Assembly: GCA_016870515.1 (NCBI GenBank)
Contig: VGBL01000005.1
Coordinates: 67,373-131,372 of the forward strand
Direction of reading: 5' to 3'
Length of the DNA stretch: 64,000 bases
Source of the DNA: Actinomycetota bacterium
Lineage (GTDB): Bacteria > Actinomycetota > Actinomycetes > S36-B12
Every line of letters starts with the position of its first letter. Position 1 is the stretch's first letter. This document shows, piece after piece, positions 1-64,000 of the stretch. A program made the translations under genes and the position numbers. Under the pieces are notes generated by a model. That model saw only the letters and a list, made by a program, of their open reading frames with translations, did not search any database and had not been told where the DNA came from.

Positions 1-30
1 AGGACGTACGTCTGCTGACTTACTGGCCAT
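1..30 (-). CDS. rpmG: 50S ribosomal protein L33, first 10 codons only (gene runs off the window start)
   Basis: Minus-strand ATG at 30..28 is preceded by AGGAGGG. The codons read MASKSADVRP, the conserved actinobacterial L33 N-terminus. It lies next to tRNA-Met and tRNA-Thr, as is typical. Confidence 0.7.
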   Translation of the reverse strand, partial: MASKSADVRP

Positions 31-71
31 GAGGGCCCTCCTGTCGTGCCTATCGGACGAACACTGGCGGG

Positions 72-145
72 TAGCGGAGGCCGGACTTGAACCGGCGACA
101 CAGCGATTATGAGCCGCTTGCTCTACCAGGCTGAGCTACTCCGCC
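72..145 (-). tRNA. tRNA-Met (anticodon CAT; elongator type, an Ile2-lysidine tRNA cannot be excluded)
   Basis: The reverse complement folds as a cloverleaf. Acceptor GGCGGAG/CTCCGCT, D-arm GCTC..GAGC, anticodon loop CTCATAA, T-arm GCCGG-TTCAAGT-CCGGC. CCA is not encoded. Confidence 0.85.
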
Positions 146-177
146 GTGGGGAGCCGACGGGTGCCGGCGCCCCTCCG

Positions 178-250
178 AGCCCCTTTACGGAATCGAACCG
201 TAGACCTTCTCCTTACCATGGAGACGCTCTGCCGACTGAGCTAAAGGGGC
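178..250 (-). tRNA. tRNA-Thr (anticodon GGT)
   Basis: Reverse complement: acceptor GCCCCTT/AAGGGGC, D-arm GCTC-AGTCGGCA-GAGC, anticodon stem TCTCC/GGAGA with loop ATGGTAA, T-arm TACGG-TTCGATT-CCGTA. Confidence 0.88.
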
Positions 251-312
251 GCGCGAACGCCCGTGAAGCGTACAGGGCGGCCCCCAGCACAGCGAAACGA
301 GGGATCGAGCCC

Positions 313-870
313 CTAATTGGGCGTGAGGGTCGTGGCGCCCGATCCGATCCGCATGCCCTCGGCGAAGGCATGCACACCGAGCGCGGAGTTGAGGATGCCG
401 GCCACGCCCGGAGCGAGCTTGACGGTGTACGTAGTCGACGGGCCGGACGTCTTGACCTTGGTGAGGGTGAAGATCGTCGCGGTGCCCAGATCGGTGTCGG
501 TGGCGTAGACCCGGCCCTTGAGGGTCCCCTTGGCGGGGTCGGCGGTCAGATTGCTCACCACGACCGTGCGCCAGCCCATGGACCCGTAGTGGGAGAGGAA
601 TAGCGACCCGGCGTGCGAGATCTTGCCATTCTTGACGCCGGTCGCCGGGAACTCCAGGGCGAGCTTGCCGGGCGACAGGATCGTGCTGCCACCGGGGTCC
701 TCGCCGTTCACGACGACGTTGGCGGCCAGCAGGGCCTTGGTCACGTCGTAGTTCACTCGAACGGCGGTCACGCCGATTGGCGTGCTGTCGGCGGCGACAG
801 CGGCCGTTGACGGAGCAAGGAACGCTCCCACCACGCCGACGCTGATAACAATCCCCACTAGTCGCTTCAT
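313..870 (-). CDS. secreted hypothetical protein (185 aa)
   Basis: ORF 313..1341 was trimmed to ATG 870, which has GGAGGG just upstream. MKRLVGIVISVGVVGAFLAPSTAAVAA looks like a signal peptide. The upstream part of the long ORF is antisense to the SDR gene. No family recognised. Confidence 0.6.
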   Translation of the reverse strand: MKRLVGIVISVGVVGAFLAPSTAAVAADSTPIGVTAVRVNYDVTKALLAANVVVNGEDPGGSTILSPGKLALEFPATGVKNGKISHAGSLFLSHYGSMGWRTVVVSNLTADPAKGTLKGRVYATDTDLGTATIFTLTKVKTSGPSTTYTVKLAPGVAGILNSALGVHAFAEGMRIGSGATTLTPN

Positions 871-970
871 GACATGCCCTCCAATGCCTGGGAACATCAC
901 TCTACCCAATCCTGTCCGGCGTCGGCCGCCCGCCGATAAGGTCACAGGGCGGGCCATGTTGACTAGGGTC

Positions 971-1900
971 ATGACCGAGAAGTGGACCGTCGCCGACATC
1001 CCCGACCAGTCCGGACGCCGCGTGATCGTCACCGGCGCCAACTCCGGGCTTGGCTTCGAGACCTCCCTGGCCCTCGCCACGAGGCACGCCGCGGTCACCA
1101 TGGCGGTGCGGGACACCGGCAAGGGAGAAGCGGCAGCCGCCGACATTCGCGCTCGAACGCCCGGGGCCGACGTGGAGGTGCGCCGCCTCGACCTGGCCGA
1201 CCTTGCCTCGATCGATGAGTTCGCCTGGCTGTGGCGAGAGTCCCATCCCGACGGTCTGGACATGCTCATCAACAACGCCGGGATCATGGCCATCCCGCGC
1301 CGCGACACCGCCGACGGCTTCGAGATGCAACTCGGCACCAATCATCTCGGGCACTTCGCGCTCACCGGGCGGCTGCTCGAGGCGATTCGACCCGAGGGAC
1401 GCATCGTCACCGTGTCCTCACAGGCTCATCGCATGGGCCGCATGGACTTCGAAGACCTCATGGGTGAGCGCAAGTACGGCGCGTGGCGGGCCTACGGCCA
1501 GAGCAAGCTCGCCAACCTGCTCTTCATGCGCGGCCTCGCCGAGCGACTCGAGCGCGCCGGGTCGAGTATCGCGTCCGTCGCTGCGCATCCCGGCTTCGCG
1601 AGCACTCACCTGCAGGCGGTGGCACCCGAGATGAAGGGTCGCGGCTGGCAGGTCAAGATCATGGACGGCGTCAACAAGGTGATGGCCCAGAGCGCAGCGA
1701 TGGGTGCGCTCCCCACGCTCTATTCCGCGACCTTCCCCGCGATCCGCAGCGGCGACTACGTCGGTCCGGACGGTTTCGGCGAGCAGCGCGGCCACCCCAA
1801 GCTCGTGGGCATGAACGCGTCAGCCCGCGATGACGAGGCAGCCAACCGGCTTTGGACCGTGAGCGAGGAGCTCACGGGCGTGCGCTACCTCGACGACTAG
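971..1900 (+). CDS. short-chain dehydrogenase/reductase (SDR) family oxidoreductase
   Basis: Carries the TGANSGLG Rossmann motif, NNAGIM and the YGQSK catalytic Tyr/Lys. Start ATG 971 (MTEKW); alternative ATG at 956. Confidence 0.85.
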   Translation: MTEKWTVADIPDQSGRRVIVTGANSGLGFETSLALATRHAAVTMAVRDTGKGEAAAADIRARTPGADVEVRRLDLADLASIDEFAWLWRESHPDGLDMLINNAGIMAIPRRDTADGFEMQLGTNHLGHFALTGRLLEAIRPEGRIVTVSSQAHRMGRMDFEDLMGERKYGAWRAYGQSKLANLLFMRGLAERLERAGSSIASVAAHPGFASTHLQAVAPEMKGRGWQVKIMDGVNKVMAQSAAMGALPTLYSATFPAIRSGDYVGPDGFGEQRGHPKLVGMNASARDDEAANRLWTVSEELTGVRYLDD

Positions 1901-1937
1901 CGACGCCAAGGGTCAAAGAGCTGTGTGAACAGGGATC

Positions 1938-3134
1938 TCACGCAAGGACGGTGTCGAGCCAGTCGAAGATGCGCTGGGCGCGCACCTGCGGAGCCATGGG
2001 CTCGCAGTGCCAGTTGGCTCCCTCGGCAGCGGTGAACACCGTGAGCTCCTTGCCCGCGGCCGTCACCAGGTCATAGAGCTCCTGTGACTGGCCCGGCCAA
2101 AACTGCTCGTCCTCAGGGGACGTGATGAGAATCGGGCAGGCGATCTTGGGGGCATCGTCAGTGAGATCCCAGGCCTTGAGCTCGGTGAGCACCGCAGCAA
2201 TGGAAGTCACTCCATAGGGCTCCAGTCGCTTCGCGGCGGTGAGTTTCAGGCTCGGGTTCTGTGTGGCGACCTGGGCCATGATCTGGTCGAACTCGGACGT
2301 CTGGCCTGCGTCAATCATTCCCAGGAGTTCGGGCGGGAAGTGCCGCGTCCAGGACTCGCCCACGCGCACCACGCCCGGGTCTGCGACAGCTGCTGCGATC
2401 CGATGCTCGTACGCCGCTGCGCGCGGGACCCAGTACCCGGCCTGGCTGAGGCCCGACATGGCAATGCGTGCCGGATCCACGTCGGGACGTTTGAGAAGGA
2501 AGTCGACTACCGGGGTGATGACCGCCTCCCAGTCCCGACGGAAGTACAACTTCTGCTCATAGAGCGCATAGCCCTGGCCGGGCCCGTCGACCGTGATGGC
2601 GTGGTACCCACGAGCCACCGCATCCAGCGCGCCTGCCGACAGCATGTCGCTCACCGGACCGTCGGAGCCGTTGACGAGGATGACGACAGGCCGCCGCTCG
2701 TTGCCCGCCGACCAGAAGTAGCCGTGGAGGTGCGTGCCTTCGTAGGGGACGTCGACCTTCTCCACCGGTGTCGGCCACAGATGCATGGCCTTCTCGAAGG
2801 CAGCGCGGTGCCATCGCCACGTCGCAATCTCCCGTCCGGGATCTTGGGTAGCAAGGACATAGAAGAACGCTGCGCCGGCGTAGACGGAGGCGCGCAAGTA
2901 GGCGTCGCGAGCCGATGCCACATGCCCTGCCTTTTCCGACTCTTCGGCGATACTGTGGACGCGCTTGGCTGTCGTCATCCACTCTTCGAACCACAAGTCC
3001 GCGTCGCCATCTGCTATGCGCTCGACGGTCGCGAGCACCTCGCCCGCCTCTGCCATCCGATACGCCGTGGCACCGAGCACCTGCAGAGCTGCGAACTCGA
3101 ATCCCTGCTCCTGGAAGAACCACTGCTTCGGCAT
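1938..3134 (-). CDS. alpha/beta hydrolase (398 aa)
   Basis: Full-length ORF with AGGAGAAGAGG before ATG 3134. Has the nucleophile elbow GLSQAG and the general alpha/beta-fold layout. Subfamily not certain. Confidence 0.75.
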   Translation of the reverse strand: MPKQWFFQEQGFEFAALQVLGATAYRMAEAGEVLATVERIADGDADLWFEEWMTTAKRVHSIAEESEKAGHVASARDAYLRASVYAGAAFFYVLATQDPGREIATWRWHRAAFEKAMHLWPTPVEKVDVPYEGTHLHGYFWSAGNERRPVVILVNGSDGPVSDMLSAGALDAVARGYHAITVDGPGQGYALYEQKLYFRRDWEAVITPVVDFLLKRPDVDPARIAMSGLSQAGYWVPRAAAYEHRIAAAVADPGVVRVGESWTRHFPPELLGMIDAGQTSEFDQIMAQVATQNPSLKLTAAKRLEPYGVTSIAAVLTELKAWDLTDDAPKIACPILITSPEDEQFWPGQSQELYDLVTAAGKELTVFTAAEGANWHCEPMAPQVRAQRIFDWLDTVLA

Positions 3135-3161
3135 GTCGGCCTCTTCTCCTTCTCGGTCGTG

Positions 3162-4322
3162 CTACTGATGCGCGGGGTTAATGACGACCTTGAGGCTATC
3201 GGGGCTCATCGAGGTGTGCAGGGCAAGGTCGGCATCGGCGAGCCCGAATTCATGGCTCACGAACTCCTCGAAGGGGTAGCGGTCGGCGTAGCGCTCGAGC
3301 AGTCGCAGGGCCGGGCCGTAGCCGGTCGACGGATGGTTGGTGAGCCCGATCAGACGGATGTTCTTGCTGCAGACGTGGCGGTGGACGTTCATGGTGATCT
3401 CGCCGGTGTCAGCGAAGTTGCCCATCTCGAGCATCATGCCGCCGCGCTTGAGCATCTCGATGCCCTCGACGAACGATGCGGGGGTATTGGCCATGTAGAG
3501 GACGACGTCGGCACCGCGACCGTGGGTCAACTTCTTGACCTCGGCGATCCGCTCCTCCGGACTGGTCGTCGTCACATTAAGCGTGACCTCTGCGCCGCAG
3601 CGCTTGGCGAAGGCGAGTCGATGCTCCGACAGGTCGGTGGCGATGATCTGACCGGCGCCCATCATGTCGGCCTTGGCGATGTGCAGCAGGCCTAGCGGGC
3701 CCGCGCCGATGACGACGATCGTGTCGGCCGAGTTGAAGCCCTCCATGGCATAGGAGGAGAACTCCTTGACCTTGTCCAGCGATGCCGTGCAGGCCATGAG
3801 TTCGGCGAGCACGGCAACCCGCGGCGACAGGCTGCTCGGCACTTTGTAGACGAAGGTGTCGGGGCGCAGGTACATCTGCTCGGCCATGCCGCCGAAGAGG
3901 TGCGGCGCGACGGCAGAGGACAGCGAGTTGCCGTAGGCGACGCTGTTTTCGCACCAGACGTATCCCATGACGTGCTTGCACTCGTAGCAGTGACCGCAGA
4001 CGACGTCGGGGCACATGGTCACGCGGTCACCTACCTTGAGCGGCTTGCCGTAGAACTCCAGCCCCTCGGCAGCACCGGGACCGAGCTCGGAGATCACGCC
4101 GACGTTCTCGTGGCCCTGGATGATGGGGAACGGCGTATCGCACTCGGCCGGAGTGCCGACGTATTGCTTGGTCTCCCCCATGTAGGTGTGCTTGTCCGTG
4201 CCGCAGATGCCAGCCATCTCCATCTGCATGAGCGCCGCTCGCGGCGCCAGCGTCGGCCAGGGGAAGGACTGCACCTCGTAGTGGCCGGGGGCGGTCAGGA
4301 CTGCGGCACGGACATCGCCCAT
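3162..4322 (-). CDS. zinc-dependent alcohol dehydrogenase family (MDR) oxidoreductase
   Basis: Catalytic Zn motifs GICGTDKH and GHENVG, structural-Zn cysteines CGHCYEC, and the GAGPLG NAD-binding fold. Substrate unknown. Confidence 0.85.
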   Translation of the reverse strand: MGDVRAAVLTAPGHYEVQSFPWPTLAPRAALMQMEMAGICGTDKHTYMGETKQYVGTPAECDTPFPIIQGHENVGVISELGPGAAEGLEFYGKPLKVGDRVTMCPDVVCGHCYECKHVMGYVWCENSVAYGNSLSSAVAPHLFGGMAEQMYLRPDTFVYKVPSSLSPRVAVLAELMACTASLDKVKEFSSYAMEGFNSADTIVVIGAGPLGLLHIAKADMMGAGQIIATDLSEHRLAFAKRCGAEVTLNVTTTSPEERIAEVKKLTHGRGADVVLYMANTPASFVEGIEMLKRGGMMLEMGNFADTGEITMNVHRHVCSKNIRLIGLTNHPSTGYGPALRLLERYADRYPFEEFVSHEFGLADADLALHTSMSPDSLKVVINPAHQ

Positions 4323-4339
4323 GCGCTCACGCTAGGCAT

Positions 4340-4490
4340 CGATGCGGCGCCTGTCCTGGATTTGGCGTTCCCCCCCCGTTGCCGCAGTGGCCTGAGCTCA
4401 CACAGACGCCAAACCCGACCGTGCGGCGGGGGGCATCCCCGGCTTGGACACCACGATTTCCGCACCGCGGTGACACCTGTCAAGACGACA
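4340..4490 (-). promoter_or_regulatory. structured 5' leader of the ADH/hydrolase operon with cobalamin-riboswitch-like sequence blocks (unverified)
   Basis: The minus strand reads, in order: GCGGAAAUCGUGGUGUCCAAGCC, GCCCCCCGCCGCACGGU, GCCACUG, GGGGGGGGAACGCC, AUCCAGGACAGGCGCC. These resemble the conserved RF00174 blocks as I recall them. There are several mismatches and no covariance-model run. Confidence 0.25.
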
Positions 4491-4604
4491 AAGATACGTC
4501 ACGCTGAAGGTCGGCTTCAGCCGCGCCGAACTTCAGTGACGACTCAGTTGGCAGTCGACGATCATTCAGAGCGCGCCCAGCATTAGGCGATGCGGGAAGC
4601 GAAA

Positions 4605-4630
4605 GGCCCCCGGCGGTATCACCGGGGGCC
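4605..4630 (-). terminator. intrinsic terminator hairpin downstream of tRNA-Tyr
   Basis: A 9-bp GC stem GGCCCCCGG/CCGGGGGCC with an 8-nt loop, followed on the minus strand by TTTCGCTT. Confidence 0.55.
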
Positions 4631-4637
4631 GCGCGCG

Positions 4638-4718
4638 TGGCAGGTAGAGGATTCGAACCTCTGTAGCTTTCGCGACGGATTTACAGTCCGCTCCCATTGG
4701 CCGCTCGGGCAACCTGCC
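4638..4718 (-). tRNA. tRNA-Tyr (anticodon GTA), long variable arm
   Basis: Reverse complement: acceptor GGCAGGT/ACCTGCC, anticodon loop CTGTAAA, long variable arm, T-arm AGAGG-TTCGAAT-CCTCT. Confidence 0.88.
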
Positions 4719-4750
4719 AGGGCGCATAAGACTAATGGGGCCGACCTCGA

Positions 4751-5374
4751 TCAGCGGGACCGGGCCATCCACACAGCCTCGACCAGACTCGATGCCGTCA
4801 GCACGTCGGAGGCAAAGGCACTCGACGTCGCTGGAACGCCAATGAATCCCCCGCCCGCGTCGACCGCGGCCGCCCGGTCCCAGGAGGAGTCGCCGATCAT
4901 CACGCAGCCCTCGACGTCGACGCCGAGGAGCTGCGCCGCCGCCACGAGACCGTCGCCATAGGGCTTTGCTCTAATCCCCGGATCGCGCCCGATGATGACC
5001 TCCACGGGGAAGCCGTGGTGATCAAGGACCTCGCGGGCTACGTCCGGTGGCAGGAGGGTGACGACCGCGTAGGGCGTCCCGACGCAGGCAGCGCCCACTT
5101 CAGCGAGCCCGGGCATGGGAGTGGATCGGGGAATGGCCGCGCGCTCATGGGCCGCAACCGCCGCGGATGCGGGCCCCCACCGAGGGTCATTCGATAGGGC
5201 AACGAGGATGGCCATGCATTCCAGGGTTGGCGCATCCCAGTCAGCATCGAGAACCTCGAACTCCGACCACCCCTCCAGCAGCGAATGCAGATCTGCCAGC
5301 GCAGCCGCGTAGTCGGTGTGGTTTTGAAGGTCCACCAGGGTGCGGTCGAGGTCAAAGAGGATCGGCCGCTGCAT
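4751..5374 (-). CDS. HAD-family hydrolase (207 aa)
   Basis: ORF 4751..5599 was trimmed to ATG 5374. Motif I FDLDRT (DxDxT) follows the start immediately, and motif IV is GDSSWD. Confidence 0.75.
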   Translation of the reverse strand: MQRPILFDLDRTLVDLQNHTDYAAALADLHSLLEGWSEFEVLDADWDAPTLECMAILVALSNDPRWGPASAAVAAHERAAIPRSTPMPGLAEVGAACVGTPYAVVTLLPPDVAREVLDHHGFPVEVIIGRDPGIRAKPYGDGLVAAAQLLGVDVEGCVMIGDSSWDRAAAVDAGGGFIGVPATSSAFASDVLTASSLVEAVWMARSR

Positions 5375-5462
5375 GGTCACATCGTCGCGGATCGATGCTT
5401 GGCCGGCAACGCAATCAAGGCAGTTCATTCGGCTCCTAGCGTGATGGCAAACGAGCAGGGCC

Positions 5463-6069
5463 GTGCGCATCGACGGGAATGTCTTCGTGGTAACCGGAGC
5501 GGGCAGTTGCATCGGGTGAGCGTCGAAGCGCTTCCAGAGCGGGTGATTGCGCATCACGGCCGCGTGGATGGTCTTATCAACCTCGCTGGAATCATCCACA
5601 GATTCGTTCCCTTGACAAACTCGGTATGGATGAAATCGAGCGCATCATGGGCGTCAACTTCTGGGGCACCCTCTACCTCGACTTAGCCTTCCCTCCGCTG
5701 CTCAAGGATCGGCCCGAGGCCTGCCTGGTCGATGTCTCGAGCGAAGGCGCTCTCACGCCCGTGCCCGGGCAGAGCGTCTACGGGGCCAGCAAGGGAGCGG
5801 TAAAACTTCTCACCGAGGGGCTGTGAGCCGAACTGCGCGGCACCAACGTCGCCGTTACCATCGTGTTCCCGGGTGGCACCAACACCGGCATATCGGGCAA
5901 TTCAGGAGTGACTCCTCCACGTATTACCGCCGGACGGATGCCTCGCATCCTCTCGGCGGAGAGCCTGATGGTCACGCCCATGGCGATCATCGGTGCCATC
6001 GTGGGCGTGGCCATGCCAATGGCCTTCGACAAGGCCACCGGACAAGCCGGTGTCCCGATGACCCACTAG
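5463..6069 (+). pseudogene. SDR-family oxidoreductase pseudogene (frameshifts, internal deletion, in-frame TGA)
   Basis: SDR motifs are spread over three frames. VVTGAGSCIG is in frame 0 and stops at 5517. RVDGLINLAGII is in frame 2. SS...YGASK...PGGTNT is in frame 1, with TGA at 5824-5826 inside LTEGL*AELRG. Confidence 0.8.
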
Positions 6070-6743
6070 CCGAGCGCGAAGGCACCCGGCGTCGTGGCTA
6101 GCACGGCAAAGCCCACGATCAGACCGACCGTGCTCAGGACGAGCAAGCCGATCTGGATGCCTCGCCGCTGCACGATGGTCGTGAGGCCGGCGATGAAGAG
6201 CACGACGGCGAAGAAGACGTTGGCGAGGTTGAAGCGGTCGGAGTTGGCGTCTGCCGCCTCGGCGGCGACCCGCGATGCCTCTGCCTGCTCGTCGTAGGCC
6301 TGGCCCTCGGCCAGCAACACCTGGCTCTGCAGGCTGGCGAAGGCGGGGTTCTCCGGGACAAAGGGCGTGGGAGGCGTGGTCTCCTCCGGCTCGTCGCGCC
6401 ACCACGCGAATGCGGCGTAGAGCTCCTCGCTCATGATGCCCTCGGTGAGGTAGTCGTAGGCGACGGTATTGCCGTCCTGGCTCGAGGAGACACCGGCCAG
6501 GGCTGCATCGACGAAGAGCGTGAGCTCCTGCTGCCGCTCTTGACCCGACCTGATGTAGGCGTCATTGGCGAGCGCGAGGGTCGCCTGCTGCTCGGAGTAG
6601 CTCTTCAGCACGAGGTCACTGGTGAGCGACTCCCGGTAGGCCGACCATGCGGTGAGCACGGCCGCCATGCCGAGGAGCACTGCAGCCGTAATGGCCAGGG
6701 CGCCCTGGGTCGAATTGGCCCTCTCGACGCTGGGGTCGCTCAT
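6066..6743 (-). CDS. hypothetical membrane protein (225 aa)
   Basis: Intact ORF with one N-terminal TM (ALAITAAVLLGMAAVLTAW) and two C-terminal TMs around an acidic helical middle. Family not recognised with confidence. Confidence 0.6.
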   Translation of the reverse strand: MSDPSVERANSTQGALAITAAVLLGMAAVLTAWSAYRESLTSDLVLKSYSEQQATLALANDAYIRSGQERQQELTLFVDAALAGVSSSQDGNTVAYDYLTEGIMSEELYAAFAWWRDEPEETTPPTPFVPENPAFASLQSQVLLAEGQAYDEQAEASRVAAEAADANSDRFNLANVFFAVVLFIAGLTTIVQRRGIQIGLLVLSTVGLIVGFAVLATTPGAFALG

Positions 6744-6880
6744 GTCTTCTCCGAGGTGGCGGTGCCCTGCACGCTATCAGTCTGGTCCCTGCACGTGCGG
6801 GTGCCACCACCTATTCGCCATTCGCGTCTTGGGGGTGGTTTGAGCGGGGTTGGCCAGAGCGTCGATGACATGCACGCCGG

Positions 6881-7045
6881 GTTACTGACCCAGCGCTGGA
6901 AGCGGCCCAGCCGATCGTCGACGCCGTCTCCAACGGCACCTTCCACGTGGTCATCGGCCGTGACGCCTACCTGCTCGATCGGCTGTCACGTCTGACCCCA
7001 TGCCGGGCGATCGAGATCGTTGCCGATCGCATGAAGGCCTACCTA
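6881..7045 (+). pseudogene. orphan SDR C-terminal remnant (about 55 codons, no start)
   Basis: After a TGA at 6866 the frame reads [55 protein letters not shown]. This matches the C-terminal tail typical of one SDR subfamily. No upstream catalytic part is in frame. Confidence 0.4.
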
Positions 7046-7119
7046 GCCTGCGAGCGGCGGGCACCCGATCGCCTGATACCCGGTGCAGGCCAGCGGAGCC
7101 ATACGCCAGAATGTCGCCC

Positions 7120-7611
7120 ATGGCCGACAACAGCTTCGACATCGTTTCCAAGCTCGACCGCGCGGAGGTCGATAACGCCGTCTCTCAGGCGGCCAAGGAA
7201 CTCGCCCAGCGCTTCGACTTCAAGGGCACCGGTGCCAAGGTCGAGTTCAAGGGCGAGATGACCATCGAACTCGAGGCGGAGACCGAGGACCGCGTCAAGG
7301 CGGCCCTTGAGGTGCTGAAGGAGAAGCTCATCAAGCGCGGCGTCAGCCTGAAGGTGCTCAACGCCGGCGACGCCCGCGCATCGGGTCGCCTGCACAAGAT
7401 CACCTGCCAGCTCAAGGAAGGCATCAACCAGGAGCAGGCCAAGAAACTCGCCAAGCTCATCCGCGACGAGGGCCCGAAGAAGGTCAAGACTCAGGTGCAG
7501 GGCGAGGAGCTCCGCGTGTCGAGCTCAAGCCGCGACGACCTGCAGGAGGTCATCCAGCTCGTCAAGGATGCCAACCTCGACTTCCCCGTGCAGTTCGTCA
7601 ACTACCGCTGA
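7120..7611 (+). CDS. yajQ: YajQ-family nucleotide-binding protein (UPF0234)
   Basis: [21 protein letters not shown]...QFVNYR matches the highly conserved YajQ sequence end to end. Alternative ATG at 7111. Confidence 0.9.
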
Positions 7612-7949
7612 GGGGCGCTCGACAGCCAGTCGGCCAGCCGCTGGGTCTCGTGCACGAGACCGCCCGCGTCCTGTGACGCGTAGTCGTGCTCCGGCGACCA
7701 GAAGAGCGCGTCGAAGGGGCATGCCTCGACGCAGATGCCGCAATACATGCACAGTCCCCAGTCGATCGTGAAGCGATCGAGGACTGCGACGTAGCGAGGG
7801 CGACGCGCACCGGGCTCGGTGACCTCTTCGGTGTGGCTGTCGATCTCGATGCACCAGTCAGGGCACTCGCGCACGCAGATCATGCACGAGGTGCACGACA
7901 CCGGATCAAGCGCGATGACACCGCGCGCCTGACGGGGCACCTCCGTCAC
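7602..7949 (-). CDS. NuoI-like 2x[4Fe-4S] ferredoxin-type protein (paralogue, not the canonical nuoI)
   Basis: Two CxxCxxCxxxCP motifs ([12 protein letters not shown] and [12 protein letters not shown]). The ATG overlaps the upstream stop (ATGA at 7946-7949). Confidence 0.8.
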
Positions 7950-8428
7950 GACTCCGCCTCGCGCAGCCAGTCGGCGGGCACTCCGGGGGGCGGGCTCGTC
8001 CGGCGCGTACGCCGCCCTGATGACGCACCCTCCTCATGACCACTGCGAGCGCCCGGCCACGGGGTGACGGCACGTGCACCGAGCACGGTCTCCTTGCGCA
8101 GCGGATGAAGCCCCAGGCCCGGGGCGAGCAACAGCGGTCGTGGATCAGGGTGACCGTCGAACTCCACGCCGAACATCTCGGCAATCTCCCGCTCGTGCCA
8201 TGAGGCGCCCGGCAGCACGTCGACGAGCGAGCCCAGCCGTGGCTCGCGTCGATCAACCGAGGTGGTGACAGTGCTGATCTCAGCGGTGCCGGGGCGCAGG
8301 AGGACGAGCACGATCTCGATGCGCTGCGCCTCGGGATAGTCCACAGCGGTCAGCAGATCGAGGTAGGCGAAGCCCTGGGCAACCTGGGCGCGGATGCTCG
8401 ACGCCCAGTCGCGCGGATCGACGTTCAT
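7946..8428 (-). CDS. NuoC-like (30-kDa subunit family) protein, paralogue
   Basis: Contains [24 protein letters not shown] and HPLRKE, the signature of the NuoC family. The C-terminal 45 aa are low complexity. ATGA overlap with the upstream gene. Confidence 0.75.
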
Positions 8429-8901
8429 GCCGACTCCGCCAACTGCACGATCGCGTCGACAAGGGCCTCCGGGCGAGGAGGGCAGCCCGGCACGTAAGAG
8501 CGGACGGGGAGCACCTGATCGACGCCCTTGGTGACCGAGTAGGAGTCCCAGTAGGGGCCGCCGGAGTTACTGCACGCGCCGAACGACATGGCCACCTTAG
8601 GCTCGGGCATCTCCTCCCAGGCGGCCAAGACCGCCGGCGCAAGGGCATCGGTGACCGTGCCCGAGACGACTAGGACGCGGGCCTGCCCTGGGTCGCCGTC
8701 CGCCACCGGGACGAGCAGGCCTCGCCCGAGGGCGGCGGTGAATTCCACGGCGCAGCAGGCCAGCCCTAGGTCGGCGACGTGCACCCGCACTCCGGGGGCG
8801 CCGGCGACGGCATACACGCTCACCCGGGCAGGGTAGTCCGCCACTCCCGGCACCCGAAGCACGCCAGACCGGTCCGGGGGGTAGAGAATGAGGGCACCCA
8901 T
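8425..8901 (-). CDS. NuoB-like (20-kDa, N2-cluster family) protein, paralogue
   Basis: [21 protein letters not shown] and [10 protein letters not shown] retain all four Cys ligands of the NuoB family. The start is uncertain: ATG 8901 was chosen, and several in-frame GTGs lie down to about 8820. Confidence 0.75.
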
Positions 8902-8922
8902 ACGCCCGCGAAAAGGACGTGC

Positions 8923-10779
8923 ATGTCGAGTGACGCAAAGGCCGTCGTCCCCCTCGGTCACGTCGTCATCCGATTTGCCGGCGACTCCGGTGACGGCATG
9001 CAGCTGACGGGCGATCGATTCACCTCCGAGACCGCCGGGCTAGGCAACGACCTATCGACGCTGCCCGACTTCCCCGCAGAGATCCGCGCTCCCGCGGGCA
9101 CGCTCCCCGGCGTCTCGGCCTTCCAACTCCACTTTGCTGATCACGACATCATGACTCCTGGCGATCGACCCGACGTGCTGGTCGCCATGAACCCAGCAGC
9201 ACTCAAGGCCAATCTCAAGGACCTGCGTGCAGGCAGCACGCTCATCGTCAACACTGACGAATTCACCAAGCGCAACATCGAGAAGGTCGACTACGCCGCC
9301 AATCCCCTCGACGACGGTTCGCTCGATTCCTACGACGTGCACCAGATCGGCCTGACCTCCATGACCGTCGAGGCCCTGGCTGGCTTCGACATCACCAAGA
9401 AGGATGCCGGGCGAGCGAAGAACATGTTTGCCCTCGGCCTGCTGTGCTGGCTCTACAGCCGCTCGACCGAGGGCACGATCGACTTCCTTAAGGCCAAGTT
9501 CGCCAAGAAGCCGGAGATCCTGGCCGCCAACATCGCTGCCTTCGAGGCCGGGTGGTCGTTCGGCGAGACCACCGAGTCCTTCTCCGTGCGCTACGAGGTC
9601 AAGCCCGCGCCGATGCGCGCCGGCCTCTACCGCAACATCACCGGCAATCCCGCGCTCGCCTACGGCCTCATCGCCGCATCGCAGCAATCGGGGCTGCCAC
9701 TCTTCCTCGGCTCCTACCCCATAACGCCCGCGTCAGACATCCTTCATGAGCTGAGCAAGCACAAGAACTTCGGCGTCGTCACCTTCCAGGCCGAAGACGA
9801 GATAGCCGGCATCGGCGCGGCGCTGGGTGCGGCTTACGGTGGCGCGCTTGCCGTGACGGCCACGTCGGGTCCGGGTATCGCGCTGAAGTCCGAGACCATC
9901 GGCCTGGCCGTCTCGCTCGAGCTGCCGCTCATCGTCGTCGACGTCCAGCGAGGCGGGCCATCCACGGGCCTGCCGACCAAGACCGAGCAGGCTGATCTGC
10001 TGCAGGCGATGTTCGGTCGCAACGGTGAGGCTCCCGTGCCGATCGTGGCCCCGCGCTCCCCCGGCGATTGCTTCGATGCCGCCCTCGAGGCCGCTCGGAT
10101 CGCCGTGACCTATCGCACGCCCGTGCTCCTGCTCTCCGATGGCTACCTCGCCAACGGATCCGAGCCCTGGGCCGTGCCCGATGCCACGACGCTGCCGGTG
10201 ATCGAGCCTGCCTTCGCGACGGAGCCAAATCACGACGGCGAGTTCTGGCCCTATCTGCGCGATCCGGAGACGCTCGCCCGCCCGTGGGCGGTCCCGGGCA
10301 CGGCGGGCCTGGAGCACCGAATCGGCGGACTGGAAAAGGCCGATGGCACGGGCAACATCTCCTACGACCCCGACAACCACGAACACATGGTCCGACTGCG
10401 TCAGGCCAAGGTCGACGCCATCGCACGCAGCATCGGACCACTCGAGGTCGACGATCCATCGGGTGAGGCCCGCGTCCTGGTCCTCGGGTGGGGCTCCACC
10501 TACGGTCCGATCGGTGCCGCCTGCCGCGCCGTGCGGGCCGAGGGTGGCCAGGTCGCCCATGCGCACCTGCGTCACCTCAACCCCTTCCCGGCCAACACCG
10601 CCGAGGTGCTCCGCGCGTACGACCGGGTGATCATCCCGGAGATGAACCTCGGCCAGCTTGCCCTGCTGATCCGCGGGCGGTTCCTCGTCGACGCGATCGG
10701 CTACAACCAGGTGCGAGGAATGCCGTTCACCTCCGAGGAGCTGGCCACCACGATCACCGATGTCATCGAGAGTCTGTGA
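8923..10779 (+). CDS. korA: 2-oxoglutarate:ferredoxin oxidoreductase subunit alpha
   Basis: 618 aa with [14 protein letters not shown] at the N-terminus. It has two-subunit OFOR architecture with korB immediately downstream. ORF trimmed to ATG 8923. Confidence 0.85.
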
Positions 10780-10786
10780 GGGACCC

Positions 10787-11845
10787 GTGACCGCCGCCGA
10801 CCTGCCCATGCCCGGCCTCGCGCTCGTGCCTCGCACCGACGAGAAGCAAAGTGCCAAGGACTTCAAGACCGATCAGGAGGTGCGCTGGTGCCCCGGCTGT
10901 GGCGACTACGCCATCCTCGCGGCAGTGCAGGGCTTTCTGCCCGAGTTGGGACTGCGCAAGGAGAACATCGTGTTCGTCTCGGGCATTGGATGCTCCTCGC
11001 GCTTCCCCTACTACATGGACACCTTCGGCATGCACTCGATTCACGGGCGCGCTCCGGCGATCGCGACGGGCCTCGCGCTCACGCGGCCTGACCTGTCGGT
11101 GTGGGTGATCACCGGCGATGGCGACGCCCTGTCGATCGGCGGCAACCACCTCATCCACGCGCTTCGTCGCAACGTAAATCTCAAGATCCTGCTGTTCAAC
11201 AACCGCATTTACGGCCTGACCAAGGGTCAGTACTCCCCCACGTCGGAGACCGGCAAGGTGACCAAGTCCACGCCGCTCGGCTCCCTCGACCACTCGTTCA
11301 ACCCGGTGTCCTTGGCACTCGGGGCCGAGGCATCCTTCGTCGCCCGCACCATGGACTCCGACCGCAAGCATCTAACCGAGGTTCTGCGCCGGGCCGCCGC
11401 ACATGAGGGCACCGCGCTCGTGGAGATCATGCAGAACTGCAACATCTTCAACGATGGTGCGTGGGAGTCTCTCAAGGACTCCGAGACGAGCGACGACCGG
11501 ATGATCCGACTCGAAGATGGCCAGCCCGTGGTCTTCGGCAAGGACGCCTCTAAGGCCGTCGTCCGCGGGGCCGACGGGCACATCGTGGTAGCCAACACCG
11601 CTGACGTCGATGACTGGGAGATCATCCACTACGACTCGCATGCCGACGACCCGGGGCTTGCGTTCGCGCTATCGCGACTGGCAGATGTCCATTCCCTCGA
11701 CAACACCGCTGTCGGCGTCTTCCGCGACGTGCAGCGCCCCGCGTATGACCGCATGGTTCGCGAACAGGTGGCTTCGGTGCGCGCCAACGGCGAAGGCGAC
11801 CTCCAAGCCCTGCTTCAGGGCAAGGACACCTGGACAGTCCACTGA
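10787..11845 (+). CDS. korB: 2-oxoglutarate:ferredoxin oxidoreductase subunit beta
   Basis: Carries the WCPGCGDYAIL cysteine motif and ThDP-binding GDGDALSIGGNH. GTG 10787 is preceded by GAGGGA. Confidence 0.85.
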   Translation: MTAADLPMPGLALVPRTDEKQSAKDFKTDQEVRWCPGCGDYAILAAVQGFLPELGLRKENIVFVSGIGCSSRFPYYMDTFGMHSIHGRAPAIATGLALTRPDLSVWVITGDGDALSIGGNHLIHALRRNVNLKILLFNNRIYGLTKGQYSPTSETGKVTKSTPLGSLDHSFNPVSLALGAEASFVARTMDSDRKHLTEVLRRAAAHEGTALVEIMQNCNIFNDGAWESLKDSETSDDRMIRLEDGQPVVFGKDASKAVVRGADGHIVVANTADVDDWEIIHYDSHADDPGLAFALSRLADVHSLDNTAVGVFRDVQRPAYDRMVREQVASVRANGEGDLQALLQGKDTWTVH

Positions 11846-12771
11846 CCGACCAGCCGCGTTCTGATCTCACCTCTGGCTTCCTCTACGCACTCGCGGCCCA
11901 CGGGCTGTGGGGGCTGTTCCCCCTCTATTTCTCCCTCTTCGACTCCGTCTCGCCCCTCGAGGTCGTCGCCTATCGCATCATCTGGTCGCTGGCGTTCTGC
12001 GTGCTGCTCCTGGCGATCACGCGCAGCCTCGGGAGCGTTCGCGAGGTCGTTCGCACGCCTCGCCGCCTAGGCCTGCTCACGGGCGCAGCCGTCGCCATCA
12101 CCATCAACTGGACGACCTACGTCTACTCGGTGTCGACCAACCAGGTGGTCGAGGCGGCGCTCGGCTACTTCATCAATCCCCTCGTGACTGTCGCGCTCGG
12201 CGTCGTCGTCCTCCGCGAGCGCCTGCGGCCCTGGCAGTGGATCGCCATTGCCATCGCGACGGTGGGTGTTGTCACCATCGGCATCGGCGAAGCCGCTGCC
12301 CCCTGGCTGGGGCTCGTGCTCGCCTTCTCCTTCGGGGCCTACGGACTGCTCAAGAAGATGGCGAAGGTCGACGCCATCCCGAGCCTGACTATCGAGACCG
12401 CGGTGCTGGTGCCCTTCGCCTTTGTCGTCCTCGTCCTCATCGAGTCGGGGGGCAGCGCCGCGATCGCGAGCCAGGGCTGGGGCATGGGCGCCCTGCTCGC
12501 CTTCCTCGGGCCGGTGACCGCCGTCCCCCTGCTGGCCTACGCCGCCGCCGCTAACCGACTGCCCCTTGCCGTCCTCGGCATCCTGCAGTACTTCACGCCG
12601 ACGGTGATTTTCCTCCTTGGGATCACCGTCTTCGGCGACACCGTTAACACCCTCGAGTGGATCGGTTTCACCTTTATCTGGTTTGCGCTCGCGGTGTTCT
12701 CGACGGATGCGTGGCGTCAAGCGCGACACGCTAACCGCGCCGACTCCCTCGAGGTCGCCGAGCAGGCCTAG
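11842..12771 (+). CDS. rarD: EamA-family transporter RarD (start codon unresolved)
   Basis: GFLYALAAHGLWGLFPLYF...VAYRIIWS is the conserved RarD TM1 region. It lies upstream of the first ATG/GTG/TTG (12001). The only in-frame candidates after the stop at 11746 are CTG 11830 and CTG 11842, and CTG 11842 overlaps the korB TGA. Confidence 0.7.
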   Translation: MTDQPRSDLTSGFLYALAAHGLWGLFPLYFSLFDSVSPLEVVAYRIIWSLAFCVLLLAITRSLGSVREVVRTPRRLGLLTGAAVAITINWTTYVYSVSTNQVVEAALGYFINPLVTVALGVVVLRERLRPWQWIAIAIATVGVVTIGIGEAAAPWLGLVLAFSFGAYGLLKKMAKVDAIPSLTIETAVLVPFAFVVLVLIESGGSAAIASQGWGMGALLAFLGPVTAVPLLAYAAAANRLPLAVLGILQYFTPTVIFLLGITVFGDTVNTLEWIGFTFIWFALAVFSTDAWRQARHANRADSLEVAEQA

Positions 12772-12943
12772 AGGCCAGCGCGTCGCGCTCGATCAAGGAT
12801 CTCGGCGCGAGCGCGAGGTCGAGCGCCACTACCGTGACGCTGGCGTGCTGGCCATTGGCGGGGTTCGACCGAGGTGATCACCGACCTCGTCGCCCGCCTG
12901 CTCGACTACTAGCTGCCGCCACTCCTACCCCGCGCCAATCGCT

Positions 12944-13000
12944 GAGTGTGCACTTACGCGCACGCCGTCCCTCTATGAGCGCGTCCGCAAGTGCACACTC
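12944..13000. repeat. perfect 12-bp inverted repeat with nested 6-bp stem (hairpin or palindromic site)
   Basis: GAGTGTGCACTT (12944-12955) pairs with AAGTGCACACTC (12989-13000). Inside it, ACGCGC pairs with GCGCGT. It lies between the convergent 3' ends of rarD and the polyprenyl synthase gene. Confidence 0.7.
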
Positions 13001-13026
13001 GACGAAACGTTGGGTGGTGGCGGGGG

Positions 13027-14025
13027 TCAACCGGTGCGGGTGACGACGTAATCGCAGAGCACCTCGAGCGCCTGGCGCGGCGGGCCGTCGGGCAGGTCGG
13101 CCAGCGTGGTGCGCGCCTCGTCGGCCCACCGCCGCGCCTGGCTCCGCGCCTGCGTCAAGGCCGGGTGCTGCCGCAGCGCGGCCAGGGCCTCGGCGTGGTC
13201 GGCATCATCGGGCAGCGGTCGACCGAGCAGGTCGCGCAGGCGGGGATCGGCGTCGGAGAGCGCGATAAGCGCGGTCAGCGTGGGCACGCCTTCGCGCAGA
13301 TCGGTGCCGGGGGTCTTGCCGGAGTCACTGCTGTCGCTGGCGATGTCGACGATGTCGTCGGCCAACTGGAAGGCGACGCCGATCTTCTCGCCGAAGACGG
13401 TCATAGTCTCAACCACCCGCGGATCGGCACCCGACATCATCGCGCCGAAGCGACCCGACGTGGCGATGAGCGAACCCGTCTTGTCGGCTAGCACGCGCAG
13501 GTGGTGCTCGACAGGGTTGGCATCGGCATCCGGACCCACGGTCTCGCGGATCTGGCCGGTGCACAGTCGCTCGAAGGTGCGCGCCTGGATGCGCACCGCC
13601 TCGGGTCCGAGATCGGCGAGGACATCGGATGCCTTGGCGAAGAGGAAGTCACCGGTGAGGATGGCGACGGTGTTGTCCCAGCGGGCATTGGCGGACGCCG
13701 CCCCCCGTCGCAGGTCTGCTTCGTCCATGACGTCGTCGTGGTACAGGGTCGCGAGGTGCGTGAGCTCGACGACGACGGCCGAGGGCACGACACCGGGAGC
13801 CTCTGGATCGCCGAACTGCGCCGCGAGAAGGACCAGCAGCGGGCGAAACCTCTTGCCCCCGGCCTGGACGAGGTGCCGCGATGCCTCGGTGACGAAGGGG
13901 TAGTCGCTGCGGACAGCATCGCGCAGGGCGACTTCGACGGAGGCCATGCCAGCGACGAGCCGGGCCTCGAGGTCCTGATCAAGGACGCCGAGGCCGAGCA
14001 CTGATCCAGCGGGCCGGGGACTCAT
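13027..14025 (-). CDS. polyprenyl diphosphate synthase (menaquinone side chain)
   Basis: Two aspartate-rich motifs, LYHDDVMDEADLRRG and FQLADDIVD. ATG 14025 has GGAG 7 nt upstream. Confidence 0.88.
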   Translation of the reverse strand: MSPRPAGSVLGLGVLDQDLEARLVAGMASVEVALRDAVRSDYPFVTEASRHLVQAGGKRFRPLLVLLAAQFGDPEAPGVVPSAVVVELTHLATLYHDDVMDEADLRRGAASANARWDNTVAILTGDFLFAKASDVLADLGPEAVRIQARTFERLCTGQIRETVGPDADANPVEHHLRVLADKTGSLIATSGRFGAMMSGADPRVVETMTVFGEKIGVAFQLADDIVDIASDSSDSGKTPGTDLREGVPTLTALIALSDADPRLRDLLGRPLPDDADHAEALAALRQHPALTQARSQARRWADEARTTLADLPDGPPRQALEVLCDYVVTRTG

Positions 14026-14035
14026 GGCCACTCCA

Positions 14036-15577
14036 CTATCGCAGGAATACACCAGCCTGCTCGATGAGGTTGATGACCGGCTCCGGAAGGACGCCGAGGA
14101 TGACGGTCACGGCCGCCGAGACGGCCAGGGCGAGGGTCGTGGTCGCCGATGGCACGGCGGCGGCGGGCGAACCCTCGACAGGCTCCCGGAAGAACATGAT
14201 GACCACGACGCGGATGTAGAAGAAGGCGGCCATGACGCTGGCAATGACGCCGACGATGACCAGGCCGAGGTTGTCGACGGCCAGGGCCGACTCGAACACG
14301 AGGAACTTGGCGATGAATCCACTGGTCAGCGGGAAGCTGGCCAACGCAAACATGAAGATGCCGAACGAGACGGCAACCAGCGGCGACCGCTTGCCCAGCC
14401 CCGCCCACTGATCGAGCCGGGTCATCTCGCCGCCGGCATCGCGGACCATCGCGATGATGGCGAAGATCCCGATCGTGGTGAAGCCGTAGGCGACCAGGTA
14501 GAAGATCGACGCGTACAGGCCCTCGGCGGTGGCCGTCGAGACGCCGATGAGGATGAAGCCGGCCTGGGCGATGGAGGAGTAGGCGATCATCCGCTTCATA
14601 TCGGTCTGCGCGATGGCCACTACAGACCCGAAGAGCATGGTCAGGCCCGCGATGATCCACAGCAGCGGCTCCCACTCCCAGCGAACACCGCCCAGGGCGA
14701 CGTACATGACGCGCAAGAGTGCGCCGAACGCGGTGACCTTGACGGCCGCGGCCATGAATGCCGTCACCGGGGCGGGCGAGCCCTGATAGACGTCGGGCAC
14801 CCAGGCATGGAATGGCACCGCGCCGATCTTGAACAGCAGGCCGACCGACAGCAGCGCCACGCCCCCCACAACGAGCGCGGTCTGGCCGGGCTCGGCGGCA
14901 AGGGCATCGGCAATGACGGAGAACTCTACGCTGCCGGAGTAGCCGTAGAGAAGGGCGATACCGAAGAGCAGGAACGCCGACGAGAAAGCTCCGAGGATGA
15001 AGTACTTGAGCGCGGCCTCCTGCGAGAGGAGGCGACGGCGGCGCGACATGCCCGCCATGAGGTAGAGCGGAAGCGACATGATCTCGAGGGCGATGAAGAG
15101 AACGAGGAGATTGGACGCCGTGACGAACAGCATCATCCCGAAGACGGAGAAGAGGAAAAGCGGCCAGATTTCGGTCTGGAAGTAGCCGCGCGTGGTGAGC
15201 TCGCGCTCATCGTCGGATCCGGGGAGCGCGGATGCGCGCGGCGCAAAGGCGTCACCAGCCGGATCGAGTTGACGCTCGGACATGAGCAGCGCCACGAGGA
15301 TGGCGAGCAGGAGGATCAGGCCCATGAAGAGGATGCCGGGCCCGTCGATGGCGATCGCTCCCTCGGCCTGCAGACCCAAGGTGGTGCGGTTGACGACGAG
15401 GACGCCGAACGCTCCGATAAGCGATCCGAAGGCGAGCACGAGTTGGATGGGACGTCGACCATTACGGCCGACGAACGCTTCGACGATCACGCCGATTACC
15501 CCCGCGGCTCCGACGATGATGTAGGGCAGCAGGGCGATGTAGTCAATGCTCGGTGCCGTCATCACTTCCGGGTTCAC
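14036..15577 (-). CDS. nuoN: NADH-quinone oxidoreductase subunit N
   Basis: Polytopic antiporter-like protein and last gene of the nuo operon. GTG 15577 overlaps the nuoM stop (GTGA). Alternative ATG at 15562. Confidence 0.9.
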   Translation of the reverse strand: MNPEVMTAPSIDYIALLPYIIVGAAGVIGVIVEAFVGRNGRRPIQLVLAFGSLIGAFGVLVVNRTTLGLQAEGAIAIDGPGILFMGLILLLAILVALLMSERQLDPAGDAFAPRASALPGSDDERELTTRGYFQTEIWPLFLFSVFGMMLFVTASNLLVLFIALEIMSLPLYLMAGMSRRRRLLSQEAALKYFILGAFSSAFLLFGIALLYGYSGSVEFSVIADALAAEPGQTALVVGGVALLSVGLLFKIGAVPFHAWVPDVYQGSPAPVTAFMAAAVKVTAFGALLRVMYVALGGVRWEWEPLLWIIAGLTMLFGSVVAIAQTDMKRMIAYSSIAQAGFILIGVSTATAEGLYASIFYLVAYGFTTIGIFAIIAMVRDAGGEMTRLDQWAGLGKRSPLVAVSFGIFMFALASFPLTSGFIAKFLVFESALAVDNLGLVIVGVIASVMAAFFYIRVVVIMFFREPVEGSPAAAVPSATTTLALAVSAAVTVILGVLPEPVINLIEQAGVFLR

Positions 15578-17118
15578 TGCTCACCCCCTTGCACGATCGG
15601 AGGTATGACCGGCGGCGGATCGGAAATGCCGACGACCTCGAGGGTGCGCTCGACCGCGGGGTTGACGACGTTGAGCACGCCCGCCGGTAAGACACCAAGG
15701 AGGATCGTCAGGAAGACGATGGGGGCCAGGGCGGTGATCTCACGACCGCGCAGGTCGGTCATGCCCTCGACAGCCGGCGACGTCGGGCCGGTGGCAACCT
15801 TCTGGTAGAGCTTCAGCGCGTATGCCGCGGTGATGACGATGCCGAGCGCGGCAATGACACCGACGGTGATGTTGCGGGCGAATGTGCCCAGCAGCACCAG
15901 GAACTCGCCGATGAAACTGGCCAGGCCAGGCAGCGCCAGCGACGACAGTGCAGCGAAGAGGAAGAAGCCCGCGAGGACCGGCGCCACCTTGTTGACCCCG
16001 CTGTAGGTCGAGATGAGGCTCGATCCCCCCGCGCGCATCATGAGGAAGCCCGCGGTCAGGAACAGCGAAGCCGTGGAGAGTCCGTGAGCGAGCATGTAGA
16101 GCGTCGAGCCGGTCATGCCCCATGACGTGAACACGAAGATGCCGAGGGCAATGAAGCCGAAGTGCGACATGGAGCTGTAGGCAAACAGTCGCTTCATGTC
16201 CTTCTGGCCGAAGGCCACCAGCGCGCCATAGAGGATCCCAATCACCGCGAGTGCAACGACGAGGGGGGCGTAGAAATCTGATGCCGCCGGGAAGATCGGG
16301 AGAAGGTAGCGGATCATGCCGAAGGTACCGACCTTGTCGAGCACGCCGATGAGCAGGACTGCCGTCGCCGGGGTCGACTCCTTGGCTGCATCGGGCAGCC
16401 ACGTGTGGAACGGCCACAGCGGAGCCTTGATGGCGAACGCGATGAAGAATCCCAGGAAAAGGATCTTCTGCGTGTTGGGGTCGACGTCGAGCCCGACCAG
16501 TGCAGCGAAGTCGAAGGTGCCCTGGCCGAGTTGCTGCGCCGACACGACGTACAGGCCGATGAGGGCAGCGAGCATCAGCAGCCCGCCGACGAGGCTGTAG
16601 ACGAGGAACTTGACCGCGGCATACCTGCGGTCAGCTCCGCCGTAGCGCCCGATCAGGAAGTAGATCGGGATCAGCATGACCTCGAAGAGGACGAAGAAGA
16701 GGAAGACGTCGGTGGCTGAGAACACACCGATCATGAGGGTCTCGAGCACAAGAATGAGTGCGAAGTAGCCCTTGATGCTGCGTCCACCCGGCGCGACGTC
16801 GTTCCAGCCAGCCAGGATCACGACGGGCACGAGCGTGGCCGACAGGGCGACCAGGACCAGCCCGATACCGTCGACGCCGACGGCGTAGGAGATGCCCAGG
16901 GCCGGAATCCACGGGTAGCTTTCGACGAATTGGAAGGGCGCCGTCGAGTCGGCCTGGAACTGAAGGCCCATCACGACCGTGAGCACGAGGGTGAGCAGTG
17001 AGAAGCCGAGGGCGACCTGCTTGGGCAGGACGTCGCGATCGCGAGGCAGCAGCATGAGAACGATCGCACCCAGCAGGGGGATGACCATGAGCACCGTGAG
17101 CCAAGGCAGCGATGTCAT
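15574..17118 (-). CDS. nuoM: NADH-quinone oxidoreductase subunit M
   Basis: 514-aa antiporter-like subunit. ATGA overlap with the nuoL stop. Confidence 0.92.
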
Positions 17119-19052
17119 GGCAGTCTTGCCAGGTAGAGGATCACCAGGACCATGACCGCGCCGCCCACCATGAGGAGGGCGTAGGAACGCGCGAATCCGC
17201 TCTGCAGTCTGCGCAGGCGCGCTCCAAGTCCACCAACCAGGCGCGCGCTCCCCTCGACGGTGCCGTCGATGATGCGCTCGTCGACGAAGATCGATCCATC
17301 AGACAGGACGTAGGTGGGCTTCACCACGAGCGCTTCGTTGATGGCATCATCGTAGAGACTGTTGCGCGCAGCCACGGTGAGGAGGTTGCCCTTGGGGGCC
17401 AGCACCGGAACCTCCCTGCGGTATCTGGCGATGGCGATGGAGACGCCGATCAGCACGATGAGGAGAGTGATGCCCTCGAGCACGATGGTGGGGATCGCGA
17501 GCGGCTTCTCCTCGATGCCGGTGACCGGCTCGAGCCAGCTCTCGATATTGCCCCAGTAGAGCAGCGCGGCACCGGTGACGACGGAGCCGATGCCCAGGAT
17601 GATCAGCGGGATCGTCATGACCGGCTTGGACTCATGCGGGTGCGCATCGTCGGGCCAGCGCGGCTTGCCGAAGAAGGTCATGATCACCATGCGGGTCATG
17701 TAGAAGCCGGTGATGCCGGCCGCGAGCACGCCGCAGATGCCGATGATGATGTTTTGCTCAAAGGCCGCGTGGATGATGTCGTCCTTCGAGAAGAAGCCGG
17801 AGAAGGGTGGGATGCCGATGATCGCGAGGTAGCCGCACATGAACGTGATCCAGGTGATCACCATGACCGAGCGCAGCGCACCGTAGCGGCGCATTTCCTG
17901 CTCGCCGTGCATGCCGTGGATGACTGAGCCGGCGCCGAGGAAGAGGTTGGCCTTGAAGACACCGTGCGTCAGCAGGTGGAAGATGGCGAAGACGTAGCCG
18001 ATGGGGCCGAGGCCGGCCGCCATAACCATGTAGCCGATCTGGCTCATGGTCGATCCGGCCAGTGACTTCTTGATGTCGTCCTTCGCCGAGCCGATGATCG
18101 CGCCGAGGAACATCGTGATGATGCCGATGATCACCACGGTGGTGAGGGCGAACGCCGTGCCGTCGTAGATCGGGTTGCTGCGTACGATGAGGTAGACGCC
18201 CGCGGTCACCATCGTGGCAGCGTGGATCAGGGCCGAGACGGGAGTCGGGCCCTCCATCGCGTCGAGGAGCCACGCCTGGAGGGGGAACTGCGCCGACTTG
18301 CCGCAGGCGGCGAGCAGCAGCAGGAGGCCGATCCAGGTGAGGGTGGACTCGTTGGCTTCGCCGGCCGCGGCGAAGACGGAGTCGAAGGTGACCGTGCCGA
18401 AGGTGATGAAGATGAGCATGATGGCCAGGCTCAGGCCCACATCGCCGACGCGGTTCATGATGAAGGCCTTCTTGGCAGCGGCAGCAGCGCTCGGCTTGAA
18501 CTGCCAGAAGCCGATCAGCAGGTAGGAGGCGAGACCGACGCCCTCCCAGCCGACGTAGAGCAGAAGGTAGTTGTCGGCGAGCACCAAAAGCAGCATCGCC
18601 GCGATGAAGAGATTGAGGAAGCCGAAGAACTTGCGCCGGTCGGGATCGTCCTCCATGTAGCCCAGGGAGTAGACGTGAATAAGTGCGCCGACGATGGTGA
18701 TGAGGAGGACAAAGACCATCGACAACTGGTCGAGTTGCAGGGCCGCGGGCACGGTGAAACCGCCCACGAACACCCACTCGAAGAGCGTCTGGCCGACGGC
18801 CCGGTCGTCGGCCGGCAGGCCCAGGAGGCTGACGACCAGGACGATGGCGAAGACCGCGGCGAGGCTGACGGTCAGCACGCCGAGATAGGGACCCCAGCGA
18901 TTGGTGCGACGCCCCCCGACGAGCAGGACGGCCGCGCCGAGCAGGGGCAGGGCGATGAGGAGCCACAGGTAGGCGAACACGCCCGTCGCCGCTGCCAGCG
19001 GCTCCAGGCTCGGCGCGCCCTCAGAGAGGACGACAGCGCCGTTGCCGATCAC
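17115..19052 (-). CDS. nuoL: NADH-quinone oxidoreductase subunit L
   Basis: Antiporter-like subunit with a long C-terminal region. GTG 19052 is preceded by GAAGGAGG-cgcc. Alternative ATG at 19103. Confidence 0.9.
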
Positions 19053-19107
19053 GGCGCCTCCTTCTCCTCGGTGTTCCCCGAGTTGGCCCGGCAAGCCGGG
19101 CATGCGG

Positions 19108-19407
19108 TCAGTACTTCAGCAGGTTGGGCTCATCGATCGAGGCGGAGCGCCGCGAACGATAGACGGTCACGATGATGGCGAGTCCTACGACGACCTCCGC
19201 CGCTGCGACGACCATGACGAAGAAGGCGATCACCTGTCCGTCGAGATTGCCATTCATGCGAGCGAAGGCGACAAAGGCGAGATTGGTGGCATTGAGCATG
19301 AGTTCGACCGACATGAAGACCACGATCGCGTTGCGCCGTACGAGCACACCGATCGCGCCGAGCGTAAACAGCACGCAGGCGAGGATGATGTAGTTGTCCA
19401 CGCTCAT
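19108..19407 (-). CDS. nuoK: NADH-quinone oxidoreductase subunit K
   Basis: 99 aa, [26 protein letters not shown]... with three TMs. ATGA overlap with the nuoJ stop. The rest of track ORF 19108..19713 is a spurious extension. Confidence 0.92.
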
Positions 19408-20243
19408 GACGGCTCCCCCGGCGACGTGCCTGGGTCGTCGGCGACCGGCCGCTTGGCCGGACCGTAGGTGGCCTCGCCGCTGGTCAGGGCAGCCGTCTCG
19501 GCAACGGCCGCGGTGTCGACCGGGCGCAGGTCGCCACGCGCACGCAGCGGGCCAGGGACGGAGATATCCGCCACCGACCCATCGGGAAGGAGGGCGGGAG
19601 TGTCGACGGCGTTGTGCCGGGCGTAGACGCCCGGAGGCGGCAGCGGCGCAGGATGAATCCCGCCACGAGTGCGCTCCTGGGAGATCTCGCGCTGAGTGCG
19701 TCGAGGCTGCCACCGCTCGCGGTGAGCGAGCACGAGGGCGCCGAGCGCTGCGACGACCAGCAGACCGGCAACGATCTCGAAGGCGAGGACGTATTCGGAG
19801 AAGAGCAGGCGGGCAAGCCCTTCGACATTGCCGCCGTATTCACCGTTGGCTCCGTCGAGGCCGACGACGGGTACGCCGTTCAGCGCGCTGCCGAGGCCGA
19901 TGGCAAGGAGGAGGCCGAATCCCACGGCTAGGAGGATGCCGGCGACGCGCTGCCCCCTGAGGGTTTCGACCAGGGAGTCAGACGAGTCGACACCTACGAC
20001 CATGAGCACGAACAGGAAGAGCATCATGACGGCACCGGTGTAGACGATGATCTGGACCATGCCGAGGAACGGCGCTGCATTGGCGATGTAGAGCACCGCC
20101 AGGCTGATCATCGTCAGGGCGACCCAAAGCGCACTATGCACGGCGCGTCGCGACAAGATGAGCCCGATACCGCCCACCACTGATAGGAATGCGCAGACCC
20201 AGAAGACCACGGCTTCGGCCGCGCTGGGGTCGGTCGAGGTCAC
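19404..20243 (-). CDS. nuoJ: NADH-quinone oxidoreductase subunit J
   Basis: NuoJ TM core ([22 protein letters not shown]...) plus a Pro/Ala-rich C-terminal tail. GTG 20243 overlaps the nuoI stop (GTGA). Alternative ATG at 20270. Confidence 0.88.
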
Positions 20244-20818
20244 GCCTTGTATCCCTGTTTCTCGAACCATATGGCGGCATCGCCATCCGGCTCCTGCTCG
20301 GGTACCGAACCTGAGACTTGACCGGCGTAGTAGTCCTTCTCGGTGGTGCCCGGCACCATGCTGTGCGGCGGGGCGATCATGCCCGGGAGGAGCGGCGCGA
20401 GGAGTTCTGACTTCTCGAAGATGAGATCGGCCCGATTGTCGTCGGCGAGCTCGTAGACATTGGTCATCGTGAGCGCGCGGGTCGGACAGGCTTCGATGCA
20501 CAGACCGCAGAAGATGCAGCGCAGGTAGTTGATCTGGTAGACCCGGCCATAGCGCTCACCGGGTGAGAAGCGCTCGGTGTCGGTGTTGTCTGCGCCTTCC
20601 ACCAGGATGGCGTCGGCAGGGCATGCCCAGGCGCACAGCTCGCAGCCAACGCACTTCTCGAGTCCATCGGGCCAGCGATTGAGCTGGTGACGTCCGTGGA
20701 AGCGTGGCTTGGGTGGGAATCGATCTGCCTGCTCGGGATACTGCTCGGTCACGACCTTCTTGAACATCGTCTTGAAGGTGACGCCGAATCCGCGGACGGC
20801 GGGAGGCAGCTCAGGCAT
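20240..20818 (-). CDS. nuoI: NADH-quinone oxidoreductase subunit I
   Basis: [12 protein letters not shown] and [12 protein letters not shown] (2x[4Fe-4S]). ATG 20818 lies 5 nt after the nuoH stop. Confidence 0.92.
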
Positions 20819-22178
20819 GGGTGCCCTCCTCCGGATCGCTGGTGCTCGGCACGGGCGCATCCGCCGACTCGCCGGGCAAGACCGCGGTGGCCGTGCGTGT
20901 TGCGGTGCCCTCCACGACGGCGGCCTTGGCTCGACGCGAGGTGTAGGTGAACTCCTGGCCCGGGAGCGGAGGCACGGGGTAGCCGCCTGCGTAGGGGTCG
21001 AAGGGCTTGTCCATCTCCGCCTTTGCCGCTTCAACCTGCGCCCGCTCCCTGCGCTCGGAACGCACCTGCAGCACCCACGAGCCCACGATGATGACGACGA
21101 GCAGGCCTCCGCCGAGGAGGAGCAGCTCCTGGGTGGTCACGGAGAACTCATTGCGCACGACTCTCGCCGCGGCCACGATGACGATCCACAGAAGAGATGC
21201 GGGGATCAGGACCTTCCAGCCGAAGCGCATGAACTGGTCGTAGCGAAGTCGCGGAAGCGTGCCGCGCAGCCAGATGAAGGCGAAGATGAACAGCTGCACC
21301 TTGACAAACCACCAGAGCAGCGGCCACCAGCCGACATTGGCACCATCCCACAGCGACAGTGGCCAGGGCGCGATCCATCCGCCGAGGAAGAGCGTGGTTG
21401 CAAGGGCCGAGACGGTGACCATGTTGATGTATTCGGCGAGGAAGAAGAGCGCGAACTTCAGCGAGGAGTACTCCGTGTGGAAGCCCCCGACGAGCTCACC
21501 CTCGGCCTCAGGCAGGTCGAAAGGCGCCCGGTTGGTCTCACCCACCATGGCGGTCGCGTAGATCAGGAGCGACGGGAGCAGGATTACGGCATACCAGATG
21601 GGCTCCTGCGCGGCCACGATGCCCGAGGTCGACATCGTGCCTGCATAGAGGAATACCGCCACGAATGACATCGACATCGCGAGCTCATAGGAGATCATCT
21701 GCGCCGACGACCTGAGGCCGCCGAGCAGCGGATAGGTGGACCCGGACGACCACCCGGCCAGCACGATGCCGTAGACGCCGATCGACGCGATCGCCAGCAC
21801 GTAGAGCACAGAGACGGGGAAGTCGGTCAGTTGCAGCGGTGTCTCGACGCCGAAGATGCTCACCATCGGTCCGAAGGGGATGACAGCGAACGCCAGGAAG
21901 GCCATGGTCGCCGAGATGACGGGGGCGATCCAGTAGACGGCGAGGTGCGCGGTCTTGGGAATGATTTCTTCCTTGAGGCCGAGTTTGAAGCCGTCCATAA
22001 GGGATTGGAGGAGCCCGAAGGGACCCACGCGGTTGGGTCCGATGCGGTTTTGCATGCGCGAGACTACTCGGCGCTCCCACCAGATGGTGAAGAGCGTCAT
22101 GAGCACCAGGCCGACGAAGATGGCCAGGACCTTCAGGATGATCAGCCACCAGGGGTCGTTGAACGTGTATTCGCTCAT
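20811..22178 (-). CDS. nuoH: NADH-quinone oxidoreductase subunit H
   Basis: Conserved N-terminus [17 protein letters not shown]...[29 protein letters not shown] overlap with the nuoG stop. About 90-aa C-terminal extension. Confidence 0.92.
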
Positions 22179-24616
22179 CGCGCACCTCCGGTGACGCGGA
22201 CGACGGAGCCGTAGGTGGCGCCGATGCCGAGAAGAGCACAGCCCTCCGAATTGAGCGGCGCCCACACGGCACCGTCTGCGACGTCGCCGATGGCCAGTGG
22301 AAGCGTGACCGAACCCCTGGCCGTCGACAGCGTGACGGTCGCAGCATTGGCCACGCCCAGGGAATTCGCAGTCGCCCGCGACATGACGGCCTCGGTGGGT
22401 CGAGCGGTGGCGGCCAGGTGGGGTTCGCCCTCCTGGAGGCGTCCGCGATCGAGCAGCAGGCGCCAAGTGGCAAGGAGCGCGTAGCCGGACTCCGGAGTGG
22501 GGGCCGCGGACGATGCAACCTGCGGCGCGGCTGCCCGCGTCACCGTGGAGGGGGTGAGCGAATCGAGTTCGGCGCGCAGCGAGGCCACGTCGCCCGTGCC
22601 GAAGGGGACCTCCATGACGTCGGCGACCATGGCGAGGATGCGGCCATCGGCCACGCTCGACGACTCGCGGATCGCGGGACCGAAAGAGCGGACGCGTCCC
22701 TCCCAGTCGGTGAAGCCACCGGCCTTCTCGGCCACCACTGCGGACGGGAATACGACGTCAGCGCGCTCGGTGACCTCGTTGTGGTGCGTGGATACGGCGA
22801 CGAGGAACGGGACCTCGTCGAGGGCTTGGCGGAAGGCGCCAGCCTCGGGAGAGTCCTCGACGTCGAGGCCGGCCACCAGCAGCGCCTGCACGGCGGGTTC
22901 GGAATCGGCATCCGCGCGCGCCGCATCGGACCGGATCGCCGCGATCACCTGGCTCGACGATCGGCCAATCCGCGACGGGAGCACATCGCTGCGGACGCCC
23001 CAGACAGCGGCGACCTGCGCCCGTGCGCCCTCGTCGGTCACTTGGCGTCCCCCGGGCAGCAAGCCGGGCAGGGCTCCCGCGTCGAGGGCGCCGCGCTCAC
23101 CGGCACGCCGGGGCACCCAGCCGAGCTTGGCTCCGGTGGCATCGGCCAGTGCCGCGGCCGCTGACAGCGCGCCCGGGACGCCGGCAAGGCGCTCGCCGAT
23201 CAGGATGACGGCACCGGGTTGGCGAAGGCCGGCAAGCGCGTCGGCCCCCTGCGGCCCGTCGATGATCTGGCGGAGTGCCCAGGCCTCATTGCCAGGCTGG
23301 CACGCCCACCATGACGCTTGCAGTTTGTCGAGGGATCTCGTGCGTACGGCGCTGATGGCCTGCACGCGCAGGCCATGCGATCGGACGGCCTTGCGCAGGC
23401 GAAGGAAGATAATGGGTGACTCGTCTTCGGTCTCGAGCCCGGCCAGGAGCACGAGTGGCGCGTGATCGAGATCGGAGTAGGTGGGCCCGAGACGTCGGCC
23501 GGCGACCATCGATGCCAGGAATTGCGCTTCTTCATCGCCGCTGACGCGGTTGCGGAAGTCGATGTCATTGGTGCCCAGTGCCAGGCGGGCGAACTTCGCA
23601 TAGGCGTAGGCATCCTCACGGGTGAGACGGCCGCCGGTGAGCACGCCCGCCCGCCCACGAGCAGCCGCCAGGCCATGCGCGGCGGTGTCGAGCGCCTCAG
23701 GCCACGACGCGACGCGAAGCCGACCGTCCTCGCGCACGAGGGGTGTCTCGACGCGGCCGTCGGCGGTGTAGAGGAAGGCAAAGCGACCCTTGTCGCAGTT
23801 CCAGTCCTCATTTACCTCCGGGTCATCCCAAGCCAGCCGACGCGTGATCACGCCGCGGCGCACGTCGGTGCGCAGCGCGCACCCCGATGCACAGTGCTCG
23901 CAGGCAGTGGGTGTCGAGACGAGGTCGAACGGGCGAGAGCGGAAGCGGTAGAGCGAGCTGGTGAGTGCCCCCACCGGACAGATCTGGATAGTGTTGCCCG
24001 AGTAGTAGGAGTCGAATGGAGCATCGGGGCCGATGCCCACCTGCTGCTGCGCACCGCGCTCGAGGAGTTCCAGCATGGGGTCGCCCGCGATCTGATCGGC
24101 AAAGCGCGTGCAGCGTGCGCAAGACACGCAGCGCTCGCGGTCGAGCAGAATCTGCGCGCTGACATTGATGGGCTTGGGGAAGGTGCGTCGCTTCTCGTCG
24201 AAGCGGGCCTCGGGTCGCCCGACGGTCATCGCCTGGTTTTGCAGGGGGCACTCGCCACCCTTGTCGCAGACAGGGCAGTCCAGCGGGTGATTGAGGAGCA
24301 GGAACTCCATCACCCCCTCCTGAGCCTCTTTAGCCAGCTCGGAGGTGCGCTGGGTCTTGATCACCATGCCGTCGGTGACGGTCTGGGCGCAGGCGGGCTG
24401 GGGCTGGCCCTGGCCGTCGATCTCGATCAGGCACATGCGGCATGCGGCGACGGGATCGAGAAGAGGGTGATCGCAAAAGCGCGGGATCTCGATCCCCATC
24501 AACTCCGCGACGCGGATGATCAGCATGCCCTTGGGCACCCGAACCTCGATGCCGTCGACCGACACAGTCACGGTATCGACGGGCTGGACCGATGTCTGGT
24601 GCGGAGCGAGTGTCAT
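22175..24616 (-). CDS. nuoG: NADH-quinone oxidoreductase subunit G
   Basis: 813 aa with an N-terminal 2Fe-2S/4Fe-4S cysteine region ([21 protein letters not shown]) and a molybdopterin-like fold. ATGA overlap with the nuoF stop. Confidence 0.92.
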
Positions 24617-25923
24617 CGCGGCGCCAGCTCGGTGAAGAGGTAGCTGGCGGCCGACGGGTAGGTCTCGTCGACCGGCGTGTGGGTGGCTGCCTCGAACTCG
24701 TCGCGGAAGTACTTCATCGCGGCGGGGTAGGGGGTGGCCGCGGCGTCGCCAAGGGCGCAGAAGGACCGGCCCGTGATGTTGGCGCACAAATCCTCGAGGA
24801 GCTTCATGTCGGGATCTGTGCCGGCACCGTGTTCGAAGCGGTCGAGCACGCCGGTGATCCAGTAGGTGCCCTCACGACACGGCGTGCACTTGCCGCATGA
24901 CTCGTGCTTGTAGAACTCCAGCCACCGCGTGACCGCCTTCACCACGCTGATGGTGCTGTTGAAGACCATGGGGGTGCCCGTGCCGAGCATGGTGCCGGCC
25001 TCGGCCATGGCCTCGTAGGTGAGAGGCGTGTCGAGGTGGTCTGCCGTGAGCATGGGCACTGACGAGCCGCCGGGGATCCAGAACTTCACCGTGCCATCGC
25101 CGCCGCGAACGCCACCGGCGTAGTCGAGGAGTTCGCGCATGGTGATGCCCAGGGGCGCCTCGTAGATGCCCGGGCGGTTGACGTGTCCGGAGACCGCGAA
25201 GACCTTGAAGCCCGGTGACTTCTCGGTGCCGAACTGGCGGAACCACTCGACGCCGTTGTTCACGATCCAAGGGATGTTGGCGATCGTCTCGACGTTGTTG
25301 ACGACGGTCGGATCGGCGTAGAGGCCGTGCGTCGCCGGGAAGGGCGGCTTCAGACGCGGCTGGCCCCGGCGTCCCTCGAGCGAGTCGAGCAGGGCCGTCT
25401 CCTCACCGCAGATGTAGGCCCCGGCGCCGGAGTGGACGGTGACGCGCAGGTTGTAGCCCGAGCCCTGGATGTTGTCGCCGATCAGGCCTGCCTGCTCGGC
25501 CTCGCGCACGGCCGAGGCCACCCGGCGAATCGCCTGGGGAACCTCGCCTCGGATGTAGATGAACGTGTGATGCGCGCGTATGGCGTATGACGAGATGATC
25601 ACGCCCTCGAGGAGTGCATGGGGGTTGGCCATCATGATCGGCACGTCCTTACACGCGCCCGGCTCCGACTCGTCGGCGTTGACCACGAGGTAGTGGGGCT
25701 TGCCGTCGTTCTGCGGCACGAAGCTCCACTTCAGACCGGTGGGGAAGCCCGCACCGCCGCGACCACGCAGACCGGTGTCCTTCACCTGCGCGATGATCGA
25801 GTCGGGATCCATGGCCAGTGCCTTGGGCAGCGCGCGGTAGCCGTCGTGGCGCTTGTAGCCCTCGAGGGTGAAGTAGTCGGGGACATCCCAGTGCGCGGTG
25901 ATAACCGGTGTCAACGGTGTCAT
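24613..25923 (-). CDS. nuoF: NADH-quinone oxidoreductase subunit F
   Basis: GLRGRGGAGFPTGLKWSF FMN/NADH site and a C-terminal ESCGKCTPCREG 4Fe-4S motif. Confidence 0.95.
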   Translation of the reverse strand: MTPLTPVITAHWDVPDYFTLEGYKRHDGYRALPKALAMDPDSIIAQVKDTGLRGRGGAGFPTGLKWSFVPQNDGKPHYLVVNADESEPGACKDVPIMMANPHALLEGVIISSYAIRAHHTFIYIRGEVPQAIRRVASAVREAEQAGLIGDNIQGSGYNLRVTVHSGAGAYICGEETALLDSLEGRRGQPRLKPPFPATHGLYADPTVVNNVETIANIPWIVNNGVEWFRQFGTEKSPGFKVFAVSGHVNRPGIYEAPLGITMRELLDYAGGVRGGDGTVKFWIPGGSSVPMLTADHLDTPLTYEAMAEAGTMLGTGTPMVFNSTISVVKAVTRWLEFYKHESCGKCTPCREGTYWITGVLDRFEHGAGTDPDMKLLEDLCANITGRSFCALGDAAATPYPAAMKYFRDEFEAATHTPVDETYPSAASYLFTELAPR

Positions 25924-25924
25924 G

Positions 25925-26584
25925 TCAGGCTCCCTGCGCCGTTGCCGGGGGGGCCGACATGCCCCGCTGATTGGCCACGGTGAGGCCCGCCAGCATGATC
26001 GCGTCGGCCTCGCCTCCCTCGCCGGCGAGCCCGTCGTCGGGGAAGGCGAGGGTGTGCTCGGTCGCCTGGAAGTCGCGGATGGCCGGGCCTCGAGTGGAGA
26101 CGACCATCTCGCCGCGCGCCAGACGATCGATGACCTCGACGGCGCTAGCGGGTGTCTGGCAGTCCATGAACTCCCAGTCGACGGTCATGACAGGGGCGTG
26201 CGTGCACGCCGCCTGGCATTCGATGCGCTCGAGCCAGAAGGTGCCGTCCACGTCGGTCTGGTTGTGCCCCGCGCCCAGTCGCTCCGACACGGCGTCGTAG
26301 ACCGCATCCCCACCGAGCAGTGCGCAGAGCGTGTTGGTGCAGATGCCGATGTGGTGCTTGCCCACCGGACTGCGCTTGTACATGGTGTAGAAGGTGGCGA
26401 CCGCGTTGACCTCGGCGGTGGTGAGGTCGAGCACCTCCGCGACCATCGCGATGCCCTCTGGAGTGATTTCGTCCTGCACGCTCTGGGCGAGGTGAAGGAT
26501 CGGCATGATCGCCGAGCGCTTGTGGGGGTAGCGGTGGATGATCTCGGCCATGCTGGCCCGCGTCTGTTCGGTGAGGGGATTCAT
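25925..26584 (-). CDS. nuoE: NADH-quinone oxidoreductase subunit E
   Basis: 2Fe-2S thioredoxin-like fold ([12 protein letters not shown]...[10 protein letters not shown]). ATGA overlap with the nuoD stop. ORF trimmed from 26659. Confidence 0.92.
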
Positions 26585-27951
26585 CGGTCGACGCCCCCCA
26601 TCACGGGATCGATGCTCGCCACGGCGGCAATGACGTCGGACACCATGCTTCCGTCGCACATCGCGGCCGTCGACTGCAGGTTATTGAACGACGCGTCACG
26701 GAAGTGCACGCGGTAGGGGCGGGTGCCGCCGGTGCTTACTACATGAGCCCCGAGCTCGCCGCGCGGAGACTCGATCGCGGAGTAGACCTGGCCGGGAGGC
26801 ACTCGGAAGCCCTCGGTGACGAGCTTGAAGTGATGGATGAGCGCCTCCATTGACTCGGACATGATCTCCTTGACGTGCTCGGGGGAGTTGCCCTGGCCGT
26901 CGCTCCCGATCGACAGGCGAGCTGGCCAGCCGATCTTCTTGTCTTCGATCATCACCGGTCCGGGACGCAAGCGATCGAGCGCCTGCTCGACGATCTTGAT
27001 CGACTCGTGCATCTCGCCCACGCGGATGAGGAAGCGTCCGTAGACGTCGCAGGTGTCAGTGGTCTGCACCTCGAACTCGTAGTTTTCGTAGCCGCAGTAG
27101 GGCTGCGACTTGCGCAGGTCGTGCGGCAGGCCGGTGGAGCGCAGAATCGGCCCGGTGATGCCGAGTGCCATGCAGGAGGAGAGGTCGAGGTAGCCGATGC
27201 CGACCGTGCGACCCATCCAGATCGCGTTGTCGACGAGCAGGTCGCTGGTGTCCTTGAGTCGCTTCTTCAGCAGCGGCAGGGTCTCGCGGATCCGAGCCAC
27301 CTGGTCGTCGGTGATGTCCTGTGCGACACCGCCGGGACGCACGTAGGCGCTGTTCATGCGCAACCCGGTGACCATCTCGAAGATGTCGAGGATGAGCTCG
27401 CGCTCGCGGAAGCCGAAGATCATCGCCGTCAGGGCGCCGAGCTCCATGCCGCCCGTCGCCAGCGCGACCAGGTGCGAGGAGATGCGATTGAGCTCCATCA
27501 TCATCACGCGGATGGTGGAGGCACGATCGGTTATCTCATCGGTGACCCCGAGCAGCTTCTCCACGCCCAGGCAATAGGCCGTCTCATTGAAGAACGGCGA
27601 CAGGTAGTCCATGCGAGTCACGAAGGTCACGCCCTGGGTCCAGGTGCGGTATTCCATGTTCTTCTCGATGCCGGTGTGGAGGTAGCCGATGCCGCACCGA
27701 GTCTCGGTGACGGTCTCGCCCTCGAGCTCGAGGATCAGTCGAAGCACGCCGTGGGTGGAGGGGTGCTGGGGGCCCATGTTGACGACGATGCGTTCCTTCT
27801 CGCCCTCGCTCGGCGGAGTCACGGTGTCCCAGTCGCCACCCGACAGCGTGAAGACGCGGCCCTCGCTCGTGTCATAGGAGTCGGCGTAGGCGTCGTCATC
27901 GATAGCACTCTCGTAGGCCACGTCTTCGGCGCTCATGTTGTCGGTGCTCAT
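26581..27951 (-). CDS. nuoD: NADH-quinone oxidoreductase subunit D
   Basis: 456 aa. [14 protein letters not shown] and the C-terminal ...[10 protein letters not shown] are hallmarks of the 49-kDa subunit. Confidence 0.95.
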
Positions 27952-28697
27952 CAGGAGTAGACCCTCCGCTCGTCAGGCGGGGGGACCTCGGCGCCCTTGT
28001 ATTCGACCGGGATGCCGCCGAGCGGATAGTCCTTGCGCTGCGGGTGACCCAGCCAGTCGTCGGGCATCTCGATGCGCGTCAGCGCTGGATGGCCGTCAAA
28101 GATGATGCCGAAGAAGTCGTAGGTCTCGCGTTCGTGCCAGTCGTTGGCGGGGTAGACGCTGACGATCGAGGGGATGTGCGGGTCGGTATCAGGGCAGGTC
28201 ACCTCGACGCGCACCCGACGGTTGTGGGTGATCGACAGGAAGGGGTAGACGGCGCGGAGTTCGCGACCCTTGTCTGCGAGGAAGTGCACGCCGCTGACAC
28301 CCATGCACATCTCGAAACGCAGGGCCGGCTCGTCGCGGAGCGCGCTGACGAAGGTGAGCAGATGCTCCCGCCGCACCACGAAGGTGATCTCGCCGCAGTG
28401 GACGACCACTTTCTCGACCGCCGTCGTCATGGGCACGCCGCGATCGGCCAGCGCGAGGGCGAGTTCGTCGGTGGCCTCGTCGAACCAGCCTCCGTAGGGG
28501 GGGAATGACGGGCCCGGCATGACGATCGGAGCGACGAGACCGCCGAAGCCGGATGTGTCGCCGCCATCGACGGATCCGAAGGCTCCGTGCCGTACGCCGA
28601 CTACCTCGAGTTCGATCGCTCCCTCGGGTAGGTCGGTGACTTGCGCGGCGACCTCGAGGCTCGCCTCGGCCGGGGTCACCGGCGTCTGGTCGGTCAT
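27951..28697 (-). CDS. nuoC: NADH-quinone oxidoreductase subunit C
   Basis: [23 protein letters not shown] and HPQRKDYPL motifs. Its stop shares one nucleotide with the nuoD start. Confidence 0.93.
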
Positions 28698-29248
28698 CGC
28701 AGGAGGCCCCGCATCTCGAGCGTGGGCGCGGCGGTGAGCGCTGCCGCCTCGACGAGGTCTTGCTCGCGGACGGCGTTGGCGCCCATCTTCATGTCTTGGA
28801 TCTGGTCATGGATCTTCAAGATGGCGTCGATGAGCATCTCCGGCCGGGGCGGGCAGCCCGGAAGGTACATGTCGACGGGGACGACGTGGTCGACGCCCTG
28901 CACGATCGCGTAGTTGTTGAACATTCCGCCGCTCGACGCGCACACGCCCATAGCCAGGACCCACTTGGGGTTGGGCATCTGGTCGTAGATCTGGCGGAGC
29001 ACGGGTGCCATCTTCTGGCTGACGCGCCCGGCGACGATCATGAGATCAGCTTGGCGCGGCGATGCGCGGAAGACCTCCATGCCGAATCGTGCGATGTCGT
29101 AGCGCGGACCGCCGACGGCCATCATCTCGATCGCGCAGCAGGCAAGCCCGAATGTGGCGGGCCACAGCGAGCCCTTGCGCGCGTAACCCGCGACCTTCTC
29201 GACAGTGGTGAGCAGGACGCCCGACGGCAGCTTCTCCTCAAGACCCAT
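28694..29248 (-). CDS. nuoB: NADH-quinone oxidoreductase subunit B
   Basis: [27 protein letters not shown] and [10 protein letters not shown] (N2 cluster ligands). Confidence 0.95.
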
Positions 29249-29251
29249 GGC

Positions 29252-29611
29252 TCAGTCCCAGTCCAGTCCGCCGCGACGCCATTCGTAGACGTACGGCACG
29301 GTGAGGTTGAATAGGAAGAGCATCATGGCCAGGAACACGAAGAGCGGCAACTGGTCGAAGGCGACGGCCCACGGATAGAGGAACACGATCTCGATGTCGA
29401 AGATGATGAACATCATCGCTGTGAGGTAGTACTTCACGGGGAAGCGTCCGCCACCCATGGGCTGCGGTGTGGGCTCAATGCCGCACTCGTAGGCGTCGAC
29501 CTTGGCCCGGTTGTAGCGCTTGGGGCCGGTAAATGTCGTGAGCGTGACGCTGAAAACGGCGAACCCGGCGGCTAGGAGACCCAGCACAAGGATCGGCGCG
29601 TAGGCGTCCAC
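29252..29611 (-). CDS. nuoA: NADH-quinone oxidoreductase subunit A
   Basis: 119 aa with three TMs and the YECGIEP motif. GTG 29611 has AAAGGAG upstream. Confidence 0.92.
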   Translation of the reverse strand: MDAYAPILVLGLLAAGFAVFSVTLTTFTGPKRYNRAKVDAYECGIEPTPQPMGGGRFPVKYYLTAMMFIIFDIEIVFLYPWAVAFDQLPLFVFLAMMLFLFNLTVPYVYEWRRGGLDWD

Positions 29612-29682
29612 CGAACCAGAGCTCCTTTAGTGGCAGGGGGCCCAGCGGCCCTTGTACGCAGTCTACCGACGGCCGAGGGGGG

Positions 29683-30372
29683 TCATCGGCGCCCCCGGTG
29701 GAGCGCGACGACGCCAACGGTGAGGTTGAGCCAGGCGACACCTCGCCAGCCAGCGTCGTTCATGATGACCGCCAATTCCGCCTGGTCCGGCCAGGCCCGA
29801 ATGGACTCCGCCAGATAGACGTAGGCGTCGGGATTGGACGACGTACGCCGGGCAATCCCGGGCAGCGCCCCCATGAGATAGCGCGAATAGATGGTGCGGA
29901 AGGGCCCGAAGACAGGGTGAGAGAACTCACACACGACGATGCGGCCACCGAGCCGGGTCACTCGTCGCAGCTCGGACAGCGCCTGCCGGGGGTCGGCTGT
30001 GTTGCGTAGCCCGAACGACACGGTGACGGCATCGAAGGACTCGTCGGCGAAGGGCAGCCGGAGCGCATCGCCGGCCACGAAGGGCAGCGCGGGCTCGCGG
30101 CGGCGGCCGACTCGGAGCATGCCCAGGGAGAAGTCGCACGGCACGACCACCGCGCCTCTGGCCGCCAGGGGCGCACTCGAGGTACCGGTGCCGGCCGCCA
30201 GGTCGAGGATGCGCTCCCCTGGGAGGGGCCGGATCGCGTTCACGAGTGCCCTGCGCCACAGGCGCGTCTGGCCAAGGGCCAGCAGGTCATTGGTGAGGTC
30301 GTAGCGATCGGCGACCTCGTCGAACATCGCGGCCACCTCGTCGGGGCGCTTGTCGAGGTTGGCACGCAGCAC
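29683..30372 (-). CDS. menG: demethylmenaquinone methyltransferase
   Basis: [26 protein letters not shown] and the SAM motif [11 protein letters not shown] 30372 has GGGAGG 8 nt upstream. The long upstream ORF extension was rejected. Confidence 0.88.
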
Positions 30373-30459
30373 CAGAGCATCCTCCCAGCGCGGCCCGCAT
30401 CGAGCCCGTCGGGAGGGCGCCAACCTGCCTAGCGGCCCATTTGGCCGTACGCTCGACGC

Positions 30460-31731
30460 GTGTCCACGCCCCTGCTGGTGACCACCACGGCGCCGCGCGT
30501 ACGCACCCTGCCGATCGAGGATCCCGGACCACTGCTCGAGCGCCTCCCCGACGCTTGCGGCACGGCATGGGTCAACGCAGGCGAAGGCCTCATCGGGTGG
30601 GGCGTCGCGGCCGTCGTCGAGGTCAACGGCGACGAGCGGTTCAGCCGCACGCAGCGCTGGTGGGTCGACTGGTGCCGACAGGCCGACATCGATGATCCCC
30701 TGCAGCTTCCCGGCACCGGTCCGGTGGCCTTCGGCTCGTTCACCTTCGACCCCAACCCGGCATCGGGGCGTATGTCGCGCATCGTGATCCCGCGGGCCGT
30801 GCTCGGTCGGCGCGACGGGCACGCATGGCTCACTGTCGTGGGCGACCCCGACGACATGCTGCCCTCTGACGCGCTGCTGCCCCCGCTCTGCACACCCCCG
30901 GCCCCGACCCGCGTCGACTGGTCTCGCGGCACGCGCACGGCGGAGGAGTGGAAGACATCTGTGGCTGATGTCATCGATCGCATCAGCCGCGGCGAGCTCG
31001 ACAAGGCAGTGTTAGCTCGCGACGTCATCGCCGAGGTCAGCGATGACTTCGACGTGCGCTATCTCCTGCAGCGTCTGGCAGCCGCCTACCCGGAGTGCTG
31101 GACCTTCCAGGTCGACGACATGGTGGGTGCCACCCCCGAGCTGCTCGTACGACGCACCAACGACGTCGTGCTGTCGCGCGTACTCGCCGGCACGGTGAAG
31201 CGGCGGGGCGACGAGGGCGAGGACGCCACCTTGGCCAAGGCGCTCCTCGGCAGCGACAAGGATCTCGAGGAGCACGTCTACGCGGTGCGCTCCGTGTCAC
31301 GCGCACTCGCTCATCACTGCACCGACCTACGAGTGCCCGCGCAGCCGCGAGTACTCCGCCTGTCCAACGTGCAGCACCTTGCCACCGACATCACCGGGCG
31401 TCTCGCCGACAGCGCGTCTGCGCTCGCGCTTGCCGCGTCGCTGCATCCCACCGCTGCAGTGTGCGGATCGCCAACCGAGCGCGCCTTCGCCGTGATCCGA
31501 GAGGTCGAAGGCATGGATCGCGGTCGTTACGCCGGGCCCGTCGGCTGGTTAGACAGCCGCGGCGACGGTGAGTTCGGCATCGCCCTGAGATGCGCCGAAA
31601 TACGATCCGGCTCCCTGCGCTTGTTCGCTGGCTGCGGCATCGTCTCGGGTTCAGATCCGGAGGCCGAGCTCGCCGAGTCACGCGCGAAGTTCGTGCCCAT
31701 CCGGTCAGCACTCGGCGATCCCGTCGTCTGA
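30460..31731 (+). CDS. menF: isochorismate synthase
   Basis: Chorismate-binding C-terminal domain ([28 protein letters not shown]). Located in the men cluster. Confidence 0.85.
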
Positions 31732-32183
31732 ACCAACGGCTCCCGTAGTCTGCCGATGTGCCCGAGGATGCCGAGCCAGCCTGACAGGGGCGGACTGGCC
31801 GCACGTCTGACAAGAGACAGCGCATCCTCGACGCGGCACGAGTCCTACAGGAGCAACAGGGCGTAGCCGAGACATCTCATCGTGGCGTGGCCAGCACCGC
31901 CGACGTATCGACCCGATCGGTCACGGTGATCGCCGATGGCCCGAATGAACTCCTCGCCCCAATGACGGCGCAGCTTCCCCTTCCCCGACATCGCAGCGCA
32001 TGCAGGAGCAGGCGGTCGAGGGGGCGTCCACACCGATGGACACCGTCCTCGCCGCGGCGCACGACGCCTTCGGCGCTCCGGCTTGGGTATAGGACGTCAT
32101 CGAGACGCGAGTGTGCAGCTGTGCCGCGCCGCCATGAGGGGAATGCCGGCACAGGTGCACGCTCGGCGCGGGGGAAGGGGTGT

Positions 32184-33809
32184 TTAGGCGGTGGCGGCGC
32201 GGAGGGCGCCCACCGCAGCGGCCTCGTCTGCGCGAGACGCGCAGCGCGCCACGATGATGCACACGCCATCGGATGGTTCGTCCAGGGCCCGGCGCAGGGA
32301 ATCCACCGAGTCGGCGGCCTGCACGCGCACACGCGGCGCGGCCAGGAGCTCGGCGAGGTCCGCGCCATGCGGCGTGCCGAAGACGCGCTCGAAGTCGGTG
32401 GCAAACTCCGGGGCTCCCTGCTCCAGCATCGAGAAGATGCCGCCCCCGTCGTTGTCGATGACCACATAGGTCAGTCGCGGCAGCCGCTCGGTGGGCGCGG
32501 CAAGCAGGCCGTTGCGGTCATAGATAGCGGTGAGGTCCCCCACCAGCGCGTACGTCGCGCCGCGGCCATGCGCCAGGGCCGCTCCCCACGCTGTCGAGAT
32601 CACCCCGTCGATGCCCGATGTGCCGCGATTGCCGATGCAGCGCGCGCGAAGGGGGCCGGCGTAGAGCGAGACATGGCGAACGGGCCACGAGGCGCCGATG
32701 ACCAGCAGATCGTCGTCGGAGGCCTGCTGCGCCACGAGCCGTGCGACGACGGGGCCGGTCAACGGCGACTGCGCGAGGACGTCGTCGATGGCACCAGCGG
32801 CCGCGTCGTCGGCCGCGCGCCACTGCGCGAGCCACGCCTCATCGCGGTGACCAGCGGCCGCGGGCACGGCGTCGACGATCACCGAGGCGGTGCGCGCCGG
32901 GTCGACGCGGCCCAGCCGCGGGGGGACGTCGACGGCGATGTGCGTGCGCGCCGCCCGCAGGGCCGCGATCTCCGGTCGGTTGAGGCCCACGCGCCCGATG
33001 GTCACGATGACCTGGGGGGCGAACCCGGGCAGGATCAGCGGGCCGTGCCGCTGTGATTGCGGCAGCGCAGACAGGTTGCCCGATGGCTCGCTGATGATCG
33101 GCCAGCCCATGCGCGCGGCCAGGTCGGCAGCGTCCGCGCGCAGATCCTCGTCGTCGAAGTCCCCGGCGATGATCAGGCCGCGCGTAACATCGGCGTCGCT
33201 CGGCACCAGGGCCGCCAGTGACGGCCGCTCGCCGGCATCGCGGCGACGTCGAGGGCTCTGCGGCACCGGGGCGATCGCGTGCGCGTCGGCCAGCACCAGG
33301 GGCTCCGCGAGCGGCACGTTGAGGTGCACGGGTCCGGGCTGAGCCGTCGCGAGATCGAGGGCGCTCGCCACCGTCGCGCGCAGCACGCTGTCGCTCATGC
33401 CCTCGAGATCGGCCCACGTCACGACATCGGAGCCGAAGAGCTCGCGCTGGTCGATCGTCTGATTGGCCCCGCTGCCCCGCACGCTGCTGGGCCTGTCGGC
33501 AGTCACCGCGATCAGCGGCACGCCGGAGTAGGCGGCCTCCACGATCGCCGGGTGGAGGTTGACGGCGGCGGTGCCCGACGTGGTGACGACCGCCGCGGGT
33601 CGTCCCGACCCGCGAGCGATACCGAGCGCGAGGTAGGCGGCCGATCGCTCGTCGATGCGCACGTGCAGCCGCACCAGACCACGGCGTTCGGCATCGGCGA
33701 GGGACAGGGCGAGGGGCGCCGAACGAGACCCGGGACACTCGACCACGTCAGCAACGCCCGCGGCGAGCAACTCCTCGACCACGGCGCGGGCGATCGCCGG
33801 GCTGTCCAC
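32184..33809 (-). CDS. menD: 2-succinyl-5-enolpyruvyl-6-hydroxy-3-cyclohexene-1-carboxylate (SEPHCHC) synthase
   Basis: 541-aa ThDP enzyme (CPGSRSAPLALSL..., TSGTAAVNLHPA, GNRGTSGIDG). Located in the men cluster. Confidence 0.9.
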   Translation of the reverse strand: MDSPAIARAVVEELLAAGVADVVECPGSRSAPLALSLADAERRGLVRLHVRIDERSAAYLALGIARGSGRPAAVVTTSGTAAVNLHPAIVEAAYSGVPLIAVTADRPSSVRGSGANQTIDQRELFGSDVVTWADLEGMSDSVLRATVASALDLATAQPGPVHLNVPLAEPLVLADAHAIAPVPQSPRRRRDAGERPSLAALVPSDADVTRGLIIAGDFDDEDLRADAADLAARMGWPIISEPSGNLSALPQSQRHGPLILPGFAPQVIVTIGRVGLNRPEIAALRAARTHIAVDVPPRLGRVDPARTASVIVDAVPAAAGHRDEAWLAQWRAADDAAAGAIDDVLAQSPLTGPVVARLVAQQASDDDLLVIGASWPVRHVSLYAGPLRARCIGNRGTSGIDGVISTAWGAALAHGRGATYALVGDLTAIYDRNGLLAAPTERLPRLTYVVIDNDGGGIFSMLEQGAPEFATDFERVFGTPHGADLAELLAAPRVRVQAADSVDSLRRALDEPSDGVCIIVARCASRADEAAAVGALRAATA

Positions 33810-33854
33810 GCCAGAAGGCTCTCACGGCCCTCACCGCCGCGCGCACGCCGGTTG

Positions 33855-33903
33855 GCGCCACGAATCGACAACGAGCAGCCGTCTAGTTGTCGATTCGTGG
33901 CGC
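33855..33903. repeat. perfect 18-bp inverted repeat (strong hairpin)
   Basis: GCGCCACGAATCGACAAC (33855-33872) pairs with GTTGTCGATTCGTGGCGC (33886-33903), leaving a 13-nt loop. It lies 7 nt past the stop of the propeller remnant and 46 nt upstream of the menD start. Confidence 0.8.
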
Positions 33904-33909
33904 GATGGC

Positions 33910-34470
33910 TCAGCGGGCGCGGATGGTGACGGTGTTCGACCTCACTGTGTCGTGCCTGAAGTAGACGTGGATCTTCTTGCGGGTCGTGCGCGACCAGGTG
34001 AACGTCCCATCGGCGGCCACGGTATGCACCCCGAGCCCGGCGGCGGTGAAGTCCCCGCCCAGGTAGACCACCGAATCATCCAACGCCAACGCCCTGACAA
34101 TCCCGTTCATCCCTTGGCTATCGTCGGCCTGCAGGGCGATCCACGCACCCAAGCCCACATCCCACACCGCCACCTTGGACGCCGCCGAGCCACCCGCGGT
34201 GTGCAATCCCCCACCGGCGTAGACCAGCCCGTGTGAATCGTCCACCGCCAAAGCGCGGACCTCGCCGCCAGTCATGCCGGTGCCCAGGGGCTCAAAGCTC
34301 CCCAGCACCGTGTCGTCCATCGCACTGCGCGGGCCCACACGCAAGAAGCCCAACCCGCACGGCAGGCACACGCTGTCGCATCAAGACCCCCCTTCCCCGT
34401 ATCCACGGCCCGGGCGACCGCCGGATCGGCATCGACCCAGATCGAAACCAGCCCCTTTCGATCACGCCCT
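33910..34470 (-). pseudogene. beta-propeller-repeat protein remnant (N-terminally truncated, frameshifted)
   Basis: Repeats EVRALAVDDSHGLVYAGGGLHTAGG..VAVWD and IVRALALDDSVVYLGGDFTAAG. There is no signal peptide and no room for an N-terminus. Upstream of ORF 33910..34371 the repeat continues in another frame (VARAVDTGKGGL). Confidence 0.5.
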
Positions 34471-34495
34471 GACCGACTAGGGAAGAGCCAGGAAA

Positions 34496-35521
34496 CTACG
34501 ACGCGAGGCCCTCAATGAGATCGGCACCGCCGGACACCCACGCGTCGACCACGCGCTGCTTCCACCACCGAGCACGCTCATCGCCCAGCAGATCGCGCGC
34601 GGCCATGAGCGCGTCGAAGTCGGGGACCACCCGCCCCACACTGAGGTATCCGTCGCGCGGCACGCGGGGCTCCGACACCACATCGCGCGCAAGGAGGGCA
34701 CCGGTGCCCAGGCCACACGCAGGTGGCTCCCCCGCGAGCGCTGCGGCCAGGGCCAGCCCCGCGGACAGTCCGACGGCCGAATCGAGTGCTCCGCTCACCA
34801 CCACGGGTCCGCCCCACTCGCGTGCCAGGGCGAGCGCCGCGGCAACGCCACCGAGCGGAGCGACCTTGAGGATGACGATGTCGGCCGCCTCCAGAGCTCG
34901 GGGATCGGCGAAGCGCACGGATTCGTCGAGCGCGATGGCCACGTCGGTACGGCGGCGTAGCGCAAGCGTCTCCTCAACCGTGGGGCACGGCTGCTCGACG
35001 TATTCGAGGTCGTACGCCGAGAGGCGGCGTAACGCGCGCCCCGCGGTCTCCGTCGACCATCCACCATTGGCATCGATGCGCAAGCGGGCCGGGTCGGTGC
35101 GACCCAGCGAGCGCAGCGCCGTGTCGGCAGCGTCGCGCACCGCAACGAGTCGCGCCTCGTCGTCGGCGAGCACCTCACCCAGCGCCGCGACCTTGACCTT
35201 CAGCGTCGAGCACCCGTGCTCGAGGACAGCGCGTCGAGCCAGCGAGCCCGCATCGGCCGCTGGGAGCGCCGGGATGATCGCGTTGACCGGCACCCGGTCG
35301 CGGACGGTCTCGGGCCATGCGCCGAAGGACGCCTCAGCCGCCGCGGCGAGCCACAGCGCGCAGCCGCGCGGTGAATAGTCGTCGAAGGGCGCGAAGTCGC
35401 CCCACCCGCTCGGGCCGCGAAGGAGCACACCCTCGCGCACGGTGATACCGCGGAAACGATGCAGCAGCGGAAGCGCGTAGGGCACTGCATCATGCAGGAG
35501 GTCCTGGACGGTGACGGACAC
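34496..35521 (-). CDS. menC: o-succinylbenzoate synthase
   Basis: Enolase-superfamily motifs (LKVKV, RIDANGGW, YVEQP, ALDES). It starts 3 nt after the menB stop. Confidence 0.88.
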   Translation of the reverse strand: MSVTVQDLLHDAVPYALPLLHRFRGITVREGVLLRGPSGWGDFAPFDDYSPRGCALWLAAAAEASFGAWPETVRDRVPVNAIIPALPAADAGSLARRAVLEHGCSTLKVKVAALGEVLADDEARLVAVRDAADTALRSLGRTDPARLRIDANGGWSTETAGRALRRLSAYDLEYVEQPCPTVEETLALRRRTDVAIALDESVRFADPRALEAADIVILKVAPLGGVAAALALAREWGGPVVVSGALDSAVGLSAGLALAAALAGEPPACGLGTGALLARDVVSEPRVPRDGYLSVGRVVPDFDALMAARDLLGDERARWWKQRVVDAWVSGGADLIEGLAS

Positions 35522-35524
35522 GGA

Positions 35525-36472
35525 CTAGGGGCGCTTGGGGAACTTCGTGAAGTCGGGCGTGCGGCGCTGCGCGTAGGCATCGCGACCCTCCTGCGCCTCT
35601 TCGGTCATATAGAAGAGCAGGGTCGCGTCGCCGGCCAGTTGCTGTACGCCGGCCAGGCCGTCGTCGGCAGCGTTGTGCGATGCCTTGAGCATACGCAAAG
35701 CCAGCGGCGAGAGTGTGAGCATCTGCTGCGCCCACTCGACGGTCTCCTTCTCGAGGTCCTCGATCGGCACCACGGAGTTGACCAGCCCCCAGTCGTAGGC
35801 CTGCTCCGCGCCGTATTGCCGGCACAGCATCCACACCTCGCGGGAGCGCTTCTGCCCGATCGTGCGGGCCAGCAGGCCGGAGCCGTAGCCGCCATCGAAT
35901 GAGCCCACCTTGGGGCCGGTCTGGCCGAAGCGGGCATTGGAGGCGGCGATCGTCAGGTCGCACACGACGTGGAGCACATGGCCTCCGCCGATGGCGTAGC
36001 CCGCGACCATCGCGACGACGGGCTTGGGGGTGCGTCGGATCTGGACCTGCAGGTCGAGCACGTTGAGCCGGCCGATGCCCTTCTTGGCGATGTCGTCGTC
36101 GCCTATGTAGCCATCGTCGCCGCGGATCATCTGGTCGCCGCCGCTGCAGAAGGCCCAGTCGCCCTGGCCGGTGAGGACGATGACGCCCACGCCGTCGTTA
36201 TCGCGCGCGCGGGTGATCGCATCGGACATCTCGAAGAGGGTCTGCGGTCGAAACGCGTTGCGCTTGTGCGGACGGTTGATCGTCAGCTTGGCGATACCCG
36301 CGGCGTCGCCCGTCGACAACTCGTATCGGATGTCGCTGTAGTCGCCTGCACTCACCCACTCGCATGCCGGCACGATGCTGGAGAAGGAGGGATCCGCCAG
36401 GGCGGGGCTTCCCTCGGGGACGACGGGAGGAAGCGGGTAGCGCGTGCGCGAGTCGAACTCCTGGCCCACCAC
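35525..36472 (-). CDS. menB: 1,4-dihydroxy-2-naphthoyl-CoA synthase
   Basis: Crotonase fold ([31 protein letters not shown]). GTG 36472 or 36469 follows GAGGGAGG. The track start at TTG 36511 is less likely. Confidence 0.9.
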
Positions 36473-36537
36473 GCCTCCCTCGTCTGCGCGCCCACGCCGG
36501 CGCGCCCCCAAACCTAGTCAGGCCTACCCTCGTGCGC

Positions 36538-37710
36538 ATGGCGGCACTCCCCTTGCGCACTGTCGATGTCGCCCCCGGCCCGCCCGGTCTCGCCGACGTC
36601 AACGCCGCCCTCACGGCACGACTCGATGGGGACGGCCCGCCGTTCGCCCTGATTCCGCAGCCGTCGCGCCACCTGACCGCCGACTACGTCCGCGTGGTCA
36701 CCGACGCCGTGCGCCCGGACGAGCCCGTCGACGATCCCGATGCGGCACTGGTGGTGGCCACCAGCGGCTCCACCGGAGAGCCCCGGGGCGTCGTCATCAC
36801 TCGCCACAACCTCCAAGCGGCGGTGACCGCATCGTGGGAGCGCATCGAAGGGCTGCGCGAGTGCGCGTGGGTGATCGCGCTGCCCGTGACGTCGATCGGC
36901 GGATTCGGTGCACTCGTGCGCGCATACATCGCGGGTACGCGCCTGCACGCGCTCGGCTCCATCGGAGGTGCGGCGCCCTTCGATCCCGTAGACCTGGTCG
37001 CGCTGTCCGTCGACGAGCCCTTCGCCATTTCGCTGGTGCCGACGCAGGTCGCCGACATCCTGTCGTCCCCGGACGCCACTGACTGGCTCGCGCGCGCGAC
37101 CGCCGTGATCGTCGGGGCGGCCGCCATGCCCGACGACCTGGCCGCGCGAGCGCGTGATGCCGGTGTACGCCTGGTGACGACCTACGGCATGACCGAGACG
37201 ACCGGTGGGTGCGTCTACGACGGCACCCCGCTGCCCGATGTCGACGTCGACATCGTCGACGGACTCATCGAGGTGAGCGGCCCATTGGTCGCGGCCGGCT
37301 ACCGCCAGGGTGACGGCGGGTTCACCGGATCAGGGGCGTCGCGACGCTTCCGCACGGCCGATCGCGGCGAATGGCGCGACGGTCGACTGCACATCCTGGG
37401 ACGATCAGACGACGTCGTGACCGTCAAGGGCGTCAACGTGGCCCTAGGTGCGATCGAGGCGGTGGTGCGCACCGAACTCGGTGTTCGCGAGGTCGCCGTG
37501 GTGGCGGTCTCCGACGAGCGCCGGGGCCACCGGCTCATGGCGTACGTGGTGATGTCGGATCCCGTCGGCCTGCCCGCAATCGCTCCCCTCGTCGTCGAAC
37601 GACTGGGCGGTGCAGCCCGACCTGAGGTCATCGACATCGATGCGCTGCCGCTCCTGCCCAATGGAAAGATCGATCGGCGCGCGCTCGCCGAGCGTGCGCT
37701 TCGCGACTAG
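36538..37710 (+). CDS. menE: o-succinylbenzoate-CoA ligase
   Basis: AMP-binding motif TSGSTGEPRGV, YGMTET and a C-terminal lysine (PNGKIDRRAL). ATG 36538; divergent from menB. Confidence 0.88.
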   Translation: MAALPLRTVDVAPGPPGLADVNAALTARLDGDGPPFALIPQPSRHLTADYVRVVTDAVRPDEPVDDPDAALVVATSGSTGEPRGVVITRHNLQAAVTASWERIEGLRECAWVIALPVTSIGGFGALVRAYIAGTRLHALGSIGGAAPFDPVDLVALSVDEPFAISLVPTQVADILSSPDATDWLARATAVIVGAAAMPDDLAARARDAGVRLVTTYGMTETTGGCVYDGTPLPDVDVDIVDGLIEVSGPLVAAGYRQGDGGFTGSGASRRFRTADRGEWRDGRLHILGRSDDVVTVKGVNVALGAIEAVVRTELGVREVAVVAVSDERRGHRLMAYVVMSDPVGLPAIAPLVVERLGGAARPEVIDIDALPLLPNGKIDRRALAERALRD

Positions 37711-37727
37711 CGCGATGAGGTGGAGGC

Positions 37728-38606
37728 ATGGCAACAGCGGCGCAGTGGATCGATGGGGCACGTCCGCGCACCCTGGGTGCGGCGATCGCTCCGGTGGCGG
37801 TCGGCACAGGTATCGCGGCAGCCGCTGACTCGCTCCAGCCGGTGCGTGCCGTGCTCGCCCTCATCGTGCTCCTCGCCGCGCAGGTCGGGGTCAACTACGC
37901 CAACGACTACAGCGATGGAATCCGCGGCACCGACGAGAAGCGCGTCGGGCCGGTGCGCCTGGTCGGGCAAGGGCTGGCGTCGCCAGCCGCCGTGCGCGCG
38001 GCGGCACTGGCCAGCCTTGTCGTCTCCGCCGTCGCCGGACTCGTGCTCGTCGCGCTGACCGCGCAGTGGTGGCTGCTGACCGTCGGGGGGTGCGCGCTGC
38101 TCGCCGCGTGGCTCTACACGGGCGGACCGAAGCCCTACGGCTATCTCGGCCTCGGCGAGGTCTTCGTCTTCGTCTTCTTCGGAATCGTCCCGGTCGTCGG
38201 CACGGCGTACGTGCAGACGCTCACCTTCTCAACGGCCGCCTGGGTCTCATCGATAGGCGTGGGCGCGCTCATCTGCGCGATCCTCGTCGCCAACAACCTT
38301 CGGGATACGCCCACCGACTCCTCCGTGGGCAAGCGGACGCTCGCGGTGCGGATGGGTGATGGGCCCACGCGGGTGCTCTACGTCGCGCTCGTGATGTCGG
38401 CGTTCGTCGTGATCGTGCCGCTCGCCGCGCTGCTCGGACTGGGGTTTGCTTGGCTGGGGTTTCTGGCCGCCCCACTGGCGATCCGACCCATGGCCGCGGT
38501 CTTAGGCGGGGCGTCGGGTGGCGCCCTCGTCGCCGTCCTGAAGACGACCGGAGTCGTCGTCCTCGCCTACGGGCTCCTGCTCGGTCTTGGCATCGGTTTG
38601 TCCTGA
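37728..38606 (+). CDS. menA: 1,4-dihydroxy-2-naphthoate polyprenyltransferase
   Basis: UbiA-family polytopic protein with the NDYSDGIRG motif. GGAGG precedes the ATG. Confidence 0.9.
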   Translation: MATAAQWIDGARPRTLGAAIAPVAVGTGIAAAADSLQPVRAVLALIVLLAAQVGVNYANDYSDGIRGTDEKRVGPVRLVGQGLASPAAVRAAALASLVVSAVAGLVLVALTAQWWLLTVGGCALLAAWLYTGGPKPYGYLGLGEVFVFVFFGIVPVVGTAYVQTLTFSTAAWVSSIGVGALICAILVANNLRDTPTDSSVGKRTLAVRMGDGPTRVLYVALVMSAFVVIVPLAALLGLGFAWLGFLAAPLAIRPMAAVLGGASGGALVAVLKTTGVVVLAYGLLLGLGIGLS

Positions 38607-38870
38607 GCCAGCGGGGGCCCGGTCGTCGTCGATGTCTTCGGCCGTGCGACTGCGCTCGATTCGCTCGTCGATGCGGCGGAATATCCCCGATAGGCCGCGA
38701 CTGGCCTGATTGCGCGGGCGGTCCAGGACGAAGAAGCTGATCACACCCGATATCACCAGCGCGACCGCTATGGCGATGAGTCCGCGGAGCGGGGTGACCA
38801 CCTGGATAGCCAGCCACGCCGCCAGCAGCACCGCGACGCGCAATGTGGTGTATAGGGCAATCCCGCGCAC
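38502..38870 (-). CDS. small membrane protein with acidic disordered tail (DUF4229-like)
   Basis: Two TMs (LRVAVLLAAWLAIQVV, LIAIAVALVISGVISFFVL) followed by a D/E-rich tail. The 3' end overlaps menA by 105 nt on the opposite strand. Confidence 0.6.
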   Translation of the reverse strand: MRGIALYTTLRVAVLLAAWLAIQVVTPLRGLIAIAVALVISGVISFFVLDRPRNQASRGLSGIFRRIDERIERSRTAEDIDDDRAPAGSGQTDAKTEQEPVGEDDDSGRLQDGDEGATRRPA

Positions 38871-38943
38871 ACCTCCACGTTAGGCGCGACGGGCGGACCC
38901 CGCCCGTTCGGGGTTAGGCTGGCGGGCAGGGAGGGAGGTTCTC

Positions 38944-39264
38944 ATGCTTCGCGTCGTGCTCATCCTGCTGGCCATCGCGGTTTACATCTGGTTCGCCATC
39001 GACGTGATCCGCACGCCCGCCTCGTCCGCCCGGACCCTGCCGAAGTACGTATGGCTCCTCATCGTGCTGCTCCTGCCCCTGCTGGGCGGGGTGATCTGGC
39101 TGCTGGCCGGGCGCCCCAAGCACGATCGCCCACGGCGCGGGCGTCGGCGCCGCGGACCGGTGGCCCCGGACGACGATCCGGCTTTCTTGCGTCAACTCGA
39201 CGACGATGCCTGGTCTGAGCGCATGCGCCGCCGCCGCGAAGAGGGCGACGAAGCCCCTGCCTAG
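38944..39264 (+). CDS. PLD-nuclease N-terminal (PLDc_N) domain membrane protein
   Basis: MLRVVLILLAIAVYIWFAIDVIRT...KYVWLLIVLLLPLLGGVIWLLAGRP is the typical PLDc_N two-TM motif. Strong GGGAGGGAGG SD. Confidence 0.75.
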   Translation: MLRVVLILLAIAVYIWFAIDVIRTPASSARTLPKYVWLLIVLLLPLLGGVIWLLAGRPKHDRPRRGRRRRGPVAPDDDPAFLRQLDDDAWSERMRRRREEGDEAPA

Positions 39265-40199
39265 AGGCCCGCGTACGAGTGCAGGCTGTTGACGAACAGG
39301 TTGACGCCGAAATAGTTGATGAGGAACGAGGCGAATCCCAGGAGTGAGATGTACGCCGAACGGCGTCCACGCCACCCCGCCGTCGCACGCGCATGCAGAT
39401 AGCCGGCATAGGTCACCCAGGTGATGAAGGCCCAGGTCTCCTTGGGATCCCAGCCCCAGTAACGACCCCAGGCATTCTCCGCCCAGATGGCGCCGGCGAT
39501 CACCGCGAAGGTCCACAGCGGGAAGGCGAAGATGAGGATGCGGTAGGCGAGCGTGTCGAGGCGCGCGGCGTCGGGAAGCTTCGTAACGACACCCGTGACG
39601 CGATCGAGCCGCTCGGCGCGCTCGCGCCACAGGTAGAGCAGCGTGATTCCCGCGGCGATGGTGAAGGCCCCGCCGCAAATGACCGCGGCCAACACATGGA
39701 TGACCAGCCACCACGACTTCAATGCCGGCACGAGTTGGGCAGCCTCCGTGTAGAGCACGGTGACCGCCAGGCCCAGGGTGAGAAGAGTGGCGCCGGTGAT
39801 GAAGAGCCCCAGCCATCGCACGTCGCGCCGAAGGGACATCACCAGGTAGACGCCGAGGATGCCGGCTGCAGATGACAGCGAGAACTCGTACATGTTGCCC
39901 CACGGCACGCGCCCGGCCCACAGGCCGCGCAGCACCAGGCCGACCAGGAGCACGCCGAAGGACAGCCAGGTGAGTGCAAGGCCGATATGGCTCGCACGCT
40001 GACCGGCCGGGTAGGCGACCGGCGCCGGGGGCGCCTCGATGACCGGAGCACCGGCTCCGACCGCCACTCTTTGTGGTGTAAGTACCCGCTGCCCGCGAGC
40101 GGCAAACCCGACGGCAAACGCGATGAAGGCGGCCGTGAGGGCGAACATCGCGGAATAAACCGCGACGTTGCTCCACTCCGCCAGCGATGTCGCGTTCAC
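39261..40199 (-). CDS. ccsA: system II cytochrome c biogenesis haem-handling protein (CcsA/ResC family)
   Basis: WWD motif WGRYWGWDPKETWAFITW. GTGA overlap with the resB stop. Confidence 0.9.
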   Translation of the reverse strand: MNATSLAEWSNVAVYSAMFALTAAFIAFAVGFAARGQRVLTPQRVAVGAGAPVIEAPPAPVAYPAGQRASHIGLALTWLSFGVLLVGLVLRGLWAGRVPWGNMYEFSLSSAAGILGVYLVMSLRRDVRWLGLFITGATLLTLGLAVTVLYTEAAQLVPALKSWWLVIHVLAAVICGGAFTIAAGITLLYLWRERAERLDRVTGVVTKLPDAARLDTLAYRILIFAFPLWTFAVIAGAIWAENAWGRYWGWDPKETWAFITWVTYAGYLHARATAGWRGRRSAYISLLGFASFLINYFGVNLFVNSLHSYAGL

Positions 40200-41740
40200 G
40201 CGAGTGTCCTCTCTCCCAGGGCCTGGGCGGCCGCATCGACGTCTTCGCTGACCTCGCCCTCGTCGCTGCGCATCAGCCCTGCTGTGGTGACAAGCGTAAC
40301 GCCGGCGCCCTCATCGGCCACTCGGACCCACACCCGGCGCCGACGGATGAAAAGCGACATCATGAGGCCGAGTAGGGCCACCATGGCGCTGATGAGGGCG
40401 GGCTCCTTGCCCGGGTCGTGCGCGATCTGGAACGACGCCCAGCGCTCGAGGCCGACGAAGGCGATCGTGCCGTTGCCACCCGGGAGGTCCCACGACTGGC
40501 CGGGCCGCAGGGCCTCCAGGCCGAGCTGTGTCATACCTTCGGTCTTGAGCGCGTAGACGCTCTGCGGCACGCCGCTGTCGAGCCCTAGGTCGCCGGCCCA
40601 GGCCGAGAGGAAGACGGCCGGATCGTCAGGCGCGGGGAAGATCGAGTGCGGTCCGCGGACGTCGTCGACGGCCGCGGTCGGCAGGAAGAGACCCTGGAAC
40701 CCCAGCGATGGCGTGGCATCCGGTGACTTCAGGACACCCGTGGAGGTGAAGTTGCCGTCCTGAGGCAAGAACACGACCCCGTCCTGATGGACCACGCGAC
40801 CGAGCGCATCGCGCAGTTCGAGCACCGGCGCGTATCCGTGCCCCACGAGGAAGACCTTGGCTCCGTCGACACTGAAGGGCTCGTTGACCCGGACCATGAC
40901 AGCCTCTGTCGGCGCACCCGGCTCGGGGCGCACGGAGAGGTCGGCCTCGAACATTCGCGGGGCGCCGCGCTGTGCCGCAGACCGCTCGAAGTCGACGCGG
41001 AAGTCGTCGAGGGTGAAGGAAAACGGCGGGAGGTTGTCGGGGCTGACCAGGCGTCCCCCGCCCCAGGCGTCGTACTGGGTCAGCGTGTCGGAGAAGCCGG
41101 TGCCCTCGCGCACGATGACGTTGCCCCGCCAGCCGAAGAGCGCGCCGTAGGCGATCGATACCAGCAGCGCGATGAGCGCTGCGTGGAAGAGCAGGTTGCC
41201 GGTCTCGCGCAGGTAGCCCTTCTCCGCGGCGACCCAGCACGGACCGCGGTCGACGCGCCAGCGACGCGCGCGCAGGTCAGCCTCTGCCTTGTCGAGCACC
41301 TCGGCTTCGCGAGCACACGTGGTCCATGTGCGAAAGCCCGGCATGCGATCGAGGAAGCGGGGTGGTGGGGGCGGGGTTGCGCGCATGGCGCGCCAGTGGA
41401 TCCGGGTGCGCGGGATGACGCAGCCGATCACCGAGATGAAGAGCAGGAGGTAGATGGCGGCGAACCACGGCGCGGCGTAGACATCGAAGAAACCGAGTCG
41501 GTCGAGCAGCGGCCCCCACGTGGGATTGCCCTCGATCCAGTCGGTGACGCGGATGGGATCGAGCCCGCGCTGCGGCAGGACAGTGCCGGGAATCGAGGCG
41601 ATGGCCAGCAGGAAGAGCAGGATCAGGGCGATCCGCATGCTGGTGAGCTGCCGCCAGCACCAGCGCAGGAACCCAGCCGTGTCGAGCGGCGGTGGGCCGC
41701 CCGGCTCGCGCGCCGTGGGGGTTTCGAGGTCGATGCTCAT
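40196..41740 (-). CDS. resB: cytochrome c biogenesis protein ResB (Ccs1 family)
   Basis: 514 aa with N-terminal TMs (MRIALILLFLLAIASIPG), a large extracytoplasmic domain and a C-terminal TM. Conserved position between ccdA and ccsA. Confidence 0.88.
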   Translation of the reverse strand: MSIDLETPTAREPGGPPPLDTAGFLRWCWRQLTSMRIALILLFLLAIASIPGTVLPQRGLDPIRVTDWIEGNPTWGPLLDRLGFFDVYAAPWFAAIYLLLFISVIGCVIPRTRIHWRAMRATPPPPPRFLDRMPGFRTWTTCAREAEVLDKAEADLRARRWRVDRGPCWVAAEKGYLRETGNLLFHAALIALLVSIAYGALFGWRGNVIVREGTGFSDTLTQYDAWGGGRLVSPDNLPPFSFTLDDFRVDFERSAAQRGAPRMFEADLSVRPEPGAPTEAVMVRVNEPFSVDGAKVFLVGHGYAPVLELRDALGRVVHQDGVVFLPQDGNFTSTGVLKSPDATPSLGFQGLFLPTAAVDDVRGPHSIFPAPDDPAVFLSAWAGDLGLDSGVPQSVYALKTEGMTQLGLEALRPGQSWDLPGGNGTIAFVGLERWASFQIAHDPGKEPALISAMVALLGLMMSLFIRRRRVWVRVADEGAGVTLVTTAGLMRSDEGEVSEDVDAAAQALGERTLA

Positions 41741-41794
41741 GGCGCTACCAGTCTGCCGGACATTCGTGCCGCCGCTACCCGGATGTCGGCCAGG

Positions 41795-42547
41795 TCACAG
41801 CGGGGTCTCGAAGCCCGGCGCGAGCGTGCGCATCCAGACGGTCACATCGCTCCAGACACCGGTGACGAGGAGTACGCCGATCACCACCAGCATGCCTCCG
41901 CCAATTCGCATGATCAGGGCGTAGTGCTCGCGAACCCACGACAGGGTCCCCGCGGCGTAGCGGAAGGCCAGCCCCAGCAGGACGAACGGCAGGCCCAGGC
42001 CCAAGCAGTAGACGAACGACAGGATCGCGCCTCGTGCTGCGCTGGCCTCAGAGAAGGCTAGCGTCTGCACGACGGTCAGGGTCGGCCCGATACATGGCGT
42101 CCAGCCGAGGCCGAAGAGTATGCCGAGGATCGGTGCTCCCCAGAGGCTGTAGGACGGGATCCGGTGCATGCGCCACTCGCGCTGCAGGCCGGGGATGAGT
42201 CCCATGAAGGCCAGCCCCATCACGATGACGACGACACCGAGGACGCGCATGATGACGTCCTGGTACTGCAGGAGAAGGGAGCCGAGGCCGCCGAAGAGAA
42301 GGCCGTACGACACGAAGACGATCGAGAAGCCCAGGACAAACAGCAGGCTCCCGACGAACACGCGGCTGCGACGTCCGGCGCCGCCCTCGGCGATCTCCGC
42401 GCCCGTCAGGCCCGTGACATACGACAGGTAGCCGGGAGCCAGTGGCAGCACGCACGGGCTCAGGAACGACAGCACGCCGGCCGCAAAGGCGATGAGGGCC
42501 GCGAGCAGCAGCCCGCCGCTCGCAACCGTCTGGGCCACGTCGCTCAC
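41795..42547 (-). CDS. ccdA: cytochrome c biogenesis thiol-disulfide transporter CcdA (DsbD family)
   Basis: Six-TM protein with conserved Cys in LSPCVLPL and WTPCIGP. GTGA overlap with the upstream thioredoxin gene. Confidence 0.9.
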   Translation of the reverse strand: MSDVAQTVASGGLLLAALIAFAAGVLSFLSPCVLPLAPGYLSYVTGLTGAEIAEGGAGRRSRVFVGSLLFVLGFSIVFVSYGLLFGGLGSLLLQYQDVIMRVLGVVVIVMGLAFMGLIPGLQREWRMHRIPSYSLWGAPILGILFGLGWTPCIGPTLTVVQTLAFSEASAARGAILSFVYCLGLGLPFVLLGLAFRYAAGTLSWVREHYALIMRIGGGMLVVIGVLLVTGVWSDVTVWMRTLAPGFETPL

Positions 42548-43137
42548 AACGATGTCGGCGATGCGGAGGCGGGGATCAGGGGCTCGATGAGCCCACGCAG
42601 CGTCGACTCGCTGACGCGCCCGAGGATGCGGCCTGCCACGCGACCCTCGGGATCGATCACCAGGGTCGACGGAATCGCCTGCGGTGGAAGGCTGTCACCG
42701 AAGAGCAGCTGCAACTGCCCGTCGACATCGATGACATTGGGGTAGGTGATGCCGTAGTTGTCGATGAACGCCTGTGCCGCTGAGACCGTGTCGCGCGTAT
42801 CGAGTCCGACGAACTGGACTCCCTCGCCGCGCAGGTCGGTCCAGGCGGCCTCCAGGACCGGTGCCTCGGCACGGCAGGGTGCGCACCACGACGCCCAGAC
42901 GTTGAGCACAACGACCTCGCCGAGGTGGTCGGCCAGCCGGAAGCTGCCTCCATCGAGCGTCTCTCCCGCGAGATCAGGTGCCACGACCCGATCCTCGGCA
43001 GCCAGCAGGACGATCGATCCATCACCCGCCACGAAGCCGGTACCGGGATCCGCCTCGGCTGCGCCGCCGCAACCAGCCAGGGTGGCGGCCAGCACAACGG
43101 TCGCCAGGGCCGAGGGCAGCAGGCGCATACGGTTCAT
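42544..43137 (-). CDS. TlpA/ResA-like thiol-disulfide oxidoreductase lipoprotein
   Basis: Lipobox LAGC and thioredoxin motif WASWCAPC. Start ATG 43137 (alternatives GTG 43143 and ATG 43128). The track start 43173 would overlap the upstream gene. Confidence 0.85.
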   Translation of the reverse strand: MNRMRLLPSALATVVLAATLAGCGGAAEADPGTGFVAGDGSIVLLAAEDRVVAPDLAGETLDGGSFRLADHLGEVVVLNVWASWCAPCRAEAPVLEAAWTDLRGEGVQFVGLDTRDTVSAAQAFIDNYGITYPNVIDVDGQLQLLFGDSLPPQAIPSTLVIDPEGRVAGRILGRVSESTLRGLIEPLIPASASPTSL

Positions 43138-43150
43138 GTTCACACGACGC

Positions 43151-43792
43151 TCAGGCGCCGCAACCCTTGGCACCTGGCAGCAGGTCAGCGGCGGGCTCGG
43201 CGTATTCGATGGCAGCGAGTCGATCGCCCTCGAAGTGCAGCGAGGTCAGCGACGCCAGCGAGCACTCGCGGCGACGGGGGTCATGCCACAGGCGCAGATT
43301 CTCCGCCTTCAGCCGCGCGATCCAGATAGGCAGCTGATGACTGATGATGACCGCCTCGTGGCCGCGCGCCTCATCGCGCGCGGTCCGCACGGCCGCGTGC
43401 ATGCGAGATGCGAGGTCGTCATAGGGCTCCCCCCACGACGGCGTAAACGGGTTCCACAGGTACCGCCACGCCTTGGGCTGCCTCAGGACTCCGTCGCCGA
43501 CTCCCACGCGTTGGCCCTCGAAGACGTTGTCGGCCTCGACCACCCGCGCATCGGTCGTAATCGACAGGCCGTGTGCTGCGGCTATCGGGCCGGCGGTCTC
43601 CTGGGCGCGCTCGAGCGGCGACGACGCGATGTAGGTGACGTCGCGATCGCGCATGGCGTCCGCAACTCGCCGGGCCATCCTTTGGCCGCGCTCGGAGAGG
43701 TGGTAGCCGGGCAGGCGCCCGTAGAGCACGCCCTCGGGGTTGTACACCTCGCCGTGACGCAGCAGGTGCACAACGGTCGGGTCGTCGGCCAT
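43151..43792 (-). CDS. histidine phosphatase family protein
   Basis: Catalytic motif LLRHGE near the N-terminus and a conserved SHQLPI histidine region. Confidence 0.85.
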   Translation of the reverse strand: MADDPTVVHLLRHGEVYNPEGVLYGRLPGYHLSERGQRMARRVADAMRDRDVTYIASSPLERAQETAGPIAAAHGLSITTDARVVEADNVFEGQRVGVGDGVLRQPKAWRYLWNPFTPSWGEPYDDLASRMHAAVRTARDEARGHEAVIISHQLPIWIARLKAENLRLWHDPRRRECSLASLTSLHFEGDRLAAIEYAEPAADLLPGAKGCGA

Positions 43793-43797
43793 GCCGC

Positions 43798-45399
43798 TTA
43801 GGTGGCCTTGCGGCGGGCAGCAGCGCGTCGACGGCTCGGCCGCCAGGTGCCCTCACCGCTCTCTTCGGCCGCCTGGCGCAACTCGTCGCCGTGTGCGGCG
43901 AGGGCGTCGACGAGCGCCATGTGAGTGGGCTCTTCGGCGAGTACGTCGACCCGCAGCCCGTGCTCCTCGGCCGACTTGGCGGTCTGCGGTCCGATGCAGG
44001 CGACCACCGTGGTGGTGTGCGGCTTGCCGGCAATGCCGACAAGGTTGCGAACGGTGCTGCTCGACGTGAAGAGAACCGCGTCAAAGCCACCGGACTTGAT
44101 GGCCTCGCGCGTCTCTGCGGCCGGCGGCGCGGCACGGACCGTGCGGTAGGCCGTGACGTCTTCCACCTCCCAACCGAGCTCGGCCAGGCCGGCCGCGAGG
44201 GTCTCGGTCGCGATGTCGGCACGCGGCAAGAACACGCGGTTGATGGGATCGATGAGCTCGTCGTAGGAGGGCCACTCCTCAAGGAGGGCCTGCGTCGACT
44301 GCTCGCCTTCGGGCACGAGGTCGGGCTTCACGCCGAACTGGACGAGCGACTCCGCAGTGTCGTGGCCCACGGCGGCGACCTTCAAGCCAGCGAAGGAACG
44401 CGCGTCGAGGCCGTATTCCTCGAGCTTCTCGCGAACGGCGCGCACCGCGTTGACGCTGGTGAAGCCGACCCACTCGAAGCGGCCGGAGACCAGGCCGTGG
44501 ACAGCCCGATCCATCTGCTGCGGCGTACGCGGAGGCTCGACCGAGATGGTCGGCACCTCGACCGGGATGGCACCGAGCCGCACGAGCCGGTCGAGCAGGG
44601 AGTCGGAGCGGTCCTGCGTGCGCGGCACGAGAACCCGCCAGCCGAAGAGCGGCTTGATCTCGAACCACGACAGGCGATCGCGCTGGGTGACCACATCGCC
44701 GATCACCAGCAGGCCGGGGCCGGCCTGCTTCGCGGTCTTGGCGATCACCGCGATGTCGTCGAGGGTGGCGACGATGGACCGCTGCTCCACCGTGGTGCCG
44801 CCCCGGGTGACGACCAGGGGCGTCTCGGGGGCGCGGCCGGCCGCCAGCAGTGACTTGGCGATCGTGGGTGCCGCATCGGCTCCGTCGAGCACGATGACGG
44901 TGACTCGGTCGCGTGCCAGCGGCGTCCAGTCGATGTCGGGATCGGCGGCGCTCACGATGTGCACCTCGCGACTGCGGCGTCCGGTGAGACCGAAGCCCGC
45001 ATAGGCGGGAATGCCGGTCGAAATGCTCACACCGGGAGCAACCTCAAAGGCGACCTTCGCCTTGCGCAGGGCCGCGGCCTCGACGGCCAAGGACCCATCG
45101 AGCAGCGGATCACCACTGAGCAACCGCACGGTGTGCAGGCCCTCTCGAGCCGCACCGACCACGAGCTTGGCGCGGCCGGCGTGATCGAGGGGAAGCCCCT
45201 TGACGTCGACCGCGGCGATGAGTCGAGCCTCGGGGCTCACGAACTCCTGCGCCAGCGTCATGGCATCGACGTCGGCGATGACCACGTCGGCCGAGCGCAG
45301 GAGCGCAGCGGCCCGCATGGTCACGAGCTCGGGATCGCCGGGCCCGCCTGCGACAAACGCGACGGGGCCGGTCTTCTTCCTGGTGCGTGTGGTGCTCAC
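43798..45399 (-). CDS. bifunctional uroporphyrinogen-III C-methyltransferase / uroporphyrinogen-III synthase
   Basis: N-terminal tetrapyrrole methylase (VAGGPGDPELVT) fused to a HemD-like C-terminal half. GTG 45399 has AAGGAAG upstream. The track N-terminal extension was rejected. Confidence 0.85.
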   Translation of the reverse strand: MSTTRTRKKTGPVAFVAGGPGDPELVTMRAAALLRSADVVIADVDAMTLAQEFVSPEARLIAAVDVKGLPLDHAGRAKLVVGAAREGLHTVRLLSGDPLLDGSLAVEAAALRKAKVAFEVAPGVSISTGIPAYAGFGLTGRRSREVHIVSAADPDIDWTPLARDRVTVIVLDGADAAPTIAKSLLAAGRAPETPLVVTRGGTTVEQRSIVATLDDIAVIAKTAKQAGPGLLVIGDVVTQRDRLSWFEIKPLFGWRVLVPRTQDRSDSLLDRLVRLGAIPVEVPTISVEPPRTPQQMDRAVHGLVSGRFEWVGFTSVNAVRAVREKLEEYGLDARSFAGLKVAAVGHDTAESLVQFGVKPDLVPEGEQSTQALLEEWPSYDELIDPINRVFLPRADIATETLAAGLAELGWEVEDVTAYRTVRAAPPAAETREAIKSGGFDAVLFTSSSTVRNLVGIAGKPHTTTVVACIGPQTAKSAEEHGLRVDVLAEEPTHMALVDALAAHGDELRQAAEESGEGTWRPSRRRAAARRKAT

Positions 45400-45449
45400 G
45401 GGGTGGACTTCCTTGCCTAGTGGTTTGGCGGGTGGACTGGGGTGGGCCG

Positions 45450-46148
45450 CTATGCGCTGACGGCTCCTGGTTGCCACGGTGACGTCGGGCTGTGGCGCCG
45501 TTCTCGAAAGGCAAGGATCTGCAACTCGACGCCCACGTCGATACGGCGTACCTCGACGCCCTGCGGGACGCGCAGCACGCCCGGGGCGAAGGTCAGGATG
45601 CTGCGTATGCCGGCGGCGACGAGGCGATCGCACACCGACTGGGCGGCGCTACCGGGAGTCGCGATGACACCGATCTGGGCCTGCCGAGCGGCCTCGCCCA
45701 GATCGGCGAGCGGCCGGATGCGCACCGAGATATCGCCGCAGGCGACTGACTCGCCCACGCGCGAAAGATCGATGTCGATCAGGCCGACGATGCGGAATCC
45801 ACGACCGGCGAGCCCGTTGTAGGAAGCAACGGCCTGCCCGAGGTTGCCGATGCCGACGACGATGACATCGAGGGGACGCATGACACCCAGCCAGTCGGCG
45901 ATGCACCCGTGGAGGTAGACGACGTCGTAGCCCACGCCGCGGGTGCCGAAGGAACCGAGGAAGGAAAGGTCCTTGCGGAGCTTGGCGGCGGTGACGCCAC
46001 TGCGCTCGGCCAGGTCGGTCGAGGACACGGTACGAATGCTCTGCTCGGCCAGGCCGGTGAGGACCTGGAGGTAGACCGGGAGTCGCTCGAGGGTCGCCGT
46101 GGGGACGTCGTCGACACGGTCGGGGCGCCCGGGGGGAAGGAGTGGCAC
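45450..46148 (-). CDS. rex: redox-sensing transcriptional repressor Rex
   Basis: Winged-helix N-terminus (TLERLPVYLQVL..., KLRKDLSFLGSFGTRGVGY) and Rossmann motif VVGIGNLG. Confidence 0.92.
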   Translation of the reverse strand: MPLLPPGRPDRVDDVPTATLERLPVYLQVLTGLAEQSIRTVSSTDLAERSGVTAAKLRKDLSFLGSFGTRGVGYDVVYLHGCIADWLGVMRPLDVIVVGIGNLGQAVASYNGLAGRGFRIVGLIDIDLSRVGESVACGDISVRIRPLADLGEAARQAQIGVIATPGSAAQSVCDRLVAAGIRSILTFAPGVLRVPQGVEVRRIDVGVELQILAFRERRHSPTSPWQPGAVSA

Positions 46149-46190
46149 GGCGGCACCTCACTGAAAGGGTTGGCCCCTCAGGGTACGGGC

Positions 46191-46209
46191 TTGTGAAGCG
46201 GTGAAACAA
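46191..46209. promoter_or_regulatory. possible degenerate Rex operator upstream of rex
   Basis: TTGTGAAGCGGTGAAACAA has one perfect TTGTGAA half-site. The second half, TGAAACAA, only partly matches TTCACAA and the spacing is off by one. It overlaps a small CTAGCG/CGCTAG hairpin and a T-rich tract that may instead be a terminator. Confidence 0.25.
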
Positions 46210-46226
46210 AGTCTAGCGGACGCTAG

Positions 46227-46460
46227 TCACCGATTATCGGTCGCCAGGGCGGCGCGCAGGCGCGCCGCGTCCACCCGCCAGAAGTCGTGCTCGACGCCGT
46301 CCACGAGGGTGACCGGGATCTTCTCCCAGTAGCGGTCGGCCAAGTCGGGGTCGTCGAGGATAGAGACCTCTACCCAGTCGACCCCCTGGTCGGCGCACAC
46401 GGCTGCGATGACCTCACGGGCCTCGTCGCACAGGTGGCAGCCGGGCTTGCCGACTAGCAT
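46227..46460 (-). CDS. glutaredoxin-like small redox protein
   Basis: MLVGKPGCHLCDEA... carries a CxxC in a thioredoxin-fold context. Only the last 77 codons of track ORF 46227..47264 are credible. Alternative GTG at 46478. Confidence 0.7.
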   Translation of the reverse strand: MLVGKPGCHLCDEAREVIAAVCADQGVDWVEVSILDDPDLADRYWEKIPVTLVDGVEHDFWRVDAARLRAALATDNR

Positions 46461-46529
46461 CACCCGGGCCTCGCGCACCCCCCGAGTCTGCCGGAGCCAG
46501 GGTTGCTGCAGGCGGTCTACCCTGGCGGC

Positions 46530-47402
46530 ATGTCGCGTCGCACGACGGCCGTGCTGCCCTCCTACCGCATTGCCGGGGAGGCATCGGCTGCCGCTGCCGA
46601 TGTCGAGGCCGTCCTGTCGATCCCGTCGGATCCGACGGCCGCCGCCTTCTTCGACGTCGACAACACCGTGTTGAAGGGGGCCAGCCTCTTCCACTTTGCC
46701 GTGGGGCTTGCCCGCCGCAAGTTCTTCTCGCTCCCTCAGATCGCTGCCTTTGGGCGCAAGCAGGCGAGGTTCGTCGTGAGCGGCTCCGAGGACCTCGAGG
46801 ACATGGCATCGGCGACCGAGGCCGCGCTGTCGTTCGTCGAGGGCCGACGCGTGACCGAGCTCGTCGACCTCGGCGAGGAGATCTTCGCCGACGAGATGGG
46901 CGACAAGCTGATCCCCGGCGCCCTCGCCCTGGCCCAGGGCCACCTGGACTCCGGGCAGCGGGTCTGGCTCGTGACCGCCACCCCGGTCGAGCTCGCGACC
47001 ATCATCGCCAAGAACCTCGGCCTGACCGGGGCACTGGGCACGGTGGCCGAGGTCCGCGACGGCGTCTACACCGGCCGCCTGGTGGGCGCGCCCCTGCACG
47101 GCGTGGCCAAGGCCGAGGCCGTGCGCGCCATCGCTGAGCGCGAGGGGCTCGACCTCAGCCGCTGCTCGGCGTACTCCGACTCGTCCAACGACATCCCGAT
47201 GCTCTCTCTCGTGGGCAATCCCGTGGCGGTGAACCCCGACTCCACCCTGCGCCAGCATGCGCACGAGAACGACTGGCCGATCCGCGACTACCGACGACGC
47301 GCGAAGGTGCGCGAGGCCGCCATGCCGGTCGTCGTCGGCGGGGTCGGAATCGCCGTGGGCATGGCGGCTGGCTACGCCGCGGGCCGCACCCTGCGCCGCT
47401 AG
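46530..47402 (+). CDS. HAD-IB family hydrolase (SerB-like)
   Basis: Motif I FFDVDNT, motif II TATP and motif IV SDSSNDIPML, with a C-terminal TM. ATG 46530. Confidence 0.85.
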   Translation: MSRRTTAVLPSYRIAGEASAAAADVEAVLSIPSDPTAAAFFDVDNTVLKGASLFHFAVGLARRKFFSLPQIAAFGRKQARFVVSGSEDLEDMASATEAALSFVEGRRVTELVDLGEEIFADEMGDKLIPGALALAQGHLDSGQRVWLVTATPVELATIIAKNLGLTGALGTVAEVRDGVYTGRLVGAPLHGVAKAEAVRAIAEREGLDLSRCSAYSDSSNDIPMLSLVGNPVAVNPDSTLRQHAHENDWPIRDYRRRAKVREAAMPVVVGGVGIAVGMAAGYAAGRTLRR

Positions 47403-48307
47403 AAGAAGACGCCTTCGCGCTCGACCAGCAGCCGGTAGAGCGACTGTTGGATGTTTTCGCGCACGCGGTCGGCGAGTTCGAGCACGAGCATCGGGTCGTC
47501 GGCGGCCGACTCCGGCATCTCATCGGTGTGGATGGGACCGCCGAAGGCGATGATCCACTTGCTGGGCAGCGGGATCATGCCGAGAGGGCCGAGCCACGGA
47601 AACGTCGGCGTCACCGGGAAGTAGGGCAGCCCGAGCAGCCGGGCGATCGGCGGCAGGCTGCCGATCATGGGGTAGATCTCCTCGGCGCCCACGATCGCGG
47701 TGGGGATGATCGGCACGCGGGTGCGCAGCGCGGCCGCGACGAATCCACCGCGACCAAAGCGCTGCAGCTTGTAGCGCTCGCTGAAGGGCTTGCCTACGCC
47801 CTTGAAGCCCTCGGGCCACACGCCAACGAGCTCACCGGACGACAGCAGCCGTTCCGCGTCGGGCATGCATGCGAGAGTGTGCCCCGCCTTGCGTGCCAGC
47901 TCGCCGAGGAACGGCGTCTGGAAGACCAGGTCGGCGCCGAGCATGCGCAGGTGTCGGTGCGCCGGGTGATGATCGAGCAGCGCGAGTTGAGTCATCACCG
48001 AGTCGATGGCGATCGTGCCGGAGTGGTTGGCTACGACGAGGGCGCCGCCCTCGGACGGCACGTTGTCAATGCCGCGCAACTGAACGCGGAACCACCGCTC
48101 GTAGAGCGGCCGAAGCGGGGCGAGCAGGAACTCGTCGGTGAACTGCGGATCGAAGCCGAACTCGTCGACCTCGAAGTCACCGGTCAGGCGACGGCGAAGG
48201 AAGTCGATGACGCCGTGCAGGCGACCGGTGGTCGCGGCTTCAGGCGCGGGGCGCGGGCCGGGCGGGCGTCGCGGACCGTCGAGCGGGATGACCTGGGCCT
48301 CAGGCAC
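47399..48307 (-). CDS. lysophospholipid (1-acyl-glycerol-3-phosphate) acyltransferase family protein
   Basis: PlsC-type block VVANHSG...D and the later FPEG-like WPEGFKG. Starts at GTG 48307. Confidence 0.8.
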   Translation of the reverse strand: MPEAQVIPLDGPRRPPGPRPAPEAATTGRLHGVIDFLRRRLTGDFEVDEFGFDPQFTDEFLLAPLRPLYERWFRVQLRGIDNVPSEGGALVVANHSGTIAIDSVMTQLALLDHHPAHRHLRMLGADLVFQTPFLGELARKAGHTLACMPDAERLLSSGELVGVWPEGFKGVGKPFSERYKLQRFGRGGFVAAALRTRVPIIPTAIVGAEEIYPMIGSLPPIARLLGLPYFPVTPTFPWLGPLGMIPLPSKWIIAFGGPIHTDEMPESAADDPMLVLELADRVRENIQQSLYRLLVEREGVFF

Positions 48308-49376
48308 GGCGCACCTCCGAGCGCGAGCTACCCCAATCGACCGCCGACGACGCGAGCCTCTGGGCGGCGGCGGCGGCCTGGAAGACGGCGGACTCGGTGG
48401 CTTCGACGACCCGCGAGGTGAAGCCCTCGCGAAGCCCGTGTCCGCGGACGAAGTCGTCGAATGCGCGTGCGGTCGTGTAGCGCGGGATGAACCCCAGCAC
48501 GTGTGCCGCTCGTCCGGTGTCGATCCCGCGACCGTAGGTCAAGAAGCGCACCTGGTCGGGGCTGAAGTCAGCCAAGCGCGATCCGAGGCTGCGTCCGGCG
48601 AATCCCAGCAGCGGGCGCGGGACCTCGAGCCACGGTCGCCCGGCCCGCCGGATGGCCTGCGAGAGCGTGATGATCCCTTCGCCGGCCACGTTGAAGACGC
48701 CGGTGGCCTCGCTGGCAGCGGCCACCCGCAGCGCCTCGATGCCATCGTCCTCGTGGACGAACTGCAGGCGAGCGTCGTAACCCATGACCGTGGGGACGAC
48801 GGGGAGCGAGAAGTAGGAGGTCATCGCGGTCTGTATGCGCGGGCCGATGAAGTTCGCGAGCCTGAGGATGGTGACGTCGACATCAGGACGGCGACGCCCG
48901 AAGCCGCGGACGTAGCCCTCGACCTCGACCAAGTCCTTGGCCCATCCCGAAGTCGGCGGATGCTTCGGTGCCATACCCTCGGTGAACAGGGCGGGGTCGC
49001 GAGGCCCGGCGCCATAGACGGACGTCGTGGACTTCACCACCAGTCGACGGACGGTCTCGGACTTCTGGCAGGCGGCCAGCAACTGCATCGTGCCGATGAC
49101 GTTGATCTCCTTCATCGCCGCCCGGCCCCCGGCCTGGACCGGCGTGGCGATGACGCCCATGTGGACGACGGTGTCGACGTCGGCAGACCGGATGATCTTG
49201 CCGATTACGGGATTGCGAATGTCGGCCCGGATGAACTCGGCCTCACCCAGGACCTTGCGAGGGGGGACGACGTCGACCCCGATAACCCGCTCGACGAACG
49301 GATCCTTTGCCAGGGCCCGGGTCATCTGACCGCCCAGGTGTCGGGCGGCACCGGTGACGAGCACGACCCTGGCCAT
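48300..49376 (-). CDS. NAD-dependent epimerase/dehydratase family protein
   Basis: N-terminal Rossmann motif VLVTGAARHLGG, extended SDR layout, 358 aa. Confidence 0.85.
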   Translation of the reverse strand: MARVVLVTGAARHLGGQMTRALAKDPFVERVIGVDVVPPRKVLGEAEFIRADIRNPVIGKIIRSADVDTVVHMGVIATPVQAGGRAAMKEINVIGTMQLLAACQKSETVRRLVVKSTTSVYGAGPRDPALFTEGMAPKHPPTSGWAKDLVEVEGYVRGFGRRRPDVDVTILRLANFIGPRIQTAMTSYFSLPVVPTVMGYDARLQFVHEDDGIEALRVAAASEATGVFNVAGEGIITLSQAIRRAGRPWLEVPRPLLGFAGRSLGSRLADFSPDQVRFLTYGRGIDTGRAAHVLGFIPRYTTARAFDDFVRGHGLREGFTSRVVEATESAVFQAAAAAQRLASSAVDWGSSRSEVRRA

Positions 49377-49401
49377 GCGGACTCCCTGGTGCCCCGGTGC
49401 G

Positions 49402-49500
49402 CTACTTCTTATTGCGGCGCTGAACGCGGGTGCGCTTAAGCAGCTTGCGATGCTTCTTCTTGGCCATGCGCTTGCGGCGCTTCTTGACCACGGAGCCCAT
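49402..49500 (-). CDS. 30S ribosomal protein bS22 (32 aa)
   Basis: Not in the ORF track because it is too short. The minus strand reads [32 protein letters not shown] with GAGG 7 nt upstream. This is the conserved actinobacterial bS22 sequence at its usual position next to the HTH gene. Confidence 0.85.
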
Positions 49501-49580
49501 CGATTACCTCATTCAATCCTGGAGTCCTATGACCCTATCCGATGGCACGGGACTCGACAGGAGCGGGTCTGGCGGCCGTC

Positions 49581-49599
49581 GGAGCGATGGGCTCGCTCC
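49581..49599 (-). terminator. small hairpin downstream of the HTH gene
   Basis: GGAGCG-atgggct-CGCTCC, a 6-bp stem 11 nt after the stop at 49610. No clear U-tract. Confidence 0.3.
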
Positions 49600-49609
49600 G
49601 CCAGTTGAC

Positions 49610-49816
49610 TCAGCCAGCCTCGATGTAGGACGAGCGCAGGTAGTCATGCACCGCCTGCTCAGGGACACGGAAGGAGCGACCGACGCGAACCGCAGGCAAC
49701 TCACCGGCATGCACGAGTCGGTAGACCGTCATCTTGGAGACGCGCATGAGCGACGCCACCTCGGCGACGGTGAGAAAACGAACCTCGGCAAGGGGGCGCT
49801 CGGTTCCACCGCTCAT
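49610..49816 (-). CDS. helix-turn-helix (excisionase/MerR-like) DNA-binding protein
   Basis: 68 aa. LTVAEVASLMRVSKMTVYRLVHAGELPAVRVGRSFRV is the HTH_17-type motif. It is conserved next to bS22 in Actinomycetota and is not prophage-associated here. Confidence 0.8.
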   Translation of the reverse strand: MSGGTERPLAEVRFLTVAEVASLMRVSKMTVYRLVHAGELPAVRVGRSFRVPEQAVHDYLRSSYIEAG

Positions 49817-49952
49817 GTGTCGCTCCTTGGTCGTGCCCCGGAGGGCTTTGGTGTCGGCGAGACGCTACTGCACGTTGCGCCGGTCGTCACCCGAAATTCA
49901 GGTTTTGGAGCCTAGTGATCTCCCCCCAAGGAGCAACGAGGAGATCCCCGGG

Positions 49953-51149
49953 TCACAACCAGGGGTCCTGGTCGGCCTCCAGCCCCAGGTGTGGATAAAC
50001 CGCCGAGCGCGTCGCGAGGATCGCCGAGTCGACGGGGTCGGCGGGGTCGCAGCCCTGGTCGAAGGGCTTCGCCCAGGGCTGCCGTCCATCGGTCATGTGC
50101 GCCGGACCCGGCCGTCCAAGCGACTCGCTGACGTAGGTGCGAAAGGACTCGGGCGTCTGAGATTTCGCACTGATCGGATTGCCGGCCGCCTCGGCGATGA
50201 GGTGGGCCCAAGCGCGCGGCACGACGTTCACCCATTCGTATCCGCCGCCGCCGACGGCGATCCATCGACCGTCCGCGAAGCGATGCGCCCAGCGATGGAT
50301 CGCCTCATATGACATGCGCTGTCCGTCGATCGATAGCGTGAGATGCGCGAGGGGATCTTCGAAGTGGCTGTCGCAGCCGTGCTGGCTCACGATGATCTGC
50401 GGATTGAACGCTTCGAGGACGTCGGGAACGATCGCGTGAAACGCGCGCAGCCATCCCTGATCGCCGGTGCCTGCTGGAAGGGCGATGTTGACCGCCGTGC
50501 CTAGCGCCCCCGGGCCACCGACCTCGTCGGGGAAACCCGTGCCCGGGAAGAGGGTGCGCGGGTCCTCGTGGACGGAGATCGTCAGGACGCGCGGATCGTC
50601 GTAGAACATGGCCTGGACGCCGTCGCCGTGATGGACGTCGACATCGATGTAGGCGATCCGCCAGTAGCCCTGGGCGAGCAACCAGGCGATGGCGAGGCCA
50701 ATGTCGTTGTAGATGCAGAATCCGCTGGCGCGGTCAGGCATGGCATGGTGCAGGCCGCCGGCGATGTTAATGGCGTGCTGGGCCGAGCCTGACTGCACCA
50801 CGCGGGCGGCCGCGAGAGTCGCACCGCCGACCAGGGCCGAGGCCGCATGCATTCCCGCGAACACCGGGTCATCGGATGTGCCGAGACCGCGGGCTTCGTC
50901 GACGGCTCGCACGTCAAGTGATGCGCGCTCGACCGCGGCGATGTAGTCGGCGTCATGCACGCGCAGGAGGTCCTCGGCGGTCGCGGGCAAGACGGGGCTG
51001 TGCACGGAGACGCGCGGGCCAGTCAGCAGGTCGAAGTCGGTGGCCAGGCGCATGGCGAGCTGCACGCGGATAGGCGCGAGGGGGTGGCCGGGACCGAAGT
51101 CGTAGGCCTTGAGAGCGTCATCCCAGACGACGGTCAGCGAATCACTCAT
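49953..51149 (-). CDS. acetoin utilization protein AcuC / histone-deacetylase-family protein
   Basis: GGLHHAMPDRASGFCIYND and DVHHGDGVQ motifs. ATGA overlap with the proC stop. Confidence 0.88.
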   Translation of the reverse strand: MSDSLTVVWDDALKAYDFGPGHPLAPIRVQLAMRLATDFDLLTGPRVSVHSPVLPATAEDLLRVHDADYIAAVERASLDVRAVDEARGLGTSDDPVFAGMHAASALVGGATLAAARVVQSGSAQHAINIAGGLHHAMPDRASGFCIYNDIGLAIAWLLAQGYWRIAYIDVDVHHGDGVQAMFYDDPRVLTISVHEDPRTLFPGTGFPDEVGGPGALGTAVNIALPAGTGDQGWLRAFHAIVPDVLEAFNPQIIVSQHGCDSHFEDPLAHLTLSIDGQRMSYEAIHRWAHRFADGRWIAVGGGGYEWVNVVPRAWAHLIAEAAGNPISAKSQTPESFRTYVSESLGRPGPAHMTDGRQPWAKPFDQGCDPADPVDSAILATRSAVYPHLGLEADQDPWL

Positions 51150-51949
51150 GCAGGCGTGCCGCCGCCGAGTTCGACACCGCGGTCACGCGCGGCGGTCATC
51201 GCCCGCAGCACGAGGTCGCGGAAACCCCCCTCCTCGAAGGCAGCGATGGCGGCCGCTGTCGTGCCATTGGGGGAGGTGACCTGCTTGCGCAGCGTGGCGG
51301 CATCGGCGCCGGGCTGGGCGGCCATCGTTGCCGCACCCTGCACCGTCTGGGTCACGAGCGCTCGTGCCGTCTCATGGTCGAGCCCGAGGTCGCGGGCAGC
51401 GGTGATCATCGACTCGACGAGCAGGAAGACGTAAGCCGGGCCACTGCCCGAGGTCGCGGTGACGGCGTCCTGCAGCGCTTCGGGCACGCGAACCACCGGC
51501 CCGACAGCCGACAGCAGGCCCTCGACGTAGTCGGCCTGGACGGGCGTGCACGTGGAGCCCGGGGTGATCGCCGTGATGCCGCGGTCGACGAGTGCCGGGG
51601 TGTTGGGCATCGCGCGTACGGCCGCCACACCGCGGGGCAGGGCAGCTTCGAGCGTCTCGAGGCGGATGCCGGCCGCGAGGGATACGACCACCGTGCCATC
51701 GGCGAGGTGGGCGGCGATCTCATGCAGCAGCGCTGCCATGTCCTGTGGCTTGACGAGTACCAGCACGGTCGTGGCTTCGCGCACCGCTTCGGCTGCCGGC
51801 AGTGCATGCACGCCGTGCGCCTGAGCCACCTCGCGGGCGCGCTCCTCGCGCTTCTCGGAGATCACGATCCGCGCGGGCTCGGTGCCGCCGCGGATGAGCC
51901 CCGAGACGAATACCTCGCCCATGACGCCGGCGCCCAGAATGGCGATCAT
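51146..51949 (-). CDS. proC: pyrroline-5-carboxylate reductase
   Basis: N-terminal GAGVMGE Rossmann motif and the conserved C-terminal VTSPNGTTAAAI. Confidence 0.92.
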   Translation of the reverse strand: MIAILGAGVMGEVFVSGLIRGGTEPARIVISEKREERAREVAQAHGVHALPAAEAVREATTVLVLVKPQDMAALLHEIAAHLADGTVVVSLAAGIRLETLEAALPRGVAAVRAMPNTPALVDRGITAITPGSTCTPVQADYVEGLLSAVGPVVRVPEALQDAVTATSGSGPAYVFLLVESMITAARDLGLDHETARALVTQTVQGAATMAAQPGADAATLRKQVTSPNGTTAAAIAAFEEGGFRDLVLRAMTAARDRGVELGGGTPA

Positions 51950-52557
51950 GCTGCGCTCCCTGGAAGCGGAACGCGCGGATCGAGCAGCGCCTGAATCGTC
52001 GGCGCGACCAGGCGCACGACCTGCTCCTCGCTCGCTGACGCCAGCGGCTCGATGCGCATGAGATAGCGGCCCGCAGCGATGCCGACGAGAAAGGAACTGA
52101 TGAGAGCAACGCGCATGCGCGCATCCGGCACGCCCACCGCTGCGACTATCCGGTCGACCACATTCACCTCGAGATAGGCCTGCAGCGACCTGGTGACCTG
52201 CGCGGCCGACGCTCCGGCGCGGATCATGGCCATGAGGTCTTCGCGCACCTCCTGGTCGCCAACGGTGTCAAGCCAGAAGCGCACGAGCCGCTCGCCGAGC
52301 CCGTCGATGCCGGGGCCCAGCAATGATGGGATTGCCGATGCGGGATCGGTGGGCAGGCGCACGGCAGCGGCAAACATCGCACCCTTCGAGTCGTAGTACT
52401 TGCGCAGGACGGCCGGCGCGATGCCCGCCGCGGCCGCGATGCCCTTATAGGTGGTGCGGGCGTACCCCCGGGTCGCGAAGACGCTGCGGGCAGCCGCGAG
52501 AGCCGCGTCGCGGATCGGATCCGGCGTGGGCTCGGTCGCATCTGCGCTCTGGGACAT
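51946..52557 (-). CDS. TetR/AcrR family transcriptional regulator
   Basis: N-terminal HTH (ARSVFATRGYARTTYKGIAAAAGIAPAVLRKYY). ATG 52557; the track extension to 52653 was rejected. Its stop overlaps the proC start (ATGA). Confidence 0.85.
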   Translation of the reverse strand: MSQSADATEPTPDPIRDAALAAARSVFATRGYARTTYKGIAAAAGIAPAVLRKYYDSKGAMFAAAVRLPTDPASAIPSLLGPGIDGLGERLVRFWLDTVGDQEVREDLMAMIRAGASAAQVTRSLQAYLEVNVVDRIVAAVGVPDARMRVALISSFLVGIAAGRYLMRIEPLASASEEQVVRLVAPTIQALLDPRVPLPGSAA

Positions 52558-52567
52558 CGGGGTCACT

Positions 52568-53419
52568 CTAGGTGCGCAGCATCGCGGGCGGGGCGGCCAG
52601 GTGCAGCCGGGCGAAGGCCAGCGCCTCCGCGAGGTCGCGCTCTCGATCTTCACGGCTCGCAGCTCGCCGCGTGGACACCTCGACGCAGACGGTGCCGCCG
52701 AAACCGGACGCGGACAGGTGCTCGAGGAGTTCTCCGCAGGGCTGATTGCCGCGGCCAGGGATGAGGTGCTCGTCGCGATTGGAGCCGCTCCCGTCGGCCA
52801 GGTGAATGTGGCTCAGACGATCACCGAGGTCTCGCGCCATCTGGATTGCGTCAGTGCCGGACACCGATGTATGCGACAGGTCGAGGGTGGTGTGGGGATA
52901 GTCCTCGTCGCGGACGTCCCAGCCGGGCAGATAGGCGGCGATCTCGCGAGACCGCGCCTTCCAGGGATACATGTTTTCGACCGCGAAGCGCACGTGCGTC
53001 TCGTCGCCCATGCGCTCCAAGCCGCGCACGAACTCGCGGGCGTAGTCGCGCTGCCACCGGAAGGGCGGGTGGACCACCACGGTGTCGGCACCGAGGTCTT
53101 CGGCGGCTGAGCGCGCGCGCAGGAGCTTGCCCCAGGGGTCAGCGCCCCACACCCGCTGCGTGACCAGCAGGCACGGGGCGTGCACGGCCCGGATCGGCAT
53201 GGCGTAGTGATCGCGCAGGCGCTTAAGCGCGGCGGGATCCTGGCTCACGGCGTCGGTCATCACCATGACCTCGACACCGTCGTAGCCCAGGCGCGAGGCG
53301 ATCTCGAACGCCGACGCCGTGGACTCGGGGAAGACCGACGAGGTTGACAGCACCACCTGGACGCCCGGGTCGCGGCTCACGACGGCGTCGGAGTCGACGA
53401 CGAAGCGTGCCTCTGACAT
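52568..53419 (-). CDS. sugar phosphate isomerase/epimerase (xylose isomerase-like TIM barrel)
   Basis: 283 aa with the AP-endonuclease-2/TIM-barrel pattern (GYDGVEV..., HPPF, FAVENM, LDLSH, HLAD). Confidence 0.8.
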
Positions 53420-53423
53420 GGGG

Positions 53424-55811
53424 CTATTGTCTCCCGGCGCTCTCGGGGTGTCCCGGCGTGGGATGGCGGAGACGATCGGTCACGAGGGTCGCGAGCGCGA
53501 TCAGCACGGCGCCCACGAGACCCGCGACCACAGCAATGGCGGTGTCCTGCTCGGGGGCGGCGTACACCGCGAAGAAAGTCGAGAGCCACGGCACAAAGAG
53601 CACGACCAAGAAGGAGATCAGCATCGCTGCGCACACGCCGAAGCGGAGCAGATTGAGCGGCCGCGCTGACTGCACAAGCACGGCGAACGCCGCGATGAAG
53701 AGTGCGATGCATGCCCCGGAGCGGGCGTCCGCCATGGGCTCACCGGAGCGCAGGATGATTAGGTAGGCGCTCAGGCCGGCGGCGGCGCAGATGACACCGG
53801 CGGGGACGGCGAAGAGGAGCACGCGGCGCAGGAAGCCGGGGCGGAAACGCTCGGTGTTGGGCATGAGCGCCAGGAAGAACCCCGGGATGCCGATGGTGAG
53901 CGCGCTGATCAGCGTGAAATGCCGGGGCAGGAAGGGGAACTCCAGTGACTCCCCGCCATTTGACAGCGACAGCAGCACCGACAGACCGATAAAGACCGAG
54001 ATGATCGTGGCGTAGAAGGTCTTGGTCAAGAAGACATCGGCGACGCGCTCGATGTTGCCGAGCACGCGGCGGCCCTCGGCGACGACGCGCGGCATCACCG
54101 AAAACTTGTTGTCGAGCAGCACGAGCTGCGCGACGGCGCGGGTGGCCGCGGCGCCCGATCCCATGGCGATGCCGAGGTCGGCCTGCTTGAGCGCCAGCAC
54201 GTCGTTGACGCCGTCGCCGGTCATCGCCACGGTGCGCTGGCGCTTGTGCAGGGCGCCGACCATGGCCTGCTTCTGGCTCGGGGTCACGCGCCCGAAGACG
54301 GAGTTGTCGTCGATGGGGGCCACCAAGGCGTCGGGGTCGTCGGGGAGTTCGCGGGCGTCGACGGGGCTGCCTGCCCCGGGCACGCCGGCCTGCTGGGCAA
54401 TGGCCCCGACGGTCGCGGGGTTGTCTCCGGAGATGACCTTGACGTTGACATCCTGGTCGAGGAAGTACTGCACGGTCTCACGCGCGTCGGGGCGCAGGCG
54501 CTGGTCGATGACGACGAGGGCGACGGGCTGCGCCCGACCCGGCCCGTGCTCGACGTCGGGACCGTCGCCGACCGCGCGCGCGACGAGCAGCACGCGCGAG
54601 CCCGCCGATGCCAGCCGATCGGCCTGCTCGAGCACGTGTGGATCACTCGTGCCCAGGATGACCTCGGGGGCGCCCAGGAGCCAGGTGCCGTGATCGGTGA
54701 AGGTCGCCGCCGACCACTTGCGCGCACTGGAGAATGCAATTCCCTCCACCATTGACCACGTCGGGTTGGGGTAGGCCTTAGCCACGGCCTGCAGCGTCGG
54801 GTTGGGGCTCTCCTCGGAAGCGCCGAGCGCGGCGAGGATCGCTGGGACGTCGGCCGACGTGTCGAGCACCTGCACGTCGGTGACGGCCATGCCGGGCTCA
54901 GTGAGCGTGCCCGTCTTGTCGACGCAGACGGTGTCGACGCGCGCGAGCACCTCGACGGCAGGCAGGTCCTGCACGAGCACCTTGCGCTGCGCCAGGCGCA
55001 CGACGGCCACGGCCATCGCGATGCTGGTGAGCAGCACCAGGCCCTCGGGCACCATCGTGACGACGCCGGCGATGGTGCTGCTGATGGCCTCGTTGAGCGG
55101 CTGCGCGGAGCGGATCTGGGAGACGAAGAGCAGGACGCCGACCGGCGGGATCAGGAACGACGCGAGCCGGATGAACTTCGCGATGTCCTCGCGCAGCTCC
55201 GAGCGGGTCTGGGAGAACTTCTTGGCCTGCTCGGTCAGGCCTGCGGCAAAGGAGTCGCGGCCCACCCGCGTCGCGACGCAGGTGCCGGATCCGGCGACGA
55301 CGTAGGAGCCGGACATCACCTGGTCACCCACCGCCTTGTCGATGGGATCGGCCTCGCCGGTGAGCAGGCTCTCGTCGACCTCCAGTCCCTCGGCGGTGAC
55401 GACCTCGCCGTCGACGACGAGCTGGTCGCCCGGGCGCAGCACCACGAGGTCGTCGAGCACGACCTGCGAGGGACGCACCTCGATGTCTTCGCCGTCGCGG
55501 CGCAGCATGGGGCGTGCCTCGCCGATGACCGAGAGCTTCGCGAGAGCACGGCTCGCGCGCCACTCCTGAATGATGCCGATGAGCGAGTTGAAGACGATGA
55601 CGAAGCCGAAGAGGGAGTCCTGGAAGGGCGCGACGAACCACATGACGACCCACATCGACCCGATGAGGAAGTTGAACCACGTCAGGGTGTTGGCGCGGAC
55701 GATGCTGCTTAGGCTGCGGCTGTGCGGATCGGGCGCGTCGTTGGTCTGGCCGCTGGCGACTCGCTCGGCGACCTGAGCCGACGTCAGCCCCTCGACGAGC
55801 GCCAGGCTCAC
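53424..55811 (-). CDS. cation-transporting P-type ATPase
   Basis: DKTGTLTEP phosphorylation site, [13 protein letters not shown], the PEGL transmembrane motif and about 10 TMs. GTG 55811 overlaps the ppx stop (GTGA). Ion specificity unknown. Confidence 0.88.
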
Positions 55812-56746
55812 GTCTGCATCCCGTCGAGTCTGCGCAGGATGACGCCCTCGCGCAGCGCCCACGGGCCAATCTCCACCACCTCGATGCCCAGCAGGTCAAG
55901 GGTGGCCTCAGCGACGAGCGCTCCGGCGAGTAGTTGCTCGGAGCGCGCCTCGGATACGCCGGGCAGTCGTGCGCGCTCGCCCGCTGTCATAGCTGCGAGC
56001 TTAGGCACCCAGGTGCGCAGGTCATCGCGCGAGAGGGTGCGGCGCACGTAGAACCCGTCGCTCGACGGCGCAGCGCCGGTAATGCGGGCAAGCTGCCGGA
56101 ACGTCTTGGACGTCGCGACCGTGATGCGCGGCTCGCCCGCGCGCAGGATGCGGCCGACGACCTCGCCCAGAGCAGCACGCGCTTCCTTGCGGGCCGCGCG
56201 TACGGACGACTCCTTGGGCGGGTCGCCCTTGAGGAAGTGGCGCGTGACGCGTCCGGCCCCCAGCGGCAGCGAGAGCGCCACGTCGGGTTCCTCGTCGGCA
56301 CCGGAGGCGAGTTCGAGCGAGCCCCCGCCGATGTCGAGCACGAGGATGCGCCCGGCGGACCAGCCGAACCAGCGGCGCACGGCCAGGAAGGTCAGGCGGG
56401 CCTCGTCGGGGCCGCTGAGGACCTCGACGTCAAGGCCCGCGCGTTCGCGCACCGCCTGGATGACGGCGATGCCGTTGGGGGCCTCGCGGATCGCCGAGGT
56501 GGCAAACGCGAGGAACTCAGTGACCCCCAGGTCCTCGGCGCTCATCTGGGCCTGGCGGGCGAAGTCGACGAGCTCGTCGATGACCGCGTCGTCGATGCTG
56601 CCGTCGCTCTTGAGGTGCTCGGCCAGGCGGAGCGAGATCTTGGACTTCCATGCGGGCAGCGGAGCCGCGCCCTGGTGGGCGTCGACGATCAGAAGGTGAA
56701 CGGTGTTGGAACCGATGTCGAGAACGCCGAGCCGCACAGCGAGCAC
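55808..56746 (-). CDS. ppx: Ppx/GppA family exopolyphosphatase
   Basis: N-terminal [12 protein letters not shown] and DIGGGS ASKHA-fold motifs. 312 aa. Confidence 0.88.
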
Positions 56747-56777
56747 GCTACCCGTCGGTGGGGGGTAGGGTCATCAG

Positions 56778-57548
56778 GTGCCCGAAGTTTCCCTCGACTT
56801 CCCGCGTGCCTGGGTGGAGTTCGACGACCCCGGCAAGAAGGCCCGCCGCTACCGCATCGACCTCACCTGGTTGACGTCGCGCTGGACCTGCATCTTCGGC
56901 CGGGGGTGCAAGGGCATCTACAACACGATGCCCGACGCCGGGTGCTGCACCCAGGGCGCCCACTTCACCGACAAGTCCGACGAGAAGCGGGTGCTCAAAT
57001 GGGCCGAGCGGCTCACCCCCGACGACTGGCAGTTCTACGACATCGGCCGCAAGAAGGGCCCGACCGTCAAGGCCAGCGATGGCGAGCGCAAGACGCGCGT
57101 GGTGCAAGACGCATGCATCTTCCTCAACCGCCCGGGCTTCGAAGGCGGCGAGGGCTGTGCGCTGCACGGGCTAGCACTGCGCGAGGGCGTGTCCTTCGTC
57201 AAGACCAAGCCCGATGTCTGCTGGCAGTTGCCTATACGCCGCTCGTACGACGAAGTCGAGCGCCCGGACGACACGACCGTGCAGGTCGTCTCGATCACAG
57301 AGTTCGACCGTCGCGGATGGGGCCCCGGGGGCAAGAAGCTCGACTGGTACTGCAGCGGCAACACCGAGGCGCACATCGGCACCGAGCCCGTCTACATAAG
57401 CAACCGCGACGAGCTCACCGAGCTGATGGGCAAGAAGGCCTACGCCGTTCTGGTGGAGTACTGCCAGGCACATGAGGCGGCGCTGTCGAAGGCCCGCGAC
57501 CCCGCGTCGCGTCGCGCCCTCGCCGGGCACCCCGCCGACCCCGAGTAG
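56778..57548 (+). CDS. conserved Cys-rich hypothetical protein
   Basis: 256-aa intact ORF with clustered cysteines ([30 protein letters not shown]). It is divergent from ppx, as in other Actinomycetota. Function unknown. Confidence 0.65.
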
Positions 57549-57583
57549 CCCTGGGCGTCAGCCCCAGGGCCTAGCCTGCGTCC

Positions 57584-58978
57584 ATGGCCAAGGCAGCGTT
57601 GTCCTACCAGTGCAACGCCTGTGGCGCGACGTCCCTGCGCTGGGTCGGCCGCTGCCCCAAGTGCCAGGAGTTCGGCACAGTCGCCGAGATTGCCGCCGCG
57701 CCCGCGACCAAGGCGGCCAAGTCCGGCAAGGCCGTCGCCGCCGTGCGCCCCGCGCAGCCGGTCTCCGAGATCGCCGATGAGCGCGTACGCCGGCTCCCCA
57801 CGGGAGCGGGCGAGTTCGATCGCGTCGTCGGCGGCGGGCTCGTCGCCGGACAGGTGGTGCTGGTGGCGGGCGAGCCCGGCGTCGGCAAGTCGACCCTGCT
57901 GCTGGCCGTCGCACACGCCTTCACCAAGCGCAATCCCGGCACGGTCCTCTACGCCTCGGGCGAGGAGTCGGCCGACCAGATCGCGCTGCGCGCGCGGCGC
58001 ATCGGGGCGGTCTCCGAGCGCCTCCTCGTCACCGACGACAACGACCTCTTCGCCATCCTCGGCCAGGTCGACCACCATCGGCCCGGGCTCGTCATCGTCG
58101 ACTCGGTGCAGACGATCTCCAGCTCCGAGCTCGAGGGGCGGGCGGGTGGCGTCTCACAGGTGCTTGAGGTGACCCAGGTCCTCACCCGCACCGCGAAGCA
58201 GCGAGGCCTCCCGCTGCTTCTCATCGGCCAGTCCACCAAAGACAACTCCGTCGCCGGGCCGCGCGCGCTCGAGCACCTCGTCGACACCGTGCTCACCTTC
58301 GAGGGCGAGCGCACGACCGCCTTGCGACTGCTGCGCGCCGCCAAGAACCGCTACGGCCCGGCCGACGAGATCGTCGCCTTCGAGCAGACCGACACGGGCC
58401 TGGCCGAGGTCGTCGATCCATCCGAGCTCTTCCGCGGTCAGCGCGATACGCCAGTCCCTGGCACGTGCGTGACCGTGACGATGGAGGGCAGGCGCCCGCT
58501 GCTGGCGGAGATCCAGGCGCTGGTGTCACCCGATGGCGGTCCGGTGGCACGGCGCACGGTGACCGGTCTAGACACAACCCGAGTGGTGACGCTGGCGGCA
58601 GTGACGGCGCAGTCGGGTGCGGGCATGAAGGTGCTATCGCAGCGCGACATCTTCGTCGCCACGGTAGGCGGGGCGCAGATCTCCGACCCGGGAGCCGACC
58701 TTGCGGTGTGCCTCGCGATCGCGTCGGCTCAGCTCGAGACGGCGATTCCCGCCGACGTGCTGGCGATCGGCGAGATCGCGCTCTCCGGCGACGTGCGACC
58801 GGTGCCCTTCCTGGCTCAGCGCGTCGCCGAGGCACGACGACTGCGCTACAAGCGAATCCTCGTGCCCGCCGGGTCGCGTGACCGCGTCGACGGCGTCATC
58901 GAGGTGCGCCATCTCGAGGCAGGCCTGCGCGCGATCCAGGGTCACGCCGAAGCCGCGCGCCAACCCGGCTTGCGCTAA
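57584..58978 (+). CDS. radA: DNA repair protein RadA
   Basis: Zinc finger CNACG...CPKC, Walker A GEPGVGKST, the KNRYG motif and a Lon-like C-terminal domain. Confidence 0.95.
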   Translation: MAKAALSYQCNACGATSLRWVGRCPKCQEFGTVAEIAAAPATKAAKSGKAVAAVRPAQPVSEIADERVRRLPTGAGEFDRVVGGGLVAGQVVLVAGEPGVGKSTLLLAVAHAFTKRNPGTVLYASGEESADQIALRARRIGAVSERLLVTDDNDLFAILGQVDHHRPGLVIVDSVQTISSSELEGRAGGVSQVLEVTQVLTRTAKQRGLPLLLIGQSTKDNSVAGPRALEHLVDTVLTFEGERTTALRLLRAAKNRYGPADEIVAFEQTDTGLAEVVDPSELFRGQRDTPVPGTCVTVTMEGRRPLLAEIQALVSPDGGPVARRTVTGLDTTRVVTLAAVTAQSGAGMKVLSQRDIFVATVGGAQISDPGADLAVCLAIASAQLETAIPADVLAIGEIALSGDVRPVPFLAQRVAEARRLRYKRILVPAGSRDRVDGVIEVRHLEAGLRAIQGHAEAARQPGLR

Positions 58979-59092
58979 GGCGCCAGGCGCAGGACGTTGG
59001 ACTTCGCGCGGGCGCGCAGTGCCTGTCTGATATCTCGACGGTACGCCGATCCGTCGTGCCAATGGGCAGAGGCACCCGGCCAGTGTCACGTC

Positions 59093-59768
59093 ATGCGTGG
59101 ACTCGCTGTGGCCGTCATCGTTTCCGTGGCCGCATGTGTGATGGCGGGCGTGGTGTCGAGTGCGGGCGACTCGATGTGCCGATCGACTGGGCGATGCCCG
59201 ACGACCCACGCCGCGCATCCGTTGCCTTCGCCGTGCACCGCGCGACGGGGGAGCGTCGCAGCACCTACACCTTCAACCCAGGTGGCCCGGGCGGCTCCGG
59301 CGTCGGCACGCTGGGGACGTGGCTCACTGGCGCGCCCTACGGTCCCTGGGCCGCACTTCCGCCAGCGATCCTGCGGCACTACGACGTCGTCGCGTGGGAT
59401 CCGCGTGGCGTGGGCGAGAGCACTCCGTCCCTTGAGGACTGCGATGGCACCGCCGCCTACGGAGAGCTCCCGCAAGCGGGGCCGGTCGACTGGCGTGCGG
59501 TCGCGACGACGTACGCCGCCTCGATGTCTGAGGCTCTTGCCGACTGCCTCGCTGCCAAACCCAACCTGGCCCCCTACCTCGGCACGCGCTACGTCATCCG
59601 TGACCTCGATGCGCTCCGAGCGGCACTTGGAGTCGAGCGATGGACCTACCACGACGTGAGCTATGGCACGACCGTCGGCTTGGCTTACGCGCGGCAGTAT
59701 CCCGATCGGGTGCGTGCGCTCGTCTTCGACGGTGTGGCCACGACCAACCAGACGCAGTTGCAGCAGGC
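59093..59768 (+). pseudogene. secreted alpha/beta hydrolase (tripeptidyl-aminopeptidase-like) remnant
   Basis: The signal/lipoprotein peptide MRGLAVAVIVSVAACVMAG is in one frame. The body is in another (ECGRLDVPIDW, FNPGGPGGSG, WDPRGVGES, DVSYGT, FDGV). The C-terminal half is absent, and past about 59770 the frame reads Ser/Arg-rich nonsense. Confidence 0.7.
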
Positions 59769-60263
59769 GTCGACGATATTGCCCGCGAGATCGAGGGCTA
59801 TGTCATCGAACTCGGCAGCGATGGTCGACTCGTGGCACTCCAGCTCGAGGAGCTCGTCGCGGGTATCGACAAGGAGCGCGTACTGGTGCTTCGTGACTAC
59901 GTCTCAACGTGCGGGCAGCGCCAGCGCAAGGTCGACCGGGCGATCCAGCAGCTCGACGCGTTGACCGGTAGTGACCTACTCGACCTGGACAGCGTCGCAC
60001 GCGTCATCGGCTTTGCTACCGGCGAGGACTTCCACGAGCAGTCGGCAAGCCCCCGCGGCTACCGGATGCTTGCGCACATTCCCCGACTTCCCGAAACGAT
60101 CATGGACCGCCTCGTGGTGACGTTCGGCTCGCTGCAGCGGCTGCTGTGCGCCAATCTCGAGGACCTTCAGGCGGTGGAGGGTGTCGGCGAATCCCGGGTG
60201 CGCTCCGTGCGCGATGGCCTCTCTCGCCTCGCAGAGAGCGGCGTCCTCGACCGTCACGTCTAG
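59769..60263 (+). pseudogene. disA: disA remnant: linker and helix-hairpin-helix part only, diadenylate cyclase domain missing
   Basis: DDIAREIEGYVIELGSDGRLVALQLEELVAG...LEDLQAVEGVGESRVRSVRDGLSRLAESGVLDRHV matches the C-terminal roughly 45% of DisA. No DGA or RHRSA cyclase motifs appear in any frame between radA and this point. Confidence 0.75.
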
Positions 60264-60267
60264 TCGA

Positions 60268-60903
60268 CTACTCCAGGCGCAGGGCGCTGGGGGCGCTTGT
60301 GATCTCCCCGTTGCGCCCGATCACGGTGTACTCGCCGGCCTCGGCCATGGGCATGTCGGCCGGGCAGCCCGCCTCCGATAGGTAACCATCCCAGGCCAAC
60401 TGGGTCTCGAAGGCCTCGCCGCGGTCGAGGGTGATGATGTCCTCTTCGTCGCTGGGATTGCAGTCGTCGCTCGACCACACCCGCGAGTCGCCTGAGGTGA
60501 TCTGCAGCTCATTGGCACCGGGCCCGGTGTCGCGCTTACACGCAACCATGCCGATGTTGGTGACCATCAGCGTGAGGGTCGGCGTGGATCCGACCGGGTA
60601 GATCGCCTCCTCGGCACTGGCCTCGACGAGGATGCTCTCTTCAAGGCATGCCACCGGCTTGGTGTCGGTGGGCGAGGGCGACGGCGATGTCGGCTCAGGA
60701 TCAGGGGTGGGCGAGGCGCTCTCGGAGGCCGGCGCAGGGGTCGAAGTGGGCTCGGGCCCGGCGTCTCCCCCGCCGCTGGAGCGCCCGAAGATGAGCCACC
60801 ACAACAGGATGAGAATGAGCAGGAGGACGACGATCACGATGATGCGCCGGCGCCAGTAGACGCCGGGCGGCTCGGGCCCCGTCGGCCAGATCACCGTGCT
60901 CAC
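60268..60903 (-). CDS. membrane-anchored protein with Pro/Ser/Thr-rich linker
   Basis: N-terminal TM (IIVIVVLLLILILLWWLIF), a PT-rich spacer, then a Cys-containing extracytoplasmic domain. It occupies the conserved position after disA. Confidence 0.7.
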   Translation of the reverse strand: MSTVIWPTGPEPPGVYWRRRIIVIVVLLLILILLWWLIFGRSSGGGDAGPEPTSTPAPASESASPTPDPEPTSPSPSPTDTKPVACLEESILVEASAEEAIYPVGSTPTLTLMVTNIGMVACKRDTGPGANELQITSGDSRVWSSDDCNPSDEEDIITLDRGEAFETQLAWDGYLSEAGCPADMPMAEAGEYTVIGRNGEITSAPSALRLE

Positions 60904-60936
60904 GGGTCAGCACGCTACCCGCTCCCCCCGGGGGCC

Positions 60937-61875
60937 ATGCCACCATCGGCTCCGATGCCTGGTGGAAATGACCCCGGTCATGGGGGTCCGCATAGCCCCG
61001 CCCTGGTCGGGTGGTTCGCCCGGGTGGGGCGGCCCCTTCCCTGGCGGTGCCCTGCGCGCCCTGGCCCCGGCCCGCACGGCTGGGGGGTGCTGGTGTCGGA
61101 ATTCATGCTCCAGCAGACGCCGGTCGATCGCGTCATCCCGGCCTGGACCGCCTGGCTCGAGCGCTGGCCGCAGCCGGCGGACCTTGCCGCCGACTCACCG
61201 GCCGAGGCCATCCGTGCGTGGGGTCGGCTCGGCTATCCACGGCGAGCGAAGCGACTGCACGAGTCAGCCGTCGTTATCGTTGACCGCCACGGGGGTCTGG
61301 TGCCCGATCAGCACGACCAATTGTTGGCCCTCCCTGGTGTCGGTGACTACACCGCCGGCGCCGTCCGCGCATTCGCCTACGGCCACGCAGCCTTGGCGCT
61401 TGACACGAACGTGCGCCGAGTGCTCGCCCGCCACGACCTGGGTGTGCCCGATGCCACAGGATCGGTAAGTGTCGCGGAGCGACGTCGCGCCGCCGAACTC
61501 ATGCCGTCGGATCCTGCCGACGGGTCAGCCTGGATGGCGGCAGTCATGGAGCTCGGCGCCCTCGTCTGCACGAGCCGGGCTCCCCGCTGCGAGGCGTGCC
61601 CGGTCTCCAGTGACTGTGCCTGGCTCGCGCGCGGACGACCCGACGGCATGGCCAAGCGGCGCCAGCCGGCGTACGACGGCTCCGATCGCCAGGCCCGCGG
61701 CGCGCTGCTCGCCGTGCTGAGGGAGAGCAAGGCACCGGTGAGCCAGGGTGCGCTCGACCTCGCCTGGCCCGATGCCACCCAGCGAGCCCGGGCCCTCGAC
61801 GGGCTCGTAGCCGACGGACTCGTCGTCCCGGCACCTCACAACCGCTGGTCCCTGCCCGACCAGCGCATTGGCTAG
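60937..61875 (+). CDS. mutY: A/G-specific adenine DNA glycosylase (MutY family)
   Basis: HhH-GPD core (VSEFMLQQT, LPGVGDYTAGAV) and the Fe-S loop CTSRAPRCEACPVSSDC. The start could be ATG 60937 or 60955. Confidence 0.85.
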   Translation: MPPSAPMPGGNDPGHGGPHSPALVGWFARVGRPLPWRCPARPGPGPHGWGVLVSEFMLQQTPVDRVIPAWTAWLERWPQPADLAADSPAEAIRAWGRLGYPRRAKRLHESAVVIVDRHGGLVPDQHDQLLALPGVGDYTAGAVRAFAYGHAALALDTNVRRVLARHDLGVPDATGSVSVAERRRAAELMPSDPADGSAWMAAVMELGALVCTSRAPRCEACPVSSDCAWLARGRPDGMAKRRQPAYDGSDRQARGALLAVLRESKAPVSQGALDLAWPDATQRARALDGLVADGLVVPAPHNRWSLPDQRIG

Positions 61876-62357
61876 GGGATGACGATGGTCTCGTTGACGA
61901 GGGGGACGCGGTCAGACACGCGCACGGCGGTGCGCTCGCCCATGGGAAGATCGAGCGTCGCATCGACCCACGTGCGGTCACCGGCAATGCCGATGCCCGC
62001 GCACTCCTCAGCGCCGCGCGGAGCTGCCCGCACCGCTGACACCTCGATGACATTGGGACGCTCGATGATGCGCACCAGGACTTCATCGCCCGTGCAGAGC
62101 CCCGACTCGGGCAGGGCTACCGCAACCTGGATGACCCGTGGATCGAGCGTGGTGCGCCACGCAACGGCGTTGAGCGGCGTCTCGGCGGTGCCCAGCGCAC
62201 GTAGGGGGCCGATACCGGCGACCAACCCACCGGCCACGACGAGGGCGACGATGACCGCGATGCCGCCGAGCAGCCATGCCCAGAACGCCGGCGTGCGCCT
62301 CTTGCGGCGCGGCGCGTCGTACTCGCGCAGACCGGGGATCAGCGGATCACGCGGCAT
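61872..62357 (-). CDS. hypothetical membrane-anchored protein
   Basis: 161-aa ORF with one TM (FWAWLLGGIAVIVALVVAGGLVAG) followed by a small extracytoplasmic domain. No family recognised. Confidence 0.55.
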   Translation of the reverse strand: MPRDPLIPGLREYDAPRRKRRTPAFWAWLLGGIAVIVALVVAGGLVAGIGPLRALGTAETPLNAVAWRTTLDPRVIQVAVALPESGLCTGDEVLVRIIERPNVIEVSAVRAAPRGAEECAGIGIAGDRTWVDATLDLPMGERTAVRVSDRVPLVNETIVIP

Positions 62358-62369
62358 GCGAGAGCCCGA

Positions 62370-64000
62370 TCAGTCGGTGCCAGCGGTTTCGACGGGAGGC
62401 AGGTCGGGTACGTCGGCCCGAGGGTTGGACGTGAAGGTCAATTCCTTGGTGCCGTCGTCGGCCGTGGAGACATCGACCAGCACGATCGAACCGGGCTGAA
62501 TTTCACCGAAGAGCATCTTCTCGCTCAGCGGATCCTCGATCTCGCGCTGGATCGTGCGGCGCAGCGGACGCGCACCCATCGACGAGTCGTAGCCGCGCTC
62601 GGCGAGGAGCTCGCGCGCGCTCTGGGTGAGATCGAGGGAGATGTCGCGGTCCTTGAGCCGCTCGTCGAGGTGATTGATCATCAGGTCGACGATCGAGACG
62701 ATCTCGGTCTTGCTGAGCTGGTGGAAGACGATGACGTCGTCGATGCGGTTGAGGAACTCCGGGCGGAAGTGCTGCTTAAGCTCCTGCTGCACCTTGGTCT
62801 TCATACGCTCGTAGGCACTCAGGTCGTCGTTCTCGGGGGCGAAGCCCATCATGACGCCCTTCGACACGTCGCGGCTGCCGAGGTTGGTCGTCATGATGAT
62901 GACGGTGTTCTTGAAGTCCACGACCCGGCCCTGGGCGTCGGTGAGACGACCCTCCTCGAGCACCTGCAGCAGCGAGTTGAAGATGTCGGGGTGGGCCTTC
63001 TCCACCTCGTCGAAGAGCACCACAGAGAACGGCTTGCGGCGCACCTTCTCGGTGAGCTGGCCGCCCTCTTCGTAGCCAACGTAGCCGGGGGGCGAGCCGA
63101 AGAGGCGCGACGCCGTGTGCTTCTCGGAGTACTCGCTCATGTCGAGGGCGATCAGAGCATCGTCGTCGCCGAAGAGGAATTCGGCGAGCGTCTTCGACAG
63201 CTCGGTCTTGCCGACCCCGGAGGGCCCCGCGAAGATGAAAGAACCCGACGGACGCTTGGGATCCTTCAGACCGGCGCGTGTGCGGCGAATTGACCTCGAC
63301 AGTGCCTTGATGGCCTGGTCCTGACCGATGACGCGACGGTGCAGCTCCTCCTCCATGCGGATGAGGCGCTGGGCGTCGTCCTCGGACAGGTCGGTGACCG
63401 GGATGCCGGTCATGAGGGCCAGCACCTCGGCGATGAGGCGCTCGTCGACCTCGGCGACGACGTCCATGTCGCCGGACTTCCACTCGCGTTCACGCTGGGT
63501 CTTGTCGGCAAGCAGGTTCTTCTCGTCGTCGCGCAGGCGCGCAGCGAGCTCGAAGTCTTGGGAGTCGATCGCCGACTCCTTCTCACGGCGCACGTCGGCG
63601 ATGCGCTCGTCGAATTCGCGCAGGTCCGGCGGAGCGGTCATGCGGCGGATGCGCAGGCGCGAACCGGCCTCGTCGATGAGGTCGATGGCCTTGTCCGGGA
63701 GCTGGCGATCGGAGATGTAGCGGTCGGACAGCCGAGCGGCCGCAGCGAGCGCTCCGTCAGTGATCGACACGCGGTGGTGCGACTCGTAGCGGTCGCGTAG
63801 GCCCTTGAGGATCTCGACGGTGTCGGAGACATCGGGCGCCTGCACCTGGATGGGTGCGAAGCGGCGCTCGAGCGCGGCGTCCTTCTCGACGTACTTGCGG
63901 TATTCGTCGAGCGTGGTCGCGCCGATCGTCTGGAGCTCACCGCGGGCGAGCATCGGCTTGAGGATGCTCGCGGCATCGATCGCGCCCTCGGCGGCACCGG
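62370..64000 (-). CDS. clpC: ATP-dependent Clp protease ATP-binding subunit ClpC, C-terminal about 540 aa (5' end beyond window)
   Basis: UVR-like middle region, second AAA+ module with Walker [10 protein letters not shown], and the ClpB_D2-small C-terminus. The reading frame stays open to the window end. Confidence 0.92.

What the first reader, a model, noticed from the sequence alone, without database searches (positions are those of the whole stretch)
7602..8922. Orphan NuoB/NuoC/NuoI-like Fe-S operon back-to-back with korAB, separate from the complete nuoA-N operon
Three minus-strand ORFs are chained by 4-nt ATGA overlaps at 8425-8428 and 7946-7949. They carry unmistakable complex-I Q-module signatures:
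- NuoB-like: [21 protein letters not shown] and [10 protein letters not shown], so all four N2-type Cys ligands are kept.
- NuoC-like: [24 protein letters not shown] and HPLRKE.
- NuoI-like: [12 protein letters not shown] and [12 protein letters not shown].

The canonical nuoB, nuoC and nuoI lie 12-20 kb away in the same window and are clearly diverged from these, so these are paralogues and not an assembly duplicate. No NuoD, NuoH or antiporter-like partner is adjacent. The chosen ATG of the first gene (8901) is only 21 bp from the divergent korA start (8923), so both promoters must sit inside coding sequence and the two units are probably co-regulated.

Hypothesis (inference): this is a small Fe-S electron-relay module. 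It might accept electrons from KOR or ferredoxin, or offer an alternative input to the menaquinone pool. The alternative is a decayed remnant of a second nuo-like or hydrogenase-like cluster. I do not know of a characterised B-C-I-only module.
Basis: partly seen in the sequence, partly recalled or inferred. Interest (0 to 1): 0.7.

Follow-up and report, generated by a model that had tools for sequence, protein, structure and literature searches.

The report
Membrane-less remnant of actinobacterial nuo2
The three small genes are the iron-sulfur subunits (B, C, I) of the poorly understood second complex-I-like "nuo2" cluster of actinobacteria, kept intact and trimmed down after all its membrane subunits were deleted, so they probably form a soluble electron-carrying protein, possibly serving the neighbouring 2-oxoglutarate oxidoreductase.

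Summary
The trio is real: three translationally coupled minus-strand genes with NuoB, NuoC and NuoI domains, only 30-40% identical to the canonical nuoB/C/I in the same window.

It is not an orphan of unknown origin. In 73 of the 86 distinct loci compared (this window plus 85 fetched from relatives: Streptomyces, Micromonospora, Streptosporangiales, Aeromicrobium and others), the orthologues sit in the same chromosomal slot. There they form a 10-gene cluster, A2-B2-C2-H2-I2-J2-K2-L2-M2-N2. This is the Streptomyces "nuo2" cluster (SCO4599-4608), whose function is unclear.

In this window and 12 other distinct loci (mostly Nanopelagicales-like MAGs), all seven membrane genes are gone and exactly B2-C2-I2 remain.
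- This reduction happened at least twice independently: KorAB tree, 98% and 100% bootstrap.
- All 4+8 Fe-S cysteines are invariant.
- dN/dS is about 0.1-0.5.
- 4-nt stop/start overlaps were re-formed at the new C2-I2 junction.
- B2 and I2 lost the segments that full nuo2 shares with canonical NuoB/NuoI.

A conserved leaderless-type promoter puts the B2 start at GTG 8823. That leaves a 99-bp divergent spacer to korA, not 21 bp.

Best reading: a soluble three-cluster Fe-S module. The link to KorAB is suggestive but not proven.

The parts
8425..8823 (-). B2: a NuoB-like [4Fe-4S] (N2-type) subunit of about 132 aa. The start is most likely GTG 8823. Alternative in-frame starts are GTG 8844 (139 aa, JGI call) and ATG 8901 (158 aa, NCBI call).
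   Evidence: It matches PF01058. The four Cys (CCxxE, GACS, PGCPP) are invariant in 80 sequences. It is 59-62% identical to nuo2 NuoB2 of cultured actinomycetes, against 40% to the window's own NuoB. The start is inferred from homologues, the leaderless promoter and pLDDT. The predicted fold matches PSST/Nqo6/NuoB.
7946..8428 (-). C2: a NuoC-like (30-kDa) subunit of 160 aa. It has a family-specific C-terminal tail, WPG...RRxRRxxPPGVPxxW. Its start overlaps the B2 stop (ATGA).
   Evidence: It matches PF00329. The tail motif is conserved in 22 sequences at 42-73% identity. That tail has no counterpart in PDB NuoC chains. In the AF2 model the core (1-100) has pLDDT 95-98 and the tail 45-60. About 211 50%-identity representatives score E<=1e-30.
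7602..7949 (-). I2: a NuoI-like 2x[4Fe-4S] ferredoxin-type subunit of 115 aa. Its GTG start overlaps the C2 stop (GTGA). It lacks the N-terminal helix of NuoI.
   Evidence: It matches Fer4 families and sits below the NuoI cutoff. Eight Cys plus a ninth are invariant in 71 sequences. It is 57-63% identical to nuo2 NuoI2, against 30% to the canonical NuoI. The N-terminal roughly 35 aa shared by full nuo2 I2 and canonical NuoI are absent. It aligns to PDB NuoI only over residues 18-105.
8830..8835 (-). Putative -10 hexamer TACCCT, 6 nt upstream of GTG 8823. This is the architecture of a leaderless transcript.
   Evidence: The same TANNNT-N6/7-RTG arrangement is found in 11 of 12 trio-only loci. 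The background frequency is 0.37%. It has not been tested experimentally.
8824..8922 (.). Divergent spacer of 99 bp between B2 and korA.
   Evidence: Relatives have spacers of 79-719 bp, and one has a 6.7-kb insertion.
8884..8889 (+). Putative korA -10 hexamer GAGAAT, 33 nt upstream of the korA ATG.
   Evidence: A SASAATG motif sits at the corresponding place in WIN, L001, L005, L022, L036 and L042. This was seen by eye. The generic sigma-70 scan found nothing.
8923..10779 (+). korA: alpha subunit of a 2-oxoacid:acceptor oxidoreductase. It has no ferredoxin domain.
   Evidence: It scores 669.6 bits on TIGR03710 and matches POR, POR_N and PFOR_II.
10760..11845 (+). korB: beta (TPP) subunit.
   Evidence: It matches TPP_enzyme_C and the PorB_KorB family.
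7120..7611 (+). yajQ (DUF520): the conserved downstream boundary of the nuo2 slot. It is convergent with I2, and the two 3' ends overlap by 10 nt.
   Evidence: It matches PF04461 and NF003819. It follows I2 in trio loci, and follows N2 in every full-cluster locus that reaches that far (L038, L055, L064).
14036..29611 (-). The canonical 14-gene nuoA-N operon, holding the paralogues of the trio.
   Evidence: tblastn self-map and ORFs.
12001..14052 (.). Polyprenyl synthase (13027-14052, minus strand) and EamA/RarD transporter (12001-12771, plus strand). These are the synteny markers between nuoN and korB.
   Evidence: The same order is seen in L001-L004, L008, L038, L064 and L081.

Best explanation
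**Shown.** The three genes are the hydrophilic subunits (B2, C2, I2) of the actinobacterial second complex-I-like cluster, nuo2 (A2-B2-C2-H2-I2-J2-K2-L2-M2-N2). That cluster has no NuoD, E, F or G of its own. In this lineage all seven membrane-subunit genes have been deleted from the locus. The three Fe-S/scaffold genes were kept, re-joined by 4-nt stop/start overlaps, and placed under a leaderless-type promoter divergent from korAB.

**Inferred, fairly strongly.** They are functional and no longer dock to a membrane arm.
- All ligands for three [4Fe-4S] clusters are invariant: two on I2 and one N2-type on B2.
- Selection is purifying.
- B2 has lost its canonical N-terminal strand (LNWGRRYSLW), the RHDFxRxG...PRQA loop after the CC motif, and the C-terminal helix extension.
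- I2 has lost the N-terminal amphipathic helix.
- From my knowledge of solved complex I structures, not tested here, these are the parts of NuoB and NuoI that lie against NuoH/NuoA and the quinone tunnel.

The product would be a small soluble heterotrimer. It would carry a three-cluster wire, with C2 as scaffold and its conserved tail as a docking peptide.

**Inferred, weakly.** The most likely electron donor is the divergently transcribed KorAB, a two-subunit 2-oxoglutarate:acceptor oxidoreductase. KorAB has no ferredoxin domain of its own, and its physiological acceptor in actinobacteria is unidentified. The downstream acceptor is unknown. Whether a NuoD-type partner encoded elsewhere joins the trio is also unknown.
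For: **Orthology and position**
- Among the 86 distinct loci compared (the window plus 85 fetched loci; L003 and L004 duplicate L002), 73 have B2-C2-H2-I2-J2..N2 in the same slot, with an A2 detected upstream of B2 in most. The slot runs korB<korA<...>yajQ, downstream of nuoN/polyprenyl synthase/EamA.
- Identities to nuo2 proteins are 59-62% (B), 43-49% (C) and 57-63% (I). Identities to the window's canonical subunits are 40%, 37% and 30%.
- In the tree, trio and full nuo2 group together and lie far from the canonical sequence.
- The literature describes nuo2 (SCO4599-4608) as lacking the N-module and of unclear function (PMC9239103, PMC3765725, PMC8388888).

**Independent reductions**
- In the KorA+KorB NJ bootstrap, the main trio clade has 98% support. 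Trio-only L057 is sister to full-cluster L068 at 100% support and 89% identity.
- L006 and L059 fall outside the main clade.
- L059 still has a full-type B2.

**Integrity**
- The cysteines are invariant.
- dN/dS is 0.11-0.40 for B2, 0.07-0.28 for I2 and 0.13-0.57 for C2.
- RTGA overlaps are present at both junctions in 7 of 12 trio loci and at the new C2-I2 junction in 10 of 12. Both independent lineages L057 and L006 have them at both junctions.
- The B2 and C2 cores are predicted to fold confidently.
- GC content equals that of the flanks.

**Remodelling**
- Alignments show the missing segments. L057's upstream frame holds a decayed relic of the I2 helix.

**Promoter**
-.

**KOR link**
- korA is divergent upstream in 10 of 12 determinable trio loci and 45 of 63 determinable full loci.
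- KorAB has no Fer4 domain.
- The physiological acceptor of mycobacterial KOR was not identified (PMC2773412).
Against: - No expression, protein or biochemical data exist for any trio.
- Only about 10 kb on each side of each locus was seen. Relocated nuo2 membrane genes or a nuoD2 elsewhere in these genomes cannot be excluded.
- C2, whose only known role is to clamp NuoD, is retained. This hints at a NuoD-type partner that I could not look for.
- korAB is not adjacent in two trio loci (L007, L008), nor in Micromonospora, Aeromicrobium and Kribbella full clusters. In many full clusters unrelated genes lie between korA and nuoA2. The adjacency could therefore be inherited synteny rather than function.
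- M. tuberculosis has KOR, but to my knowledge no nuo2. This was not tested here.
- Trio sequences evolve faster than full-cluster ones, which is also compatible with partial relaxation.
- The statement that the lost segments contact NuoH/NuoA rests on remembered structures, not on a computation here.
- The NJ trees have a single-sequence outgroup.
Confidence: 0.5

Rival explanations
1. The trio is an alternative set of peripheral-arm subunits. It swaps into the canonical complex I encoded 5-20 kb away, replacing NuoB/C/I. The result would be a hybrid enzyme that lacks the NADH module and takes electrons from ferredoxin or KOR.
For: - The canonical nuoA-N operon is in the same window.
- A hybrid nuo/nuo2 machinery has been suggested for Streptomyces (PMC9239103).
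- B2's closest solved relative is the ferredoxin-dependent cyanobacterial NdhK.
- Retention of C2 would make sense if it clamps the canonical NuoD.
Against: - Trio-type B2 and I2 have lost the very segments that full nuo2 and canonical subunits share at the N-termini, and also the post-CC loop. The loss happened convergently in independent lineages. One would expect these segments to be kept if docking to NuoH/NuoA were still required.
- L059, the most recent reduction, still has them. This suggests they decay once the nuo2 membrane arm is gone, even though a canonical complex I is presumably present.
Confidence: 0.15
2. The trio is a functional soluble Fe-S module, but it has no specific relation to KorAB. 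The adjacency is inherited synteny. The module serves another redox partner, for example as a general low-potential carrier, or together with a NuoD2-type protein encoded elsewhere.
For: - The whole block nuoA-N / polyprenyl synthase / EamA / korBA / nuo2 / yajQ / ... rpmG-hadABC-murB-secE-nusG is conserved gene order.
- korAB is missing next to the trio in L007 and L008, and next to nuo2 in 18 full loci.
- Unrelated genes intervene in many full loci.
- nuoD2 is reported at a separate locus in Streptomyces.
Against: - In trio loci the spacer to korA shrank to about 80-220 bp with back-to-back promoters. Full clusters have a median spacer of about 2.1 kb.
- KorAB lacks its own ferredoxin module.
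Confidence: 0.2
3. The three genes are non-functional leftovers of nuo2 that simply have not decayed yet.
For: - The membrane partners are gone.
- Branches are longer and dN/dS is somewhat higher than in full clusters.
- NCBI annotates I2 as a truncated hypothetical protein.
Against: - Twelve of 12 ligand cysteines are invariant across a clade whose members are only 43-87% identical.
- dN/dS is 0.1-0.5.
- Reading frames are intact in all 13 distinct trio loci.
- The same three genes were retained independently.
- New RTGA coupling formed at the novel C2-I2 junction.
- The promoter is conserved.
Confidence: 0.04
4. The trio is the ancestral form, and the 10-gene nuo2 cluster arose later by insertion of membrane-subunit genes.
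For: With the single canonical outgroup, trio sequences branch at the base of the nuo2 tree.
Against: - Full-type B2 and I2 share N-terminal and loop segments with canonical NuoB/NuoI. The common ancestor therefore had them.
- Trio-only L057 is nested next to full-cluster L068 in the KorAB tree at 100% bootstrap.
- L057 retains a decayed relic of the I2 helix.
- The basal position is the expected long-branch artefact.
Confidence: 0.03

Closest known systems
Streptomyces 'nuo2' cluster (SCO4599-4608; nuoA2, B2, H2-N2), the second, N-module-less complex-I-like operon of actinomycetes
   Same: - B2, C2 and I2 are orthologous: 59-62%, 43-49% and 57-63% identity.
- The chromosomal slot between korBA and yajQ is the same.
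- The extra ninth Cys in I2 and the C2 tail motif are shared.
   Different: - Here all seven membrane subunits (A2, H2, J2-N2) are absent.
- B2 and I2 are trimmed at the N-terminus, the loop and the C-terminus.
- The long disordered tails seen in Streptomyces, Micromonospora and Streptosporangium are absent.
- nuo2 itself has no assigned function.
Eleven-subunit, NuoEFG-less complex I relatives that use ferredoxin (cyanobacterial/chloroplast NDH-1; Fpo-like complexes)
   Same: - There is no NADH-oxidising module.
- The B and I subunits carry the same three [4Fe-4S] clusters.
- NdhK is the best PDB sequence match of B2.
- A ferredoxin-reducing enzyme, KOR, is encoded next door.
   Different: - Those enzymes have NuoD/NdhH, NuoH and the antiporter-like subunits, and they reduce quinone while pumping protons.
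- The trio has none of these at the locus, so it cannot by itself bind quinone or pump.
Q-module of canonical complex I (NuoB-NuoC-NuoD-NuoI; NDUFS7/3/2/8), which exists as a soluble assembly intermediate
   Same: Three of its four subunits, with the same domain families and the same cluster ligands.
   Different: - No NuoD is adjacent.
- All three proteins score below the NCBIfam NuoC/NuoI and NuoB equivalog cutoffs.
- The membrane-contact segments are missing.
- It is a stand-alone end product, not an intermediate.
Delta (ferredoxin-like, 2x[4Fe-4S]) subunits of 2-oxoacid:ferredoxin oxidoreductases (PorD/KorD)
   Same: I2 is a small two-cluster ferredoxin-fold protein. It is encoded next to a KorAB that lacks such a subunit. 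It gives a weak TIGR02179 hit, E 1e-9.
   Different: - The score of 38 bits is below the cutoff of 60.
- I2 is clearly of NuoI descent.
- It is co-translated with NuoB- and NuoC-like partners, not with korAB.

Membership tests
NuoB / PSST / Nqo6 (complex I 20-kDa subunit) | Oxidored_q6 domain and NuoB fold | tested here: met
   PF01058 scores 73 bits against a cutoff of 27. The top Foldseek hits are complex I chain B/6/K, with TMt 0.55-0.6. phmmer gives E about 1e-28 to NdhK/Nqo6, against 1e-18 to 1e-20 for hydrogenase-type HycG/MbhJ.
NuoB / PSST / Nqo6 (complex I 20-kDa subunit) | Four Cys ligands of cluster N2 (CCxxE ... GxCxxxGG ... PGCPP) | tested here: met
   They are invariant in 12 trio-only and 68 full-cluster sequences and in the canonical NuoB.
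NuoB / PSST / Nqo6 (complex I 20-kDa subunit) | Scores above curated NuoB model cutoffs | tested here: inconclusive
   The PRK06411 subfamily is just passed (122.8 against 116). TIGR01957 (119.6 against 142.7) and all equivalog models are failed.
NuoB / PSST / Nqo6 (complex I 20-kDa subunit) | N-terminal strand and post-CC loop (RYDxxRFG...SPRQ) shared by canonical and full nuo2 NuoB; works with NuoD, NuoH and NuoA | tested here: not met
   The segments are absent or replaced in the window and in the main trio clade. No NuoD/H/A-like gene is at the locus.
NuoC / 30-kDa subunit | Complex1_30kDa domain | tested here: met
   PF00329 scores 100 bits against a cutoff of 22.5. The profile matches PDB NuoC/NDUFS3 cores with E down to 4e-22.
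NuoC / 30-kDa subunit | Curated NuoC cutoffs; adjacent or fused NuoD partner | tested here: not met
   TIGR01961 scores 75 against a cutoff of 122. There is no NuoD nearby. None of the 150 best family representatives is NuoD-fused.
NuoI / TYKY / Nqo9 | Two CxxCxxCxxxCP motifs for clusters N6a and N6b | tested here: met
   Eight Cys are invariant in 71 sequences.
NuoI / TYKY / Nqo9 | Curated NuoI cutoff and N-terminal amphipathic helix | tested here: not met
   TIGR01971 scores 62.5 against a cutoff of 113. The N-terminal roughly 35-60 residues are absent.
Actinobacterial nuo2 cluster | Orthologous B2/C2/I2 in the korBA-yajQ slot | tested here: met
Actinobacterial nuo2 cluster | Membrane subunits A2, H2, J2, K2, L2, M2, N2 encoded in the cluster | tested here: not met
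   They are absent in the window and in 12 other distinct loci. Their presence elsewhere in the genome is not testable with these tools.
PorD/KorD delta subunit of 2-oxoacid:ferredoxin oxidoreductases | TIGR02179 membership | tested here: not met
   It scores 38.3 bits against a cutoff of 60.05.
Group 4 [NiFe]-hydrogenase / Ech / Mbh small-subunit modules | Small subunit paired with a NuoD-like large subunit; closer to HycG/MbhJ than to NuoB | tested here: not met
   There is no large subunit. Hydrogenase-type chains score about 10 orders of magnitude worse than NuoB/NdhK.

The most novel reading that the evidence does not exclude
A complex-I Q-module fragment (NuoB2-NuoC2-NuoI2, three [4Fe-4S] clusters, no NuoD, no membrane arm) has been converted into a free-standing soluble redox protein. 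This happened repeatedly and convergently. The protein is the dedicated physiological electron acceptor or relay of the actinobacterial two-subunit 2-oxoglutarate:acceptor oxidoreductase KorAB. By extension, the full nuo2 complex would be a KOR/ferredoxin:menaquinone oxidoreductase.
Probability: 0.22. Interest if true: 0.8.

Novelty: new variant of a known kind. Interest (0 to 1): 0.6.

Why it matters
NuoB's N2 cluster and NuoI's N6a/b clusters are, as far as I know, only known as the last steps of the electron wire inside membrane-bound complex I and its hydrogenase relatives. A lineage-spanning, selectively maintained version exists without NuoD at the locus and without any membrane arm. It arose more than once from the same parent cluster. 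If confirmed, this would show that part of the Q-module can be exapted as a soluble electron carrier.

It also gives a handle on two open questions:
- What the widespread but uncharacterised actinobacterial nuo2 cluster does.
- Which partner reoxidises actinobacterial KOR. Its physiological acceptor was explicitly left unidentified (PMC2773412).

The trio-only organisms include abundant freshwater Nanopelagicales-type bacteria, so the module may matter for their energy metabolism.

If the trio turns out to be only an inherited neighbour of korAB, the finding reduces to an interesting case of reductive evolution of a paralogous respiratory operon.

Tried and rejected
- **Hydrogenase/Ech/Mbh-type origin.** Rejected. 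B2 is far closer to NuoB/NdhK than to HycG/MbhJ, and there is no large subunit.
- **Hidden NuoD in the nuo2 clusters.** I searched by tblastn with the window's NuoD and by Pfam on the gaps (L012 B2-C2 5.4 kb; L011 and L062 H2-I2 about 3 kb; the Streptomyces C2 tail; the L011 korA-A2 gap). These hold a sulfate permease, a SnoaL-like protein, a polysaccharide deacetylase, unknown ORFs and low-complexity tails, but no NuoD. One Pfam call failed on wrong coordinates.
- **Recent horizontal transfer.** Rejected on GC content and conserved synteny.
- **Generic sigma-70 and terminator scan of 7400-9100.** It found nothing. The promoter evidence comes from the comparative TANNNT-N6/7-start pattern instead.
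- **Rex-type operator in the spacer.** None seen by eye.
- **Intergenic alignment across loci.** The sequences are too divergent to align globally. Only the two short -10-like motifs recur.
- **nuoD2 or relocated membrane genes in trio-only genomes.** I could not search for these.
- **Multimer structure prediction.** Not available. Only monomers of B2 and C2 were modelled.
- **Literature searches.** Searches for a described B-C-I-only module or a KOR-nuo2 link found none.
- **Unused capacity.** The third homologous-protein search was left unused because no query would have resolved the open points.
Full report
**1. Observation**

Three consecutive minus-strand ORFs occupy 7602-8961.
- Pfam assigns them to Oxidored_q6/NuoB (73 bits), Complex1_30kDa/NuoC (100 bits) and 4Fe-4S dicluster families.
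- NCBIfam places them nearest NuoB, NuoC and NuoI. All equivalog cutoffs and the NuoC and NuoI subfamily cutoffs are failed. Only the broad PRK06411 NuoB subfamily is just passed.
- A self-map of the window shows the complete canonical nuoA-N operon at 14036-29611. The trio is only 40%, 37% (64 aa) and 30% (88 aa) identical to the canonical NuoB, NuoC and NuoI.
- No second NuoD, NuoH or antiporter-like gene lies anywhere in the 64 kb.
- GC content around the trio equals that of the flanks.

Two details need correction.
- The C/I junction is GTGA, not ATGA.
- The start of the first gene is most likely GTG 8823, not ATG 8901 (see section 5).

**2. What it is**

Homologues of the B-like and C-like proteins are numerous in Actinomycetota metagenome bins.

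In MAG contigs at 43-80% identity, the same gene order recurs: nuoM-nuoN, polyprenyl synthase, EamA, korB<korA<, then B-C-I, then yajQ. Further on come rpmG, hadABC, murB, secE and nusG.

I scanned one genome per GTDB species with a C-like alignment. I then annotated all fetched loci (87 in all, 85 of them distinct because L003 and L004 duplicate L002) by BLAST against the window's own proteins. That gave the key result.
- 73 of the 86 distinct loci (the window plus those 85) carry the C-like gene inside a 10-gene cluster. These include Microbispora, Nonomuraea, Streptosporangium, Micromonospora, Streptomyces, Glycomyces, Actinoallomurus, Aeromicrobium, Kribbella and Jiangellaceae.
- The cluster order is nuoA-like, B, C, nuoH-like, I, then J, K, L, M and N-like. 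No NuoD, E, F or G is detectable.
- The cluster occupies exactly the slot between korBA (or EamA) and yajQ.

This is the 'nuo2' cluster of Streptomyces (SCO4599-4608). The literature describes it as a second NADH dehydrogenase I cluster that lacks the N-module. Its function is unclear, and a nuoD2 is encoded elsewhere (PMC9239103, PMC3765725, PMC8388888).

Identity of the window's proteins to nuo2 proteins and to the window's own canonical subunits:

| Protein | vs nuo2 | vs canonical |
|---|---|---|
| B | 59-62% | 40% |
| C | 43-49% | 37% |
| I | 57-63% | 30% |

In a concatenated tree, trio and full-cluster sequences group together, far from the canonical sequence.

I therefore call the three genes B2, C2 and I2. 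The gaps inside some full clusters hold unrelated insertions, not a NuoD.

**3. How the trio arose**

Thirteen distinct loci are trio-only: the window, L001, L002 (L003 and L004 are duplicates of it), L005-L008, L022, L036, L042, L049, L057 and L059. Those that carry a taxon label are mostly Nanopelagicales or unclassified Actinomycetes/Actinomycetota MAGs; L057 is labelled Mycobacteriales.

Full-type B2 and I2 share several segments with the canonical subunits, and the trio forms lack them. The shared segments are:
- N-terminal LNWGRRYSLWVFNFGLACC in B2.
- [23 protein letters not shown] in I2.
- The RHDFxRxGVxPF..PRQA loop after the CC motif.
- A C-terminal helix extension of B2.

The ancestor therefore had these segments, and the trio is the derived state.

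A KorA+KorB neighbour-joining tree with 200 bootstraps was used as a species proxy.
- The main trio clade (window, L001, L002, L005, L022, L036, L042) has 98% support.
- Trio-only L057 is sister to full-cluster L068, with 100% support and 89% identity.
- L006 and L059 have full-cluster nearest neighbours.

The seven membrane genes were thus lost at least twice, and probably four times. Each time exactly B2, C2 and I2 were left.

The later trimming is also convergent.
- L057 independently lost the B2 loop, the B2 C-terminal extension and the I2 helix. A decayed relic of that helix is visible in its upstream reading frame.
- L059 still has a full-type B2 and a 54-nt C2-I2 gap, so it looks like the most recent reduction.

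**4. Integrity**

- All four N2-type cysteines of B2 are invariant in 12 trio-only and 68 full-cluster sequences.
- All eight ferredoxin cysteines of I2, plus a family-specific ninth, are invariant in 13 trio-only and 58 full-cluster sequences.
- Pairwise dN/dS (NG86) within trio lineages is 0.11-0.40 for B2, 0.07-0.28 for I2 and 0.13-0.57 for C2. This is somewhat above the full-cluster values for B2 (mostly 0.06-0.18) but far below neutrality.
- Four-nucleotide RTGA stop/start overlaps are present at both junctions in 7 of 12 trio loci. At the C2-I2 junction, which does not exist in full clusters, they are present in 10 of 12. The independent L057 and L006 have them at both junctions.
- AlphaFold2 with the family alignments gives a confident C2 core (pLDDT 95-98 for residues 1-100). 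It gives a reasonably confident B2 core (about 80-87), whose best structural matches are complex I PSST/Nqo6/NuoB chains.
- The C2 tail carries the conserved motif WPG...RRxRRxxPPGVPxxW. The tail is low-confidence in isolation and has no counterpart in solved NuoC chains. This is the behaviour expected of a partner-binding extension.
- About 211 representatives at 50% identity carry this C2 type. None of the 150 best is fused to NuoD.

**5. Start codon and promoters**

- The closest homologues start at M-SVYAVAG, which corresponds to GTG 8823.
- Residues 1-44 of the longest ORF are predicted disordered.
- In 11 of 12 trio loci a TANNNT hexamer lies 6-7 nt upstream of an in-frame ATG/GTG of B2. 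Only 0.37% of ATG/GTG triplets in these loci have this, giving P<1e-18 even with five candidate starts per locus.

This is the architecture of actinobacterial leaderless transcripts (established knowledge, not tested here). In the window it is TACCCT at 8835-8830.

On the other strand, a SASAATG motif recurs about 33 nt upstream of korA in six loci. In the window it is GAGAAT at 8884-8889 (by eye).

The two genes are thus separated by a 99-bp spacer with back-to-back promoter elements. This is compatible with joint regulation. It does not require promoters inside coding sequence.

**6. Most likely mechanism**

Shown: the descent from nuo2, the loss of the membrane genes at the locus, the conservation of the ligands, and the trimming.

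Inferred:
- The trimmed segments are those which, in solved complex I structures as I recall them, lie against NuoH/NuoA and line the quinone tunnel. Their convergent loss argues that the trio no longer docks on a membrane arm and works as a soluble heterotrimer.
- The trimer would carry the N6a-N6b-N2-type three-cluster wire, with C2 as scaffold.

Weaker inference: KorAB is the donor.
- korA is divergently adjacent in 10 of 12 determinable trio loci, at 79-719 bp, with one 6.7-kb insertion.
- It lies within 0.4-5.5 kb in 45 of 63 determinable full loci.
- KorAB here has no ferredoxin domain.
- The physiological acceptor of mycobacterial KOR was explicitly left unidentified (PMC2773412).

Against the KorAB link:
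- korAB is missing next to the trio in L007 and L008, and next to nuo2 in Micromonospora, Aeromicrobium and Kribbella.
- Unrelated genes often intervene.
- The whole region is a conserved synteny block.

The final acceptor is unknown. Whether a NuoD-type protein encoded elsewhere completes the module could not be examined. This matters because the only known role of NuoC is to hold NuoD.

**7. Comparison and novelty**

- The parent cluster (nuo2) is known but uncharacterised.
- NuoEFG-less 11-subunit complexes that use ferredoxin or other donors are well known (PMC3144371, PMC4453560).
- A stand-alone B-C-I module was not found in the literature searched.
- The trio passes the domain and ligand tests for NuoB/C/I. 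It fails the context, cutoff and interface tests. It should therefore not be filed as complex I subunits in the functional sense.

I rate it a new variant of a known kind. It is moderately to highly interesting because of the repeated, convergent conversion of part of the Q-module into what looks like a soluble redox protein. It also suggests testable answers for nuo2 and for KOR.

**8. Caveats**

- Only about 10 kb around each locus was visible.
- The trees are neighbour-joining, with one canonical outgroup for the trio tree.
- dS is near saturation for many pairs.
- The promoter and solubility claims are computational.
- The structural role of the lost segments is recalled, not computed.

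Noticed in passing
window 7602-7611: The 3' ends of I2 (minus strand, stop at 7602-7604) and yajQ (plus strand, stop at 7609-7611) overlap by 10 nt. No terminator-like structure was found. Similar 4-14-nt convergent overlaps occur in L002 and L007.
   Followed up: partly
L079 10460-11311; L073; L061/L062; L011 14800-15652; L030; L052: In Streptomyces, Micromonospora and Streptosporangiales, C2, I2 and sometimes B2 carry C-terminal tails of 100-470 aa. The tails are low-complexity (Pro/Ala/Ser/Gly/Glu-rich) with no Pfam match. A short motif, R-x-I-R-P-P-G-x-L-P, recurs in the I2 tails. It resembles the conserved C2 tail motif RRxxxPPGVPxxW and may be a shared docking peptide.
   Followed up: partly
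window 7605-7883 (NCBI MBM3688829.1): The public annotation of this MAG calls I2 a 93-aa 'hypothetical protein' starting at an internal ATG. This removes the first two cluster cysteines. The 115-aa GTG-started form is the conserved one.
   Followed up: yes
L012 4600-10000; L011 11500-14370; L062 11970-14190; L036 2866-9583: Some nuo2 or trio operons are interrupted by unrelated insertions. Examples: a sulfate permease plus unknown ORFs between B2 and C2; unknown and SnoaL-like ORFs between H2 and I2; and a 6.7-kb block, whose genes I did not identify, between korA and B2.
   Followed up: partly
L007 8474-9004: This trio-only locus has no korAB, and B2 directly follows the polyprenyl synthase gene. 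Its B2 has a (Thr-Ala)n repeat inserted in the post-CC loop and no precomputed Pfam hit, yet it keeps all four cysteines. It is the only trio locus without the TANNNT leaderless signature.
   Followed up: partly
window 1-31000 and loci L001-L008, L038, L064, L081: A long conserved actinobacterial gene order runs nuoA-N, polyprenyl synthase, EamA/RarD, korBA, nuo2 or trio, yajQ, then rpmG, hadABC-like dehydratases, murB, secE and nusG. Adjacency arguments in this region must allow for inherited synteny.
   Followed up: partly
window 6066-6743 (minus strand): A 225-aa ORF with a C-terminal DUF4337-like hydrophobic region lies downstream of yajQ. Its Pfam score is borderline (26.8 against a cutoff of 27). 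It was not examined further.
   Followed up: no
L001 9311-9808: A 165-aa ORF without any Pfam match sits between I2 and yajQ in the closest long-contig relative. It is absent from the window.
   Followed up: no

Follow-up and report, generated by a model that had tools for sequence, protein, structure and literature searches.

A disA remnant without its cyclase domain, joined out of frame to a hydrolase fragment behind radA in a freshwater actinobacterial lineage

Here, we show that a stretch of 64,000 nucleotides (hereafter the window) from an actinobacterium retains, behind an intact radA, no more of disA than its last 161 codons, which are fused out of frame with part of an unrelated hydrolase gene. 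The ancestor shared with the closest relative in our comparison (L001) had an intact 361-codon disA behind radA, and the lineage of the window has since lost the radA-disA spacer, the disA start and codons 1-200, i.e., the whole cyclase (DAC) domain and the first third of the linker. The inactivation dates to after the split from this relative, to which the radA of the window is 93% identical, and the truncated allele has reached fixation in the Lake Tanganyika population as sampled. The two pieces are very probably both pseudogene remnants, so that 59008-60263 would be non-functional debris. The locus adds one more, ordinary case of a decaying pseudogene to a type of event known from other actinobacteria, and should be annotated as a pseudogene.

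Layout of the radA-disA locus

Judged by its closest relatives, the window belongs to the order 'Candidatus Nanopelagicales', freshwater actinobacteria, and its G+C content is 67.8%. The features around the fusion are as follows.

57584-58978, plus strand: radA, intact, 464 aa (TIGR00416, E=1.5e-133; dN/dS against L001 0.056)
58975-59007, minus strand: remnant of a surface-protein gene, last 10 codons (AKSNVLRLAP) and stop, the stop overlapping the radA stop (read directly from the sequence)
59008-59151, plus strand: about 143 bp without detectable nucleotide homology, holding a signal-peptide-like ORF start at 59093 (MRGLAVAVIVSVAAC...)
59152-59777, plus strand: interior of a gene for a secreted S33 alpha/beta hydrolase, spanning roughly codons 47-255 of some 500 (Pfam Abhydrolase_1)
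59640-60263, plus strand: 207-aa ORF that reads through 46 codons of hydrolase DNA out of frame and then into the disA remnant; annotated as a gene in metagenomes
59777-59778, plus strand: junction at which hydrolase DNA runs out of frame into disA codon 201 (three-way comparison of the window, L091 and L001)
59778-60263, plus strand: disA remnant, codons 201-361 and stop, comprising the C-terminal part of the linker and the HhH region (90.7% aa identity to the intact disA of L001)
60154, plus strand: A/G polymorphism, Asn/Ser at remnant residue 126
60268-60903, minus strand: convergent downstream gene, 208-211 aa, no Pfam family matched, directly abutting radA in relatives without disA

The disA remnant is in the orthologous position, downstream of radA and on the same strand, and aligns to residues 212-370 of the 383-residue DisA chain of PDB 7y0d. 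Against the ORF at 59640-60263, the DisA equivalog PRK13482 matched at profile positions 196-356 of 357 only (172.6 bits, cut-off 201 bits), and the DisA-linker family (PF10635, Pfam) at positions 56-138 of 142 only, so the linker is incomplete. The HhH domain is present, with HHH_2/HHH scores of 24.9 and 20.6 bits, just below the Pfam cut-offs. These results confirm an earlier reading made from the sequence alone (the sequence-only reading), according to which only the C-terminal part of disA survives after radA; the start that it gave for the surviving part (59769) and the frame switch that it placed at about 59755-59775 lie within 10 bp of the junction at 59777/59778. The residues DD that precede IAREIEG are hydrolase DNA read in the disA frame. 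Likewise, neither DGA nor RH[RS][ST]A was found in the six frames of 58979-59780, in agreement with the absence of cyclase motifs claimed for 58979-59770. In the six-frame translation of the whole 64-kb window, an HMM built from the DAC domains (PF02457) of 13 relatives found no DAC domain (best E=1.1). An Rfam scan of the window returned three tRNAs only and no ydaO/c-di-AMP riboswitch, and a promoter and terminator scan of 58700-60500 found nothing, sigma-70-like promoters included.

Upstream of the remnant, and in another frame, the sequence-only reading had recognized the N-terminal half of a secreted alpha/beta hydrolase. The frame 59056-59964 indeed matches Abhydrolase_1 (Pfam) at profile positions 5-115 of 245 (E=4.8e-17) and retains ECGRLDVPIDW as well as the N-terminal alpha/beta core with the oxyanion-hole region (NPGGPGGSG). 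Both motifs are shared with secreted S33 alpha/beta hydrolases of the tripeptidyl-aminopeptidase-like kind (P0001/L091, L107, L110), and the closest homologues are 78-82% identical over about 205 residues, with 80-82% for the best protein matches. At the nucleotide level, the fragment is 74-81% identical to L091, L094 and L106-L110, and 85% identical to L112 over the 134 bp covered; blastn was informative for L091 and the window, whereas tblastx of the same pair yielded only noise. While intact homologues measure 503-515 codons from stop to stop and combine Abhydrolase_1 with a C-terminal Abhydrolase_4 (PF08386), the window holds only about half a gene, without some 245 C-terminal codons including the Abhydrolase_4 region. 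The eight homologues all start to match at 59152-59155, where the contig reaches that far, and all stop at 59777, which bears out the claimed absence of the C-terminal half. In S33 hydrolases, this half supplies the catalytic Asp and His. The nucleophile elbow is also degenerate, reading DVSYG rather than GxSxG, with the first Gly replaced (GVSYG, GASYG or GWSYG in homologues). Among the homologues themselves, that of L091 (10001-11530) is split into ORFs of 296 and 184 aa, that of L094 (721-1535) is frameshifted, and in L095 (176-1042) the first ~104 hydrolase codons continue in frame into the C-terminal portion of a prenyltransferase of the UbiA/CtaB type; these three disruptions may reflect real decay or assembly error. 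The homologues in L107 and L110 appear intact.

As the sequence-only reading had also stated, the signal peptide of the hydrolase lies in a different frame from the body of the gene: a signal-like start of lipoprotein type at 59093 (MRGLAVAVIVSVAACVMAGVV) is out of frame with ECGRLDV at 59158. Six such starts occur in the six frames of 64 kb, which gives an expectation of 0.007 in 143 bp by chance. The segment that holds it (59008-59151) gave no significant nucleotide alignment to the 5' regions of disA, to those of the hydrolases or to anything else fetched. Strain L111 differs here by five SNPs and one 2-bp indel, whereas 3.7 kb of flanking genes contain 16 SNPs. Hydrolase homologues have a conserved segment, ITWVDCPSYLP, before VECGRLDV, and this segment is missing in the window. 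The stretch 59008-59151 probably represents the hydrolase's own 5' end, now diverged and split off by an out-of-frame internal deletion that removed the ITWVDCPSYLP segment. A diverged disA promoter and 5' end, to which 59009-59157 looks similar by eye, was considered and rejected, as local alignment against 13 relatives scored no better than shuffled sequences.

Breakpoints and origin of the fusion

A RadA scan with one genome per species gave 27 related loci. The closest relative, L001, has a RadA that is 97% identical at the amino acid level (93% at the nucleotide level), directly followed by an intact disA (361 codons, 361 aa) with DGA and TRHSTA motifs. Homology between the window and L001 covers 57584-59008, is interrupted, and resumes at 59778: about 650 bp of L001 (the spacer and disA codons 1-200) are replaced in the window by about 770 bp of other sequence. 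On the left side, homology to L001, L003, L004, L008 and L019 ends at about 59007-59009. On the right side, the junction at 59777/59778 is out of frame and shows no clear microhomology when the window, L091 and L001 are compared.

The hydrolase gene has no counterpart at this place in the relatives. It is absent between radA and disA in all 13 relatives with an intact disA, and neither radA nor disA was found near a hydrolase homologue at any of eight loci within the 1-10 kb of flank fetched, short metagenomic contigs bounding this evidence from synteny. Searches of the rest of the window and of 80 radA loci did not return the hydrolase, and a collection of 5.8 billion proteins held no copy more than 82% identical to the fragment. 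A pattern scan of JGI metagenome contigs recovered the hydrolase sequence of this population at the radA-disA locus only (L111). The fragment and the disA remnant have similar GC3 values (0.81 and 0.80). A single deletion between ancestral neighbours is thus insufficient, because no relative pairs the hydrolase with radA or disA, and the replacement of about 650 bp by about 770 bp requires at least one earlier insertion or translocation. Of the single deletion joining two genes that the sequence-only reading proposed, the out-of-frame junction, the loss of the DAC domain and the truncated, decayed state of the hydrolase hold; the single deletion is not supported as stated, since the hydrolase adjoins radA or disA in no relative and carries additional lesions, and a replacement or insertion is needed as well.

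We moderately favour an insertion followed by a deletion over a one-step replacement; both are reconstructed histories. A hydrolase gene would first have come to lie in the flexible spacer between radA and disA, and a deletion from mid-hydrolase to mid-disA would then have fused the two genes. A one-step replacement is a serious competitor that we judge somewhat less probable. Here, a break in the 5' part of disA would have been repaired by illegitimate recombination or end joining, with a piece of hydrolase DNA as filler, captured either from another place in the genome or from DNA that the cell had taken up, so that about 650 bp were lost, about 770 bp gained and disA was killed all the same. 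The sharp limits of the block that differs between L001 and the window, the lack of a hydrolase near radA or disA in any relative and the junction without microhomology are all in line with such a repair, as is the use of the same spacer as the crossover point of a radA allele replacement (see below). It is countered by the lack of a source copy of the hydrolase in the population, the best homologue elsewhere being 82% identical, and by the piece itself, which appears to include its own start and signal peptide in addition to a separate internal lesion, features that suit a once-complete resident gene better than random filler.

The radA-disA spacer is a variable site in this clade, because L003, L004, L008, L016, L017 and L019 carry a surface-protein gene, or what remains of it, after radA. 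This gene is intact in L016 and L019, apparently also in L004 and L017 (from reading the sequence only), and partly decayed in L008 and L003. Where present in full, it encodes 570-719+ aa (L016 2556-4715, L019 11365-13077) and is convergent to radA in some relatives; the contigs that carry the full gene all end inside it.

An 18-nt direct repeat, 89% identical between its copies at 58983-59000 and 60273-60290, flanks the remnants on both sides. Each copy is the 3' end of a minus-strand gene, and both genes terminate in LRL(x)(P/E) before the stop. We considered this repeat as a substrate of clean disA deletions and rejected it: relatives without disA carry an unhybridized C-terminus of the downstream gene, and a repeat-mediated deletion is therefore without support.

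The genes around the fusion differ in their affinities. The RadA of the window is only 77% identical to that of L019 and 90-95% identical to those of L002, L022 and L008, whereas the seven genes upstream of radA are closest to L019 (87-95% aa identity) and the flanks are of the L019/L026 type. The disA remnant groups with DisA of the L018/L026 type, and for the gene that follows, L026 is the nearest genome after L001. The alleles change over at about 57.45-57.6 kb, and L001 shares the pattern (radA at 57450-59010 against 49900-57450 and 59778-62400). Such a mosaic suggests that radA was replaced by homologous recombination and that one of the crossovers fell in the spacer between radA and disA.

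Decay of the remnant and its spread in the population

We estimated dN/dS by the Nei-Gojobori method, on small counts. Over its 161 codons, the disA remnant differs from L001 by 16 nonsynonymous and 12 synonymous changes (dN/dS 0.455), whereas radA differs by 12.5 and 75.5, respectively (dN/dS 0.056), a significant difference in the nonsynonymous to synonymous ratio (Fisher p=1.3e-5). In intact disA, the same 161 codons gave an omega of 0.015-0.20 across seven pairs of relatives. Polarization with 12 outgroups placed ten amino-acid changes on the branch of the window and three on that of L001, with two ambiguous (p=0.09, two-sided); dN/dS on the window branch is approximately 0.7, with counts apportioned by hand. 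Changes on this branch include L86H and A141V at columns that are invariant elsewhere, Y160H at a column invariant bar one sequence, and K115T and S126N at well-conserved columns. Judged by these substitutions, the remnant has drifted almost neutrally under relaxed selection. Its 161 codons contain no stop and no indel. As only 2.6% of point substitutions would create a stop, with a probability of 0.6-0.8 that the frame stays open after 10-20 substitutions, this lack of stops is uninformative.

The 207-aa ORF at 59640-60263 might nevertheless be expressed as a cyclase-less HhH protein that binds DNA, e.g., branched DNA, or RadA. Its frame is open, a GGAG lies 7 nt upstream of the ATG as a plausible Shine-Dalgarno sequence, the HhH region is still recognizable, and the ORF is kept in 35 contigs. 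We consider such a function very unlikely. A dN/dS of about 0.46, with changes at invariant HhH and linker positions, speaks against it, and the ORF opens with 46 nonsense residues and enters the linker domain only midway, with no sigma-70-like promoter in 58700-60500. Moreover, its conservation among contigs reflects a near-clonal population (99.8-100% identity) and not selection, and the 'DAC-less DisA' proteins in databases are frameshifted genes or contig-end fragments rather than a family. The 207-aa 'gene' listed in public metagenome annotations almost certainly encodes no real protein, and a pair of pseudogene remnants joined out of frame is the reading that we retain.

A natural family of cyclase-less DisA was rejected on the same database proteins. 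P0194 and P0223 derive from full disA genes broken by frameshifts, with all DAC segments present, on long, generically named contigs that are possibly long-read assemblies; most other short DisA matches sit on contigs of 1-4 kb and are probably cut at contig ends. The proteins of 231-232 aa publicly annotated as 'DisA-linker only' at L092 (3553-4696) and L093 (3490-4699) are full disA genes broken by frameshifts. Such frameshifted disA on long contigs calls for caution in counting truncated DisA in databases.

A second pseudogene lies elsewhere in the window, at about 5440-6060 on the plus strand, where a short-chain dehydrogenase (GNVFVVTGAGSCIG ... YGASKGAVKLLTEGL) is spread over three frames with an in-frame stop. 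Its state suggests ongoing gene decay in this genome.

The lesion recurs across separately assembled data. Ten contigs are 100% identical to the window over 58900-60300, and ten more differ only at 60154, the sole polymorphism within the remnants across the 20 contigs. Their sources are 12 of the 24 metagenomes, each assembled separately, that Tran et al. 2021 described from Lake Tanganyika (IMG identifiers confirmed; PMC8245535), seven Logan run assemblies and one ENA assembly. All 20 share both junctions, and a 21st contig (L111), from another JGI metagenome and 99.4% identical, shares the left side. At the protein level, the exact 207-aa product was found on 19 contigs and a one-residue variant (P0121) on 16, and the collection of 5.8 billion proteins held no intact allele with a near-identical C-terminus, the next match being at most 64% identical. 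Because remnant residue 126 is Ser (or Thr) in all relatives, at a conserved serine column, Asn is the derived, nonsynonymous variant.

That the contig is a chimera or a binning artefact of a genome with an intact disA, a concern for a metagenomic sequence whose closest relative L001 has the gene intact, is practically excluded by the 20 concordant contigs from 12 separate JGI, seven Logan and one ENA assemblies, by the 0.6%-divergent strain L111, which shares the left side in a different JGI metagenome, and by the protein database, which contains no intact allele nearly identical at the C-terminus. The lesion is thus genuine, and mis-assembly, which the sequence-only reading had named as one result that would overturn it, does not account for it. 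Another contig from this population (L086) matches the window exactly up to about 62950 and then shows 104 mostly third-position differences in a ClpC-like gene; this difference over 62950-64000 suggests a recombined segment or a strain boundary.

Loss of disA, c-di-AMP and known systems

Other relatives have lost disA outright. Seven (L009, L010, L012, L013, L014, L015 and L025) show no trace of it at the locus, where the downstream gene's stop lies within about 5-70 bp of radA. In a RadA tree (simple neighbour-joining, as for all trees here), the window is sister to L001, with its intact disA, and the disA-less genomes form the groups L014/L015, L009/L010/L012/L013 and L025, i.e., at least two to three independent clean losses at the locus. 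The absence or truncation of disA has already been reported in Mycobacteriaceae. Hence, the statement in the sequence-only reading that such a loss is unusual for a free-living actinobacterium was overstated, given seven related freshwater genomes without disA at the locus and the precedents in Mycobacteriaceae.

In many Gram-positive bacteria, c-di-AMP is essential or near-essential. The truncation would abolish DisA-dependent c-di-AMP synthesis and DNA-integrity scanning, and if DisA was the sole cyclase, as it usually is in Actinobacteria, the organism would make no c-di-AMP. Actinobacteria are reported to have cyclases of the DisA type only, and disA of Corynebacterium glutamicum proved impossible to delete (PMC9960051). 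We found no link between c-di-AMP and Nanopelagicales in the literature searched. With clean losses in at least two to three lineages and the window caught in mid-decay, this high-GC freshwater clade is possibly abandoning c-di-AMP signalling altogether, a proposal that we put forward tentatively and regard as rather less than probable. If it is true and DisA was the sole cyclase, these free-living planktonic actinobacteria would get by without any c-di-AMP. Speculatively, the need for c-di-AMP to control potassium and osmolyte balance may be lower in a lake that is dilute and osmotically stable. The locus offers a case in which disA of a free-living lake bacterium was inactivated at a datable point and the inactive allele became fixed in the population, beside relatives with outright deletion. 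Since intact, truncated and absent disA coexist in one clade, these genomes form a natural comparison set for the dispensability of c-di-AMP outside host-restricted pathogens.

With the canonical actinobacterial radA-disA operon, such as Rv3585-Rv3586 of Mycobacterium tuberculosis, the window shares gene order and strand, and its remnant is orthologous to the linker and HhH part. Another canonical radA-disA operon is radA-cg2951 of C. glutamicum (PMC9960051). In contrast to these, the window has no DAC domain, no promoter-proximal spacer, no start codon and no first third of the linker, and, unlike canonical DisA, its remnant scores under the NCBIfam family cut-off.

The closest parallel is the loss or truncation of disA in Mycobacteriaceae, likewise a lineage-specific loss of a DisA-type gene at or near the radA locus, in genomes with other pseudogenes. 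However, the host of the window belongs to a free-living planktonic freshwater lineage and is not a host-restricted pathogen. Furthermore, the remnant described here is fused to an unrelated hydrolase fragment, and the event postdates the split from L001.
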